Below the pieces are notes generated by a model. It was not told the origin of the DNA. It searched no databases and saw only the letters and a list, made by a program, of their open reading frames with translations. A DNA stretch of 47,105 bases, from NCBI GenBank assembly GCA_016867035.1, contig VGKO01000002.1, positions 1 through 47,105 of the forward strand, written 5' to 3'. The position numbers and the translations under genes were made by a program. The first letter of the stretch is position 1; every line of letters starts with the position of its first letter. The stretch comes from Candidatus Pacearchaeota archaeon. GTDB taxonomy: Archaea; Nanobdellota; Nanobdellia; Pacearchaeales; GW2011-AR1. Positions 1 through 47,105 of this stretch are shown here, piece after piece.

Positions 1-378
1 TTTTTTTCAGGAAAAAGATTATTAATAGTAGAAGATGATATGAACACCTTGCCTCTTTATGCATTAGAAGATTTAATGTATCGTGGTTTAGAAGTTTATA
101 CTATTCGTGACCAAGTTCAAGCAGAGCAATATATAAGCTCAAATCAACATTATGAACTGCTCATTGTGGATAGGGAATTACCTGGAACAGCAATGCATTC
201 TGGAGAAGATATAGTCAGATTATCAAGAGAAATAAAACCCAATACCCCAATTATAATGGTTTCAGGCTATGGTGAAATAAAAAAGCCACAAGGAGTTAAC
301 CGAATGTTCTGTAAACTTGGAATGGATAGAGAGGGCTTTATTAAATCAATAACAAACTTCTTAACACGCATAGAATAA
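1..378 (+). CDS. Response-regulator receiver (CheY-like REC) domain protein; 5' end runs off the window
   Basis: The frame of listed ORF 40..378 stays open back to nt 1 (FFSGKRLLIVEDD-MNTL...), which is the classic REC N-terminus. Later motifs LIVDRELPG and IIMVSGYG. No output domain before the stop. Confidence 0.8.
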   Translation, partial: FFSGKRLLIVEDDMNTLPLYALEDLMYRGLEVYTIRDQVQAEQYISSNQHYELLIVDRELPGTAMHSGEDIVRLSREIKPNTPIIMVSGYGEIKKPQGVNRMFCKLGMDREGFIKSITNFLTRIE

Positions 379-396
379 TTTTAAATCTTATTTTAA

Positions 397-2931
397 CTAT
401 TGTTGCTGGAAAGGATCAAAACCTATCTCAAATTCAGGAAATTCTTCGCTCTTTTTTTCTTCTTTATCCTTGGGAGTTTCTTTAACTATTTCAGTAGTAT
501 CCTTGTTTTTATTTTCTTTTTTTACTTTTTCTTTTAATACTTGCCCTTTTTTTTCGTCTATATCCTTTTCAATCTCTCGAGTATCATCAATTGGAAGTAT
601 TTTGCTTTTTGCCATATTTTTATTACTATTATTTGAGTTTAAATCCTTTTCGATGATACGATTAGATTCAAGTTCTTGTACAAATAAACTTATATCTCGC
701 GCAACATCAGCATTAACACTAATGCTGTCTATTCCTTGCTTTACTAAGAATTCAACCATCTCTTTTTTCGAGCCAGCCTGTCCACAAATGCTAGACTCGA
801 CTTTGTATTCTTTACAAACCATTATAACTTTTTTAAGTTGCGAGAGTATAGCAGGATGCATTTCATTATACAAGTATTGACATTCACTATTACCGCGGTC
901 AACAGCAAGCGTATATTGAGTTAAGTCATTTGTTCCAAAACTAATAAACTTGATATATTTACATATCTCCTTGATTATTTGAACAGCAGCAGGTGTTTCA
1001 ATCATTGCTCCAATAATCATATTCTTCTTCTGATATTTTTTAAAAATCTTGTAAGCTTCTTCAACCTCTTGAATAGAAATTATTTGAGGAAACATTACTC
1101 CAAATCTCTTTTCAGGATTCTCAGAAGCAACATTTGCAATAGCCTGAAGCTCTGCTTCAAATATTTCAGGATTCTTTAAACTAAACCTAATGCCATGAAA
1201 ACCAAGCATGGGATTTAATTCAAGTTCTTTTGGTGCTCCTTTTAAATTTTTATATTCGTCGCTTCTTATATCACTTGTTCTAATCCAAACTTCCTTAAAG
1301 TGCTTAGATATTTCTCGAATGCCCTTTTCAATTATTAAACTATACTCATCACACTTATTTTCTTTTAAAAACCCAAGTGGGTGTTTGCCTGACTCTGCAA
1401 TAATACCCTCAAGTCTCATTAAACCTACTGCTTCACATCCTGATTTGGCTGCTCTCTCAGCAAAATGTGGCAAATCTACCATTACTTTTATTTTCGTCTT
1501 AGTCTTAACTATTTGTTGTATCTCTTTTTTCTCAATAAGTTCAATTTTTTTAGGTTTTCCAGAATAAACTTTGCCATTAGTTCCATCTACTGTGATTTCT
1601 TGTCCATCCTTAAGTGTTTCGGTTGCTTTTTCTGTTCCAACAACGCAAGGAATTCCCATTTCACGACTTACTATTGCAGCATGCGAGGTTGCTCCGCCCT
1701 CGTCGGTGATTACCCCTGTTGCTCTTTGCATGGTAACAACCATATCGGGATTAGTCATTTTAGTAACTAAAATATCGCCCTTCTGAACCTTTCCAAGATC
1801 CTTCATATCTAAAACAATTTTTACTTTTCCAAAACCCATTCCAGGCGAAGCTGGAAGTCCTGTTAATAATACATTTCCAGTAACCTTCTCATTATTTTTC
1901 TCTTTCTCGAGTTTAGCTTGCTCAAGAGTAGTTATTGGTCTTGATTGGACAATGTAAACCTTGCCATTTTCAACTGCAAACTCAATATCTTGGGGGTGCT
2001 TATAGTGATTTTCAATTCTTTGCCCTAAACTTCCAAGCGTAGATATCTCTTGCAAAGTAAGAACTTGTTTTTTGCTTTCTTCTTTATCCAGTTTGACAGT
2101 AATTCCATTTCCATTTTCTTCTTTAATCATTTTAACCTTTTTATCCGCAATCCTCTTCTCTTTTAATTCTAAATCGTCATTGAGAACATAATGATCAGGG
2201 AGAATTTTACCCGAAACAATTCCTTCTCCAAGCCCAAAAACAGCTTCTATAATAATCTCGTTATCTGCATTAGTTGGATTTTTAGTAAACATAACTCCAG
2301 ACCTATCAGAATTAACCATTTTTTGAACTACAACCGAAAGCAAAGCATTAGCTTTATCAAAACCTTTCTTATGCCTATAATAAACCGCTCGCGCAGTATA
2401 AAGCGAAGCAAAACATTTTCTCACTGCTTTTATTAATTCTTTATTACCCTTAACATTAGTAAAGGTTTCTTGTTGGCCTGCGAAACTTGCTCCTGCCAAA
2501 TCCTCTGTAGTTGCGCTTGAACGAACAGCTACAAAAACCATTTCTTTACTTTTGCTGTCAAATTCGTCTTTATTATCCGAACCAAGTAAATTATAAGCTT
2601 CTTCTATCTCCTGTTGCATATCCTCGGGCATATCAGCATTAGCAACAAGTTCTCGAATTTTGGCAGAATTTTTTTCTAGCTCTTCTGTATTATCCACATT
2701 AGTTTTATTTATTAATTCGACAATTTTATCTTTCAATCCAGCTTTCTTTAGAAAGATGTCAAAAGCCTGAGCAGTCACACAAAAAGCAGGGGGAACAGGA
2801 AATCTTGCATTATACATTTCTGCTAAATTAGCCCCCTTGCCACCAACAATTGCGCCCGAATCCTTAGAAAGTTCAGAAAGCCAACGAATATATTGCTCGC
2901 TAGGAACCTCTATTTTCTTTTTTATTGCCAT
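397..2931 (-). CDS. ppsA: Phosphoenolpyruvate synthase (pyruvate, water dikinase) with K/E-rich C-terminal tail
   Basis: ATG start. N-terminal VGGKGANLAEM ATP-grasp motif, phospho-His swivel motif GGATSHAAIVSREMGIPCVVG, C-terminal PEP-utilizer motifs FGTNDLTQYTLAVDRGN. The last ~80 aa are low-complexity K/E/N-rich. Confidence 0.9.
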   Translation of the reverse strand: MAIKKKIEVPSEQYIRWLSELSKDSGAIVGGKGANLAEMYNARFPVPPAFCVTAQAFDIFLKKAGLKDKIVELINKTNVDNTEELEKNSAKIRELVANADMPEDMQQEIEEAYNLLGSDNKDEFDSKSKEMVFVAVRSSATTEDLAGASFAGQQETFTNVKGNKELIKAVRKCFASLYTARAVYYRHKKGFDKANALLSVVVQKMVNSDRSGVMFTKNPTNADNEIIIEAVFGLGEGIVSGKILPDHYVLNDDLELKEKRIADKKVKMIKEENGNGITVKLDKEESKKQVLTLQEISTLGSLGQRIENHYKHPQDIEFAVENGKVYIVQSRPITTLEQAKLEKEKNNEKVTGNVLLTGLPASPGMGFGKVKIVLDMKDLGKVQKGDILVTKMTNPDMVVTMQRATGVITDEGGATSHAAIVSREMGIPCVVGTEKATETLKDGQEITVDGTNGKVYSGKPKKIELIEKKEIQQIVKTKTKIKVMVDLPHFAERAAKSGCEAVGLMRLEGIIAESGKHPLGFLKENKCDEYSLIIEKGIREISKHFKEVWIRTSDIRSDEYKNLKGAPKELELNPMLGFHGIRFSLKNPEIFEAELQAIANVASENPEKRFGVMFPQIISIQEVEEAYKIFKKYQKKNMIIGAMIETPAAVQIIKEICKYIKFISFGTNDLTQYTLAVDRGNSECQYLYNEMHPAILSQLKKVIMVCKEYKVESSICGQAGSKKEMVEFLVKQGIDSISVNADVARDISLFVQELESNRIIEKDLNSNNSNKNMAKSKILPIDDTREIEKDIDEKKGQVLKEKVKKENKNKDTTEIVKETPKDKEEKKSEEFPEFEIGFDPFQQQ

Positions 2932-3024
2932 CCTCTTTTAATCTAATGCATTTAAGAAAACTCTTTTTATAAATGTTATTAATCAAACCGAAAGAATTAT
3001 AAGCCCAATAAAGAAACCCTATTC

Positions 3025-3234
3025 ATGGCTTATCAAGCAAAACAAGGAGAACAAGGAGAACATAGATTAGGAGTAGCAATAGATCCTTCTGTAGCTAATC
3101 AAGATTTTCCAAGAGATTTATCAGAATTAGACCTAGATTTGGCAAGTGTCAAGCATATGCCTCGGCCTTGTTTAGCTTGTAGAGAAGAAATGAGGTTAAT
3201 GGCTTATAGAAAACCCAAATTACTTGCGATTTAG
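3025..3234 (+). CDS. Small hypothetical protein (69 aa), probably leaderless
   Basis: ATG ORF with an aattataa box at 2995-3002, 22 nt upstream of the ATG (the spacing seen at many genes here). No recognisable domain. 3' end overlaps the convergent alkD-like gene by 15 nt. Confidence 0.35.
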   Translation: MAYQAKQGEQGEHRLGVAIDPSVANQDFPRDLSELDLDLASVKHMPRPCLACREEMRLMAYRKPKLLAI

Positions 3235-3945
3235 ATAATATTTTCTTTTTTCTTCAGAAAATTTTTCAATAGAGTAACGTAGCATTGTCCTAGGCATTTG
3301 CTTGCAATATTTATCTAAAAAACCAACAAGAATTTTCTCGTTTTTCTTTCCAATCTCTCGAAGCATCCAACCAACAGCCTTGTGAATTAAATCATGCAAA
3401 TCAGAAAGAAGAATCTCACTTATTTTAATTGCATCCTTAAAATCCTTTTCTCTTATAAACCAGAAACAAGCAAGTATAGCTATTCTTTTTCTCCATAAAT
3501 CTTGCGATTTAGCAAAATCATAAAGAATTAGTTTTTCTTGAGGATTATGATATAGGTAGTTTCCAACAACCCTCGGCGCACTCAAATCAACCAAATCCCA
3601 ATTATTTATATTACCTCGTTCTGCATTTTCTAAATAAAATTCATAAATTTCTTTTTGTTGTTCTTTATCTTCTTTATTTTTCTCAAATTTTTTAACAAGA
3701 ATCAGCAAACCCACAAGCCGATATTCGTGAATTTTGCTATCAAGCATTTTTTGTATATCTTTTAAGCTCAAAAGATTCCAATATTTTTTTACAAGCTCTC
3801 TTTGTATTGGGACAACTATACCTAAAAAAACATCTCCCTCACCATACTCTCCTTTGCCTGTTTTAAAAAAGCCCTGCAAGAGTTTGGCTTTTTCAGGATT
3901 CGCGAGTTGCTCTAGCTCTTTTTTTAGTTCTATTAATTTACTCAT
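3220..3945 (-). CDS. DNA alkylation repair protein (AlkD-like HEAT-repeat family)
   Basis: LANPEKAKLLQGFFKTGKGEYGEGDVFLGIVVP, INNWDLVDLSA, HDLIHKAVGWMLREIGK and MPRTMLRYSIEKF match the DNA_alkylation family pattern. Start moved to the internal ATG (MSKLIELKK) because the family begins there and a TATA-like box lies 21 nt upstream. Confidence 0.8.
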   Translation of the reverse strand: MSKLIELKKELEQLANPEKAKLLQGFFKTGKGEYGEGDVFLGIVVPIQRELVKKYWNLLSLKDIQKMLDSKIHEYRLVGLLILVKKFEKNKEDKEQQKEIYEFYLENAERGNINNWDLVDLSAPRVVGNYLYHNPQEKLILYDFAKSQDLWRKRIAILACFWFIREKDFKDAIKISEILLSDLHDLIHKAVGWMLREIGKKNEKILVGFLDKYCKQMPRTMLRYSIEKFSEEKRKYYLNRK

Positions 3946-3966
3946 AATTATATAGATATCCAAATG

Positions 3967-3975
3967 CTTAAAAAC
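3967..3975. promoter_or_regulatory. Shared A/T box (cttaaaaac) between divergent start codons
   Basis: Lies 21 nt from the alkD-like ATG (3945, minus) and 20 nt from the ATG at 3996 (plus). Same spacing as other leaderless promoters in the window. Confidence 0.35.
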
Positions 3976-3995
3976 TTTGGGAATCCTTATTAAAA

Positions 3996-4196
3996 ATGGC
4001 ATTTCGAGATTATGAACATTCTCTTGGATTTGAATTAGACCTAAGTCGTAAAACAAATTATGGCCGAGATTTAAAAGAAGATGAAGAAAATCAAGCCACT
4101 AATAGGGGAGCCAGAGGGGTTAAAGAACCCAGAGTCAAGAACGCTCCAGCAGATTTAGTAGTTATGGCTGGTTTGGATAAAGATAAAAAAAGATAG
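3996..4196 (+). CDS. Small hypothetical protein (66 aa)
   Basis: ATG ORF with a TATA-like box at canonical distance. Charged, no recognisable domain. Confidence 0.3.
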   Translation: MAFRDYEHSLGFELDLSRKTNYGRDLKEDEENQATNRGARGVKEPRVKNAPADLVVMAGLDKDKKR

Positions 4197-4217
4197 AAAA
4201 AAGTAAATAATAATTAT

Positions 4218-4760
4218 TTATTGAACTTCTTCATAAACTATTTTTGTTTTGCAAGGAAGTTTAGAACTAGCACTCTTGCATAAATTTCTAATGAATTCTG
4301 TGCTCTTTTTATCATTGTATCCTATAACATAAATTGGCTCGCCCATTTTTATGTAAGCTGCTCTTCCTGTACTTGTTCCAAAAGAGTGGCTCATACCAGA
4401 CTGGACTCTTTCTCCTTTTGAACCACCCGAGAAAGTTTTGTTATCTCTCAATATTTGGTGCGGATAAGGTTTGCAAGCAAAATAATAATCATTTCCAAGT
4501 TTTTTTCCTAATTGGTTATGGATAAACTGTCTTGCAGCTTCTAAAGCCAAATCGCGTATTTGAACGTGGATTGTTGTATAAATAGTAATAAAATTTTTAT
4601 ATTTCCCTTTTTCGAAACCAGCAACATCAGCCATATTAAATTTAGTTACTTTTTGGTTAGGAACTACTTTAATATAATTAAGGTGCTTAACTTTTTTAGA
4701 CTTTCGAGTAAATGCTGTTCTGTGTTTCTTTGAATATGCTAATGCTTTTCTTAATACCAT
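4218..4760 (-). CDS. rpl10e: 50S ribosomal protein L10e (uL16)
   Basis: MVLRKALAYSKKHRTAFTRKSK... N-terminus and overall pattern typical of archaeal/eukaryotic L10e. 34 nt downstream of L35Ae on the same strand. Confidence 0.9.
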   Translation of the reverse strand: MVLRKALAYSKKHRTAFTRKSKKVKHLNYIKVVPNQKVTKFNMADVAGFEKGKYKNFITIYTTIHVQIRDLALEAARQFIHNQLGKKLGNDYYFACKPYPHQILRDNKTFSGGSKGERVQSGMSHSFGTSTGRAAYIKMGEPIYVIGYNDKKSTEFIRNLCKSASSKLPCKTKIVYEEVQ

Positions 4761-4794
4761 TTTATGTTTTTATTTTAATTATTCTTTGAATTAT

Positions 4795-5052
4795 TTACTT
4801 TATTTCAATCTCGGTTGCTATTGCTTGTCCAGGTAAACCTTTCTCAAAAATAGCTCGAACCATTCCTTTATTTCCGTGACTTGAAGATACTTTTCCCGCA
4901 AGTATTTTTCCAGCAGGGCTTCTCCATTTTACTTCTTTGCCCACTAATTTTTGAGCTTCTTCTTTAGTTTTGCATCCAAAATCAAGAATGAAGTGTCTAG
5001 GATGATAGTGTTGTTTCCCTCTTCTAAACTGAATAACTGTTCCTTTTGCCAT
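4795..5052 (-). CDS. rpl35ae: 50S ribosomal protein L35Ae (eL33)
   Basis: 85 aa with GKVSSSHGNKGMVRAIFEKGLPGQA, the characteristic L35Ae C-terminal motif. gctttaaaaa box 21 nt upstream of the ATG. Confidence 0.9.
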   Translation of the reverse strand: MAKGTVIQFRRGKQHYHPRHFILDFGCKTKEEAQKLVGKEVKWRSPAGKILAGKVSSSHGNKGMVRAIFEKGLPGQAIATEIEIK

Positions 5053-5073
5053 AGGATGTTGTATAAAAATAGG

Positions 5074-5141
5074 TTTTTAAAGCTTCCGAATGTTATGAGG
5101 AAGCACTAAAAATTTCATATAAATTTTTTAAAGCTTCCGAA
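5074..5141 (-). promoter_or_regulatory. Duplicated 17-nt promoter-like element (tttttaaagcttccgaa at 5074-5090 and 5125-5141)
   Basis: Exact 17/17 direct repeat with 51-nt period. On the minus strand it reads TTCGGAAGCTTTAAAAA. The proximal copy places TTTAAAAA at -29..-22 of the L35Ae ATG. Confidence 0.45.
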
Positions 5142-5162
5142 ATCTCTGAATACTCAATTCTA

Positions 5163-6968
5163 TTAAGAACTTATCTCAAAATCACCGAACTCTTTTCTAA
5201 GAACTTCTAAGTCGTTTGAACTTAATTTTGAAGGGGTCTTTTTTTGACTATATAATACTCCTTCCAACTCCTGTTGATTAGACTCCTCAAGTTTATTTCC
5301 CTTAATTTTTAATATTTTATTATCTGCAAACACAAAAACAGGGTTAGTTAAGAATACATCAGCATGCTTGCCTTTATCATAAAATAAGTGTAATTCTATC
5401 TTACTTATTTCAGCTATCTCACATCTCTGTCCGTATTCAACTAGTCTGTTAATTAAACTAGAAACATTCTTTCTAACATCTTCAATTTCATACTTAGTAG
5501 GTTTTTTCTTGCTAGCATATTTCTTTTTAGTATCAATTAATTCTTGTAACACTTGCAAATGCCTTGGTTCTGCTCTTCCTTTTTTAATAATTTCTTTTTC
5601 AAAGTCTTTTATAAGCTCTTCTTCTCTTTTATTTCCAAATAACCCCTTCATTATCTTAAAAACATTATCATAGGTTTCTTGAAGTGTTCTCTCCTGACTT
5701 CTCTTCTCGATTTCAGTAGCAACTTCCTTAAGTTTTTTAGTGTATTCTTCCGCGTCTTTCATTAATTCATCAACTTCTTTTCCAGAAACTTCTTTAATTT
5801 TGCCGTGCTCAAAACCTTTGTAATATTGAATAGCAATTTTATCTAAGATATCAAGGTATTTCTTTTCCATCATCTTCTCTTGATCTACAAGGATTCTCTT
5901 TACTTCTTTAACAGTCTCATAAACATTTGGGGGTGGAATTCCATATAGCATTAAAACTGCTTGAGTGGGGGTGATAATGCTCCAATACAAATCATTTAAA
6001 ACAATATCCATTAATCTTTGTTTAATAATCTCCTTGGTTTTGTCGCCCATGCTCATAAATCTATCAATAGCTTCAGGGCTAGGTTTGATTTTACCCATTT
6101 TTAATAAAAGCTTCCAAGGCAAGAATCCTCCGCGGTCATAAAGAGGTATTCCATCTCTAATAAAAGTGAATATAACAGGGCTAGCATCTTTAACATCTTC
6201 CCAGAACTCAGTCAGCAAATAAACCTGAGGTGATAATTTATTTTTTACTCCTGCTAATTCGCCGGCTTCAGCAACATATTGATAAATAATACCCCTAAGC
6301 TTCTCTTTTAACTCTAATCGAGACATTCTTTTTACATCAGTATCATCAATTATAATAAAAACATCAACGTCACTAGTATCTTTAGCCTCGCCTCTAACAA
6401 GCGAGCCACCAATAACATAACTATAAATATATTTCTCAAATTTTCTAAGAACAAGACTTTTGTGTATTTGTGCAACCCGAAGTGCTCCGAAGATACCTTT
6501 ATCATATAGAGGGTAACTCATCCCAATTGCTTCAACTAAATCCCATTTGCTATCCAGAGCATAGTTCCACAAGTCAACAGGTGTGATTAAATTAAGCCAA
6601 ACAGTAGGTTTAAGGTCTTTAACTTGTTTTATCAGGTCTGCTCTAATCTCATTAATCTGTTTAAAATTATCTTCAGGAATAATTACAGTTAAATGCATTG
6701 GTTTTGTTTTCTTCTCCTCCTCAGTTAAAGCAAGTTCTTCATCAAATCTATCGGCTGCTTGTGGGGGTATAATTCCCATTCCAAGAATAAAATTATGTTT
6801 TTTTAAAGCAGCTTTTTTGAATTCTTCAAGTTTTTCTTTGGTTTTATCTATTTCTTTCTTAGCTTTATCATCTAGCTGTGTTCCAGGTATCTTGGGAGCG
6901 TTTGGATCATAATTTATAGCAGGGCTTTTTAATTCATTAGAAAGATCGTCTTTTTTTGTAGGTTCCAT
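5163..6968 (-). CDS. Large nucleotidyltransferase-domain protein (Pol-beta superfamily) with helical C-terminal region
   Basis: GGSLVRGEAKDTSDVDVFIIID is a G[SG]-x9-12-DxD minimal-NTase motif. The C-terminal region contains RAEPRH (Rx4H, HEPN-like). The listed start at 6980 is TTG; the first ATG (MEPTKKDD) is at 6968. Confidence 0.6.
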   Translation of the reverse strand: MEPTKKDDLSNELKSPAINYDPNAPKIPGTQLDDKAKKEIDKTKEKLEEFKKAALKKHNFILGMGIIPPQAADRFDEELALTEEEKKTKPMHLTVIIPEDNFKQINEIRADLIKQVKDLKPTVWLNLITPVDLWNYALDSKWDLVEAIGMSYPLYDKGIFGALRVAQIHKSLVLRKFEKYIYSYVIGGSLVRGEAKDTSDVDVFIIIDDTDVKRMSRLELKEKLRGIIYQYVAEAGELAGVKNKLSPQVYLLTEFWEDVKDASPVIFTFIRDGIPLYDRGGFLPWKLLLKMGKIKPSPEAIDRFMSMGDKTKEIIKQRLMDIVLNDLYWSIITPTQAVLMLYGIPPPNVYETVKEVKRILVDQEKMMEKKYLDILDKIAIQYYKGFEHGKIKEVSGKEVDELMKDAEEYTKKLKEVATEIEKRSQERTLQETYDNVFKIMKGLFGNKREEELIKDFEKEIIKKGRAEPRHLQVLQELIDTKKKYASKKKPTKYEIEDVRKNVSSLINRLVEYGQRCEIAEISKIELHLFYDKGKHADVFLTNPVFVFADNKILKIKGNKLEESNQQELEGVLYSQKKTPSKLSSNDLEVLRKEFGDFEISS

Positions 6969-7068
6969 TTTTGTAATCAATAATTATTTGAGTTCTATTT
7001 AATTTGGTGATATAAATTATATAAATAAGTGTTTTGAAGCATATTTAAATCTAACTAAATCTAGAGTT

Positions 7069-7275
7069 TTAGCAATAATCCTGATACTTTATTTCTAAAG
7101 GAGGATCATAATACTTCCATTCCCTCTGTTTAGGACAAGAATTACCTTCTGTTAAAATAAAATAAGTAGCAAGTAATATTGCTGTTGGAATAATTATTCT
7201 TTTGCCTAAATCCCTAAATAGCGAAGCAACAACCTCAAGCCCTGACGAAGATTCTAAAAGACCTCGATCCCTCAT
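7069..7275 (-). CDS. Small hypothetical membrane protein
   Basis: ATG ORF 24 nt downstream of 7300..7896 on the same strand, with one hydrophobic segment (IIIPTAILLATYFIL). Confidence 0.35.
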   Translation of the reverse strand: MRDRGLLESSSGLEVVASLFRDLGKRIIIPTAILLATYFILTEGNSCPKQREWKYYDPPLEIKYQDYC

Positions 7276-7299
7276 ATAAATATTAATATCTCAAGGTTA

Positions 7300-7896
7300 T
7301 TAAGGGTTTACGTTTATGACTATGTTTGGCAAAGCTCTAACTCTTTTTGCTGCTACTTGTGCTTGCATACACGCATTAAAAAATAAATCAGTGGTTGCTT
7401 CTAATAATTTAAGATTTATTCCAAAATCAATTTCATCTCCCATTTTCAAAGGATTTGAACCAGTAGAACCCATGCCAATTACTCTATGTTCAAGATTCTC
7501 CCCCATATCCATTATAGCAATCTGAACTTGTCCTTGTTTATTTAAAACATAACCTGTTGAGTTGGGCGTGGTTGGAAAAAAAATTCTTTCCTTTCTTTTA
7601 AAAAAATATTTAATAAAGGCAGAGTTGCCATGAAAAGCAGTAGCGTCTCTTGATGTTAACCTGGCAGTTATTTTATAATAGTTCCGTATTCTTGAAAAAT
7701 TAACATTAATAGAATCAAAAGGTTCAGGCAATTCGGCAGGACCAAAACTAAAACCAAAACCAAATGCTTTGGGGGATCCTTCTTCGTCTTCTTCTTGTTG
7801 CCAAGCTTCTCTAGGTATGGCACCAGGCATTTGCAAAATTGGGGGTTTAGTCAAAGTTTTATAAGCATCCTCTGCGCCATTAATAACAATATTCAT
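7300..7896 (-). CDS. Hypothetical protein (198 aa)
   Basis: Long ATG ORF in an AT-rich (stop-rich) background. No recognised domain. Confidence 0.5.
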   Translation of the reverse strand: MNIVINGAEDAYKTLTKPPILQMPGAIPREAWQQEEDEEGSPKAFGFGFSFGPAELPEPFDSINVNFSRIRNYYKITARLTSRDATAFHGNSAFIKYFFKRKERIFFPTTPNSTGYVLNKQGQVQIAIMDMGENLEHRVIGMGSTGSNPLKMGDEIDFGINLKLLEATTDLFFNACMQAQVAAKRVRALPNIVINVNP

Positions 7897-7941
7897 TCTA
7901 AACCCAAGAATAACTTTTATTTAAACATTTCTAATATCTAG

Positions 7942-8199
7942 TTATATATTTCTAATCTCAAGATTTTTTACTTTTGCTTTCATATACAGGGTTCTTGGGC
8001 AGGGCTTGCCATTTTTAGAATAAGCACAAATAACACAACACTCAGAAACAGGTTTTCTAACTTCTTGCTTACATTTAGGGCAAGTATAACTTTGTGGACA
8101 ATTCTCAATATCAACATGGGCTTTTGTACCTTTTTTGCAATGCGGGCAAACTAAGATAACATACTCTGCAATCTTCTGTACTCTTTTTTTTGCGCCCAT
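7942..8199 (-). CDS. Zinc-ribbon protein (multiple CxxC pairs)
   Basis: CPHCKK...CPKCKQ...CCVICAY...CP give four Cys pairs in 85 aa. Confidence 0.55.
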   Translation of the reverse strand: MGAKKRVQKIAEYVILVCPHCKKGTKAHVDIENCPQSYTCPKCKQEVRKPVSECCVICAYSKNGKPCPRTLYMKAKVKNLEIRNI

Positions 8200-8200
8200 T

Positions 8201-8464
8201 TTAAGTATTTTGTAATTTATTTATAATTCTCGCTACAAAAAAAGTGAACATGAGTAGTATAATAACAAGAAAAGCTACAATATAGTCATAATCCACTTCT
8301 ATTTTATAATTTGGGTCTTTAGCAATATTTTCAAAAACATCCTGTTCTAGTGTAGTCTGTTCAATATCTTGTACAACCCTAGCATTATACTCAAGCCCCA
8401 AAAAGCTAAGGCTAAATAAGATAACAATCCAAAAAACAACCATTCTCGACCTCTCTTTATTCAT
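8201..8464 (-). CDS. Small membrane protein (two TM segments)
   Basis: Hydrophobic stretches VVFWIVILFSLSFLGL and IVAFLVIILLMFTFFV. Its stop is adjacent to the start of the 7942..8199 gene. Confidence 0.5.
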   Translation of the reverse strand: MNKERSRMVVFWIVILFSLSFLGLEYNARVVQDIEQTTLEQDVFENIAKDPNYKIEVDYDYIVAFLVIILLMFTFFVARIINKLQNT

Positions 8465-8579
8465 CTGAGAATAAATGCAAGGTGTTTTATAAAACTTTCA
8501 TTTGATAAAACAATAAAAAGCTAGACAAGTAAATAAGAAAAAGAAAAATAAGAAATAAAGAAATAAGAAAAATAAAGAA

Positions 8580-8987
8580 TTAAGGATTAGCCTTTACTAA
8601 GAAAAATCCTGCTATCTTTGCGTTTATTAATCCAGAGACGGTCCATCCTAAAATTGTAAGGAAGGAAAGATTAAAACTTGTGTAAGTTGCAAACATTCCT
8701 GGAACAGTAGTCAAGAAAAATAATAGCCATCCAAAATAACATCCCCTCATTATCCCTTTTCCTTTAAAGCTAGTTTTTGTTTTAGCCCAAAGCCATGCAA
8801 AAACTAATCCCAGAATAAACGGATATACAAAGAAAGCCATCATTATCGGATCTTGCCAACTTCTCATAAATTCTGTAGTATAATCAGCATTAACGCTTGG
8901 AATTAGCATAAACAAATAGTTTACAATCATGCTAAAAATAAGCATAATTAATCCCAACAACAATCCAGGCCCAATTACTTTTTTCAT
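8580..8987 (-). CDS. Integral membrane protein (about 4 TM)
   Basis: ATG preceded by GGAGGTGA 5 nt upstream (one of few clear SD sites here). Strongly hydrophobic. Followed on its strand by a long T-rich tract (8520-8579). Confidence 0.6.
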   Translation of the reverse strand: MKKVIGPGLLLGLIMLIFSMIVNYLFMLIPSVNADYTTEFMRSWQDPIMMAFFVYPFILGLVFAWLWAKTKTSFKGKGIMRGCYFGWLLFFLTTVPGMFATYTSFNLSFLTILGWTVSGLINAKIAGFFLVKANP

Positions 8988-9055
8988 TTTTCACCTCCTG
9001 AGAAATATCTGTTTTTTAAGTTTATAATATTTTCTAGATAAACGAAACAACACAA

Positions 9056-9069
9056 ATGGGCACAGGAGG
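9056..9069 (-). repeat. Echo of the tRNA-Val 3' end (14/14 identical to 9107-9120)
   Basis: atgggcacaggagg occurs twice with a 51-nt period. The second copy is preceded by a degenerate T-loop-like sequence (GGATTCACTCG on the minus strand). Confidence 0.9.
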
Positions 9070-9107
9070 CGAGTGAATCCATTTAACTAAATCACGCCCC
9101 TATCTAA

Positions 9108-9178
9108 TGGGCACAGGAGGAGTTGAACCTCCGAATACTCGGTGTAAACGAGTCAGTTTACCGCTAGCTTATGCGCCC
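9108..9178 (-). tRNA. tRNA-Val (anticodon UAC)
   Basis: Manual fold: acceptor GGGCGCA/TGTGCCC (one G-U), D arm AGCT-AGCGGTA-AACT (one C-A mismatch), anticodon stem ACTCG/CGAGT with loop TTTACAC, T arm GGAGG-TTCAACT-CCTCC, discriminator A, no encoded CCA. Confidence 0.85.
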
Positions 9179-9232
9179 GCATAAAATACATAAATTTTAA
9201 CATTTTATAAACATATCTAAAAGCTAGCGGTT

Positions 9233-9320
9233 GAGTCAGTTTACCGCTATGTACAACTTCTTCGAAAATAGTTAGAAGTTGGACAGACAGAAAATCATAT
9301 TTTCTGTAGCTTATGCGCCC
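9233..9320 (-). pseudogene. tRNA-Val 5' fragment (positions 1-30) interrupted by a 57-nt insertion in the D loop
   Basis: The minus strand reads GGGCGCATAAGCTA-[57 nt]-AGCGGTAAACTGACTC, identical to tRNA-Val positions 1-14 and 15-30, then diverges. No anticodon loop, T arm or 3' acceptor follows. Confidence 0.5.
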
Positions 9321-9384
9321 TTAAACATAAAAATACTTAGAAGGAAGAGTTTTTAAATCTTAAGTGTCAATTAAAACTAGCAGT

Positions 9385-9455
9385 GCGCTGCTAGTTTATC
9401 GGTAGAACACATCGTTGCCAACGATGAAAGCCGGGTTCAATTCCCGGGTGGCGCA
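9385..9455 (+). tRNA. tRNA-Gly (anticodon GCC)
   Basis: Manual fold: acceptor GCGCTGC/GTGGCGC (two G-U), D arm GTTT-ATCGGTA-GAAC, anticodon stem CATCG/CGATG with loop TTGCCAA, T arm CCGGG-TTCAATT-CCCGG, discriminator A. Confidence 0.9.
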
Positions 9456-9505
9456 TTTTTGAATGAACCGGGAATTGCCTGTAATTAAAATGTGGCGCCC
9501 GGGCA

Positions 9506-9516
9506 GGGTGGCGCAT
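9506..9516 (+). repeat. Echo of the tRNA-Gly 3' end (11/11 identical to 9446-9456)
   Basis: gggtggcgcat is repeated with a 60-nt period. The spacer contains CCGGG...CCCGG, a T-stem-like pair around a 25-nt loop. Confidence 0.9.
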
Positions 9517-9594
9517 CCTTAAGATCTTCTAAAAAACTCAAATAAATAGTGCAGAAATAAGTAAGTTTATATATTTGTTTGAACTAAAAGAAAT

Positions 9595-10320
9595 ATGTCC
9601 AAACTTGAAGAGCATTTTAATAGAGCGAGAACACCCCAAGACTTACAAGAAGTTCTAACTTTAATTTGGGGCTCCAAGGTTGTTAAACAAGTAATTGGCA
9701 ATTCTAGAAGACATGCAGAGCATGAAGCAAGTTTTTTACAACTTCAAGCAACAATTACTGATCCTTTAGAGTATTTTGATGCTGTTAGAAATTTATTTGA
9801 AGCAAGAAAAAAAGAATACTTAGTGGGATTAAAGGATTATACAAGAATAAAACACGAGGAAAGAGGAATACCTTATGAGGCTATGGCCCTTGCAATAACC
9901 ACGGAGCAAGCCATAGATGACAAATGGTTGGAAATGAGAATTCATGGTTTATATTACCCGAAACCAAGAGAAAAAGATGCTTTTGAATTAGCAACAACTA
10001 CAGAAGAAAGAATAACAGAGTTAACCAAAGTCCTTGGAGAAAAACAAATACAGGTTCTACTTGAAAATGCTTTCGATATGGCTTGTAGCGTGTGTGAAAA
10101 GATAAAATCTGATTATAGTCCGGAGGAATATAAAAGATTAGTAATGGATTCTTGTGCAAAATTGCGAAGGAATATGGTAACTTGTGCTTACAGAGCAATT
10201 AGAAAAATTCAGTTTACAACAAAACTTCCCTGTGATAGGTTACCTGAATTGGGTTTAAGATTAGGAAAACTGGGCATAACCCAGGAAGGTAAACCTTTAG
10301 AAGAAAGAAGTTTAGAATAA
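9595..10320 (+). CDS. Hypothetical protein (241 aa, predicted helical)
   Basis: ATG ORF with tttatata box 21 nt upstream (leaderless spacing). No recognised domain. Confidence 0.55.
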   Translation: MSKLEEHFNRARTPQDLQEVLTLIWGSKVVKQVIGNSRRHAEHEASFLQLQATITDPLEYFDAVRNLFEARKKEYLVGLKDYTRIKHEERGIPYEAMALAITTEQAIDDKWLEMRIHGLYYPKPREKDAFELATTTEERITELTKVLGEKQIQVLLENAFDMACSVCEKIKSDYSPEEYKRLVMDSCAKLRRNMVTCAYRAIRKIQFTTKLPCDRLPELGLRLGKLGITQEGKPLEERSLE

Positions 10321-10401
10321 CTCGAGAACATAAATGCTTATAAATATAAAAATTTTCTTTAGAAAAGAAAGTTTCTATGCTTCAAAGAAACAATATAAAA
10401 C

Positions 10402-10794
10402 ATGACACGAGCATTAACTTATAGAGAACTTGCAAGAATAAGAGGTTTTATAGATTTAGAGGTTCCTGAATCAAGGAGGCTAGTAAGAGGAAAAATAAAT
10501 CTTCCTTTAGAAATTTTTTTTGATATGAATGGTCCCGAAGTTATTGCTTGGGCAAATCATGTTTCTGGTTCGAGTAATCCTAGAAATCCTATTGTTGGAT
10601 TGAGGGGTATTGTTATAAAAGAACCTACGCCACTAACAATTAAAATATCAAATTCGGGTTTGGTTTTTGATAAAGGAATTTATAAATTTGGCCCAGAGCT
10701 AACAGGAATAGCTTGCTCTTTTTATTATCCCGATATGGCTTCTTATGGGGCGCTTGCTAATAGATTAAAACAAGAGGAGTTTAATTTAGCCTAA
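10402..10794 (+). CDS. Hypothetical protein (130 aa)
   Basis: ATG ORF with no domain recognised. No canonical TATA spacing, so possibly co-transcribed with 9595..10320. Confidence 0.5.
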   Translation: MTRALTYRELARIRGFIDLEVPESRRLVRGKINLPLEIFFDMNGPEVIAWANHVSGSSNPRNPIVGLRGIVIKEPTPLTIKISNSGLVFDKGIYKFGPELTGIACSFYYPDMASYGALANRLKQEEFNLA

Positions 10795-10798
10795 TAAA

Positions 10799-11152
10799 AT
10801 GGAACTAGTTGCATTATTATCTACAGGCGAGGGAACATGGGCACAAGTAGCCGGTTTGATTAAGCAAGGCGAGTGGGATAAAATAATTCTTATTGGAAAT
10901 GATTTTGCACGTAAATTTCAAGTGCCTGAAATGATTAAATATGAATTCATTGAAATCAAGTCCTCAAGACTTGCTGAACTTAAAGAGGAGATTCAACAAA
11001 AACTTGCTGGAAAGATTAATGGTACAGAAGTTGCTTTAAGTATTGCAAGTGGCGATGGAAAAGAGCATATGGCTTTAATTTCAGCTTTACTAAGCTTGCC
11101 TGTTGGAGTTAGATTTACAGCTTTAACAAAAGACGGAATTGTTATGTTATAG
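10799..11152 (+). CDS. Small conserved-looking hypothetical protein (117 aa, alternating beta/alpha pattern)
   Basis: ATG 5 nt after the previous stop. LVALLSTGEGTW...KIILIGND...SGDGKEHMALISALL suggests a Rossmann-like fold. Function unknown. Confidence 0.55.
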   Translation: MELVALLSTGEGTWAQVAGLIKQGEWDKIILIGNDFARKFQVPEMIKYEFIEIKSSRLAELKEEIQQKLAGKINGTEVALSIASGDGKEHMALISALLSLPVGVRFTALTKDGIVML

Positions 11153-11716
11153 TTTTCCAGGGGTTTCTAAAGGATCTTCTACAAAAAAAGAATAATTTGT
11201 CCATGCATTTTCAAAATCAGCAAAGGCAGGAGTCTGTTTTGGATTAAATCCTATAAAAACCGGGCTAGTTCTCAAATATAATCTTTCATTTTCATTCCTT
11301 TCATAGATTCTATGTTTAAACATAACTGTTAGCGGAAAATCACTCTCTTGCATAGCTAGCATTAATCCACTTCGGGTTGTTAAATCTCTTACTATAGCTG
11401 GAGCAGAGAATATCCTTAATCCAGGATAGATGGCTCTAGCAAAACTTACTCCATGTCTTAAATTTTTAGAAGCTTGCGCATTCACAAGCAAAGCCTCTGG
11501 AGTTATTGAATCTTGAATTGGTTCTCCACCGAATCTAATTTGTTTTTCAGGTAAATAAAATAAAAAGCTAGAACCAGGAATGTGAAAAGAAGCAAACATT
11601 GTTTTTAATTGCTCTAAAACCTCGGGATGTCTTTCTAAATCACCAACACGATTAACTAATCTCTCACAAATACCTGGCAAGAATTCTGCAAGTTCAAAAG
11701 ATTTATCTTCAAGCAT
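11147..11716 (-). CDS. Hypothetical protein (189 aa)
   Basis: ATG ORF whose stop lies 1 nt from the thermosome start on the same strand. No recognised domain. Confidence 0.55.
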   Translation of the reverse strand: MLEDKSFELAEFLPGICERLVNRVGDLERHPEVLEQLKTMFASFHIPGSSFLFYLPEKQIRFGGEPIQDSITPEALLVNAQASKNLRHGVSFARAIYPGLRIFSAPAIVRDLTTRSGLMLAMQESDFPLTVMFKHRIYERNENERLYLRTSPVFIGFNPKQTPAFADFENAWTNYSFFVEDPLETPGKL

Positions 11717-11717
11717 A

Positions 11718-13337
11718 TTAAAAATCCTCGCTGAGATTAGGCATGGAATTTATTTTTCCATTTTGTTTAGAGTTAGCAGCAAGCACATCATCTATTCTTA
11801 AAATCATCATTGCAACCTCGCTAGCACTCGATAAGGCTTGGGTTTTAGTTTTCATTGGCTCTATAACTCCTGCTTCAAGGACATTTTCAATCTTATTACT
11901 AAGTAAATTAATTCCAGTATATCTCTCACCTTTATCATGTCTAGCCCTAAGCTCAGTTATAATATCAATCGGGTCAAGCCCGGCGTTTTCAGCTAAAGCA
12001 CTTGGTATGCTTTCTAAAGCCCTAGCAAACTCTTCAACAGCAAGTTGTTCTCTACCACTAAGGGTTGAAGAAAACTCGCGAAGTTTTTTTGATAATTCGA
12101 TTTCAATCGCACCAGCACCAGCAACTATTTTTCCTTGTTTTAATACACTTGAAATATCTCCAAGTCCGTCGCGAATAGCTCGCTCAATTTCATCAATAAC
12201 ATGTCCTGTTCCACCACGAATTAAAATAGTTACTGCCCTAGGATTTTCGCAACCTTCTATATAAGTCATTTTATCTTCTCCTTGCGATACTTCGCGAACA
12301 ATACTGGCTTTTCCAAGCTCCTGAGTATTAAGTTCATTGATATTACTTATAATATGGCCTCCTGTTGCCCTTGCTAATTTTTCCATATCACTTTTTGAAA
12401 CTCGGCGACAAGCATAGATTCCAAGCTTAGCCAAGTAATATTGTGCTAAATCATCAATTCCTCTTTGGCAAAAAACAACATTGGCTCCTGAAGCAAGAAT
12501 TTTACTAGTCATTTCTTTTAACATTTTTTCTTCGCGGTCCATAAAGCCTTGTAATTGTTCTGGACTAGTAATAGAAATTCTAGTTTCACCCTCTGGACCG
12601 CGGACTTCTAGAGCAAAATCAACTAAAGCTATCTTTGCACTATTAACTAGGGTTGGCATTTCAATATTTACTCGTTCTTTATCAATAACAAGTCCTTGAA
12701 TTAGTTCTGAGTTTTCAATTGCTTGCCCTTTGGACTTTTCAATTTTAATGTCATCAAGATTAATAGTTTTATTTGCTTGATTAGAAACTCTTTTGATAGC
12801 TCTAACAATTATATCTGCAAGTTTTTCTTTATCATTTTCAGCACCCTTGCCAGTCATTGCAGTCATAGCAACATATCTTAAGATATCATCCCTATCATAG
12901 TTAACAGGAATAGCGATTTCTTCGAGAATTTTTTCTGCTTGGACAGTCGCTAATTTATATCCCTTAATTATAACTGTCGGATGTATTTTCATATCCAAAA
13001 GTTTCTCTGCATTTTCAAGCAGTTTGCCTGCAAGCAAAACAGCAGTCGTAGTTCCATCTCCAACCTCATTTTCTTGGGTTTTAGCAATATCCACCATCAT
13101 TTTTGCAGCAGGATGCTCTATTTCCATTTCTTCAAGTATAGTAACTCCGTCATTTGTAATAATAATGTTTCCAACACTATCCACAAGCATCTTATCCATT
13201 CCTTTTGGGCCCAGAGTGGTCTTAACAGTATCTGCAATTATTTTGGCAGCAAGAATATTATTTCTTTGCGCGTCTCTGCCAACTGTTCTTTGCACATTTT
13301 CCGGCATGATATAGATTGGTTGTTTTTCGTTTGACAT
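11718..13337 (-). CDS. ths: Thermosome subunit (group II chaperonin)
   Basis: [51 protein letters not shown]: canonical group II chaperonin motifs. 539 aa. Confidence 0.95.
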
Positions 13338-13356
13338 CTTTTTTTATTTATTATCT

Positions 13357-13767
13357 TTATCTTCCTGTTCTCAAATAAGCTTCTGCTTCGTCTAGTTTAT
13401 TTTGAAGTGCAGGATTATCATATCTTCCCGCAATCTGTTCCATTCTTCTATAAGCATCAAGTCTCTCGAGTCTTCGAAGATTAAGCCCGGGGGCAATATT
13501 TCTTACAAGATCAAAATCCCTATAAAAAGTATTCATATCTTTAATTGTTTCTTGAACTGCCCTTCTAACTTTTGCTCTAATAGTAATAGGTTCTCTTCGC
13601 TTTCTTGAGGGTGCTACTTTTGGAAGAGTGTTCAAAGAGCGAATATATCCAAATCTTCTTCTAGCTCGCTCTCTAAAATAAGGATGCTCTGCAATTCTTG
13701 AAGGAGCAGTTGGATCTGCATTTATAACTCTAGTTAATAGATTAGTTGGTTCGGTTGATTTGCCCAT
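13357..13767 (-). CDS. Basic (Arg-rich) hypothetical protein (136 aa)
   Basis: ATG ORF with high R content (RERARRRFGY, SRKRREPITIRAKVRR). No recognised domain. Confidence 0.5.
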   Translation of the reverse strand: MGKSTEPTNLLTRVINADPTAPSRIAEHPYFRERARRRFGYIRSLNTLPKVAPSRKRREPITIRAKVRRAVQETIKDMNTFYRDFDLVRNIAPGLNLRRLERLDAYRRMEQIAGRYDNPALQNKLDEAEAYLRTGR

Positions 13768-13903
13768 TTTTACATAAATTTATGTAGCTATTAACTTTTA
13801 AAGATTGTTATTCACCAGCATACAAAACCCATGCCTTTAGAACCTTATAAAAAGATATTTAAATGGGTTTTTCCAATATAACCTATAAAAGATTTCAAAA
13901 AAG

Positions 13904-14407
13904 ATGGCAGAACGAGACAATATTCTTGGAGCAAAAGTAAAACATAATGGTGTTTTCGATTTTAAAGAGACTTATAGAATTCTCTATGAATGGCTAGTAA
14001 GCCAAGGCTATGATATGAATGAGAAAACCTATAAAGAGGTAATTGGTGCAGGCGGAGCTAAAGAGCTTGAGATTGAATGGGAAGCAATAAGAAAAGTATC
14101 AGATTATTTTAGATTCTTGTTAAAGGTAGATTGGAAAATAATTGGAATGACCTCTGTTGAAGTTGAAATTGATGGTGTAAAACAAAAAATGAATAAAGGC
14201 CAGTTTGAAATAGGAGTTAAAGCCATTCTTATAAAAGATTACGAAAATAGATGGGAAAATAGACCGATTTGGAAGTTCCTTCGGGGATTATATGATAAGT
14301 ATGTTATAAAAGAACGCCAAGACCAATATGAAGGAAAATTAATTGGCGAGATGGATGAATTCTTAGCTCAATGCAAGGCTTATTTAGCTTTAACAGGTAG
14401 AAGATAA
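13904..14407 (+). CDS. Hypothetical protein (167 aa)
   Basis: ATG ORF with no recognised domain. Confidence 0.55.
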   Translation: MAERDNILGAKVKHNGVFDFKETYRILYEWLVSQGYDMNEKTYKEVIGAGGAKELEIEWEAIRKVSDYFRFLLKVDWKIIGMTSVEVEIDGVKQKMNKGQFEIGVKAILIKDYENRWENRPIWKFLRGLYDKYVIKERQDQYEGKLIGEMDEFLAQCKAYLALTGRR

Positions 14408-14420
14408 AAATTATTTTTTA

Positions 14421-15584
14421 TTATTTACTCAATTTCTTAATTAATTCTGTTTGAGAAAGCATTTCTTCTTTTCCTGTTTTCATATCACGAAGCTTTAATT
14501 TCTTTTTCTTTATTTCATCCTCTCCTATAAATATTACTTTATCAATTAAATAAGCATTTGCATACTCAAGTGCCTTGCTAACTTTATTATACATAACAAC
14601 ACAAGAAAGATTATTTTCTCGTAGTTCTTCTGCAAGTTTTATTGATTCTTTATCCTGTCCAAGAGAAATAATCAAAGTTTGACTATTCTTATTTTTTAGT
14701 TTAGCTAATTGACTTAATCTCTCTAAGCCAAAACTAATCCCTGTAGATTGAGCTCCATTAAACATATAACTACCGCCACCGCAAACACTTTCTTTCATCT
14801 CAAGAGTTTTTACCTCGAAAACATTGGCGTTATAATAACTCAAACCCCTAGCAAGTGTTGGTAAAAAGTTTGTTTTAATTCCATAATTTGAACAGGCTTC
14901 TTTTAATTGCTGAACATCAGAGTAACTTGCATACTTTTCAAAATATTTTTCAGATTTCTTAAAAATATCAATCAGTTTTTCTGCCTTATATTTCTTCAAA
15001 TTATCTTTTACTTCTTTCTCCGAGAGCTTATCCAGCTTGTCTACTTCTTTTATAACCTCGATTCTATCCTTTTCTTTGATACCTTCAGATTCAAGAATTT
15101 CATTCATTAATCTACGACTATTAACATTAATAACTGCTTTAATTCCTAGCTCTTCCAAAATCTTTGAAGTTATAGCAAGTATTTCAGCATCATCTTTAAT
15201 ACTCGAGCCAATAATATCAATATCACATTGGGTAAATTGTCTAAATCTATTTCCAGTAGTAGGCTCGTCTCTAAAAACAGGGCCTATTTGATATCTCTTA
15301 TAAGGCAGTTTTTTATTTTGCATTAATCTTTTAAGCTGAAAGGTTAATTCATAACGGAGAGCAAGGTTTCTTTCACCTTTGTCTTTTAATCTAAATATAT
15401 CGCTAACAGCTTCATCATTAGAGTTATCTCCCCTGACAAATTCCTCATTTTCTATTATTGGGGCTTCAGCAGGTTCAAATCCAAATAGCTCAAAATTCTT
15501 TACAAGAATTTTGCGTATTTCTTCTCTTATCCTAGCTTCCTCGCCAGTATAATCTTTAAAGCCTTTTACACATTCGTTTGCCAT
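14421..15584 (-). CDS. hisS: Histidine--tRNA ligase (class II)
   Basis: RYELTFQLKR, YQIGPVFRDEPTTGNRFRQFTQCDIDIIG (motif 2 region), GGGSY...GISFGLERL (motif 3 region), and a C-terminal anticodon-binding domain. The listed start at 15593 is TTG; the first ATG (MANECVKGF) is at 15584, ~28 nt downstream of a TTTATAAAA box. Confidence 0.9.
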   Translation of the reverse strand: MANECVKGFKDYTGEEARIREEIRKILVKNFELFGFEPAEAPIIENEEFVRGDNSNDEAVSDIFRLKDKGERNLALRYELTFQLKRLMQNKKLPYKRYQIGPVFRDEPTTGNRFRQFTQCDIDIIGSSIKDDAEILAITSKILEELGIKAVINVNSRRLMNEILESEGIKEKDRIEVIKEVDKLDKLSEKEVKDNLKKYKAEKLIDIFKKSEKYFEKYASYSDVQQLKEACSNYGIKTNFLPTLARGLSYYNANVFEVKTLEMKESVCGGGSYMFNGAQSTGISFGLERLSQLAKLKNKNSQTLIISLGQDKESIKLAEELRENNLSCVVMYNKVSKALEYANAYLIDKVIFIGEDEIKKKKLKLRDMKTGKEEMLSQTELIKKLSK

Positions 15585-15624
15585 CTTTTTCAATCTATTA
15601 TAAGATTCCTCCTTTTATAAACAA

Positions 15625-15696
15625 AGCGAAAGGAGGGAGTCGAACCCTCGTCTCAAGAGCCACAGTCTCGCATTCTACCGTTAAACTACAATCGCC
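15625..15696 (-). tRNA. tRNA-His (anticodon GUG) with encoded G-1 and an atypical acceptor stem
   Basis: Manual fold: G-1, acceptor GCGATTG/CTTTCGC (5 Watson-Crick pairs plus two adjacent U-U mismatches), D arm GTTT-AACGGTA-GAAT, anticodon stem CGAGA/TCTTG with loop CTGTGGC, T arm GAGGG-TTCGACT-CCCTC, position 73 = U. Needs covariance-model confirmation. Confidence 0.7.
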
Positions 15697-15995
15697 ATAA
15701 CTACTTGTATTATATTTAATTAAAACAAAGGGTGATTTAAAAGGTTTGTTAAGTATCAATAATGTAGTTTTCTCTTTAGATAAACTAAAACCTTTTAAAT
15801 TTACATTAGAATTATTAAAAATTATCAAGTTAGAAGCCGAGCAAGAGGAGGCTTCGAAGCAGTTAAGCGAGCCAGTTGCTATTTTATTATTTGAAGAATT
15901 AAAGCTTAAGCTAGGGAAATCTGCCTGATTAGTGCCGACAACCTCTAACTTTAATTGCCATACTAAAAAAATAAAGCAGAGGTTTATAAATTTTT

Positions 15996-16004
15996 GCTTT
16001 ATTA
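15996..16004. repeat. Left target-site duplication (gctttatta)
   Basis: 9 bp identical to 20717-20725 and directly abutting the left terminal inverted repeat. Confidence 0.8.
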
Positions 16005-16026
16005 TGTATTGTTAAGTTAACGGGAG
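16005..16026 (+). repeat. Left terminal inverted repeat (tgtattgttaagttaacgggag)
   Basis: The reverse complement of 20695-20716 is tgtattgttaagttagcgggtg. The first 15 nt are identical; 20/22 overall. Confidence 0.85.
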
Positions 16027-16044
16027 TTTTCTGCTCAAAAAAAT

Positions 16045-16212
16045 TTAGTTCTTTTTCTTTTTTATAACTAAATTAGAATCTTTTATTTCTCCTTCTAGTT
16101 CTTGTCCAGTTTTCCAGTTGAGTTCTTCAAGCAGTTTAGAAGGTACTACAATCCAAAATTTCTCGTATTTCTCTCCTTTATACTCCCTGCTTATTTGAGA
16201 TTGTAGTTTCAT
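16045..16212 (-). CDS. AbrB/SpoVT-type DNA-binding protein (55 aa; below the ORF-track cutoff)
   Basis: Own translation: MKLQSQISREYKGEKYEKFWIVVPSKLLEELNWKTGQELEGEIKDSNLVIKKKKN. The VVPSKLLEELNWKTGQEL..LVI pattern fits a looped-hinge-helix (SpoVT/AbrB) domain. tttataaa box (16234-16241) 21 nt upstream of the ATG. Confidence 0.55.
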   Translation of the reverse strand: MKLQSQISREYKGEKYEKFWIVVPSKLLEELNWKTGQELEGEIKDSNLVIKKKKN

Positions 16213-16216
16213 AAAT

Positions 16217-16318
16217 GTTTTAGGTATCTATCCTTTATAAACTTTTAGGTGTCTAATTTTATCTACTTTAAAGTTACATTTTAGATACCGAAAGATTTAT
16301 ATAGTTTAGGTATCTAAA
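16217..16318. promoter_or_regulatory. Divergent promoter region with four copies of TTTAGGTATCTA-like motif
   Basis: ttttaggtatcta 16217-16230, ttttaggtgtcta 16243-16255, ttttagatacc 16279-16289 (inverted), tttaggtatctaaa 16305-16318. TATA boxes at 16234-16241 (abrB-like) and 16296-16303 (transposase) are each bracketed by two copies. Confidence 0.6.
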
Positions 16319-16324
16319 TATATT

Positions 16325-17233
16325 ATGGCAGAAAGAATAATATGCTCAAAATGTGAATCAGAAAAAATTAAGAAAGATGGAAAGAGAAAAACTGAAAATA
16401 AAGGTCTAATCCAGAGATATAAATGCCTTGATTGTAGAACAAGATTTGTCGTTGATGATGGTTTTTTTAGAATGAGAAACAGCCCATTAAAAATAACTCA
16501 AGCTGTAGATCTTTATTTTAGAGGAGCTTCCACTCGTGGAGTTCAAGGACATCAAGGAATGTTCTTCCCACATAATGCTTCTAATGTTTCTATTTATGCT
16601 TGGGTTTTGAAGTATAGTAAAATGATAAGCAAGTTCACAAATAAACTAAAGCTAAAGGTTGGATTTGAAGCACAAGTTGATGAGATAGAGTTTCACAGAA
16701 GAAAGTCGAGCAAAGCAAAATTAGGAACAGAGAAAAACTTCTTTATTGACTCTGTTTGCCCTCAAACAAAGTTTATGCTTTCTTCTGAATATATGAGAAC
16801 AAGAAGTTGCAGAGATATTAAAGCAGTTATTCAGCGAATAAAAGATAGGACAGATACACAAATTAAGATTATGACTACAGATGGTTGGAATGCTTACACA
16901 AATACTTTAAAGAAAGTTTATGGTTATAATAACAAGACAGGGAAATATAATGTAGTTCATAATAGGGTTGTAGTTTCAGAAGAACAAGGCAACTTTAATC
17001 ATCCTATTGAAAGATTACATAATAGTGTTAGAGCCAGAACAAAGGTAATGCGTGGTTTTCATGGCTCAATAAATTCTGCTAATGCTATCTTAAAGGGTTA
17101 TGAAATATTCTACAATTTCATAAACAAGCATCAAGCAATAGGAAAATGCCCTTATGAGTTGGCAACAGATCTTAAACTTACACAAAATAATAAGTGGATA
17201 GAACTAATAAAACTAAGTAAGACCTCTTTCTAG
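16325..17233 (+). CDS. DDE transposase, IS1-family-like (single ORF with N-terminal zinc finger and HTH)
   Basis: CSKCES...GK...QRYKCLDCRTRF resembles the IS1 InsA zinc finger (CPSCS...NGK...QRYLCSHCRKTW). QVDEIEF, MTTDGWNAY and IERLHNSVRARTKVMRGFHGS parallel InsB ADEQW, MTDGWPLY and [25 protein letters not shown]. IS6 cannot be fully excluded. Confidence 0.85.
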   Translation: MAERIICSKCESEKIKKDGKRKTENKGLIQRYKCLDCRTRFVVDDGFFRMRNSPLKITQAVDLYFRGASTRGVQGHQGMFFPHNASNVSIYAWVLKYSKMISKFTNKLKLKVGFEAQVDEIEFHRRKSSKAKLGTEKNFFIDSVCPQTKFMLSSEYMRTRSCRDIKAVIQRIKDRTDTQIKIMTTDGWNAYTNTLKKVYGYNNKTGKYNVVHNRVVVSEEQGNFNHPIERLHNSVRARTKVMRGFHGSINSANAILKGYEIFYNFINKHQAIGKCPYELATDLKLTQNNKWIELIKLSKTSF

Positions 17234-17272
17234 AACAACAAGGATTAAAAATAGCAGAATTCTAATTATTTT

Positions 17273-17995
17273 ATGCAACAAAAACGAGGGCAGGTTACAA
17301 TATTTATCATAATTGCGATTTTGATTGTAGCTGGAATTTTCTTATTTTTTTATGTGAAGAATAAAACTGCTTCACTTACTCCTACAATTCCTAGAGATAT
17401 TCAGCCAGTTTATGATTATTTAAACGATTGTTTTGAAGAAAAAGTCTACTCTAGTATTTATGAAATAGGACAATTTGGGGGCTACAAATCTCCCCCTAAT
17501 AATTCTTTAGATATAGGAATTCCGATTTATCTAGATAATCGTTTTAAGGAAATCCTCCCACTTAAAGAGATTGAAGTTCAACTCTCAGAAATAATTGAAG
17601 AAGAATTAAATAAATGTCAGCTTAATTTTAGTTCCATTGAAGTAAATAGGGGCGACCCAAAAATTAAAGTTTCTATTTTAAATAATCAAATAAGGGCTCA
17701 AATAGAATATCCCATAACCATAATAAAAAATGATGGCACATATCAACTTAAAAATTTTCCAGAAATTATTGCACCAATAAAATTTGGTTTGATGTATAGT
17801 TCTGGAGTATCCATAGTAGATTTACAAATTGCTAATAATGGAAGTTTATGTTTAACCTGTTTGCTAGACCTTGGAGAAGAGAATGATTTATCTATAAGCA
17901 CATTTGAATATGAAGAAGGAATTAACATCTTTAGCATAGCAGATAATAACCAAATAAATAATCAAACCTATGAATTAGTGTTTGCAACAAAATGA
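17273..17995 (+). CDS. Membrane-anchored protein with class III (type IV pilin-like) signal-peptide-like N-terminus
   Basis: MQQKRGQ-VTIFIIIAILIVAGIFLFFYV: a basic residue-Gly-Gln followed by a hydrophobic helix, as in archaeal prepilin-peptidase substrates. The rest is unassigned. Confidence 0.55.
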   Translation: MQQKRGQVTIFIIIAILIVAGIFLFFYVKNKTASLTPTIPRDIQPVYDYLNDCFEEKVYSSIYEIGQFGGYKSPPNNSLDIGIPIYLDNRFKEILPLKEIEVQLSEIIEEELNKCQLNFSSIEVNRGDPKIKVSILNNQIRAQIEYPITIIKNDGTYQLKNFPEIIAPIKFGLMYSSGVSIVDLQIANNGSLCLTCLLDLGEENDLSISTFEYEEGINIFSIADNNQINNQTYELVFATK

Positions 17996-19782
17996 AAAAG
18001 CTATTAATCCTATTTCTTTGTGCATTCATTTTTATTACCACTTCTTTTGCTATTGCCGAAGAAGCTCAACAAGAGATAACGATAATAAAAACTCAGCAAA
18101 ATATGCAACAGGTAATAGATGAAAATGCGAGGACGGTTACATATACCTTTACTTCAAAAGATAGTGCAATTTCATTAACAGAGAAAGACTTTTTTTGGAG
18201 TGTAAAACCTGAATCTCAAGAGAATAAGGCCTATATTAAAACAGATGATAAAGGCAATTTAATAGAAGCAGATTTAACTGCTTCTCAAACAACAACATGG
18301 ATTTTTGGGCAAGAAACTCTTAAAGTTCCAGAAGGAGCAAGAGTTCTCTACAAAGATGGAAAGCTTGAAATTTTTGGAAAAAAAGGAGAAAGTTTTAATT
18401 TAAAAGAGAAAGAAAAATCTGGTGCCGAAATTTTTCTTTTAGATAATAAAGGTATAAAAATAGAAGAAGGTCAGATAAAAGGAAATTTTAAATTGAAATT
18501 TGGCGATACTCCAATAAGTATTTCTGGTTTAAATGGTAAAGAAGGAAGTGTAAAATATACTCCAAGTCAGATTTTCCCTTCTTTTTATCTACAAAAAGGA
18601 TCTATGGTCTCTTATGAGGGGGCAAGGATATCTGTTTTGGAACAAAAAAATGAGGGGCTACTACTAAACGATTTAAATGGCAAATCAAAACAATTTTGGT
18701 CATCAGGAGAGCTTTCTTTAGATAGTGACGATTTAAATATAAAATTAGAATTTGATAAAAATAACCCTTGGGTAAAATCAGAGGATACCAAAGCGCTCTC
18801 TTTTGAGATTAATGATGCGCGTTTTTTAATCAATAGAAATTCGGAAATATCCTGTTATTTAGATTCTAAAACAGGTAGAATAACTGAAAAAAATGGTAGA
18901 CAATTATTTGAATATACTCCCTCTGGAATAAAGAATACTTTTATTCCTGGAGAAAAATTTTCTTCTATACCTTTCACAAGAAAAATAACCGGATTGATTT
19001 TATCTGATAAAGAATATACTCTACGTACAACTAGAGGAAAGCATGCAGATTCAATGAGTGGAGTTCGAAAAGATACTTATGCATCTCAAAAAGAATTTTT
19101 AGACTATATTAGAACTATAGAGGCAAAATTTCCTGGAGCTTCCAAAGAAGAAATAGTGACGGCTTTATTTCATGAAATATATAGCAATGTTTGGCAAAGC
19201 TCTAATGAGATGAAGGGTATACCTATTATTCATAAAAATGATGCTATTGGTTGGACAGATCTTTATTCTTATGCTAGATCTACTGAGGGGTCAAACGCAT
19301 TTGGAGAAGTTTATTCAAGATTTTTAGAAGATAATGGAAGAGAAATTAATGCAGGAATATTAAGAGAAAATGGTTTTTCTACGCCCGAACAAGTCACACT
19401 TCCAGATGGAAAATCTGTTAAAATAGCACATTTAGTCGCGGGTTTAACAGGACATGTATCTGGAAGAGAAAATGCTAAAACCCGAGGGGATAGTGAAAAA
19501 GAGGGGGTAAAAGAAGGGGCAATTTTATCTTATGCCATTACTGAAGGAGGAAATCTTTATGAGGTTTGGGATGAAGCTAAAAAGGGAGATAAAGGTGCAA
19601 TAAAAAAAGTTATTTCATTTATTAAGGAATATAGCAAGGATGAAGAAACAGGCCGATATCCTGCAAGTCAAAAAATGGCTGCCTTGTGGAGTGCTAAAGC
19701 AAAAGGACTGATAGATAAATACGATAAACTTTCAGATTTAATCAAAGCGATTTATGAACAGAATGGGTATACCCTTGAATAA
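17992..19782 (+). CDS. Large secreted hypothetical protein (596 aa)
   Basis: Start overlaps the previous stop (ATGA). N-terminal signal peptide MKKLLILFLCAFIFITTSFAIAEE. No recognised domain. Confidence 0.6.
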   Translation: MKKLLILFLCAFIFITTSFAIAEEAQQEITIIKTQQNMQQVIDENARTVTYTFTSKDSAISLTEKDFFWSVKPESQENKAYIKTDDKGNLIEADLTASQTTTWIFGQETLKVPEGARVLYKDGKLEIFGKKGESFNLKEKEKSGAEIFLLDNKGIKIEEGQIKGNFKLKFGDTPISISGLNGKEGSVKYTPSQIFPSFYLQKGSMVSYEGARISVLEQKNEGLLLNDLNGKSKQFWSSGELSLDSDDLNIKLEFDKNNPWVKSEDTKALSFEINDARFLINRNSEISCYLDSKTGRITEKNGRQLFEYTPSGIKNTFIPGEKFSSIPFTRKITGLILSDKEYTLRTTRGKHADSMSGVRKDTYASQKEFLDYIRTIEAKFPGASKEEIVTALFHEIYSNVWQSSNEMKGIPIIHKNDAIGWTDLYSYARSTEGSNAFGEVYSRFLEDNGREINAGILRENGFSTPEQVTLPDGKSVKIAHLVAGLTGHVSGRENAKTRGDSEKEGVKEGAILSYAITEGGNLYEVWDEAKKGDKGAIKKVISFIKEYSKDEETGRYPASQKMAALWSAKAKGLIDKYDKLSDLIKAIYEQNGYTLE

Positions 19783-19839
19783 AAATATGGATTTATCACT
19801 CCAGAAACCTTTGATAAAATTGTTTTAAATGAAAATTAG

Positions 19840-20586
19840 TTATCTAATTCTTCTATAAACCGCAGGTCCAACTCTTTGAAGATGTGCGAATCTTGGATTA
19901 TCTTTAACAATTTTTGTTGTTCCAATAACTCCTCTTGAATCTCCAATATCTCCGCTAGAGTGCATAAAGATGATTCCTCCATCTTTTAAGGTTCTTGTAG
20001 TTAAATCATATGCAACTTTTTCTCCTTCTGAACCCAGATGAGTTATTACATGATTAAAAAATATTACGGGGTATTGGGCCGTAGTTTCTCTGATAAAATC
20101 TTGAACTCTTGTTGAAAACTTTCCTCTTTGAATTGCTTCTTGAACGTGTTCTATAACTTCTTGAGAGAAACGATATTCTCCATCTTTCAATTCAAAACCA
20201 GTTGGATAATCATTTACAAAACTAGGTTTTAAAGGATGTCTAGGTAGCGTTCTCTTTTGTTCTTCTGTTAGAAATATTCCTCCAAGAGGGTTTCTTTCAG
20301 GACCATAGCCCTCGCCCAAAGAATAAATAGGGGATATTTCTTCAAAAGGTCTTAATTCTACTAAGTCTAATTTTAACAAATCGCCCAAGCTTCTTCTACT
20401 TGTTTTTGCAGTTTCTGCACCCGTAGCAAGTATGGATAAAGGTTCTTCCAAATTTCCTATGCCAATAACTAAAGCAGTTGTTAATCCTTTGGTCTGTTCT
20501 AAATAATTTCTTAAAATACTATAATCCGATTTATGTCTAAAAAAATTTGACCTATCTATTGCGGATATTCTTGAATAATCTGTCAT
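19840..20586 (-). CDS. Hypothetical protein, possibly Rossmann/class I methyltransferase-like
   Basis: ALVIGIGNLEEP, LDLVELRP, PVIFFNHVITHL and LKDGGIIFM loosely follow methyltransferase motifs I, II, IV and post-IV. Weak assignment. Confidence 0.5.
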   Translation of the reverse strand: MTDYSRISAIDRSNFFRHKSDYSILRNYLEQTKGLTTALVIGIGNLEEPLSILATGAETAKTSRRSLGDLLKLDLVELRPFEEISPIYSLGEGYGPERNPLGGIFLTEEQKRTLPRHPLKPSFVNDYPTGFELKDGEYRFSQEVIEHVQEAIQRGKFSTRVQDFIRETTAQYPVIFFNHVITHLGSEGEKVAYDLTTRTLKDGGIIFMHSSGDIGDSRGVIGTTKIVKDNPRFAHLQRVGPAVYRRIR

Positions 20587-20694
20587 AAAAAGAGTAATTT
20601 TAACACCATTATAAACCTTTCTATTTATAACTACTTAATAGTGATTAATTATTTATAAAATTAAGTTACTCTCTCTTAACAAACCCCCTTTCAG

Positions 20695-20716
20695 CACCCG
20701 CTAACTTAACAATACA
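20695..20716 (-). repeat. Right terminal inverted repeat
   Basis: cacccgctaacttaacaataca, the reverse complement of the left IR (20/22). Confidence 0.85.
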
Positions 20717-20725
20717 GCTTTATTA
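20717..20725. repeat. Right target-site duplication (gctttatta)
   Basis: Identical to 15996-16004 and directly abutting the right IR. Confidence 0.8.
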
Positions 20726-20890
20726 TATAATCTAAAATATATTCTAAAGAACATATTTGCTTTAAAACAAGGTTTTTTTGCTCTTCTCATGCCAAAAGAC
20801 ATAACAATACAACTAACGCCCGACGGGTTTGGTTTAGTTCCAGAAGAAGTAGCACTTAGTGTAAAAAGATTTCCAAGTTACGAACAATGT

Positions 20891-20899
20891 CCCCCCCCC
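20891..20899 (+). repeat. Poly-C tract (C9)
   Basis: Nine consecutive C in an AT-rich sequence, positioned exactly at the frame junction of the two ORFs. Confidence 0.95.
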
Positions 20900-21102
20900 A
20901 TATAGGCGGAGAGTTGAGTTGGGAAGATGCTGAAAGAGTAACTAGATTAATAAAAAAAGCCAATCCCAAAAGAGTAGTTGTTGAAAGATATGCAAGAACC
21001 CGATGCCCACATACTGAATGCGCTTATAGAATTGTTGAGGAAAATCAAGACAATCCTAAAGAAACCCAAGCTTATTGTACCTGTTTAGATATTGTTGTTA
21101 AA

Positions 21103-21156
21103 GCTAAAGAAGCTAAAGAAGCTCAAGAAGCTCATGAAGCTCAAGAAGCTAAAAAA
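21103..21156 (+). repeat. In-frame 9-bp tandem repeat (6 units, gct-Naa-gaa)
   Basis: gctaaagaa gctaaagaa gctcaagaa gctcatgaa gctcaagaa gctaaaaaa encodes the (A-K/Q/H-E)n repeat AKEAKEAQEAHEAQEAKK. Confidence 0.9.
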
Positions 21157-21372
21157 ACAATTAATAGAAAACAGAGGGTAGATTAATAATTATAATGCGC
21201 AGGAGCCATAATCTATACTAAATTTTAGATAAAATTTTAAATAAAACTTAAAATTAAGGCTTTTCTCTGCGACTTTTTTTATTTGAATATAAAAAACGGA
21301 GCCATAATCCATTCGGAATAAAGCCATACCCGCTAAAATCTTATTTTACTTATTGAATATGATTAATTGCAG

Positions 21373-21660
21373 TTATTTTTTGTAAGCTGCTGCTCGAGCT
21401 TCATATCTTCCAAGAGGCCTATACCTTAAACCTCTTCCTTCTTGAGGCGCAAATCGTTCTAATCTAAAACCAAATAAATGAGTTGCTCCCATTTTTCTTG
21501 CCTGACTTTCTAAGGAATTAACTGCATTTTTTTGAGAATCTCTTGCTAAACCCAAAGAAAAACCAATAAGTTCAGAAGCAACCAAGGTTAAATCTTCTCT
21601 TAATCCTTCTTCTTTTACTTGAGCATATGTTTTCTTATTAATAATTAATTTTTTTGTCAT
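21373..21660 (-). CDS. Hypothetical protein (95 aa), possibly YbjQ/DUF74-like
   Basis: AVNSLESQARKMGATHLFGFRLE resembles the YbjQ segment [22 protein letters not shown]. Weak. Confidence 0.45.
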   Translation of the reverse strand: MTKKLIINKKTYAQVKEEGLREDLTLVASELIGFSLGLARDSQKNAVNSLESQARKMGATHLFGFRLERFAPQEGRGLRYRPLGRYEARAAAYKK

Positions 21661-21705
21661 TTTTTATTATTAATCTTAATGTCTTATAAACTTTATTATA
21701 CTATT

Positions 21706-21735
21706 TTAGTTAGTTTAGTTAGTTTAGTTAGTTTA
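21706..21735. repeat. 9-nt microsatellite (ttagttagt x3 plus a partial unit)
   Basis: Read directly in the intergenic region upstream of 21373..21660. Confidence 0.9.
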
Positions 21736-21919
21736 CTTATTTTAGTTATTTGAAACCCATGGAGAGGCTCGAAGACATTCAAAATAGTACGTCCTTTTGC
21801 CTCTCTAGGGAAAAAGAGGTGTTAATATATCTAGTTGGGGGTAGTATTTAAACCTTTCGGTTTTGTTACCTCTACTAAGTTACAACAAGATTTATATACC
21901 CATATTTTATGGATAACTT

Positions 21920-22645
21920 ATGATATCAAAAGAAAAACTAAAATACATGACTAGATACACAGCAGCGTCGTATTTAGACTTTTTTATGTCTCTTCCAATA
22001 GAAGGAGCACAAGCAATAGCTAAATTATCTCAAAAGGCATTAGGTGAAAGAACACCAAAACTATTAACCTTAGAAGATATAGAAAAAAATAGTCCAACCC
22101 TGAAAGCAAGAAATAATTTAAGAGAAAAACTAGATACAAGAGGAGGTTCAGTTTTTATAAAAAATAATATTATTGGAGCTGTTCCATTTTTATTAGCGGG
22201 CTTGCCTGCAGCAGAGGGTGCTGGAAGATTAATAGAACATTATTTACCAAACGCTCCTGAAATAGTAAAATACGCCCTAAATTCAGCTGGAACTCTTGCA
22301 GCACAAATGGCAACAGGTTATGCTACTTTTATGGCTTTAGAGATTCATGCAAATAGACATAAGTATGAAAATGAAAGCGGAAGATTAAGTCCTAAAAAAA
22401 TTGCCCAGGGAATAAAAAGAGCAGTTAAAGCTTTTTTAAGTTTTGATATACCTTATATCGCGGCCAAACTAGCCGGACAATCAGCTTTGCTAGCATTAGG
22501 AAAAAGTCCTGCTATTGCTTCGCTTATATTCGATGGAGCTGCTTTTCCAACATGGTATACTTTAGGAATTCCAATAGGTTTAGAAAAAGGAGTCATTGAA
22601 GCTCGAGATTATCCAGAAACTAATAAGAACCAGGCGGTGGAGTAA
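21920..22645 (+). CDS. Hypothetical membrane protein (241 aa)
   Basis: ATG ORF with several Ala/Gly-rich hydrophobic segments (IIGAVPFLLAGLPAA, GTLAAQMATGYATFMAL, ASLIFDGAAFPTWYTLGIPIGL). Confidence 0.55.
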   Translation: MISKEKLKYMTRYTAASYLDFFMSLPIEGAQAIAKLSQKALGERTPKLLTLEDIEKNSPTLKARNNLREKLDTRGGSVFIKNNIIGAVPFLLAGLPAAEGAGRLIEHYLPNAPEIVKYALNSAGTLAAQMATGYATFMALEIHANRHKYENESGRLSPKKIAQGIKRAVKAFLSFDIPYIAAKLAGQSALLALGKSPAIASLIFDGAAFPTWYTLGIPIGLEKGVIEARDYPETNKNQAVE

Positions 22646-23057
22646 TACAACCAAGAGGCCCGGAAATAGAAAGATCTTGTCCAGTTGCAATTTTTTCTAA
22701 TAAATCCCTTCTATTCATTCTTCTGAGTCTTTCTCTAGTTTTTGATGCAGCTAAAACAATATGTTTAACTCTACCAATCATCAAAAATTCCTTTTCAGAA
22801 GAAAGTCTTTTTAATCCACCTAACATTTTAGCAACACCACTAACTGTATCTTTTTCATAACTAACAAAATATGCCCCCTCTGCTCCTTTTCGTCCACTTA
22901 CTGCAATTATAGCGTTAGGACCATATTCTTGAAGAAGTTCTTTTTTATGCTTTTCTGCATATATTGCAGCATCAGGATCAAAATTTTTTACACCACCTGC
23001 TTCCCTATCAATATCCCTATAAGTTTGGTTTATAGCTGCAGTTACCCAATTAACCAT
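22620..23057 (-). CDS. Hypothetical protein (145 aa)
   Basis: The listed start at 23063 is GTG; the first ATG (MVNWVTAA) is at 23057. 3' end overlaps the convergent gene by 26 nt. No domain recognised. Confidence 0.5.
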   Translation of the reverse strand: MVNWVTAAINQTYRDIDREAGGVKNFDPDAAIYAEKHKKELLQEYGPNAIIAVSGRKGAEGAYFVSYEKDTVSGVAKMLGGLKRLSSEKEFLMIGRVKHIVLAASKTRERLRRMNRRDLLEKIATGQDLSISGPLGCITPPPGSY

Positions 23058-23116
23058 TCTCACAATAAATAAAATCTATTTTTTAAGATTATTGTATAGA
23101 ATTATACATAAATTGT

Positions 23117-23368
23117 TTATTCCCTCGCCTTACGCCACTTTCTCAAAACAATCGTATAACCAATTATCTTGGAAGTAAAATTCTTTCCAAGCTCTTGGAG
23201 CATTTTATCAGCCCATTCTTGCATTTCTTCTTTATCGCGAGAAGAAGATTTAAGCAAACTAACCCTAATACTCTCAACACCTTTATCTGCAAACCTTGTT
23301 TTAAGATTATTCATAAATTCGGGCGTAAAACCATTCTTACCAATCTGTAATTTTACTAATTTTGTCAT
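23117..23368 (-). CDS. YhbY/CRS1-type (CRM domain) RNA-binding protein
   Basis: LQIGKNGFTPEFMNNLKTRF...IRVSLL...DKEE...IGYTIVLRKW matches the YhbY pattern (GxxGlT...iKv...re...iG...vlYR). Confidence 0.75.
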   Translation of the reverse strand: MTKLVKLQIGKNGFTPEFMNNLKTRFADKGVESIRVSLLKSSSRDKEEMQEWADKMLQELGKNFTSKIIGYTIVLRKWRKARE

Positions 23369-23369
23369 A

Positions 23370-23972
23370 TTACTTGCCTTTTAGTTTAATTTCTTTTATT
23401 TCAATATCTTTAGCAGGAATAGCGGCCATTATTTCTTCCTTAGCCATAATATAATGAAATTTATCTTTAATTATTTTAATAAGTAATTGCGAAGCTTCTT
23501 CTTTCTCAAGTTTTCCAGGAGTAAGAATAACAAAAGGTTTTTTCACAACACTTCTGGGCACAGCACGCAACTTACCTTTCTGAAACTCCAGGGCTAATTC
23601 AAGTTTTGCTTTTCGTCTTTGAATTTTTCCTGTAACACCAAAAGTTCCTGTTTTCATTTTCTCACTCTTATTAATTTGTTCTGTAGTAAAAACATCAACA
23701 TCAGCCTCTGTATTATTGCGTTTCCATTGTTGACTAAAACAGGCAGTAAAAATAGCCATTTCATCCAAATCCCTTTTGTTAGGATTTTTAATTAAAGTAA
23801 ATGGACTTCCAGGGTTTGAGGTATGCATAACCACGAAATTCTCTTTATTATCAACACGCTTTTTCATAATATCTTCGTTTTGTTCTGCGCTCTTACCGCC
23901 AACCACAAGTTTTTCCGAAGAAGTGAAAAACCACCTATATTTTAGATATTCTCTACCAAGTACTTGCTCCAT
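23370..23972 (-). CDS. NFACT-R (DUF814) domain protein, ribosome-quality-control related
   Basis: LVVGGKSAEQNEDIMKK...FVVMHTSNPGSPFTLI matches the DUF814 core (GrnaeeNe.L......D...Ha....GS.v). Its stop is adjacent to the yhbY-like start. Confidence 0.7.
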   Translation of the reverse strand: MEQVLGREYLKYRWFFTSSEKLVVGGKSAEQNEDIMKKRVDNKENFVVMHTSNPGSPFTLIKNPNKRDLDEMAIFTACFSQQWKRNNTEADVDVFTTEQINKSEKMKTGTFGVTGKIQRRKAKLELALEFQKGKLRAVPRSVVKKPFVILTPGKLEKEEASQLLIKIIKDKFHYIMAKEEIMAAIPAKDIEIKEIKLKGK

Positions 23973-24033
23973 TAATTCAACAAGAGAACAGCGTTTTTAA
24001 GCTTAACTTATGAATAAGAAGGAAAATAGATTT

Positions 24034-25512
24034 CTAGCTTCTCTCTGCGCTCTCTACTTTTTGTATGGCTGTCTTGTTTTTCTCAAAGAACTCGATTGCT
24101 TGTGCTAATTCCTTTTTATCCTTGGCTTTGGCATATTTATGAATCTCAATTTTCTTAGTATAAGCCTCACAAGCTTGTATTAATGCTTTAGCTCCTGCTT
24201 TAGTTCCTTTTGGGTGTGCGTGCACTCCTGCACCCATTGTCGTAATAAAATCAGTATTACCCATAATTTCAATAAAAGGTTTAAGTAAAGTAGGATTTAG
24301 TCCTCCCGAGATAATAGGACAACATTTTTTAACAACTCTCCAATTATCTGTTTCATGAAAAACATGGTGGGCATGATCTTCATGCGCTAGTTTTATTATA
24401 TCTGAATCATTTTCAGAAACTTTAGCCCAATTCTGACTAAAAAAATGCCCTTGTGCTGAAAGCTGAAGTATACTTTTGGCTGCAGTAACGTCTTCTTCAG
24501 GAGAGCCCGCCATTTTTCCAACCCCTGCTGTTCCTGTATGTATTCCTGATGCTCCTGCAAGTCTAGCGAACTTAGAAAGGACAAGCACAGAAAATCCAAA
24601 AGGATTTTCTTTTCTAGTATACGCTCCATGACTAGCTCTATGAAAGTGAATAAAAACATCAGGATACTTTCTTCTTAAGGTTTGAACAGCCATCCAACCT
24701 GCTGTAATTCCGTCTATTAAAAAAGCATAACTGCCTTTTTCAAAACCAGCTTTGAGAATAAGCTCGCATCGCTTTATCATGGTTTCATAGTCAGGAGCAG
24801 AAACATTAAAAGAATGAACTTTTTTCTTGCCTGTTTCTTTTACAGCCTTATCCATGGCTTTTTTTACATACTTAACCATTAATTCATATTGACAAAAATC
24901 CTGGTCTGCCTGAGGTTCATCATTTTTAACAAAGTCACCACCGCCACTCCAGAAATCATAACAAACTTCAGCGTATTCTGCGGCAGTTAATCCAATTTTT
25001 GGTTTAATAATTGTTCCAAGAATAGGTCTTTTATACACTCCCAGGTATTTTCTCATATCATCAATAGTATAACTTGGGCCATCATAATGCTCGAGCATTT
25101 GAGAAGGAAACCAAACATCAAGTAGTTTTAAAGCAGAAACTTCTTTCATACCCAAAACATTTCCAACAATAAAAGTAAGAATATTCTGAACATTCGAGCC
25201 CCTGTCAAAAATTCTCCAAGGATAAGCCACCCAAACCAAATTATTTTTTAAATCAATTTTATAAACCAGGGCATTAAGTTTTCTAGAAAAAGCAGTCTCG
25301 GTTTTAACAGCAAAATTAGTTCCTGTTGAGGATTCAGCAGCAACTTCGCAAGCAGCCTGAAGCATATTTAGAACTTTTCCGGGAAGTAAATGAAAAACAG
25401 TAAGCAAATACTCCCCGTTCTTTGGATTTTCAAGTCCAAGATTACAATAAGCAAGCTGATGTGAATTCAATGTCTTCACAAGCTTCTCAATCTCCCCTTT
25501 TTTTTCTTTCAT
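24034..25512 (-). CDS. rbcL: RuBisCO large subunit, archaeal form III or II/III-like
   Basis: GTIIKPKIGL, GGGDFVKNDEPQ (carbamylated Lys region), HFHRASHGA, GIHTGT, SGGLNP: catalytic residues appear intact. 492 aa, no small subunit nearby. Confidence 0.9.
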   Translation of the reverse strand: MKEKKGEIEKLVKTLNSHQLAYCNLGLENPKNGEYLLTVFHLLPGKVLNMLQAACEVAAESSTGTNFAVKTETAFSRKLNALVYKIDLKNNLVWVAYPWRIFDRGSNVQNILTFIVGNVLGMKEVSALKLLDVWFPSQMLEHYDGPSYTIDDMRKYLGVYKRPILGTIIKPKIGLTAAEYAEVCYDFWSGGGDFVKNDEPQADQDFCQYELMVKYVKKAMDKAVKETGKKKVHSFNVSAPDYETMIKRCELILKAGFEKGSYAFLIDGITAGWMAVQTLRRKYPDVFIHFHRASHGAYTRKENPFGFSVLVLSKFARLAGASGIHTGTAGVGKMAGSPEEDVTAAKSILQLSAQGHFFSQNWAKVSENDSDIIKLAHEDHAHHVFHETDNWRVVKKCCPIISGGLNPTLLKPFIEIMGNTDFITTMGAGVHAHPKGTKAGAKALIQACEAYTKKIEIHKYAKAKDKKELAQAIEFFEKNKTAIQKVESAERS

Positions 25513-25558
25513 TTTCCCCTCTTTATCTATATTAGAAATCTAGATTTAAATACCTTGC

Positions 25559-26935
25559 TTAGGCTTTCTTTATCTCATAGCCCTCAGGCATATCAGCAAT
25601 AACAAATCCCATTGCAGTTACTTTAGCTCGAAGCTCATCCGCGAGCTTGAAATTCTTGGTTTTCTTTGCTTGCCAACGCTGTTCAGCAAGCTTTTGAACT
25701 TCTTCAGGAACAATAACTCGTTCTTTTTTCATCAAGTCTAATGAAAACACAGCATCCATTTTTCTAACTAGCTCTATTTTAGATTTTCCGCTTACTTTAT
25801 CATCTTTAAGAAGTTTTTGCAGGGCTTGAATTGCTCCAGGCATATTTAAGTCATCATTAATAGATTTTTCAAACTCTTTTAGGTATTTTTCTCCGTCGCC
25901 ACCAGGGGCATTTGAAGAAATATTTGCAATCTTATTTTTTAATCCTTCAAGTCCATTTTTAGCCGCATTCAAATTATCAAGTGTAAAATCAAGCGAGCTT
26001 CTGTAATGTGTAAGCAAACACATAAACCTATAGTCCAGAGGTTTATACCCTAATTCTTGTAATTCAGAGATAGTATAAAGTCCGCCCTTAGACTTTGAAA
26101 CTTTTTCACCCTTAAAGGTTAAGAAAGCGCCATGCAACCAATAATTAACACACTTTTTTCCTGAAGCCGCCTCACCTTGGGCTATTTCATTAGTATGGTG
26201 AACAGGAATATGATCTATGCCTCCAGTATGAATATCAAAGGGTATTCCTAAGTATTTAGAAGACATAGCTGAACATTCAATATGCCAACCGGGAAATCCT
26301 AAACCCCAAGGCGATTGCCATTCTTGTTGTCTTAATCCTGGCGTGTCAGAAAACTTCCACAAAGCAAAATCAGTTTTATTTTTTTTATCAGCCAAGTCTA
26401 TTCGCGCTCCTGCTTTTAAATTTTCAGCATCAAGTAAAGCAAGTTTGCCATAATCTTCTAGTTTAGAAGTATCGAAATAAATTCCGTCGCTAGTTCTATA
26501 AACAAATCCTTTTTTCTCTAACTCTTTTATTAATTCTATCTGTTCATTAATATGTTCTGTTGCTTTACACCAAATACTTGGCTCAGAAATATTTAGTTTT
26601 TTGAAATCCTCACGAAATACTTGCCAATAATGATTAGCTATATCTTCAGCACGCTTGCCTTCCTTAGCAGCGGCCTTTTCCATTTTATCTTCGCCTGAAT
26701 CAGCATCCGAAGTAAGATGCCCAACATCTGTAACATTCATCACATGTTTTACTTTAAAACCATCATATTCAAGAACTTTCTTTAGAATATCATTAAAAAT
26801 ATAAGTTCTAAGGTTTCCAATTGTCTGATACCAATAGACAGTAGGCCCACAAGAATAAAATCCAACCTCGCCTGGTTTTATTGGCTTAAATGCCTGTTTT
26901 TTTCTTCCAAGAGTATTAAATAACCGCAACACCAT
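25559..26935 (-). CDS. cysS: Cysteine--tRNA ligase
   Basis: FYSCGPTVYWYQTIGNLRTY (HIGH region reads TIGN), NVTDVGHLTSDADSGEDKM, GWHIECSAM, KVSKSKG (KMSKS). Confidence 0.9.
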   Translation of the reverse strand: MVLRLFNTLGRKKQAFKPIKPGEVGFYSCGPTVYWYQTIGNLRTYIFNDILKKVLEYDGFKVKHVMNVTDVGHLTSDADSGEDKMEKAAAKEGKRAEDIANHYWQVFREDFKKLNISEPSIWCKATEHINEQIELIKELEKKGFVYRTSDGIYFDTSKLEDYGKLALLDAENLKAGARIDLADKKNKTDFALWKFSDTPGLRQQEWQSPWGLGFPGWHIECSAMSSKYLGIPFDIHTGGIDHIPVHHTNEIAQGEAASGKKCVNYWLHGAFLTFKGEKVSKSKGGLYTISELQELGYKPLDYRFMCLLTHYRSSLDFTLDNLNAAKNGLEGLKNKIANISSNAPGGDGEKYLKEFEKSINDDLNMPGAIQALQKLLKDDKVSGKSKIELVRKMDAVFSLDLMKKERVIVPEEVQKLAEQRWQAKKTKNFKLADELRAKVTAMGFVIADMPEGYEIKKA

Positions 26936-26985
26936 ATATTTTTCAGTAAATAAAACTATTTAAAGCTAATCAAACAAAAATAATT

Positions 26986-27327
26986 ATGCTAGTAGTCGGT
27001 AATTCCGCCGGAACTCGAGATGAAATAGAAAAACAAATAACCTCCCTAATTCCCAATTTAACCCCTGACAAACATATTTTACTACATAGATTACAAAAAA
27101 ATTTTCGAGAAGATCCTACAAAACCAAATCAATTAGAGGTGGATTTGGAAGTTGACTATACTCCCCTAAGAGCCCTAAGCACCCCAATTCGTCAAGAAGG
27201 AGACCACCGTGTGGTTGGAAACTGTTGTTTTGAATTGGGTGGCGAAAGAAGAACCTATGCAGCTACCTTAATTATCAATCATCATGCAGGAGATACGCCC
27301 TGGTATACTATAGACTTAAAAAAATAA
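26986..27327 (+). CDS. Hypothetical protein (113 aa)
   Basis: ATG ORF with tatttaaa box at canonical leaderless spacing. No domain recognised. Confidence 0.5.
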   Translation: MLVVGNSAGTRDEIEKQITSLIPNLTPDKHILLHRLQKNFREDPTKPNQLEVDLEVDYTPLRALSTPIRQEGDHRVVGNCCFELGGERRTYAATLIINHHAGDTPWYTIDLKK

Positions 27328-27342
27328 AGATTAATTTGATAA

Positions 27343-27723
27343 ATGTTAAAAAAAATTAAAAACCTTGCCCTAATAGTTGCTTCTATACTTGCTATACAAG
27401 GTTGCTCAAGAAAAATTGAATTACCTGAACCAAGACTCGATTTAAGCAGGCCTATTCACGAGCACATTGTGGAAAACAACAGATATTATGTTGCTTATGA
27501 TGTTTTTACTGGAAATAAGTTGACTTTTCGAGATTGTGGGAGAGACTCAAAATTAGACTTTGTTAAATTAGAATCTAAATCAGGGCAAACAATCTGGCAT
27601 TCTTGCGGAAAGTATAATTCTCGTTTTGAAATCATGTTTGGAGAAGTGGAGGCCATAAGACTCTTAAGAAATCAAATAAGTGGCTACGAAGTTCTAACAA
27701 ATAATCCTGGCTGGGGAATTTAA
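27343..27723 (+). CDS. Putative lipoprotein (126 aa)
   Basis: Signal sequence ending in a lipobox-like LAIQGC. Confidence 0.55.
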   Translation: MLKKIKNLALIVASILAIQGCSRKIELPEPRLDLSRPIHEHIVENNRYYVAYDVFTGNKLTFRDCGRDSKLDFVKLESKSGQTIWHSCGKYNSRFEIMFGEVEAIRLLRNQISGYEVLTNNPGWGI

Positions 27724-27742
27724 AATACAAAATATAAAAAAT

Positions 27743-28363
27743 TTAGAATAACCCTTTCTTCAAAACCTCTAAGGTGAAAGAATCCATTGCAATTACTTCG
27801 CCCTCAGGTACAACTGTAAAATCTTTAGCCATTACTTCTACTAATTGGGTACATACTTGAGTGGAAGCCGGTACATTTATTCTTATTTGAAATTTCGAAA
27901 CAGGACCATCGAAAGCAGTCGAATTTAACCAAATATCAAAGCTTTGTGCAAATAGACCCATTGTTCTGGTTTTTCCAATTACTTTAGTACAACTTTTAGG
28001 AGAACTTTCATCCAAACTAAGCTTATATTGTATTTTAGATTTGTCTTCAACTCTTACATTATTAATACTCTGGCTTGCTACCCCAACACCGAAATCAGTA
28101 GTACCTGCCCGAACACTAGCCTTTTTATCTTCTCCCAAATAAATTACAAGATTCTTATTTTCATCGGTAAATATCTTTTGCAACTCGCTTCCAAGTTTTT
28201 CATCAAGTATATTAATGCTCTTACTTGAAGTTCCGTAAATATTCTTTAATAAAACAAGTCCAAGTATAAGAAAGCTTACGGAAAGCACAATAACAATAAT
28301 CGTGCTCATAGACATCTCAAAAGCAGCCCTTTTGTTTTCTAAATTAATTTTTCTAAGTACCAT
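27743..28363 (-). CDS. Membrane-anchored protein with pilin-like N-terminus (206 aa)
   Basis: NKRAAFEMSMSTIIVIVLSVSFLILGLVLL: a charged stretch followed by a hydrophobic helix reminiscent of class III signal peptides. Confidence 0.5.
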   Translation of the reverse strand: MVLRKINLENKRAAFEMSMSTIIVIVLSVSFLILGLVLLKNIYGTSSKSINILDEKLGSELQKIFTDENKNLVIYLGEDKKASVRAGTTDFGVGVASQSINNVRVEDKSKIQYKLSLDESSPKSCTKVIGKTRTMGLFAQSFDIWLNSTAFDGPVSKFQIRINVPASTQVCTQLVEVMAKDFTVVPEGEVIAMDSFTLEVLKKGLF

Positions 28364-28409
28364 CTTTTTATATTCTTATTATGAAATTGAGATTTATAAA
28401 CCTTGCCTA

Positions 28410-29000
28410 TTATTCCATAGATGCAATATAAGTATAAGTTTCTATAGAGGTATTTGAAGGGATATATATCTGATTATAACTACTAAAAGTATCATTCATG
28501 ACACCATATTCTGTAGAAGTATAGGCATTTAAAAAATTAGTAAAGGAAAGATTATTAGGATTATACTTAAAATTTTTCTCAAAAATAGATTCAGCCACAT
28601 CAGAATTAGTAATATTACGACTTACAACAACAGAGGTAAGGTTTAGAGTTGAAAGATTTATTGGTATCTTTGAATCAACAAGCATATGGCTAGCAGATAA
28701 AGTTATTTCTTCATAATATCTTGAATAATGTAAAACATAAATTTCGCGGTTATCAATAATTTTATAAGAAGTATAATACGTATCATCTAAGAAAAAAATC
28801 ATTCCATCAGAAGTTTCCTTAAAGATAGAATCCCATAAAATTTCAAAATCCTCCTTTAAATAATTTAATGGGATGGCCGGTCGAAAATTAGTATTATCTT
28901 TTATTTCCGATGAATTATCACTTCTAAAAATAAATATTAAAATGATAAAAACCATTAGAAAAATAATTAATCCCAACATAATCTTTATCTTTATATTCAT
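28410..29000 (-). CDS. N-terminally anchored hypothetical protein (196 aa)
   Basis: Single N-terminal TM (IMLGLIIFLMVFIILIFIF), with an Asn/Ser/Tyr-rich ectodomain. Confidence 0.5.
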   Translation of the reverse strand: MNIKIKIMLGLIIFLMVFIILIFIFRSDNSSEIKDNTNFRPAIPLNYLKEDFEILWDSIFKETSDGMIFFLDDTYYTSYKIIDNREIYVLHYSRYYEEITLSASHMLVDSKIPINLSTLNLTSVVVSRNITNSDVAESIFEKNFKYNPNNLSFTNFLNAYTSTEYGVMNDTFSSYNQIYIPSNTSIETYTYIASME

Positions 29001-29081
29001 AATTACTTTGAAGAGTCAAGTACTTATAAACTTTACTTCAATGTTAAAATAACTCATCATAATCCCAAACTAAAAGAAATA

Positions 29082-29243
29082 TTACTCTTCCTCGCATTGA
29101 GTAGCAGTTACATTATGAATATTCTCGTAGGCTTTTCTTCTTTCTTTAGCGCATTTTTCGCAATATTTTTGAGGATATCTTGAGTTATACTTTGGTTTAG
29201 CTTCAAATTCTTTTTTGCAGTCTCTGCATATTTTTTTTGGCAT
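29082..29243 (-). CDS. Small zinc-ribbon protein (53 aa; below the ORF-track cutoff)
   Basis: Own translation: MPKKICRDCKKEFEAKPKYNSRYPQKYCEKCAKERRKAYENIHNVTATQCEEE. Two CxxC pairs. atttaaaaa box 20-21 nt upstream of the ATG. Competes with the listed ORF 29108..29338 in another frame. Confidence 0.5.
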   Translation of the reverse strand: MPKKICRDCKKEFEAKPKYNSRYPQKYCEKCAKERRKAYENIHNVTATQCEEE

Positions 29244-29314
29244 GCTAATAAGAATAAATTTTTGTTTTTAAATCTTGATGTTTTGTTAAAAAAAATGATA
29301 GTTCGACTCGATAG

Positions 29315-29324
29315 ATGGGAGAGG
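29315..29324 (-). repeat. Echo of the tRNA-Phe 3' end (10/10 identical to 29369-29378)
   Basis: atgggagagg is repeated with a 54-nt period downstream of tRNA-Phe on its strand. Confidence 0.85.
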
Positions 29325-29369
29325 TCGAGGATTTTCATTTAAGTAAATAATATACTCTAGAAATGAAAA

Positions 29370-29441
29370 TGGGAGAGGGGAGAGTCGAACTCCCGACCCC
29401 TACGTCTTCAGCGTAGTGCTCTCCCGCTGAGCTACCCTCCC
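29370..29441 (-). tRNA. tRNA-Phe (anticodon GAA)
   Basis: Manual fold: acceptor GGGAGGG/CTCTCCC (one G-U), D arm GCTC-AGCGGGA-GAGC, anticodon stem CTACG/CGTAG with loop CTGAAGA, T arm GGGAG-TTCGACT-CTCCC, discriminator A. Confidence 0.9.
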
Positions 29442-29586
29442 AATACGAGATAAAAAACAGAAGTTGTGGGGTTTTTTAAATGCTATGTTTTAATAAGATT
29501 ACATAAACAAAAATTACCAAATATCTTCTCTAAAGTATATATTAAAATTCAACTTTATTTTTAAATAGATTTTTTATATACTTGAT

Positions 29587-30606
29587 ATGGAACAACCAAT
29601 AAGAATTGCAATTGTAGGTTGGGGAAATGTTGGCCGAGGAGTTTATGAGGCTATACAAAAAAATCCAGATACAAGATTAGTTGGAATTCTTACTAGAGAT
29701 CCGGCAAGAACAATAACCGATGTTAGAGCAAGAAGATGCAATATAAATCCAAGCAGTATAAGAGATGCTGCTTCCTGGCGAGAAGTAGAAATTCTTAAGA
29801 TGGCTGTTAGTCCAGATGTAGCTATTCTTTGTACAGGTTCTGCAACAGATCTTCCTGAACAGGGTCCAAAATTTGCACAATGCTTTAATACAATCGATAG
29901 TTTTGATACTCATGCAGATATTCCTAATTACCTGGCTCAAATGGATTCTGCTGCAAAGTCCTATAATCATCTCGCAGTTTGTTGTGCTGGTTGGGATCCA
30001 GGAACATTTTCAATTGAAAGAATAATGGCTCTCTCTTTTATACCTGAAGGAAAACCTTATACTTTTTGGGGACCAGGAGTTTCACAAGGACATTCTGATG
30101 CTATAAGAAGAGTTCCAGGAGTAAAAGATGGAATACAATATACTTTACCTATAAATGCTGCACTTGAACAAGTTAGAGCAGGAACTAATCCCGATTTAAC
30201 AACAAGACAAAAACATTCGAGAGATTGTTATGTTACTCTTGAACCCGGAGCAGATCCTGAAAAAGTAAGAACAGCCATAGTAACAATGCCAAAATATTTT
30301 GAAGATTATGATACTAGAGTAACAATTGAAACTCCTGAACAAATTACTGAAAGAAAAAGAGCAATGCCTCACGGAGGTTTTGTTATGGTTTCAGGCGAGA
30401 CTGGAAAAGGAAATAAAGCACTAATCGAATATAAAAATCAATGGGCTAGTAATCCAGAAGCAACAGGAAGTATTTTAGTTGCTTGTGCAAGAGCAAATTA
30501 TAGAATGCGTCAAGATGGAAGAACAGGAGCTATAACTATGGCAGATATACCTCCGGTAATGTATCATCCATTAGAAAGAGCTGAAGTAATAAAAAATTTA
30601 ATGTAA
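29587..30606 (+). CDS. ddh: meso-Diaminopimelate D-dehydrogenase
   Basis: Collinear with Corynebacterium Ddh as I recall it: IRIAIVGWGNVGRGV, TGSATDLPEQGPKFAQ, GWDPGTFSIER, TFWGPGVSQGHSDAIRRVPGV, MPHGGFV. Confidence 0.9.
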   Translation: MEQPIRIAIVGWGNVGRGVYEAIQKNPDTRLVGILTRDPARTITDVRARRCNINPSSIRDAASWREVEILKMAVSPDVAILCTGSATDLPEQGPKFAQCFNTIDSFDTHADIPNYLAQMDSAAKSYNHLAVCCAGWDPGTFSIERIMALSFIPEGKPYTFWGPGVSQGHSDAIRRVPGVKDGIQYTLPINAALEQVRAGTNPDLTTRQKHSRDCYVTLEPGADPEKVRTAIVTMPKYFEDYDTRVTIETPEQITERKRAMPHGGFVMVSGETGKGNKALIEYKNQWASNPEATGSILVACARANYRMRQDGRTGAITMADIPPVMYHPLERAEVIKNLM

Positions 30607-30614
30607 TTCTTAAT

Positions 30615-31922
30615 ATGTCTAATTCACCAAGTAAAATCGAACCATTAAGCCGTGTTTTCCGAGACTCTTTTCAAGTAAGGGAAATAGCAAGAAGATTTGG
30701 TACGCCAGTTTATGTTTATTCTGAGGAATTGTTAGAAGAGCAAGCCGATGAAGCATTGGCTTTCATAGAGGCCCCTAGCTTTAAAGTAAGATATGCCATG
30801 AAGGCAAATCCAAATGCAAATATATTAAGATTATTTCAAAGGAAGGGAATAGAAATAGATGCTTCTTCAGGGGATGAAGCAAGACGAGCAATTGCAGCAG
30901 GAATTCCCCCAGGCAATATTTTACTTACTTCTCAAATAATACCCCAAGAATTTATAGATTTAATAAGACAAGGTGTAAATTATAATGCTTGTTCCTTACA
31001 TCAATTAGAAACCTTTGCAAGATTTTCTAATTTTATAGGCACAAGAGATATTTCTGTAAGAATAAATCCCGGAAGAGGAAGCGGAGGAACAAAAAGAACA
31101 AATACAGGAGGCCCTAGTTCTAGTTTTGGTATTTGGCATGAAGATTTAGTCAAGGTAATGGATTTTATTAGAAGATATAGTTTGAACCTAAGAAGAGTCC
31201 ATACCCACATAGGTTCTGGAAGTGATCCCGAAGTTTTCAAAAAAACTTGCAGAATGAGTTTAGATATTGTAGCAAGATTTTTATATGGGGGGTTTCCAGT
31301 AACTACCTTAAACTTAGGCGGAGGATACAAAGTAGGAAGAATGAGTTATCAAGAAAGCGTTGATATGCAAGAAGTCGGAAGCTTTGTAAAAAAACAATTT
31401 GAAGATTTTCAAAGAAAAATAGGATTACCATTAAGATTAGAAATCGAACCAGGGACATTTTTAGTAGCAAATGCGGGAGCAATTGTTTCAGAAATAAAAG
31501 ATATAAAGAGAACTCCAAGATATACTTTCTTAATAACTGATACAGGTATGAATGAAGTTGCAAGACCAACCTTATATGCTGCTCAACACCCCATTACAGT
31601 TGTTACAAGAAGAGATAAAAATCCATTCAAAAAAACAGGAGAATATGTTGTTTCAGGACGTTGTTGCGAATCCGGAGATATTTTAACACCTTCCAAGGAT
31701 AGTCCTGAAGAACTCCAGCCAAGAGTCTTACGCCAAGCAGAAATTTCGGATTTAGTAGTTATAGGTGGAACAGGAGCTTATTGTTCAGGTATGCCGATTG
31801 CAGGATATAATTCTTATCCTGCTGCTCCAGAGGTTCTTTTAAGAAAAGATGGCTCCATGGATTTAATAAGAGAAAGAGGTACCTTAAAACAACTTACCCA
31901 AAATGAAGTTAAAGTAATATAA
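30615..31922 (+). CDS. lysA: Diaminopimelate decarboxylase (PLP-dependent, fold type III)
   Basis: YAMKANPN (PLP Lys), HTHIGSGS, LNLGGGY, EPGTFLVANAG, CCESGD. 8 nt downstream of ddh. Confidence 0.85.
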   Translation: MSNSPSKIEPLSRVFRDSFQVREIARRFGTPVYVYSEELLEEQADEALAFIEAPSFKVRYAMKANPNANILRLFQRKGIEIDASSGDEARRAIAAGIPPGNILLTSQIIPQEFIDLIRQGVNYNACSLHQLETFARFSNFIGTRDISVRINPGRGSGGTKRTNTGGPSSSFGIWHEDLVKVMDFIRRYSLNLRRVHTHIGSGSDPEVFKKTCRMSLDIVARFLYGGFPVTTLNLGGGYKVGRMSYQESVDMQEVGSFVKKQFEDFQRKIGLPLRLEIEPGTFLVANAGAIVSEIKDIKRTPRYTFLITDTGMNEVARPTLYAAQHPITVVTRRDKNPFKKTGEYVVSGRCCESGDILTPSKDSPEELQPRVLRQAEISDLVVIGGTGAYCSGMPIAGYNSYPAAPEVLLRKDGSMDLIRERGTLKQLTQNEVKVI

Positions 31923-31931
31923 TATAAAATT

Positions 31932-32384
31932 TTATTTTTCTGCTTTTATTTTATCTGCAATTTTTTTAAAATCTTCCAAATGCTCCATTAGATATTTCTC
32001 TACTTCCTCAGAAGAATGAAAAATCGGGCAACCATTACAATCCCAAACCCTGCCCGCAGGTAAATTAGGATGTTCTGTATATCGCCCGTTACTTGAATCT
32101 ACTCTACAACTTCCTTGAATTTCTCCATTTGCTCCACGCGTATTAGCATTATAATTAGGACAATTACATAAAAGGCAATTCAAATCAACAAGTGCATGGC
32201 AAGGTTCAGAAGTATAGCAAGGACAATCGCCCGGATGTTTTTTAGATTGAACAGCAAAACTAGCTTCGCGAACAATACCCGGAATATTTTCAACAGTAAA
32301 TTCAAGTCCAGCTTCTAAAACTCGGGAAACAATTCTTTTTTTAAAACCTTCAGCCCATTCTTTCAAATAATTTTCTGATGCCAT
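31932..32384 (-). CDS. Cysteine-rich small-domain protein (putative metal binding)
   Basis: DCPCYTSEPCH...CLLCNCPNY...GSCRV...WDCNGCPIFH fits the cysteine-rich small domain pattern (C.C...C..C.CP.Y...C..C...H). Confidence 0.6.
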   Translation of the reverse strand: MASENYLKEWAEGFKKRIVSRVLEAGLEFTVENIPGIVREASFAVQSKKHPGDCPCYTSEPCHALVDLNCLLCNCPNYNANTRGANGEIQGSCRVDSSNGRYTEHPNLPAGRVWDCNGCPIFHSSEEVEKYLMEHLEDFKKIADKIKAEK

Positions 32385-32428
32385 ATCTTCAAACCTCGAG
32401 TTGAGTTTATAAGAATTATTGTAAAAAA

Positions 32429-32959
32429 TTAACTAACCCTTTTTCCTAATACATCATACCCAACTTTTCTAGTACCCTGTATACCTTGGCCAGCCATCCA
32501 CCTGCTTTTTCTTGGATCTATATATGTTCTTAACTCCACTATTTCTAAATCACTTGGTTTTTCTAAATCAGTTCTAGAAAAATATTCTCGAAATTCTAAA
32601 TTGCCTCTAACTTGACGCATTAGAGTAAGAGGATAGCCATTATCAACTGAACGCAACATAATGGTAGAAACAGCCTGATTAATATCCTCCACCTGTTCAT
32701 CTGCCCTAAATCGCAAAACCATTCTTCGGGCATAAGTAATCGGGAAGCCAAGTCCAGATACTCCAAAATTACAAATAAGATTAGTATCTTTACACCTATA
32801 AGTTTTAACAAAAGCAGATTTAGGTAGTTCTTTAGAATCCGGTAAATCTTCACCAACGCCAAAACAAACAAGCTTTCGATATAGTGGAACTATTATTCCA
32901 GATAGAGCATCTAAAACAAAAACTCTTGCATCAGGAACTTGGTTTTTTCTAGGAGCCAT
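32429..32959 (-). CDS. Hypothetical protein (176 aa)
   Basis: ATG ORF with no domain recognised. Confidence 0.55.
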   Translation of the reverse strand: MAPRKNQVPDARVFVLDALSGIIVPLYRKLVCFGVGEDLPDSKELPKSAFVKTYRCKDTNLICNFGVSGLGFPITYARRMVLRFRADEQVEDINQAVSTIMLRSVDNGYPLTLMRQVRGNLEFREYFSRTDLEKPSDLEIVELRTYIDPRKSRWMAGQGIQGTRKVGYDVLGKRVS

Positions 32960-33108
32960 AATTAAATATAATCGCTCTATTTTTAAGGATTTAGATAATT
33001 AAAGAAATAACAAACTAACATAAATAAGTTATAAAAAATAAAACCAAGGGAGAATTATATGCTTTAAAACACACATTTATTTTTAAATAGTCTTTAGCTA
33101 AGAAGAAA

Positions 33109-33420
33109 ATGGAAGCTAACAAAAGAGATGGCCGAGTAATCTATGCAACAGGAGAAATAGAAGTTAGAAATTTTCCAAGAGACCCAGATGCTCATAGCGT
33201 TTGGGTTGGGCAAGATTATTTATTATTTCAGCACGGATGTTTAGAACAATTTGCGTTAAGAACACCGCCGGAACAAATGCAAGCACATTTAGCAAACTAT
33301 AATCCTTCAATTCCATCTATTCTTGAGCAACATAGAATTAGTCCAGAAGGTTTTGCCTTAGTTCTTGCTCGCGCAAGAGTAAGAGAACTAGAACATCAAT
33401 TAGCTGCGGGACATTTATAG
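33109..33420 (+). CDS. Hypothetical protein (103 aa)
   Basis: ATG ORF with tttttaaata box at leaderless spacing. No domain recognised. Confidence 0.5.
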   Translation: MEANKRDGRVIYATGEIEVRNFPRDPDAHSVWVGQDYLLFQHGCLEQFALRTPPEQMQAHLANYNPSIPSILEQHRISPEGFALVLARARVRELEHQLAAGHL

Positions 33421-33519
33421 TTATAATTTCCCTTCAAAAAAGAGAATAAATAAAACCTGATAAAAAATTTAAAGAACTTTCATAAAAGTGTGATAATTAT
33501 TTGGAGTTTATAAAACATT

Positions 33520-34311
33520 TTATTTTCTTGCTTTAACTATCAGTGTTCCTGGGATTCTTGAGAGATGATCAAAACTATAGGGGTCTCTTTTGTTTTCGGC
33601 CCCATATCTTGAATTTACTCCAAACTGACTATTATCGTCTTGTTTTACTGGTTCTGGTTCCAATAATCTTTCTAGTTTAAATCCTGCTTTTAAAATTCCA
33701 TTAACAATATCGCTTATTGTTTTAAAAGAACCTTTCATTATTGCAGAGACTCCTGTTTCGGGAAAGGTATAATCCCATTCTTTTTGCGACCCATCAAAAT
33801 AATTATCTAAAACAAATCTGTCTGTTGCTTCTTCCCAATATCCAATTGTTCTTATTGGATGATCTAAACTAAAAACAAAAATTCCTTTTGGAGTTAATAT
33901 TTTATATATTTGTTTGAAGGTGTCTTCCATAGATTCTAAGGTTTGGCAATATTGTAATGCATATGCTGACATTGCAATATCAAAAGAACCCGGATTAAAA
34001 TGATCTCTCAATCTTTGAAAATCTCCTCTGACAAAATTAACTTTAACCTTTTGCTCCTTAGCTAATTTTTGTCCGTGATTTAATTGTTTTCTAGAAATAT
34101 CATAAGCAGTTGCTATTGCTCCTTGTTTAGCCAGTACAATTGAATTTTGTCCTGCACCAGCCCCTATTTCTATAATTCTTCTGCCTTTAACATCTCCGAG
34201 TAATCTTAATTTTTCTTCTGAAGGACATAATGGTCCCCAATGAAGCTTAGAGGTACCAATTTGATATCTTCTCTGATAGCTTTGAGATATCTTATCCCAT
34301 GCCCTAGCCAT
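33520..34311 (-). CDS. Class I SAM-dependent methyltransferase
   Basis: Motif I IIEIGAGAGQNS, then AYDIS, GSFDIAMSAYALQY, LTPKGIFVFS. Start moved to MARAWDKISQSY because the listed N-terminal 28 aa are low-complexity and run through the divergent promoter region. Confidence 0.75.
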   Translation of the reverse strand: MARAWDKISQSYQRRYQIGTSKLHWGPLCPSEEKLRLLGDVKGRRIIEIGAGAGQNSIVLAKQGAIATAYDISRKQLNHGQKLAKEQKVKVNFVRGDFQRLRDHFNPGSFDIAMSAYALQYCQTLESMEDTFKQIYKILTPKGIFVFSLDHPIRTIGYWEEATDRFVLDNYFDGSQKEWDYTFPETGVSAIMKGSFKTISDIVNGILKAGFKLERLLEPEPVKQDDNSQFGVNSRYGAENKRDPYSFDHLSRIPGTLIVKARK

Positions 34312-34412
34312 TTTCCTGTCTTCTACCATAACAATTGCAATAAAGTATATTTTATAAACTTTATTAATTATAAAGTAGTAAAATTTATAAGCCACCTTCC
34401 CAGTATTTTAAT

Positions 34413-35135
34413 ATGAAAAAGCCTGCTTTTTATGATAAAGAGAAAGCGCAATCAAGAGAAGATTTCTTTAGAAACAATGCCCAAACAGCTTCTTTTGTTA
34501 GCGATTTATTCTTTAATCTTATTTATGGGGGGGTTTCTGCAGAAGCAAGAATACTTGATATAGGAACTGGAAACGCATTTGTATTAGAGCAATTAGCTAA
34601 GAGAAATCCGGGAAGATATAGGGGTTTATGGGGGATAGACATCTCTCCAGAAATGTTAAAAAAAGCCGAAGAAAGAACTTCTGGTTTAGATATTCGGCTA
34701 GTTTTGGGAGATAACCTTGCTCTTCCTTTTGAACCTTGTTTTTTTGATGCAGTAACTGCAAAAAATGTAACAAATTTTTCAGAATCTGAGATTTATCGTG
34801 TTCTGAAGTCTCCTGGAAAATTCTTCTTTAGGGAATATAGTTCTGGCAAGGGATTAAAAGAAATAGCCGAGATGTTTAGAGAAAGAGTAGTTAGAGCAAG
34901 AGATCCAAGCTTTTATACTCGAAGATTAAAATCTGCTGGATTTAGAAATATAGCTCTAATAGAAATTGATGTTAAAAGAGAATATTCTTTTGAAGAGTTA
35001 TTGCAAGTTATGCAGATGTTCCCATTTTTAGATCAAGTTAGAGAAGAAGATAAAGCAAAAATAAGAGATTACTTTGGTTCAAGAGATAAAGCACAAATTA
35101 CTTCAGACCAAATAATCATTATAGGAGATAAATAA
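34413..35135 (+). CDS. Class I SAM-dependent methyltransferase
   Basis: ILDIGTGNAFVL (motif I), GIDISPEML, FFDAVTAKNV, LKSPGKFFF. First gene of a coupled five-gene operon. Confidence 0.75.
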   Translation: MKKPAFYDKEKAQSREDFFRNNAQTASFVSDLFFNLIYGGVSAEARILDIGTGNAFVLEQLAKRNPGRYRGLWGIDISPEMLKKAEERTSGLDIRLVLGDNLALPFEPCFFDAVTAKNVTNFSESEIYRVLKSPGKFFFREYSSGKGLKEIAEMFRERVVRARDPSFYTRRLKSAGFRNIALIEIDVKREYSFEELLQVMQMFPFLDQVREEDKAKIRDYFGSRDKAQITSDQIIIIGDK

Positions 35136-35136
35136 A

Positions 35137-36066
35137 ATGGAAAAATATGATTTAGCTATTATTGGGGCAGGACCTGCTGGAATGTCTGCAGCTTTAAATG
35201 CACAGAATGATAATCTTAGATTTATTTTATGTGAATCTCAAGAAGAAGGGTGGTTTCCAAGAGTTTCTATAGATTCACATTATACTGTAGATAATTATTT
35301 AGGTTTTAATGATATTAGTGGAAGTGAATTAATTGGTAGATTTAAACAGCATTTATTAAATAATGGAATTATTGCAGATCGTTCATGTGTTCAAGATGTA
35401 AGACATGAAGAAAATATATTTTCAATAGATATAGGAGATAGAAAAGCTGTTGCAGAATCGATTATTTTATGTACCGGTACAAAACAAAAGAAATTAGAAG
35501 TTCCCGGGGTTGACAGATTTTTAGGAAGATATGTTTTTTATTACTGTGCTACTGAAGGATATCAATTCACAGGCAAGAAAGTGTTTGTTGTTGGTGGGAG
35601 AAATACTGGAGCAGTTACTGCAGTTTATTTAAAAAATATTGGATGTGATGTTGAAATAATAGAAAAAGATCCTAGGTTAAATTGTAAACATAAATATGCT
35701 AAAAAGATTTCTGAATTATCAATCCCAGTTAGGGCTTCTTCTCAAATTGTTTCTTTAAATGGAGAAGAAAGATTAGAAATCGCTAGTATTCAAGGTCCAA
35801 AAGGATTAGAAAAAGTAGCCGCAGAGGGAATTTTTGTTTGTATTGGGTTGCTTCCAAATAATGATCTCGCAAGAAAATTGAATGTGGGATTAGATGATTG
35901 GGGCTATGTAAAAGTTGATAATAATATGGCAACAAATGTTCCAGGAGTTTACGCTGCTGGAGATATTACGGGAAATTTGAAACAGATTGTAGTGGCTGCT
36001 GCACAGGGTTCTATAGCAGAATATAATGCAAATAAATTTCTGAGGCAAAAATGGAAAAGAGAATAG
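35137..36066 (+). CDS. Thioredoxin-reductase-like FAD/NAD(P) oxidoreductase lacking the CxxC redox centre
   Basis: YDLAIIGAGPAGMSAAL (FAD), VVGGRNTGAVTAVYL (NAD(P)), VYAAGDITG. The position of the TrxR CATCDG reads CATEGY (single Cys). Confidence 0.8.
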   Translation: MEKYDLAIIGAGPAGMSAALNAQNDNLRFILCESQEEGWFPRVSIDSHYTVDNYLGFNDISGSELIGRFKQHLLNNGIIADRSCVQDVRHEENIFSIDIGDRKAVAESIILCTGTKQKKLEVPGVDRFLGRYVFYYCATEGYQFTGKKVFVVGGRNTGAVTAVYLKNIGCDVEIIEKDPRLNCKHKYAKKISELSIPVRASSQIVSLNGEERLEIASIQGPKGLEKVAAEGIFVCIGLLPNNDLARKLNVGLDDWGYVKVDNNMATNVPGVYAAGDITGNLKQIVVAAAQGSIAEYNANKFLRQKWKRE

Positions 36067-36527
36067 GACTTTTATTTGATTGCCTAAGGGCGCCCTATGA
36101 TGCTGCACATATAATTCAAGTAGCCTTAGCTGTTGGAAATTGTGAGTTATATATTTCTGGAAATTCTATTGATATGAATCATAAAAAAATTGTTTTAAAA
36201 GTAAGATCTTGGGGAATTAATGTCTATCCACATATCGAAATGTTTGAAAATTTACATCTTGCTGCTCAAGAATTACATAATCGTGGAAAATATTTGATAG
36301 GAACCTCCCCCCACTCAAAAAAATCTTTATTTGATTTAGATCTATCAGAGGGTAAAAGTGTTTTTGTTTTTGGCACAGAATCTGGAGGGTTAAGCAGAGA
36401 AAAAATTTCAAGGCTGGATGAATTAGTTTCTGTTCCTGCAACTGAAGAAGTTCCGTTTTTAACCTTGCCAACAGTAGTTCCAATAATTGCTTATGAATAT
36501 TATAGACAGCTTGGAGGAAAAAAATGA
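36051..36527 (+). CDS. SPOUT (SpoU/TrmH-like) RNA methyltransferase
   Basis: VFVFGTESGGLSRE and VSVPATEEVPFLTLPTVVPIIAYEYY correspond to SpoU motifs 2 and 3. Overlaps the previous gene by 16 nt. Confidence 0.7.
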   Translation: MEKRIGLLFDCLRAPYDAAHIIQVALAVGNCELYISGNSIDMNHKKIVLKVRSWGINVYPHIEMFENLHLAAQELHNRGKYLIGTSPHSKKSLFDLDLSEGKSVFVFGTESGGLSREKISRLDELVSVPATEEVPFLTLPTVVPIIAYEYYRQLGGKK

Positions 36528-37588
36528 AAACTTTAGATAATAAAGCTGTATATATTGTAATGACTGGGGCAAAGAAAGGCTCAATTATACCTGAATTGGT
36601 TAGAGAATTTATAAGAGAAGGGGCAAATACATACACTTTTTTCACAGACATGGCTAGAAAAATTGTGAGTATGAAAGATTTTGAAATTCCAGGAAACAAG
36701 ACATCTTTAGATTATTCCAAAAATGGAGAAGAACTTCCATTAGAAGATATTGTTTTAGTTGTTCCTGCCACATTTAATACAATGAACAAGGCTGCCCAAG
36801 GGATAGCAGATAGCTATCCTATGACCATTATCGCTAGTGCAATTGGTAAAAGAAAAAAAGTTATTTTTGCTCCAGCAATGAATCGCTCTCTTTGGGAGCA
36901 TCCAATTACCCAAAGATCTTTAGAAACATTGCAACAATGGGGCTGTCAAGTTATTTGGCCAGAAATAACTCCTAAAAAAGTAACTATGGCTCCTTTAGAA
37001 AAAATAGCAGATACAACCTATAATTATTTTTCAAAAATAAGATATAATTCTGAAAGATTACCTATAGATGAAGAGTATCTAAGAGTAGTAGAAGAACATT
37101 TTTCTGAGTTTAGATCTGTTGGAGAATCATTATTGGAGGGAGATCTTATTAAAGGTTCAGCTGGATTTATGAGCAAAAAAGTTAAAGAAGGAATTTTAGT
37201 TTCTGCTACAGGATCAAGCGTTGGCAGTTTAACCAAGGATGACCTAGCTCTTGTTGTTGGAATAGATGACCAAAAAGTTAAATGGAAAGGAGAAAGACAT
37301 CCTTCTTCAGAAATGCCAATAGTATCTGAAGTTTATCAAGCCATACCTGAAGCAAGAGCAATAATTCATACTCATGGAAGAAAATTAACGTATAACCCTG
37401 CTATGCAAGCTTGTACTTCTGCAGAATATTTAAGATATGGGAGATTTGGTGAAATAAATAAAATTTTGGCAGTATTAAGAGAAAATAATGGTTTTGGAAT
37501 TATGAAATTACATGGAGAATTATGTGTCGGAGATAGTTTATATGATGCATTTCAAAAAATTAAGGGGAGAGTTGAAGATGCCAAATAA
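36524..37588 (+). CDS. Fusion protein: HFCD-type flavoprotein domain plus class II aldolase/adducin domain
   Basis: N-terminal half: VYIVMTGAKKG...LVVPATFNTMNKAAQGIADS (flavoprotein/PPC-decarboxylase family PATANT motif). C-terminal half: ILVSATGSSVGSLTKDDLALV...HPSSEMPIVSEVY...AIIHTHG (class II aldolase motifs). GGAGG 7 nt upstream; ATGA overlap with the SPOUT gene. Confidence 0.7.
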   Translation: MKTLDNKAVYIVMTGAKKGSIIPELVREFIREGANTYTFFTDMARKIVSMKDFEIPGNKTSLDYSKNGEELPLEDIVLVVPATFNTMNKAAQGIADSYPMTIIASAIGKRKKVIFAPAMNRSLWEHPITQRSLETLQQWGCQVIWPEITPKKVTMAPLEKIADTTYNYFSKIRYNSERLPIDEEYLRVVEEHFSEFRSVGESLLEGDLIKGSAGFMSKKVKEGILVSATGSSVGSLTKDDLALVVGIDDQKVKWKGERHPSSEMPIVSEVYQAIPEARAIIHTHGRKLTYNPAMQACTSAEYLRYGRFGEINKILAVLRENNGFGIMKLHGELCVGDSLYDAFQKIKGRVEDAK

Positions 37589-38132
37589 TAATTTATCTGC
37601 TCTACTCATTGGTCCAACGGATAAAACCAAAATATTTAGATTTGGAAAAGTTGAAGGGGAAAGTTATGAACAATACAAAGATGAAGTTGGAAAAGTTCTT
37701 GCTACTAATCTTTCAACTGTTTATTTAATTCCTGATGAGGGAATCCCCTTGGATTTTGCTAAATCTTACAAACAATTTGGAGGGCGAGAAGTAATTGGTG
37801 CTCTTCCAAGAGGAGGATGTGAAGTTCTTGAAAGATATTTTCAGTTTTGTGATAGAACAGAAGAAGTTGATGGAGGATGGACTGTCTTAAACACTTGTCT
37901 TAGCCTAAGAACGGGATTAATGATCGGTTTTGGATTATCTCCTGGAACCATGGTTGAAATTGCATACTCTAAATATCATAAAAAATATCTTGGGAAAAAT
38001 ATTACCATATTATTAGATGAGAGAACAATTAGTGGAAGATTAAATCCAGAGATAGAAGATGAAGTTGATTTAAGATATTTTGATTCAGCAGAAAGATTAA
38101 ATCAATTTCTGAGAAAGTTAAGAGGAATGTGA
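37578..38132 (+). CDS. LOG/TIGR00725-like Rossmann-fold (SLOG) protein
   Basis: IPDEGIPLDFAKSYKQFGGREVIGALP and GFGLSPGTMVEIA resemble the LOG-family PGGxGTxxE region. Start placed at ATG 37578 (MPNNNLSALL), overlapping the previous stop by 11 nt; the listed 37512 start lies inside the upstream gene. Confidence 0.45.
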   Translation: MPNNNLSALLIGPTDKTKIFRFGKVEGESYEQYKDEVGKVLATNLSTVYLIPDEGIPLDFAKSYKQFGGREVIGALPRGGCEVLERYFQFCDRTEEVDGGWTVLNTCLSLRTGLMIGFGLSPGTMVEIAYSKYHKKYLGKNITILLDERTISGRLNPEIEDEVDLRYFDSAERLNQFLRKLRGM

Positions 38133-38173
38133 GCCTAAACAAGATTTTTAAAGAAGGATATATTTAACTTAAT

Positions 38174-38629
38174 ATGAATAAAAAAATACTTGCTTTTGTA
38201 TGTGGTGGAAAAGAATTCCTTTTACTAAGGAATAACTCTAAAGATCCTTCTCATGGGGGAGACTTTTGGTTTACTATAACTGGAAGTGTTGAAAAAGATG
38301 AAGCTATTGAAGATACAATTAGAAGAGAAGTAAAAGAAGAAACTAATCTTAATGTATCTGAAATTCTTGATTTAAAATGGGGTTCTGTTTATTCTTGGGG
38401 TGGAGAAGATCATTCAGAAAATAATTTCTTAGTTTTTGTTAAAAAGGAAAAAGTTATATTAAATGAAGAGCATGTAGACTATGAATGGCTTAACTTAAAT
38501 GATTTTCTTAAAAAAATAAAATGGGATTTAAATAAAGAAGAATTAAAAAAAGTCCTTAAGAAAGCAGTAAATAAAGAATTATATTTTAAGAAAGAAAAGA
38601 TTGATGACTTTAGGAAGAAAGCTACTTAG
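38174..38629 (+). CDS. NUDIX hydrolase
   Basis: Nudix box GSVEKDEAIEDTIRREVKEETNL (Gx5Ex7REUxEExxU). Confidence 0.85.
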   Translation: MNKKILAFVCGGKEFLLLRNNSKDPSHGGDFWFTITGSVEKDEAIEDTIRREVKEETNLNVSEILDLKWGSVYSWGGEDHSENNFLVFVKKEKVILNEEHVDYEWLNLNDFLKKIKWDLNKEELKKVLKKAVNKELYFKKEKIDDFRKKAT

Positions 38630-38813
38630 TTAATTTATTTTCACCTAAACGTTCTCATATTTTTTCCATTAAATTTAATTAACTTCTAATTTAAATTTAT
38701 AGGTATAAAACAATTCAAAATAAAAGTTTATAAAATTTACAAAAACCAAGTATCAGACCTATATCTATTACCAATACAAAGCCGAGCAGCAGCGAGGCTA
38801 ATAAATAAAAAAA

Positions 38814-39170
38814 GAGTGGGAAATAAGCCGCCTTATGTCAAAGCTCCTTCACAAAGAAGGAATGTTTTGTGCTTACATTCGACTATAATAAAGGACGCTC
38901 TAATTTCTTATCGCGCTTTTATTATCCTAATTTTACTTAGGCGCCTGCATTTTGCAGTTGCATCAACCAGGATGTTCGTTCCACTCCCACTTAAGGGACT
39001 CGTCTCTATATCAGAGCCACGCCTCACGACGCTCGATTTTCATCGATGGTTTTTTACAATAATTCAAGTTATTGCTTGAATTAGATGGACGGACTTTCCT
39101 CAGAATTAGTATTGATATTTTCCAACACTTTCTCATTTAAGAGATAATCCCGGAGTAAGCTATCCCACTC
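38814..39170 (-). ncRNA. rnpB: RNase P RNA
   Basis: The minus strand contains the universal CR-I CTGAGGAAAGTCCGTCC (RC of ~39087-39103) and a CR-V-like GACATAAGGCGGCTTAT near the 3' end. P1 forms from GAGTGGGA (5', 39163-39170) and TCCCACTC (3', 38814-38821). A T7 run follows. GC well above the surroundings. Confidence 0.8.
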
Positions 39171-39276
39171 GTAATAAAACTAACTTTTGGGGGTTTTTAA
39201 GTCTTACTATTTAATATTTGAGAATATACCGAAGAATTACAACATTATTTTTAAACCTTAATAATATAATTCAAGA

Positions 39277-39825
39277 ATGATAGAAGATGTATGTCAAAAT
39301 TGTAATAGATGTAAATCAGAAAGAGGAAGCATGGGCATCAGGGGAGCAAACTCCGATAAAACAAAAGTTCTAGTTGTTGCACATATGATAGATCATAGGG
39401 TTTTTGAAAAAGATTTACTAGGAGAAAAAGGACACATGCCCGCGTTATGGAGCTCTGATTCTGGAAAAGCCTTAAGGGCAATGTTAGGACATCCTGTTCT
39501 TGGTTTGGGTTTGGAGCATATTTATTTTACAAATGTATTCAAGGGATACCTTAAGGGGAGAATGCCAACAAAAAAAGAGTATAGTGCGTGTTTAGAAGTT
39601 TTTAATCAACAAATAACCGAATTTGGACCAAGGGGGATAGTTTCAATGGGGCAATTTGCTTACGAAGTAATGTTTCCTGAAGAACAGGATTTTGCAAACG
39701 CAAGAAATAAAATTTTAATGTATGGTAATGTTCCAACTTTAGTTACTTTTCATCCCTCAACTATTCTTAAAATGCCGGTGAAATACAGAATGCGAGTAAT
39801 AGACTTCATTAAAGCATGTTGTTAA
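39277..39825 (+). CDS. Uracil-DNA glycosylase superfamily protein (family 4-like, divergent motif A)
   Basis: N-terminal CQNCNRC, IYFTNVFKG and FHPSTILK (HPS motif B) fit the UDG fold. The usual GEAPG motif reads VVAHMID. Confidence 0.45.
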   Translation: MIEDVCQNCNRCKSERGSMGIRGANSDKTKVLVVAHMIDHRVFEKDLLGEKGHMPALWSSDSGKALRAMLGHPVLGLGLEHIYFTNVFKGYLKGRMPTKKEYSACLEVFNQQITEFGPRGIVSMGQFAYEVMFPEEQDFANARNKILMYGNVPTLVTFHPSTILKMPVKYRMRVIDFIKACC

Positions 39826-40095
39826 TAAGCAAGAAAAGAAAGCCTTCAACCCCAAACTTAAGAATAAAAATTTAGACTACTAGATAATAATTATTAAAGG
39901 ATTATCAACAATAAACCCCTTCGGGGTTTTGATAATAGAAGCGAGCCTATTAATGGAGATTATAAAACAAAGAGGATATCGTTTGGAGACCGTAGTAATA
40001 TTAATTAAGAGATTAGAATTACAAACCAAAAAAGTTTGCACTCTTTAAGGATAAGCGAGTGAAGCGAGCACTAATTATATCTTGAAATAGTCAAG

Positions 40096-40596
40096 TTAAC
40101 TAAAACTCTTACTAAAAATTCTATCTAAAGAATCATCTTCAGAAATTTGAATAAATTCTTCAGGAGGAACTGCATAAAAGTTTTCTTTTGATTTACTGGA
40201 AATAAATCTAGGAATGCCCGCTTCTAAAACGCGCGAAACCGGAATCCATAACCATGTTCTAAAATCATAATCTTCATTAGATAGGGCATACCAAATATGT
40301 AGATTAAATAATCTTTGAATTTTAGAATATTTCTTAGTTTCATAACTATCAATAGGATAAGTTTTATATTCTTGGTTTAATCTTTTATTTTTAACGTCGA
40401 CAAAAATAAATCCAAAATTGGGAATTAATATCATAAAATCAGGCCTTTTACCAGAAAAACTATTCTTTAAAGCATTAGAAAAAGTTTCTAAATCTTGTTT
40501 AATATAAAAATAGGGAATATTATGTTTATCGAGCCATTCTTTAAATTTAAGTTCTGCTCGTGTACCTCTTTCCTTATCTTCAGGAGTAATCTCCAT
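40096..40596 (-). CDS. PD-(D/E)xK-type nuclease-fold protein
   Basis: GTRAELKFKEWL...KRPDFMILIPNFGFIFVDVKNK gives an E...PD...(D/E)xK arrangement typical of restriction-endonuclease-like folds. Assignment by motif only. Confidence 0.45.
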   Translation of the reverse strand: MEITPEDKERGTRAELKFKEWLDKHNIPYFYIKQDLETFSNALKNSFSGKRPDFMILIPNFGFIFVDVKNKRLNQEYKTYPIDSYETKKYSKIQRLFNLHIWYALSNEDYDFRTWLWIPVSRVLEAGIPRFISSKSKENFYAVPPEEFIQISEDDSLDRIFSKSFS

Positions 40597-40680
40597 TAAT
40601 AATTAAAGTAAACGTATTATAAAAAGGATTCTACTCACATAAGAATTAAGAAAATTTTAAAAATAAAAGTACAAAGGATA

Positions 40681-40703
40681 AAACAGAAGGAAAGAAAGTC
40701 TTA
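40681..40703 (-). promoter_or_regulatory. 3' strand of the pre-23S processing stem
   Basis: aaacagaaggaaagaaagtctta is the perfect reverse complement of 43618-43640 (23/23). Confidence 0.7.
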
Positions 40704-40734
40704 AAGTTTTAGGGAATAATAGTATATGATTTAC

Positions 40735-43550
40735 AAATGTGGCTTTTAGTAGTTGCATGCTGAAATCCTCGGGTTCTTGGATCTTACACATCAACTCTAT
40801 CAACGCTATCTTTTATAGCGGCCTATATTGTCTCGTCTTGCGGATGACTTCGTGCTTAGATGCTTTCAGCACTTATTCAATAATGCGTGGCTGCGCAGCC
40901 TCCCCATGAGAACTGCTAAACTAGAGGCATCCAAACGCGGTTCCTCTCGTACTACGCGTTCGTTCCACTCAAACAATTACGCACCTAACAGATATCATAC
41001 AAACTGTCTCGCGACGTTCTTAACCCAGCTAACGATTCCTTTTAACGTGTGAACTCCAACACCCTTGGCTGCTTATGCACAGCCAGGATAGGAAGAGCCG
41101 ACAGCGGCGTAGCAAGCCGCGCCGTCAATATGAACTATCGGGCGCGACAACCCGGTTATCCTTGGGGTACCTTTTCTGTCACAATTGGGATCCATTAAAA
41201 ATCCTCAATGGTTCGCTAGGCCCATCTTTCAATTCTGCAATTCGTGCTGTTTGAAGTACAGTTAGACAAGCTTTTACCCTTACGCTCTACTCTAGATTTC
41301 CGACCTAGATGAGCTTGTCATTAGGCCCTGCCGATATCTTTTCAGCAGGGTGCCGCCCCAGCCAAACTACCCGCCTGATGTTGTCCTTTGTTCAAGTAAG
41401 CAGCTTCATAAACGATAAGTAGTATTACAATTTCGCTCCACCAAATCCAAAAATTTGGTATCGACGCTCCTACTTATTCTATGTATCATCAATAAAGTCG
41501 CAGCAACAAGTTGTAGTAAAGGTCCACAAGGTCTTAGCTTCCCGTTAGGTGACACTGGCCTTTTCACCAGTAGAGTATGTTCAGAGGTTTCCGACTAGGG
41601 ACAGTGACAATTTCGTTGGACCATTCATGCAAGTCGCCATTCAGACGACAAGGTATTACGCTACCTTAAGAGCCTCAGGAATTAGGCCCGCCGTTTGATG
41701 GGCGTTAGCCGCGTTGGAACGCGGTTTTAGACACCACCACTGGGCAGGTTTCACCGGTTATACACATTCTTTCGGATTAGCAACCGGCTACGTTTTTGCT
41801 AAACAGTCGAACCATCCTTGTTATTGAAATCTAACAATGCACTCTAATATCAAGTACAAAGTTAGACGCCCCTTCTACCGAAGTTACAGGGCTAATTTGC
41901 CGAATTCCCTTAGTTGGATTAAACCTTCATGTCTTAGCCTTCTCAGCTAGAGCACCTGTGTTGGATCTAGGTACGAGTCAATAAATTCTAGACATATTGT
42001 TTTCACGGGCTCCAGAAATCAGCCATTTTCATTATACAAATTCTTTCACTTCTTATCATTACGATCCATGAAATCTTTATATAAGCTTCCTCTCGGAAAC
42101 TTGCTTATCCCGAAGCGTATATGTCATCGAACAAATTTATTGAGTACAGGAATATTAACCTGTTTTCCATCGATGTACTCGATTAAGGTACACCTTAGGT
42201 CCCGACTAACCCTTGGCTAATTGTTATTGCCGAGGAAACCGTGCTCTTTCGACATTTTTCGATTCTCAGAAAAATTAGATCTTACTGCTACCAAGATTCT
42301 CATTCCTTCCCGCTCCACTCCTTCTCTCGAAGAAGCTTCTGTGCAGAAAAGACGCCTATTTACCGCAATGCTACAAGTAGCATGCCTACAGTATCGGTAT
42401 TATGTTTGAGCCCCGTCCACTTTCGGCGCTTCGAATCTCGATGGGTGAGCTGTTACGCTTTCTTTAAATGGTGGCGGCTTCTATGCCTACATCCCCACTG
42501 TCTCAGATTCAAAACTTCCTTTGTTACACTTAACATAAATTTTGGGACCTTAACTGTAGTCTCCATTGTTCTGGTCTTGTGAAAGCACCTTACGCGCAGA
42601 CACTGATTCCCATATTTTAGAGCCAACAAATTCTGAGTTGGAAAATTTTCCGTAGGAAAAATCCTCTGCGAAAATTATCCGTACTTTACCTCGTTGGCAA
42701 ACTGTTATATGAGACTATACGGAGGTATATTTCAATAGGAACAAGCCATCGCCAGATTAGATAGGCTTTTCACCCCTAATCACAGGTCATCCAGGTACAT
42801 GTACATAACATTAGTTCGTACTTCCATTCCCCTTTCGAAGAACTTCACACTGCCCATGAGTAGATCATCTGGCTTCGTGTCTTATCCAAGTGACTCTCGC
42901 CTTTTCAGACTTGCTTTCGCTTTGGCTTCATTAATTTAACCTCGCCACTTAGATAAACTCCTTGGCCCGTTTTTCAAAACGTACGTTACAAACTTACATC
43001 CTCGTTGAGGAGCAGCCCGTAACAAGCTGTAACTGTTAGATTTCAAGTCTTTTAACTCTCGATTAAGAGTACTTTTCAGCTTTCCCTCGCGGTACTATTG
43101 CGCTATCGGACTTAAGTTTATATTTAGGGTTAGCACTTAATTGTGCTGTATTCATACGTCCAATCCGGGACGCACTACTCGTCGAAGAACGACATATTAA
43201 CTTCATCTACGGGACTATCACCCTCTAAGGTCCTTCTTTCCAGAAGAGTTTGATTCATTAACTTAGCCATTTACCTTCACCACATCTCTGCCTAACTTTC
43301 GTCAGGAGATTCGGTTTGCCCTCTTCCCTTTTCGCTCGCTGCTAATAGGGGAATCATTATTTATTTTCTTTTCCTACCGGTACTGAGATGTTTCAATTCC
43401 CGGCGTGTGTTTGCATTTCTGCATATTCAAGTTTTCTCATTCGGAGATCTCAAGATCAAATTCTGCATGCGAATCCCTTGAGCTTATCGCAGCTTGCCGC
43501 GTCCTTCATCACAACTTAAACCAAGCTATCCGTCTAACAGTATAAACAGT
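40735..43550 (-). rRNA. rrl: 23S ribosomal RNA (ends +/-15 nt)
   Basis: The RC reads ...GGATAGCTTGGTTTAAGTTGTGATGAAGGACGCGGCAAGCTGCGATAAGC... at the 5' domain and GCTGAAAGCATCTAAGCACGAAG (RC of 40848-40870) near the 3' end. Ends were estimated from an 11-bp terminal helix (43549-43560 with 40724-40734). No intron-sized insertion apparent. Confidence 0.9.
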
Positions 43551-43617
43551 AAAATCATATATTTCTATTAATTCTCTATCATACTTCTTTGTCAAAAAAT
43601 TGTTTAAATTTTTTTAC

Positions 43618-43640
43618 TAAGACTTTCTTTCCTTCTGTTT
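43618..43640 (-). promoter_or_regulatory. 5' strand of the pre-23S processing stem
   Basis: taagactttctttccttctgttt pairs perfectly with 40681-40703. Confidence 0.7.
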
Positions 43641-43800
43641 CATCGATTGAATATAATGTTGTCGTAGTTAGTTTTCTTTCTAACCGTCATCAATCTCAAC
43701 TCCCTCCGCAATCTGTTTCATTTGCGAAGTTCATACGTTGTGGTTTTTATTTTATCTCGTTACCATGCGAGATTCAATTTTTGTTGAATGTGATTTGTGA

Positions 43801-44037
43801 TTATGCTCTAGGTTTTCTTGAACCATAAACTGTTTTAAATCTGTCTTTATTATCAACATAATGCTGGGTTTGAGCCAAATATTCTGCCAATGTTAAAGGC
43901 GTAGTTACTAATTCGCCTTGCCCAACTCTGAATCTAACAAATTCCCCATTAGAGGTTGCTATAAATACTTCGCTATGTCCTTCTGTAAAAGGAGCAGTTA
44001 CAATATTTATTATCCCTTCCAATATTTGTTTCTTCAT
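43801..44037 (-). CDS. Hypothetical 78-aa protein encoded in the tRNA-Ala/23S spacer
   Basis: ATG ORF on the rRNA strand with balanced, non-low-complexity composition (MKKQILEGIINIVTAPFTEGHSEVFIATSNGEFVRFRVGQGELV...). An open frame this long is unlikely by chance in stop-rich AT-rich DNA. No canonical promoter spacing or SD. Confidence 0.45.
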   Translation of the reverse strand: MKKQILEGIINIVTAPFTEGHSEVFIATSNGEFVRFRVGQGELVTTPLTLAEYLAQTQHYVDNKDRFKTVYGSRKPRA

Positions 44038-44071
44038 TTTCAGTTTTGTTTGTTTATTTAACCCTTGTCCA

Positions 44072-44142
44072 TGGACTTATCGGGAATCGAACCCGAATCT
44101 AATCGTTGCAAACGATCTATCCTACCATTGAACGATAAGCCC
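44072..44142 (-). tRNA. tRNA-Ala (anticodon UGC) in the rRNA spacer
   Basis: Manual fold: acceptor GGGCTTA/TAAGTCC with the G3-U70 identity pair, anticodon stem GATCG/CGATT with loop TTTGCAA, T arm TCGGG-TTCGATT-CCCGA, discriminator A. Confidence 0.9.
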
Positions 44143-44253
44143 TTAGGCCTCTCGCCCAAAAAGGGTTTTGTTTTTTGCTTAAAGATTTTCTAAATCTTTA
44201 TTAGACTCGCCCAGTACTTTTTTCCTGAGTTCCTCGTCTAATAAAATGTTAAC

Positions 44254-44269
44254 GATGTATGAGTAATCA
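44254..44269 (-). promoter_or_regulatory. Candidate 3' strand of the pre-16S processing stem
   Basis: gatgtatgagtaatca is the reverse complement of 45936-45951 (15/16). Confidence 0.5.
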
Positions 44270-44340
44270 ACAGATTTCTCTGTATTGAGTATAACTAATA
44301 ATTCCTCTGCTTGCACATATTCTCTTATAAAATAATTTAT

Positions 44341-45783
44341 AGGAGGTGATCCATCTGCAGGTTCCCCTACAGATACCTTGTGTCAACTTAACTTACCTTG
44401 TCATACGAAGGTTCACTCTCGAAAGATTTCACCAAAGCATAACTCGGTTAGTTTGATGGGCGGTGAGTGCAAGGAGCAGGGACCTATTCACCGTTCACTG
44501 ATAATGAACGATTACTACGGATTCCAGCGTCATGAAGTTGAGTTACAAACTTCAATCTGAACTAGGCCAAACATTATGGGATTTGCTTCTCCTTTCGGAG
44601 TTGCGTCCCACTGCATTTGGCATTGCCGCGCGCGTGTAGCCCAGGGTATTCAGGCTGTACCCACCTAACGTAGCCCGCACCTTCCTCCCAGTTACCCGGG
44701 CAGTCTGTATATTGAACTTCGAAGAAGTAAATATACATGCGGGTCTCGCCTGTTACCTGATTTAACAGGTCATCTCACGACACAGGCTGACGTCGGCCAT
44801 GCAACTCCTCTTAGCGTGTCAGGTAAGCCCTTCAGACTGACCTTCATTCTGCTATCGATCCTGGTAAGATTCACGGTGTAGAGTCTAATTAAACCGCACG
44901 CGTCACCCGTTGTGGTACCCCCCCGCCTATTCCTTTAAGTTTCGGTCTTGCGACTATACTTCCCAGGTAGCTCACTCTTCGCCTTCGCTGCAGCACTAGA
45001 ACCTCTCGAGGAGGTCCTAATGTTTAGTGAGCAGTGTTTACTGCTAGGACTACAGGGGTATCTAATCCCTTTCGCGACCCTAGCCTTCATTCCTCACTGT
45101 CAGATCCGTACTTGCAAAGTGCCTTCGCTGTTGTTAGTCCAAACGAGATTAACGTATTTTACTACTACCTTGTTCGTACTCTTTGCATCTTCCGGTCCCA
45201 AGTCAAGCAGTATTCTTTGCACGCCTGACACTTAAGATGTCAGATTTCACAAAGAACTTACAAAACAAGCTACGAATGTTTTAGACCCAATAATTGTGGC
45301 TGCGACTCGGAGCGTCGGGATTACCGCGGCGGCTGGCACCGATCTTGCCCACTCCTTATTCGTCTATCTTTTTACAATAAACAAAAGATTTTGAAATTAT
45401 ATCAAAATCACTCCGGCTCGCTTTCTCACGCTTGCGCGCATTGGAAAAAATCCCTAACTGCTGCACCCCGTAGGGCTAGGAATAGTGTCTCAGATTCCTT
45501 CTCAGGGCTCTCTCGCTAAAGACCCTTATGGATCATCGGCTTGGTGGGCATTTACCCCGCCAACTACCTAATCCACCGCAGCCTCTTCCTTAGACCAAAG
45601 TTTGAGAGAAATATCATTCCAGAACAAATCTCCTATTCGATTTTATCCTCAGTTTCCCGAGGTTATTCCGAATCTAAGGGTAGATTGGCAACGTGTTACT
45701 GAGCAGTCCGCTTTCTCGCGAAAAACTTGCATGTCTTAGTGCAGGCCGGATAGCCGCAGCCGCCAGCAGGATAAACTGGATTT
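44341..45783 (-). rRNA. rrs: 16S ribosomal RNA (archaeal)
   Basis: The RC begins AATCCAGTTTATCCTGCTGGCGG and contains GTGCCAGCCGCCGCGGTAATCCC (RC of 45317-45339). The + strand reads GGACTACAGGGGTATCTAATCC at 45047-45068. The RNA ends ...GGATCACCTCCT (RC of 44341-44352). About 1.44 kb. Confidence 0.9.
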
Positions 45784-45935
45784 AATAAATTAATATTATT
45801 AATTATTTTGTATTAGCCTCCTAACGACTGATTAATTATTTGTTAATTGCCTAATTATTGTTATTCATTATAAAGTACAATTGCTATAATCATCGAATAT
45901 ATTTTAAAGAAATTATTGGTGAGTATACACAACTA

Positions 45936-45951
45936 TGACTACTCATACATC
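45936..45951 (-). promoter_or_regulatory. Candidate 5' strand of the pre-16S processing stem
   Basis: tgactactcatacatc pairs with 44254-44269. Lies ~155 nt upstream of the 16S 5' end. A palindromic tttataaa box at 46038-46045 is a possible operon promoter. Confidence 0.5.
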
Positions 45952-46183
45952 CTACCTTAAGCTTCAACTAAAGAGTTAAAGTTTACTAAGGCAATCATTA
46001 AAGTTAACATTTTAACAAATATGTAGTGAAAAAGGGGTTTATAAAGGTTTCGCAAAATTATCTTATTTTACCGATATATTTTTCAAAAAGTTTTGAGTTA
46101 ACTTTAATGATTTAAAAGAAGAAAATTATTTTAAAATTAAATTTTATAAGAATATTTTTTAATTTATACAAAATTTAAAAAAT

Positions 46184-47062
46184 TTAAACCCCGTATCTTG
46201 CTCGAGTAGTCTTTGTATCTCGGGGTTTTCTAAAATCTGTTTCTTGTTTTTTAGCTTCAGCGTCAGCATCTTCATTTGCTTGTTCAATTTTTCCAGCAAA
46301 ATCTTCAAGCTTTAATTCTTTTGCTTCTTTTTCCTTGCCCAAAGATTTCAAATATTCTCGAGCGAGAATATAAAGTATAAGCCCTACGGATTTTCTAGAT
46401 TTATTATTAGAAGGAACAACTTTTGTTATTAATCGAGCATAATTATTTGTATCGCATATTGCAAGTGTAGGAATTTTTAATCTCAATGCATCATTTAAAG
46501 CATTTTTGTCGACCCAAGGATCACAAATTATTACAAGTTTAGCTTCAAAGAAATTATCAAGAATCAAGTTAGTAATTATTCCAGCAGGATATTTTTTCAT
46601 AAACGCCCTAATACCTGTTACTTCTGAGAATTTTTCAACAGCAGGCCAAGATGCTTCTCTTTTAGATACAATAAAAACATCTTCAGGAGCATATTGATTA
46701 AAGAAAGCAGAAGCGTCTCGGATTTTATCGTCGATTAAATTAGTATTAATAACTGCAAGTCCATCCGCACGTCGTTTGTAAACATATTTTCTCATATCAG
46801 GAGTAATTACTTTTGTTCCTAAATGAACAGAGCAAGCAATATAATCTGTTAATGGAACCAAAGTTTCTTTTGTATCAGTCATAACTCTTTTGAGTTCCTT
46901 CTCAGAAAGCTTCTTAACTTCTCTTTTCTTTTTTGGTTTTTCCTCTTCTTGATTTTCAACAGGAGCCTGAGTATCTTGATTAGCTTGAGAAACAGCTTCG
47001 CTAGTTTCTTGTTTTGTTTCTTCTTGAACAACTTGCTCTTCAGTTTTTTTCTTTCTTGGCAT
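46184..47062 (-). CDS. rps2: 30S ribosomal protein S2 (uS2) with low-complexity terminal extensions
   Basis: LVPLTDYIACSVHLGTKVITPDMRKYVYKRRADGLAVINT...YPAGIITN is the uS2 core. The first 60 aa are E/K/Q-rich. The alternative start M61 (ATG at 46882) would give a canonical N-terminus. Confidence 0.85.
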   Translation of the reverse strand: MPRKKKTEEQVVQEETKQETSEAVSQANQDTQAPVENQEEEKPKKKREVKKLSEKELKRVMTDTKETLVPLTDYIACSVHLGTKVITPDMRKYVYKRRADGLAVINTNLIDDKIRDASAFFNQYAPEDVFIVSKREASWPAVEKFSEVTGIRAFMKKYPAGIITNLILDNFFEAKLVIICDPWVDKNALNDALRLKIPTLAICDTNNYARLITKVVPSNNKSRKSVGLILYILAREYLKSLGKEKEAKELKLEDFAGKIEQANEDADAEAKKQETDFRKPRDTKTTRARYGV

Positions 47063-47105
47063 GTTTTATAATTAGTGCACGGGTGTTTCCGAGTTTGTTT
47101 CAAAA

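Follow-up and report, generated by a model that had tools for sequence, protein, structure and literature searches.

Copies of tRNA ends beside archaeal tRNA genes as possible target-end duplications of small non-coding insertion cassettes

In the genome of a Candidatus Pacearchaeota archaeon, the 3′ ends of several tRNA genes are repeated exactly a short distance downstream of the gene. The explanation that fits these echoes best, and which is considered about as probable as all else together, is that they arise by duplication of the target end when small non-coding insertion cassettes land in tRNA loops. It rests on direct observations of duplication, insertion/deletion polymorphism, shared modules, arrays and a patchy spread across relatives. 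The underlying mechanism would consist of staggered cuts or an equivalent target-copying repair, as in casposons. A cassette would be inserted at or just past the T loop, and a second copy of the tRNA from about position 57–62 to the discriminator plus 1–3 nt would be made. The gene would therefore stay intact, with the displaced copy, the echo, lying beyond the cassette. A mirror event at the D loop would leave a copy of the first 12–17 nt upstream.

Echoes in the Analysed Window

The window is the whole stretch of DNA that was analysed, 47,105 nucleotides in length. According to the original prediction, tRNA-Val, tRNA-Gly and tRNA-Phe are each followed by an exact echo of their own acceptor end, while tRNA-His and the tRNA-Ala of the rRNA spacer are not. 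This pattern is confirmed for all five genes, and the Val echo proved longer than claimed: the 3′ end plus TT (9106–9120) equals 9055–9069 (15/15, spacing 51). The end of tRNA-Gly(GCC) at 9446–9456 recurs at 9506–9516 (11/11, spacing 60), and that of tRNA-Phe at 29369–29378 recurs at 29315–29324 (10/10, spacing 54). Because contigs from independent lake samples (lake-water metagenome DNA contigs) are identical to the window in the Val and Gly echo regions, with zero differences, these two echoes are not an assembly artefact. The features of the Gly and Phe loci are as follows.

9374–9383, forward strand: tRNA-Gly leader, antisense copy of tRNA positions 4–13 (inverted pair I4; z = −4.35)
9385–9455, forward strand: tRNA-Gly(GCC) (tRNA gene prediction and Rfam)
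9457–9505, forward strand: Gly 3′ cassette of 49 nt, with an antisense T-arm piece at 9468–9477 and the pairing partner of the echo at 9490–9500 (I5)
9506–9516, forward strand: Gly 3′ echo, 11/11 (repeat family D5)
29300–29309, reverse strand: antisense copy of the T loop and T stem of tRNA-Phe, beyond the echo (I1; conserved in the sister species G004)
29315–29324, reverse strand: Phe 3′ echo, 10/10 (repeat comparison)
29325–29368, reverse strand: Phe 3′ cassette of 44 nt, with a 10-bp hairpin of 29331–29340 with 29361–29370 (conserved in G004)
29370–29441, reverse strand: tRNA-Phe(GAA) (tRNA gene prediction and Rfam)

The Val, Gly and Phe cases are short cassettes that lack the conserved left-end hairpin of the family. 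Two sequence details had been attributed to their spacers. The box TTAAA(A)TG, placed 10–13 nt before each echo, occurs in the three window cases, and also in the G004 orthologue of tRNA-Phe; as a general cassette box it was rejected, since only 4 of 30 cassettes overall have it. The T-arm-like sequence is present as well, only it is not purely sense, since part of it is an antisense T-arm copy: 9468–9477 is complementary to 9438–9447 in the Gly case, and 29300–29309 to 29382–29391 in the Phe case. The tRNA-Gly leader (9374–9383) is indeed a perfect 10-nt complement of 9388–9397, and the same antisense-leader design precedes tRNA-Gly(UCC) on contig C11. A search of the window for more copies of the Gly or Val end revealed none besides the known echoes. 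Consequently, the idea that the echoes frame the orphan genes at 9595–11716, which have zero Pfam matches, was rejected.

The tRNA-Val locus has such features on both sides of the gene.

9055–9069, reverse strand: Val 3′ echo, exact copy of tRNA positions 61–73 plus TT (repeat family D2, 15/15)
9070–9105, reverse strand: Val 3′ cassette of 36 nt, with the acceptor-5′-strand-like segment GGGGCGTGA at 9092–9100 and a degenerate T loop at 9070–9080
9108–9178, reverse strand: tRNA-Val(UAC), intact (ARAGORN; Rfam, 57.1 bits)
9179–9220, reverse strand: tRNA-Val promoter region, orthologous to that of G004 (alignment)
9221–9232, reverse strand: antisense copy of tRNA-Val positions 9–19, pairing across the insertion site (inverted pair I2, 11/11)
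9233–9249, reverse strand: copy of tRNA-Val positions 13–29 (D1, 17/17)
9250–9306, reverse strand: 57-nt two-hairpin element (hairpin B at 9288–9306, hairpin A at 9255–9280) in the D loop of a partial 5′ copy
9307–9320, reverse strand: Val 5′ echo, exact copy of tRNA-Val positions 1–14 (D3, 14/14)

The gene itself is 100% identical to that of G004. At the orthologous G004 site the 3′ cassette is absent and the flank directly adjoins the tRNA. The cassette and its echo fold together at −14.5 kcal/mol (z = −1.64), and the two-hairpin block upstream folds with z = −4.23. The two-hairpin element has an 86% identical counterpart at the equivalent D-loop position of the genome G005, and its hairpin B has eight genomic copies, seven of which adjoin tRNA fragments. 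A hairpin-B-like sequence is also found beside an integrase in G001 (contig C31), amid toxin-antitoxin-like genes and with no tRNA fragment there. The 5′ block is polymorphic in the population. One allele in the lake contigs lacks the entire block, with 9179–9326 replaced by 12 other letters; a single contig joins 9178 to 9327 (depth 4.2 vs 10.2). The promoter beside the intact gene is ancestral; the 5′ block was therefore added upstream of the promoter and not at the gene boundary.

Occurrence in the Genome and in Relatives

In the genome of this contig (G000, 751 kb), 43 tRNAs were scanned for echoes, defined as at least 10 nt of the tRNA's own 3′ end within 200 nt downstream. Echoes follow 11 of the 43 tRNAs, compared with 6 of 1802 mismatched pairings with the trailer of another tRNA, which excludes chance as their source, as had been argued for the window. 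Control scans gave 0/43 in the own upstream region and 0/43 on the opposite strand. Mirror-image 5′ echoes are present upstream of three tRNAs. Genome-wide 11-mer matches of tRNA pieces were dropped as evidence because the 719 hits are dominated by chance.

Echoes are thus common elsewhere in the genome, and the same is true of relatives. In G004 they occur at 8 of 37 tRNAs, with two more degenerate cases. In G021, which belongs to another genus of the family, 3′ echoes accompany 12 and 5′ echoes 9 of the 23 tRNAs. No 3′ echo was found at the 31 tRNAs of G007, from a further genus of the same family, and none at the 30 of G034, which represents a different family within the order. Of the 61 genera sampled, 13 contain the conserved left-end hairpin that marks the cassette family, and in 48 it was not found. 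Where a tRNA was found nearby, the hairpin lies 0–7 nt past the tRNA end or past the echo.

Filled and Empty Sites, Arrays and Fossil Echoes

Evidence for insertion comes from the comparison of filled and empty sites. At tRNA-Lys(CUU), G000 and G004 differ by exactly one 96-nt block, consisting of a cassette and one 13-nt repeat, beyond which the downstream flank and gene align again. The 3′ side of tRNA-Val shows the same filled/empty pattern between these two genomes, whose sets of cassette-bearing tRNAs overlap only in part. Contigs C8 and C47 represent the filled and empty forms of the Arg-Cys locus, and the lake contigs branch 4 nt past tRNA-Gly. Overall, the presence or absence of an echo varies among sister species and among strains.

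Several cassettes can also follow a single tRNA. Five 3′ arrays were seen, and three of them combine a perfect inner echo with a decayed outer one: the Gln array of G000 (17/17 inner, 12/14 outer), the Thr array of G021 (23/23 and 18/23) and the Ser array of G081. In the 5′ array at tRNA-Leu(UAG) of G021, the decayed copy is likewise farther from the gene. Repeated insertion would produce this arrangement if new cassettes enter beside the gene and push older ones outward, as the three arrays suggest. A rule that the inner echo is always younger was rejected: the Leu(CAA) array of G004 consists of two identical units, and the Gln array of G068 has the reverse order, with the mismatch in the inner echo.

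Comparison of orthologues indicates that the echo usually tracks the current tRNA, with exceptions. In G001, tRNA-Glu(UUC) now ends in CGGGGGC while the echo behind it still reads the ancestral CAGGAGC, a fossil echo; in G002, the tRNA-Gln echo has one mismatch to the tRNA. A cassette at tRNA-Gln(CUG) is present in six of six species of the genus. Its type is kept in two genera, where the antisense piece and the echo change in step with the tRNA.

Cassette Anatomy and Folding

Cassette inserts measure about 35–165 nt. They are rich in hairpins and contain no ORF or gene fragment, and their sizes show no continuum to kilobases. Echoes mostly start at tRNA position 61–65 or 57–59 and end at the discriminator plus 1–3 nt, and the repeats are therefore mostly 13–19 nt long. 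These boundaries are sharp and recurrent in about 40 cases. The repeat length is not constant: many repeats have 13–16 nt and start at position 61/62, and others have 17–23 or 9–11 nt.

The cassettes are built from modules, namely a conserved left-end hairpin and variable hairpins that include the mobile two-hairpin element of 50–57 nt, usually joined by a third module, an antisense T-arm (or D-arm) copy pairing with the echo. The left-end hairpin has the consensus UUGARYRAARYGAAA. In its alignment 97.7% of the cells are paired and 7 of 8 pairs vary on both sides, which 0 of 500 shuffles reach; this test is partly circular because the alignment members were chosen partly by pairing. A 41-nt module is 92–93% identical after Lys(CUU), Gln(CUG) and Leu(UAG), and the Lys(UUU) 3′ cassette shares an identical 23-nt hairpin with the Ser(UGA) 5′ block. 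Altogether, modules are common to Lys, Gln, Leu, Ser and Thr tRNA loci. When antisense T-arm pieces of 10 nt or longer are counted, 9 of 41 tRNAs have one in their own trailer, compared with 42 of 1722 controls. The antisense piece may stem from snap-back repair synthesis or from later selection against mispairing of the echo with the tRNA. No terminal inverted repeats were seen when the cassette ends were compared by eye. Rfam 15 covariance models run against 18 cassette-bearing loci (E ≤ 1) yielded only tRNA and 5S above noise, and Rfam at the gathering score yielded only rRNA and tRNA in the window.

Such structured units could also be products of selection on the host. In this somewhat unlikely but substantial alternative, the cassettes would be RNA modules that the host selects as part of the pre-tRNA trailer (and leader), cotranscribed with the tRNA and released by RNase Z as a stable small RNA, the 3′ part of which would imitate the acceptor and T-stem strand of the cognate tRNA. 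Such an RNA might help in processing or termination, or function as a decoy or chaperone, and either selection or gene conversion by the tRNA would maintain the echo. Folding is consistent with this: the mean z is −2.5 for 30 cassettes and −0.8 for 72 echo-less trailers. So are the covariation and fixed placement of the left-end hairpin, and the orthologous Glu(CUC) cassettes of G000 and G004, which have wholly different stem sequences and both pair. In the class whose antisense strand is imperfect, G004 and G068 retain identical A mismatches, and covariation with the tRNA acceptor is seen. In the Val trailer, the 5′-strand-like segment differs from the tRNA by transitions alone, with G-U pairing kept. 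The Gln(CUG) cassette is retained throughout its genus, RNase P RNA and RNase Z are present, and several tRNAs have a T run only after the echo and not after the gene.

Against a host RNA stand several of the observations above. The left-end hairpin was not found in 48 of 61 genera and G007 and G034 are echo-less, so a core function is unlikely. Presence varies between sister species and strains, outer echoes decay and one echo is a fossil, and 5′ blocks lie upstream of the tRNA promoter. The sense strand folds better than the antisense strand in 20 of 30 cassettes and in 42 of 72 controls, a weak lean to sense that does not discriminate between RNA and DNA. T runs average 2.6 after tRNAs, 2.8 after echoes and 2.7 after echo-less tRNAs; this lack of difference led to the rejection of a relocated terminator.

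It is unlikely that the cassettes are expressed with the echo as their working part. The echo could belong to a guide-RNA-like layout, which would comprise a hairpin scaffold, a 13–19-nt segment of the own tRNA end and a closing T run, or it could be a self-mimic that titrates or chaperones acceptor-end factors. RNA-guided homing or retention of the cassette, via a protein directed to the tRNA gene, would explain how one family occurs at any tRNA.

Origin of the Cassettes and Comparison with Known Systems

The original prediction offered three origins for the echoes: att-site duplications collapsed after integration, decayed tandem tRNA copies, and a functional trailer. From the first, the notion of an insertion-linked duplication survives as the best fit. 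A collapsed remnant of a large integrase-borne element does not: the small structured inserts are complete, their ends are conserved and they have modules in common. The second may apply to the mini-tRNA-like Val trailer alone. The third draws support from the pairing of the echo in cassette folds and from one strongly covarying module, and it ranks below insertion-linked duplication.

An improbable alternative dispenses with any element. Errors of replication or repair at tRNA genes (template switching, snap-back synthesis, or slippage at the palindromic T and D arms) would have produced the echoes and antisense pieces locally, or these would be tandem tRNA copies in decay. Sense together with antisense copies of the adjacent arm are a classic snap-back or template-switch signature, and the frequency of antisense T-arm pieces in own trailers (9/41 against 42/1722) is in line with it. 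The T loop TTCGAA is a palindrome, tRNA-Val of G001 has antisense and sense T-loop pieces without an echo, and the transposase searches were negative. The Val trailer resembles a tRNA-Val minus its middle, in which the 5′ acceptor strand is followed by a D-loop-like stretch, then by a degenerate T loop and the 3′ end. However, local errors do not account for conserved cassette ends and near-identical modules after unrelated tRNAs, for successive cassettes of one array that differ, or for sharp boundaries recurring in about 40 cases. Moreover, G007 and G034 have the same tRNA features and none of the echoes.

tRNA genes are classic landing sites of mobile DNA, and the known cases are large and equipped with an integrase or a casposase. 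Partial tRNA genes are familiar as the attL/attR repeats of tyrosine-integrase elements (Reiter 1989; Williams 2002; Islander; reviewed in PMC9897764). It is improbable that the echoes are attR-type scars of such elements (viruses, plasmids or islands) that integrated and were later deleted down to their arms. Direct repeats of tRNA ends are the hallmark of this integration (PMC9897764), and the likeness includes an intact tRNA with a displaced end repeat, crossover-like boundaries in the T, D and anticodon loops and insert presence that varies among strains and species. Integrase genes adjoin tRNAs in relatives (G003, contig C1; G021, contig C3), and contig C8 has an 857-bp insert with two orphan ORFs between a Cys(1–13) fragment and tRNA-Cys. 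Known integrase elements, however, span 9–23 kb or more, carry an integrase and cargo and use one tRNA each, whereas the cassettes are gene-less, cluster at 35–165 nt without gene fragments or a continuum to kilobases, occupy a quarter to half of the tRNAs at both ends and have modules common to different tRNAs. Dozens of integrase specificities would be needed in genomes of 0.5–1 Mb, given the 12/23 3′ and 9/23 5′ echoes of G021. A fixed attP could also not place the same modules at many tRNAs unless it broke the target gene. One element family at many tRNAs, with each gene intact, would fit a target-copying mechanism and not an attP with a fixed tRNA piece.

Casposons recognise their target via a segment of the tRNA T loop, generate an adjoining duplication of about 15 ± 2 bp and form tandem arrays with the new copy beside the tRNA (PMC5137440, PMC4779613). 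Among the cassettes, arrays are present, and many repeats have 13–16 nt and start at position 61/62, beside others of 17–23 and 9–11 nt. The cassettes differ from casposons and from CRISPR spacer integration in having no terminal inverted repeats and no polymerase or other genes, and in the absence of Cas1: PF01867 had no match in the incomplete genomes G000, G004, G021, G007 and G034. Unlike the casposon duplication, the cassette repeat lies wholly inside the tRNA end and is variable in length, from 10 to 23 nt.

Other mobile and intervening elements resemble the cassettes in part. MITEs and att-flanked CIMEs (PMC5704250) are likewise small and gene-less, with conserved ends and direct repeats, and are presumably moved in trans; for the cassettes no parent element or enzyme is known, and parts of their interior, the antisense and sense arm pieces, replicate sequence of the tRNA at the site. 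Archaeal tRNA introns of the bulge-helix-bulge type at non-canonical positions, for which transposition has been proposed (PMC5829648, on endonuclease types), share with the two-hairpin element D-loop and T-loop positions and related copies in different tRNA contexts. The two-hairpin element, in contrast, sits in partial copies and not in a functional gene, and the intact gene needs no splicing. Its reading as such an intron was rejected by inspection, as no motif of two 3-nt bulges around a 4-bp helix could be drawn at the Val borders. Short mobile units of two hairpins without terminal inverted repeats also exist in chytrid and Allomyces mitochondrial DNA, as double-hairpin elements, and in the IS200/IS605 family, as palindrome-associated elements. 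Neither kind is known to duplicate tRNA ends, and they belong to another domain of life or depend on TnpA.

Searches for an enzyme yielded no candidate. IS200/IS605 TnpA and TnpB (PF01797, PF07282) are absent from G000 and G004, and an IS200/IS605-derived hairpin element (PATE) was rejected on the absence of TnpA and on the varying left flanks of the two-hairpin element. The IS110 DEDD transposase (PF01548) is absent from five cassette-bearing genomes, which led to the rejection of an IS110 bridge-RNA element. No reverse transcriptase (RVT_1) was found in G000 or G021 and no echo is followed by CCA, and a tRNA retro-copy was therefore rejected. Only XerA-like recombinases are present, and cassette-free genomes have them too; tyrosine recombinase counts show no correspondence with cassette presence. 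The PF00589 matches in G000 come from two other contigs, C15 and C27.

Several observations speak against mobile cassettes. Many cassettes contain antisense and partial T-arm pieces specific for the local tRNA, which would be absent from a simple mobile unit, and the two-hairpin element inside an outer tRNA copy has no accompanying duplication. The hairpin covariation and the Gln(CUG) co-change are what a selected RNA would show. Further points are the lack of an enzyme among those sought and of terminal inverted repeats, the varying repeat length, the inner-echo mismatch in G068 and the position of the Val 5′ block upstream of the ancestral promoter.

Significance

No published description of such an element was found. 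Gene-less, structured cassettes of 35–165 nt occur at up to half of the tRNA genes in very small genomes, and at both ends of these genes. If they are mobile, they point to a new host- or virus-borne enzyme able to recognise tRNA loops and to copy the end of its target, and they would give rise to tRNA gene fragments, rearranged tRNA loci and errors in annotating tRNAs. If they are selected RNAs, small RNAs that are linked to a tRNA gene and imitate that tRNA would form a new class. In both cases cassettes in other genomes can be sought through the conserved left-end hairpin.

tRNA-end echoes in the window

Three of the five tRNA genes that ARAGORN finds in the window are followed by an exact copy of their own 3' end, referred to here as a 3' echo, and tRNA-Val is additionally preceded by a 5' block, the upstream counterpart of such an arrangement.

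Echoes and the Val 5' block in the window
9055-9069: tRNA-Val echo, exact repeat of the 3' end plus TT (9106-9120)
9506-9516: tRNA-Gly(GCC) echo, repeat of 9446-9456
29315-29324: tRNA-Phe echo, repeat of 29369-29378
9307-9320, minus strand: Val 5' block, 5' echo
9250-9306, minus strand: Val 5' block, two-hairpin element
9233-9249, minus strand: Val 5' block, copy of tRNA positions 13-29
9221-9232, minus strand: Val 5' block, antisense piece, followed by the promoter and then the gene

As originally noted, nothing comparable accompanies tRNA-His or tRNA-Ala, the latter lying in an archaeal 16S-tRNA-Ala-23S operon. The three trailers are at the short end of the size range (spacer 36-49 nt), and the conserved left-end hairpin described below is absent from all of them. 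An antisense T-arm piece is present in the Gly and Phe trailers; the Val trailer contains an acceptor-5'-strand-like segment, GGGGCGTGA, which could pair with the echo. The Val 5' block folds with a score of z = -4.23. The complementarity originally noted for the tRNA-Gly leader is also present, as a perfect 10-bp pairing with tRNA positions 4-13 (z = -4.35). The leader of tRNA-Gly(UCC) on another contig (C11:7716-7727) has the same design, being a 12-nt antisense of tRNA positions 3-14.

Four ORFs (9595-11716) adjoin the tRNA-Gly echo; they have no Pfam match at E <= 0.01 and are not framed by additional copies of the Gly or Val tRNA end. A candidate archaeal RNase P RNA (38812-39130, minus strand) matches the full-length model at 58.5 bits, below the Rfam cut-off of 84 bits, and scores higher in relatives. 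RNase Z is found in the genome.

Distribution across the genome

The source genome, obtained from stratified lake water, comprises 751 kb in 80 contigs (~33% G+C), the window being contig C2; relatives' genomes range from 0.4 to 1.4 Mb, and on this basis it may be of a DPANN-type lineage. Echoes recur at other loci: 11 of the source genome's 43 tRNAs carry a repeat of 10 nt or more of their 3' end within 200 nt downstream, compared with 6 of 1802 control pairings in which a tRNA end was set against the trailer of a different tRNA. The tRNAs concerned are Val, Gly(GCC), Phe, Lys(UUU), Lys(CUU), Glu(UUC), Glu(CUC), Gln(CUG) (twice in succession), Tyr, Asp and Leu(UAG); tRNA-Gly(UCC) has an echo of 9 nt. 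No 3'-end repeat of at least 10 nt occurs in the upstream region or on the opposite strand of any of the 43. A 5' echo, in which the first 12-14 nt are copied upstream, is found at three tRNAs, namely the window's tRNA-Val and Ser(UGA) on two contigs.

Anatomy of the cassettes

Between the tRNA and its echo lies a short, folded, gene-less insert, termed a cassette. Every echo ends 1-3 T past the discriminator, and the start mostly falls at position 61-65, or at 57-59. Spacers fold much more strongly than echo-less trailers (mean z -2.5 vs -0.8), and 9 of 41 tRNAs have an antisense T-arm piece of 10 nt or more in their own trailer, vs 42 of 1722 control pairings. The clean case is laid out as follows.

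Clean-case layout 3' of the tRNA, in order
Antisense copy of approximately positions 55-65
Sense copy of approximately positions 50-61
Two-hairpin element
Sense copy from position 62 to the end

In this arrangement the antisense piece extends across the insertion point, and the whole unit folds as a four-way junction. In a second cassette class, a left-end hairpin with tandem G-A pairs is followed by an imperfect echo antisense, an AT hairpin and the echo. The 5' blocks show the 3' design reversed.

Modules are shared between loci. The two-hairpin element (~50-57 nt), whose hairpin B is CAGAAAAT...ATTTTCTG, occurs in the Lys(UUU) cassette and in the Ser(UGA) and Val 5' blocks, and a 41-nt module is common to the Lys(CUU), Gln(CUG) and Leu(UAG) trailers (92-93% identity). 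The two-hairpin element also lies in an outer tRNA copy, without a duplication of its own. An orphan copy with no tRNA nearby (C14:2865-2962, L156) sits within a longer imperfect inverted repeat, between low-complexity T/G-rich direct repeats. In the relative G005, the same element occupies the D loop of a tRNA-Val(UAC) 5' part (positions 1-38; C65, ~1177-1265, minus strand; L003), which has its own promoter and stops at the canonical intron/split position 37/38; no 3' half is present within 1.2 kb, and this is either a pseudo-half or a split gene. Very long tRNA introns also occur in some relatives, such as one of ~200 nt with internal repeats in tRNA-Gly(GCC) of G016 (L007).

The left-end hairpin as a family marker

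The left-end hairpin has the consensus stem-UUGARYRAARYGAAA-stem. In an alignment of 11 cassettes from three genomes, whose members were chosen partly by pairing, 97.7% of cells are paired and 7 of 8 pairs have changed on both sides, a result equalled by none of 500 shuffles. With a strict pattern search, the hairpin is found behind tRNAs only in echo-bearing genomes; a covariance model gives matches in 13 of 61 genera sampled from the family. In G064, G024, G017, G081, G021 and G068 the match lies 0-7 nt past a tRNA 3' end or echo, and in all of these except G064 a tRNA-end echo follows further downstream. In G042 (C6, L183), the tandem-GA hairpin lies 4 nt upstream of the tRNA-Lys(UUU) 5' end rather than after a 3' end. 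The tRNA-Gln(CUG) cassettes of G068 and of the sister species G004 belong to the same class and share the same A mismatches in the antisense strand; both antisense and echo follow the tRNA's acceptor change.

Variation among relatives and within the population

Filled and empty sites can be compared directly with G004, which belongs to the same genus. Its tRNA-Val is 100% identical, with neither 5' block nor echo, and the sequence after the echo in the source genome directly follows the tRNA in G004. At tRNA-Lys(CUU), the filled site has 96 extra nt relative to G004, equal to the cassette plus one 13-nt repeat, beyond which the flank and next gene align. Intact tRNA-Val and its counterpart in G004 have orthologous promoters; hence the 5' block was a later addition, upstream of the old promoter.

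Echoes occur at 8 of 37 tRNAs in G004, in a set partly different from that of the source genome, including Cys, Gly(CCC), Leu(CAA) with two identical units, and one intron-bearing tRNA; Arg(UCU) and Glu(UUC) have degenerate echoes. The Phe and Glu(CUC) cassettes are orthologous between the two species, and tRNA-Gln(CUG) carries a cassette of differing make-up in all six species of the genus. In G021, of another genus, 12 of 23 tRNAs have a 3' echo and 9 have a 5' echo, with arrays; of 31 tRNAs in G007, of the same family, none has a 3' echo, and there is one 5' echo; G034, of another family, has none at 30. In 25 further genera, 2 of 27 tRNAs have echoes.

Echoes mostly, but not always, follow the acceptor stem of their own tRNA. 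The Lys(UUU) stem differs between the source genome and G004, each echo matching its own gene, and the Gln(CUG) echoes of G001 and G003 likewise follow their own stems. The Glu(UUC) echo of G001 retains the ancestral CAGGAGC where the tRNA end is now CGGGGGC, and the Gln echo of G002 has one mismatch. Among five 3' arrays, the outer echo is decayed in three (source-genome Gln, G021 Thr, G081 Ser), the units are identical in G004 Leu(CAA), and the order is reversed in G068, with the mismatch in the inner copy; in the 5' array before G021 Leu(UAG), it is the gene-distal copy that has decayed. Copies generated by the insertion itself that diverge afterwards, with high turnover, would account for this pattern; identity maintained by function would account for it less well.

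Variation is also visible within the lake population. One contig from the probable source sample lacks the whole Val 5' block and promoter, having 12 different nucleotides between 9178 and 9327 (depth 4.2 vs 10.2); the same loose end occurs in a second lake sample, on a contig that carries the Val 3' echo. There are also contigs that branch 4 nt after tRNA-Gly. The Val and Gly echo regions are unchanged on contigs from other lake samples. RNase Z, tRNA-Arg(UCU) and tRNA-Cys are all present on each of two contigs, C8 and C47, which look like two haplotypes in one bin. On C8 (3416-4287, L154), an 857-bp insert with two orphan ORFs (83 and 134 aa) separates a Cys(1-13) fragment from intact tRNA-Cys; on C47 (L155) and in G004, tRNA-Arg and tRNA-Cys are adjacent.

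Origin of the duplication

Filled/empty pairs, strain alleles, module sharing, arrays, a fossil echo and patchy distribution together argue for insertions in which the tRNA end is duplicated. Classical attL/attR integration (PMC9897764) shares the repeat with the cassettes but differs in size, gene content and target range. Longer integrases adjoin tRNAs in some relatives, and tRNA halves in G001 end at position 37/38; therefore, classical integration also takes place in this group. The halves, 5' parts of tRNA-Gly(GCC) and tRNA-Lys(CUU) (L004, L049), lie ~100-130 nt upstream of the intact genes; the 13 nt preceding the Lys gene are repeated as well. Because one cassette family occurs at many tRNAs and leaves each gene intact, the duplicated piece would have to be copied from the target, as in target-site duplication, and could not be supplied by a fixed attP. 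Cassettes also contain tRNA-specific antisense and partial sense pieces.

The casposon offers the closest mechanistic parallel: its casposase recognises the T-loop segment in a tRNA gene, duplicates ~15 bp adjacent to it and extends arrays by adding each new copy on the tRNA side (PMC5137440). Neither of the features that define casposons, Cas1 and terminal inverted repeats, was found here. Cas1, IS200/IS605 TnpA, TnpB, IS110 transposase and reverse transcriptase were not found in the source genome, and XerA-like recombinases occur in genomes with and without cassettes. In the literature searched, which included work on integrases, casposons and CIMEs, no description of such cassettes was found.

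The left-end hairpin and one cassette class are strongly conserved in structure and may have a function at the RNA level. A selfish origin of the cassettes would be compatible with their later use by the host.

Follow-up and report, generated by a model that had tools for sequence, protein, structure and literature searches.

The window, by which we mean the whole 47,105-nucleotide stretch of DNA analysed, carries at positions 16005-20716 what the evidence supports as a unit transposon ("transporter IS" [tIS]) with passenger genes, present as a single intact copy. The copy belongs to a large and apparently undescribed transposon family, restricted to DPANN archaea as far as seen, whose insertions leave exactly 5 bp to a TATA box, on the upstream side of what consensus and spacing identify as the promoters of leaderless genes. 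We hold the reading as a whole, in which an intact unit transposon of a DPANN family targets the upstream side of promoters, is repressed by an AbrB-like protein, and carries exchangeable cargo, to be very probable. The features of the element and of its insertion site are as follows (strand in parentheses).

15959..15995 (minus): host target promoter, pointing away from the element, with the geometry of TATA, spacer, and ATG found at 38 of 40 family sites
15996..16004 (no strand): left target-site duplication copy, GCTTTATTA, 9 bp
16005..16030 (plus): left terminal inverted repeat, TGTATTGTTAAGTTAACGGGAG(TTTT)
16045..16212 (minus): SpoVT/AbrB (MazE-like) DNA-binding protein, 55 aa (PF04014, TIGR01439), divergent from the transposase
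16213..16324 (no strand): divergent control region, 112 bp, with two TATA boxes and four operator-like repeats
16325..17233 (plus): transposase, single ORF, 302 aa, with zinc ribbon, HTH, and DDE core
17273..17995 (plus): passenger gene 1, 240-aa prepilin-like protein with archaeal class-III signal peptide motif KRGQ/VTIFIIIAILIV
17992..19782 (plus): passenger gene 2, 596 aa, N-terminal signal peptide, near-orphan with 4 relatives
19840..20586 (minus): passenger gene 3, 248 aa, class I SAM-methyltransferase fold, closest to CheR
20691..20716 (minus): right terminal inverted repeat, from the end inward TGTATTGTTAAGTTAGCGGGTG(CTGA)
20717..20725 (no strand): right target-site duplication copy, GCTTTATTA, 9 bp

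Element boundaries and extent of the family

The sequences at 16005-16026 (TGTATTGTTAAGTTAACGGGAG) and 20695-20716 are inverted copies of each other, with 20 of 22 positions matching, and a perfect 9-bp duplication adjoins both repeat arms (15996-16004 and 20717-20725). A repeat-finding run on the window recovered the inverted pair (20 nt, 95%) together with the 9-bp direct duplication. The 20-nt repeat core was found at only two sites in the 47-kb window, both of them element ends, and none of 100 dinucleotide-preserving shuffles of the window contained two or more matches to it. Identity of the window sequence to three independent assemblies (JGI 3300020603, Logan SRR7052952, and Logan SRR7990334) was 99.76 to 99.96%; both repeat/duplication junctions were recovered in two of these and the right junction only in SRR7990334 (L090). 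Since the junctions recur in independent assemblies, the element is not an assembly artefact, and the repeats and abutting duplication described in the initial annotation were reproduced. The gene content given there also matches the five ORFs of the element, which encode 302, 240, and 596 aa on the plus strand and 55 and 248 aa on the minus strand.

At 47 related archaeal loci, the repeat pair known from the window (family consensus T[GA][CT]ATTGTTAAGTTARCGGG) brackets a homologous transposase and variable cargo, which supports the earlier proposal that transposase, regulator, and three passengers moved as a unit in a single transposition event. The 9-bp duplication was present in the same register and perfect at 41 of the 47 loci and matched at 8 of 9 positions in 3 more. 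Element size ranged from 1890 to 9244 bp (median, 4087), and no bare insertion sequence was seen among the complete elements (0 of 47); one example (L008; 5768 bp, duplication CTATAATTT) carries N6_Mtase, Methylase_S, and GmrSD/HNH as cargo. Transposase homologs numbered 933, and at 50% identity (E ≤ 1e-30) homologs formed 188 clusters. Species-representative genomes contained 235 transposase relatives, and the 80 of these that were listed came nearly all from archaeal DPANN MAGs, with one record titled bacterium. Family hosts are Woese-, Pace-, and Nanoarchaeota MAGs, with farther relatives in Aenigmarchaeota.

Empty sites, which the initial annotation had looked to as a check, were not found for the window copy, nor was presence-absence polymorphism; all four assemblies of the population were occupied at the same site, so current activity of this copy is not shown. 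A single metagenome match to the reconstructed empty site was rejected as a chance 24-mer. The uniform occupancy and the mismatches at 2 of 22 positions between the repeat arms would also be expected of a fixed, immobile relic whose enclosed genes are now ordinary chromosomal genes. We consider such a relic improbable, in that the target duplication is perfect, the transposase ORF is untruncated and retains all 75 family-invariant residues, the regulator and four operator-like copies are intact, and another MAG has a transposase 96% identical to that of the window alongside different cargo. An intact unit transposon remains the preferred interpretation.

Target site upstream of predicted promoters

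The insertion site, initially described as plain intergenic sequence, is better described as a spot directly upstream of a predicted promoter, the specific target of the family. In the window, a TATA octamer (15983-15990) is separated from the duplication by 5 bp (15991-15995) that resemble a BRE and read AAAAA on the minus strand. The ATG at 15961-15959, 21 nt past the TATA, opens only a 10-codon ORF. Across the family, 38 of 40 insertions had TTTAWAWA (at least 7 of 8 positions) on one side of the duplication, separated from it by exactly 5 bp. The background rate was 2.7% over all positions and 4.3% over intergenic ones (P about 1e-50). The promoter beside the duplication fires outward, away from the element. 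The TATA peak was confined to one offset, with at most about 5 of 45 at offsets 1 to 2 bp away. At both sites without a TATA (L064 and L001), the repeats match poorly or the duplication is imperfect. An ATG lay exactly 21 nt beyond the TATA at 20 of the 38 sites, and 19 of those start ORFs of 50 aa or longer; 21 nt is the modal promoter-to-ATG spacing within the window too. Insertion at this exact position is thus documented by 40 independent insertions, with promoter identity resting on consensus and spacing and not on transcript data. Counted from the predicted start of the leaderless gene, the duplicated 9 bp lie at about −43 to −35, on the BRE side of the promoter, so that promoter and gene are left intact.

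Could the fixed distance between TATA and insertion reflect selection and not mechanism, elements landing at random and only those that spare gene and promoter surviving? DPANN intergenic regions are short and promoter-rich, and 4.3% of intergenic positions would pass the TATA test by chance. However, selection would favour intergenic positions generally, not one exact offset (5 bp in 38 of 40), and equally harmless insertions farther upstream or downstream of genes were not seen. We regard this explanation as very improbable and prefer a target choice that is itself directed to the upstream side of promoters.

Transposase, regulator, and cargo

The transposase has a Cys4 zinc ribbon (C7, C10, C34, and C37) and a DDE core (D119, D186, and E229), and these catalytic and zinc residues are invariant in 44 family members, the window copy included. 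It had been assigned to the IS1 family with an InsA-like zinc finger and HTH. That front part is borne out by the IS1/IS1595 Zn domain NF050000 (28.1 bits; cut-off, 28) and by alignment to Escherichia coli InsA (hhalign, 85% probability), and TDGW and IER motifs are likewise shared with IS1 (IS1A InsA/InsB). The label itself did not hold for the rest, since core and ends are closer to IS6/IS26; DDE_Tnp_IS240 and NF050000 were only reached at threshold, and the protein falls below the curated cut-offs of both IS1 and IS6.

Archaeal IS1 elements of the ISMhu11 subgroup have ISfinder entries reaching about 4.6 kb, and the window element might be just another copy in this catalogued group. Besides the InsA-like front, the 9-bp duplication length agrees with IS1, and the only tblastn match of the transposase in 72,556 plasmids is annotated as an IS1 family transposase. 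However, the IS1 HMM gave 42.9 bits (cut-off, 100) and, for the best family member, E = 1e-14, weaker than for IS6; the InsB alignment of the core spanned 41 columns only (21% probability). The family ends in T[GA][CT]ATTG, whereas IS1 ends in GGnnnTG; moreover, the window transposase is one ORF without a frameshift, with a D-to-E spacing of 43 residues. ISMhu11 was not mentioned in the literature searched. Plain IS1 membership is therefore possible but unlikely, and even if that label were right, no description of insertion upstream of promoters or of restriction-modification cargo in such elements was found in the literature searched.

We also find it doubtful that the element is a long zinc-finger member of the IS6 family, replicating via cointegrates like IS26 with cargo merely lying between its ends. 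IS6 was indeed the best curated HMM (51 bits, HMM positions 3-201 of 202; best family member, 3e-21), Pfam DDE_Tnp_IS240 scored 27.2 (cut-off, 27), the IS26 transposase aligned over 193 columns (hhalign, 85%), and the IS26 right repeat (GGCACTGTTGCAAAGTTAGCG) has the blocks AyTGTT and AAGTTAGCG in common with the window repeat. The IS6 family moreover includes zinc-finger clades and one tIS, ISDsp3 (PMC7986276). Yet the score is far under the 125-bit cut-off, duplications are 9 bp in 41 of 47 elements here and 8 bp in IS6 members (PMC7986276), an N-terminal zinc ribbon is present in addition to what IS26 has, and none of the IS26 copies that occur in thousands in plasmids was matched by tblastn at 1e-3. 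IS6 cargo is carried in pseudo-compound transposons, flanked on either side by an IS copy in direct orientation; here one transposase gene and its cargo lie inside one repeat pair. The transposase joins an IS1 InsA-like zinc-ribbon/HTH front to an IS6-like catalytic core, the element has IS26-like ends, and the family label needs refining.

The AbrB-like regulator named in the initial annotation matched PF04014 over cut-off (25.3 bits; cut-off, 24.7) and also TIGR01439. Such a gene is present in 28 of the 47 elements, always divergent from and adjacent to the transposase; DUF2080 or RHH proteins stand in for it in others. In the control region, a TATA at 16234-16241 (minus strand) serves the AbrB-like gene and one at 16296-16303 the transposase, in both cases at a distance of 21 nt from the start codon. 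The motif TTTAGGTRTCTA occurs four times in the 47-kb window (16219-16230, 16244-16255, 16282-16293 [inverted], and 16305-16316), all inside these 100 bp; in each divergent promoter one copy covers the BRE and the other falls between the TATA and the start codon. The motif is kept in L001 and L008, and other subfamilies have different repeat words. From this layout alone, without binding data, we take the TAGGTATCTA repeats as putative operators of the AbrB-like protein, which presumably represses the transposase promoter and its own.

Passenger gene 2 begins before gene 1 has ended, with start and stop overlapping, and the pair therefore makes up an operon. No family match was found for the gene 1 protein, whose N-terminus is conserved in related elements L007 and L009. 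Passenger gene 3, earlier called Rossmann-like in agreement with its methyltransferase fold, has its own BRE/TATA (20609-20616, 22 nt from the ATG), and its homologs elsewhere are ordinary chromosomal genes. Cargo across the family comprised more than 160 protein clusters, each annotated from a single representative, and a DNA methylase/restriction-modification cluster was present in 28 of 47 elements (about 60%). The suggestion of a transposon moving surface genes thus fits the pilin-like/secreted pair of the window copy, but this is an exception in a family whose usual cargo is restriction-modification.

By homology within the family, the ~300-aa single-ORF transposase (zinc ribbon, HTH, and DDE) would bind the 22- to 26-bp terminal inverted repeats and move everything between them with a 9-bp staggered target cut. 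Comparison of the 40 insertions shows a non-random target choice, in which exactly 5 bp separate the duplicated 9 bp from a TATA-like octamer, and from the placement of the four operator-like repeats we infer that the AbrB-like protein represses both itself and the transposase. Cargo is freely exchangeable, with DNA methylases or restriction-modification systems in most relatives and, in the window copy, the two-gene operon of prepilin-like and secreted 596-aa proteins plus a methyltransferase-fold gene captured from a chromosome.

Comparison with known systems

ISMhu11-group IS1 elements and several IS1595 members are tIS or unit transposons that, like the family described here, have one DDE transposase gene, one terminal inverted repeat pair with passenger genes inside, and a target duplication flanking the entire element. 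ISDsp3 of IS6 is another example (PMC7986276). In the present family, cargo is the rule and no exception (0 of 47 bare) and is mostly restriction-modification, the hosts are DPANN archaea, and insertion keeps a fixed position with respect to a promoter. Furuta et al. 2010 (PMC2853133) have described mobile, transposase-linked restriction-modification units, which share with the present elements an arrangement in which inverted repeats and target duplications bracket the restriction-modification genes beside a transposase. Those are scattered bacterial cases, whereas here one archaeal family carries many unrelated restriction-modification types.

In its fixed short distance to a TBP-type promoter, on the gene-sparing side, the family resembles eukaryotic retroelements directed to promoters or initiation complexes. 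Ty3 relies on TFIIIB to reach Pol III start sites, Ty1 and Dictyostelium TRE5 integrate upstream of tRNA genes, and Tf1 upstream of Pol II promoters. The integrases of retroelements are tethered by known protein contacts, whereas the present family is one of prokaryotic DNA transposons, for which tethering of the transposase to TBP/TFB is only a hypothesis. In compact genomes, gene-sparing insertion on the promoter side would represent a strategy of the "safe haven" type.

Boundaries of the element and extent of its family

The element spans 16005-20716 (4712 bp) and, with its surroundings, comprises the following features.

15996-16004 and 20717-20725: 9-mer GCTTTATTA, directly abutting the outer ends of both arms
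16005-16026: left arm (TGTATTGTTAAGTTAACGGGAG), the reverse complement of the right arm at 20695-20716 at 20 of 22 positions
Minus strand: 55-aa SpoVT/AbrB (MazE-like) protein, divergent from the transposase
Plus strand: 302-aa transposase
Plus strand: 240-aa protein with N-terminus MQQKRGQVTIFIIIAILIVAGIF, an archaeal class-III signal-peptide pattern, in an operon with the 596-aa gene
Plus strand: 596-aa protein with a signal peptide, its start overlapping the stop of the 240-aa gene
Minus strand, right end of the element: 248-aa protein, convergent
15983-15990, minus strand: target TATA box; the ATG at 15961 follows at a spacing of exactly 21 nt

The 20-nt core of the repeat did not occur again in the 47-kb window, and in 100 dinucleotide-preserving shuffles it was never matched twice. 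The G+C content of the element (0.29-0.34) matched that of its surroundings, and the rise at 41-46 kb is due to the 23S-tRNA-Ala-16S operon (40726-45782, minus strand), which is archaeal and marks the window as such. Three independent assemblies (JGI 3300020603, Logan SRR7052952, and Logan SRR7990334) were 99.76-99.96% identical to the window; both junctions were present in two of them, and SRR7990334 contained the right junction only. The passenger genes and the transposase lie inside a single pair of terminal repeats, and the target duplication flanks the whole, an arrangement repeated in 47 relatives of 1.9-9.2 kb and corresponding to a transporter IS or unit transposon. The layout of a composite transposon was not found, as the window element contains neither a second transposase nor an internal copy of the repeat.

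No empty site for the window copy was found. The reconstructed 24-mer ATTTTTGCTTTATTATATAATCTA matched one metagenome contig (L089), a match that we attribute to chance because nothing else is common to that contig and the window. Flanking and cargo proteins used as queries led to three assemblies, all occupied at the site, and an exact look-up of the window transposase returned no record. No relatives were found among IMG/VR viral contigs, and a tblastn search of 72,556 plasmids gave only a single weak match, annotated as an IS1 family transposase; there is thus no evidence for a viral or plasmid vector.

In total, 933 homologs of the transposase were detectable; the named ones belong to Pacearchaeota, Nanoarchaeota, or unclassified archaeal metagenome-assembled genomes (MAGs) and bear the annotation "IS1/IS6 family transposase." When one genome per species was scanned, 235 relatives were obtained, from which 80 loci were kept (nearly all from DPANN MAGs, with one record titled bacterium), and searching 1.8 billion cluster representatives with a profile yielded 188 clusters (E<=1e-30), Aenigmarchaeota among them. 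A search of each locus for the repeat core ATTGTTAAGTTAACGGG to the left and right of the transposase gene identified a matching pair in 47. A perfect 9-bp direct repeat was present in 41 of the 47, in identical register with the terminus 3 nt before ATTGTT, and 8 of 9 positions matched in three more; the consensus of the ends, derived from 94 arms, was T[GA][CT]ATTGTTAAGTTA. Element length ranged from 1890 to 9244 bp (median, 4087), so that the window copy is typical. No bare IS of about 1.3 kb was found among the 47, and the transposase can have cargo to its left or its right. Among metagenomic relatives with both ends, the closest (L008; 5768 bp, duplication CTATAATTT) carries N6_Mtase, Methylase_S, and GmrSD/HNH genes. 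Several MAGs contained two or three copies with differing cargo (e.g., loci L031, L033, and L071 of JAHITZ01). Five whole contigs (L013, L020, L035, L065, and L088) extend no more than about 60-140 bp beyond the two terminal repeats, the pattern expected of a multicopy element assembled as its own contig, since assemblies break at such repeats; the 9-bp flanks of L035 do not match each other.

The initial annotation had read the stretch as a single unit transposon, a reading that would have failed if the repeats had been absent from independent assemblies or had belonged to an intergenic repeat family unrelated to the transposase. The inverted repeat and duplication were reproduced in independent assemblies, and the repeat accompanies this transposase at 47 loci; with about 40 independent insertion events across relatives showing both repeat pair and duplication, that main reading was right.

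Some additional observations concern copies and flanks. In L045, a locus with an 8.3-kb element, a third repeat-like site (ATTGTTAAATTAGCGAG) lies 445 bp inside the right end (region 13411-13861) and faces the right repeat, possibly as a miniature (MITE-like) derivative that is nested in the element or adjacent to it. Six contigs (L001-L006) that come from sister samples and encode an identical 305-aa transposase (P0002) combine two left flanks with two downstream gene sets in all four ways, which reflects either several recent copies or chimeric metagenome assembly across the repeat. To the right of the window element, at a distance of about 3.3 kb, lies a RuBisCO large-subunit gene (about 24040-25520, identified by correspondence with the near-identical assembly L091; form undetermined). 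Right beside the transposon, a 99-aa ORF (20887-21186) contains a 9-bp tandem repeat (21101-21156) encoding (A/K)(K/Q)EA units; as the gene is called at 66 aa in L091, at 93 aa in a further near-identical assembly (L092), and at 99 aa in the window and SRR7990334 (L090), the repeat or its frame is polymorphic in the population.

Insertion relative to predicted archaeal promoters

Alignment of the reconstructed empty sites gave rrTTTATAAAnnTTT immediately beside the duplication on one side. Of the 40 insertions for which enough flank was available, 38 had a TTTAWAWA octamer (at least 7 of 8 positions) exactly 5 bp outside the 9-bp duplication; it was upstream of the transposase in 24 and on the opposite side in 15 (one site was counted in both). 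Applied to host sequence in general, this criterion was fulfilled at 2.7% of positions overall and at 4.3% of intergenic positions (binomial P of about 1e-50), and neighboring offsets were nearly empty of such octamers. Read outward, the order is duplication, AAAnn, TTTATAAA, 21 nt, and ATG. An ATG was found at exactly +21 in 20 of the 38 sites (about 0.6 expected), 19 of which open ORFs of at least 50 aa. This distance is the modal one between TATA and ATG in the window (13 of 75 octamers), and the transposase, AbrB-like, and 248-aa genes of the element itself share it. The octamer at an exact offset together with the ATG at +21 argues, in the absence of transcript data, for insertion immediately upstream of the predicted BRE/TATA of leaderless genes, at about -43 to -35, and the inferred promoter and gene would be left intact. 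Selection alone cannot produce so exact a register.

The opposite orientation, with the TATA box firing into the element after insertion between TATA and start codon, was rejected, as few ORFs start on that side. The rejection also rests on the ATG at +21 in the outward direction in 20 of 38 sites and on the BRE-like AAA on the element side.

At the window site, the geometry of the target promoter is canonical, but the ORF that starts at its ATG is oddly short, at 10 codons. From this promoter to tRNA-His, a stretch of 265 nt matched no Rfam family and had no unusual stability (z = -1.2); the region at 15929-15995 (minus strand) could be a micro-ORF, an unknown RNA, or a decayed gene.

How insertion upstream of promoters is achieved can be answered only speculatively, with direct readout of the DNA and the TBP/TFB complex as the alternatives. 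One possibility, which we put forward as a conjecture with the odds against it, is that the transposase, or a complex of transposase and AbrB-like protein, is guided by the archaeal pre-initiation complex. TBP/TFB, bound to and bending BRE/TATA, would then position the 9-bp staggered cut exactly one BRE-width upstream. If true, the element would be the first DNA transposon in prokaryotes to be directed by a promoter complex, with targeting functionally analogous to that of Ty3/TFIIIB, and a cargo-laden element would spread restriction-modification and surface-protein cassettes through DPANN genomes of about 1 Mb without hitting genes.

Control region and cargo

The 55-aa protein matched Pfam PF04014 at 25.3 bits (cut-off, 24.7) and TIGR01439 at E=7.6e-4; no partner toxin gene for this MazE-like protein was found inside the element. 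The 112 bp between its gene and that of the transposase contain two canonical promoters and all four copies of TTTAGGTRTCTA in the 47-kb window; at each promoter, one of these covers the BRE and a second lies between TATA and start codon. The word is kept in the closest relatives (L001 and L008), and other subfamilies have other repeated words at the same positions. An AbrB-like gene was present in 28 of the 47 elements, always divergent from and adjacent to the transposase gene; in other elements, its place is taken by a gene for DUF2080 ("putative transposon-encoded protein") or for an RHH protein. Repression of both promoters by the small AbrB-like protein is suggested by this layout. In six loci of other subfamilies (L051, L053, L056, L068, L045, and L088), the transposase starts 60-110 nt further downstream of the promoter, and the leader contains a G+C-rich hairpin (e.g., GGGTGCGTGAACACCC), which is absent from the window copy and may provide additional translational or attenuation control.

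The ORFs of the 47 elements fell into more than 160 clusters, which were annotated by Pfam searches with cluster representatives, extended to the whole cluster. On this basis, the recurrent cargo clusters were restriction-modification genes, and 28 of the 47 elements carried a DNA methylase or restriction-modification gene.

Cargo of the 47 elements, as annotated from cluster representatives.
N6_N4 DNA methylase: 13 elements, one fused to Mrr_cat
N6_N4/UPF0020 methylase: 5 elements, with MvaI/BcnI endonuclease in 3
C5 cytosine methylase: 4 elements
Dam-type D12 methylase with unknown partner: 2 elements
Type IIG/I N6_Mtase proteins: 3 elements, plus one fused M-S protein
Two radical-SAM enzymes, GT2 glycosyltransferase, aminotransferase, and oxidoreductase: one 9.2-kb element (L015)
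Collagen-repeat, Laminin_G_3, and PRC-barrel proteins: the 8.3-kb element (L045)
Nuclease and CYTH genes: one element (L068)

The 240-, 596-, and 248-aa proteins of the window element were all singletons in this cluster set, and PADLOC matched the window cargo to no defense model apart from a marginal mad2. The 240-aa protein was matched by neither Pfam nor NCBIfam models; its class III motif, KRGQ followed by VTIFIIIAILIVAGIF, is visible in the sequence and kept in L009, a locus in another Woesearchaeota MAG. Only four relatives of the 596-aa protein were identified among 5.8 billion sequences, and searches of PDB sequences with the 596- and 248-aa proteins gave nothing useful.

The transposase of L009 is 96% identical to that of the window. 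When its cassette (908-3886) was compared with that of the window (17273-19861), about the first 55 codons of the prepilin-like gene were kept, as was a stretch of 81 bp at the opposite end; between these conserved flanks, L009 holds an unrelated secreted pair of 340 and 645 aa with an HEAAH motif in place of the 240- and 596-aa pair. To judge from these two sequences, this looks like cassette replacement, and for this subfamily it lends support to the earlier suggestion that the transposon serves surface variability. The 248-aa protein, previously described as Rossmann-like, had no family match at the sequence level (Pfam, NCBIfam, or PDB sequences) and belongs to a family of 11 members. Its AlphaFold model reached a pLDDT of 84 with the 11 homologs and 34 from the single sequence; the top 10 PDB matches to the model were CheR methyltransferases (E down to 4e-8, TM about 0.5). 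The predicted fold, which bears out the earlier description, is that of a class I SAM-dependent methyltransferase of Rossmann type, with its substrate unidentified. The other members of the family have ordinary chromosomal neighborhoods, beside aminoacyl-tRNA synthetase genes and without a transposase, so that the 248-aa gene looks like a captured host gene.

Homologs of the 248-aa gene lie beside ArgRS or Glu/GlnRS genes in other DPANN genomes (loci L094/L096 and the contig encoding protein P0135). The cargo of one related transposon includes a class I tRNA synthetase (tRNA-synt_1b; L001, 6482-7555), and the window element itself lies beside HisRS (14421-15696) and tRNA-His; these neighborhoods may be a coincidence.

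Significance and relationship to the IS1 and IS6 families

DPANN archaea are host-dependent, with genomes that are tiny and gene-dense, and how they acquire and exchange defense and surface genes is poorly understood. The window element is a typical member of a large, apparently uncharacterized family of cargo-carrying transposons, for which habitual carriage of restriction-modification genes and precise insertion upstream of promoters are the properties of wider interest. Since most members carry restriction-modification systems, the family is likely a main route for moving defense genes. Insertion exactly 5 bp upstream of a TATA box is a rare example of a prokaryotic DNA transposon whose targeting is promoter-referenced, and it offers a testable account of how a multi-kilobase element spreads in a genome with almost no spare DNA. 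With one transposase, 22-bp ends, and a defined target (AAAnnTTTATAAA), this compact natural system could be a candidate for targeted insertion in archaea. In the literature searched, we found no description of this transposon family, of restriction-modification-carrying DPANN transposons, or of archaeal insertions that are TATA-referenced. According to a 2019 survey of integrated elements of archaea (PMC6563490), passenger-carrying DNA transposons had not been detected in these organisms; the present family shows that such transposons are common in DPANN.

The initial annotation had assigned the transposase to the IS1 family, a label that holds only in part. The IS1 model NF033558 of NCBIfam scored 42.9 bits (E=5e-11), under its cut-off of 100, and matched 43 of 44 aligned relatives (best E=1e-14); the IS6 model NF033587 scored 51.3 bits, under its cut-off of 125, covered profile positions 3-201 of 202, and matched all 44 (best E=3e-21). 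The clade thus fails the curated membership test of both families. Pfam PF13610 (DDE_Tnp_IS240) was barely at threshold (27.2 bits; cut-off, 27), as was NF050000, a test for the IS1/InsA-type zinc ribbon (28.1; cut-off, 28). The invariant residues C7, C10, C34, C37, D119, D186, and E229 are all kept in the window copy. In profile comparisons by hhalign against real IS26, InsA, and InsB sequences fetched from databases, Escherichia coli InsA aligned with 85% probability over 67 columns (zinc ribbon and HTH), E. coli InsB with 21% over only 41 columns spanning TDGW...IER, and the IS26 transposase with 85% over 193 columns (HTH and core). None of the IS26 copies, of which there are thousands in the 72,556 plasmids, was recovered by tblastn with the window transposase. 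The term "ISMhu11" was not found in the literature searched, which did not cover the reviews defining that subgroup; the ISMhu11 group of ISfinder may hold entries related to the element.

What stands of the IS1 assignment is the N-terminal InsA-type zinc ribbon followed by an HTH and the 9-bp duplication (perfect in 41 of 47 relatives), which is compatible with the 8-9 bp of IS1. The ends do not fit: those of IS1 are GGnnnTG (ISfinder table) and do not match T[GA][CT]ATTGTTAAGTTA. The IS6 family in turn makes an 8-bp target duplication (PMC7986276), which is not matched by the 9 bp in 41 of the 47 elements. The pseudo-compound layout of IS6, with cargo between two direct IS copies, is likewise absent; the window has one transposase gene and one repeat pair, and in all 47 relatives, unlike in IS6 pseudo-compound transposons, the cargo lies inside single elements. 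The ends look closer to IS6, for which the terminal-repeat type GGCACTGTTGCAAA was used for comparison: the right end of IS26, read from a plasmid carrying it (L100; GGCACTGTTGCAAAGTTAGCGATG), and TGTATTGTT-AAGTTAGCGGGTG of the window have the blocks AyTGTT and AAGTTAGCG in common, with a 3-nt offset and without the terminal GG. Judged by these comparisons, the transposase would represent a clade of its own, IS1-like in its front part and IS6-like in core and ends.
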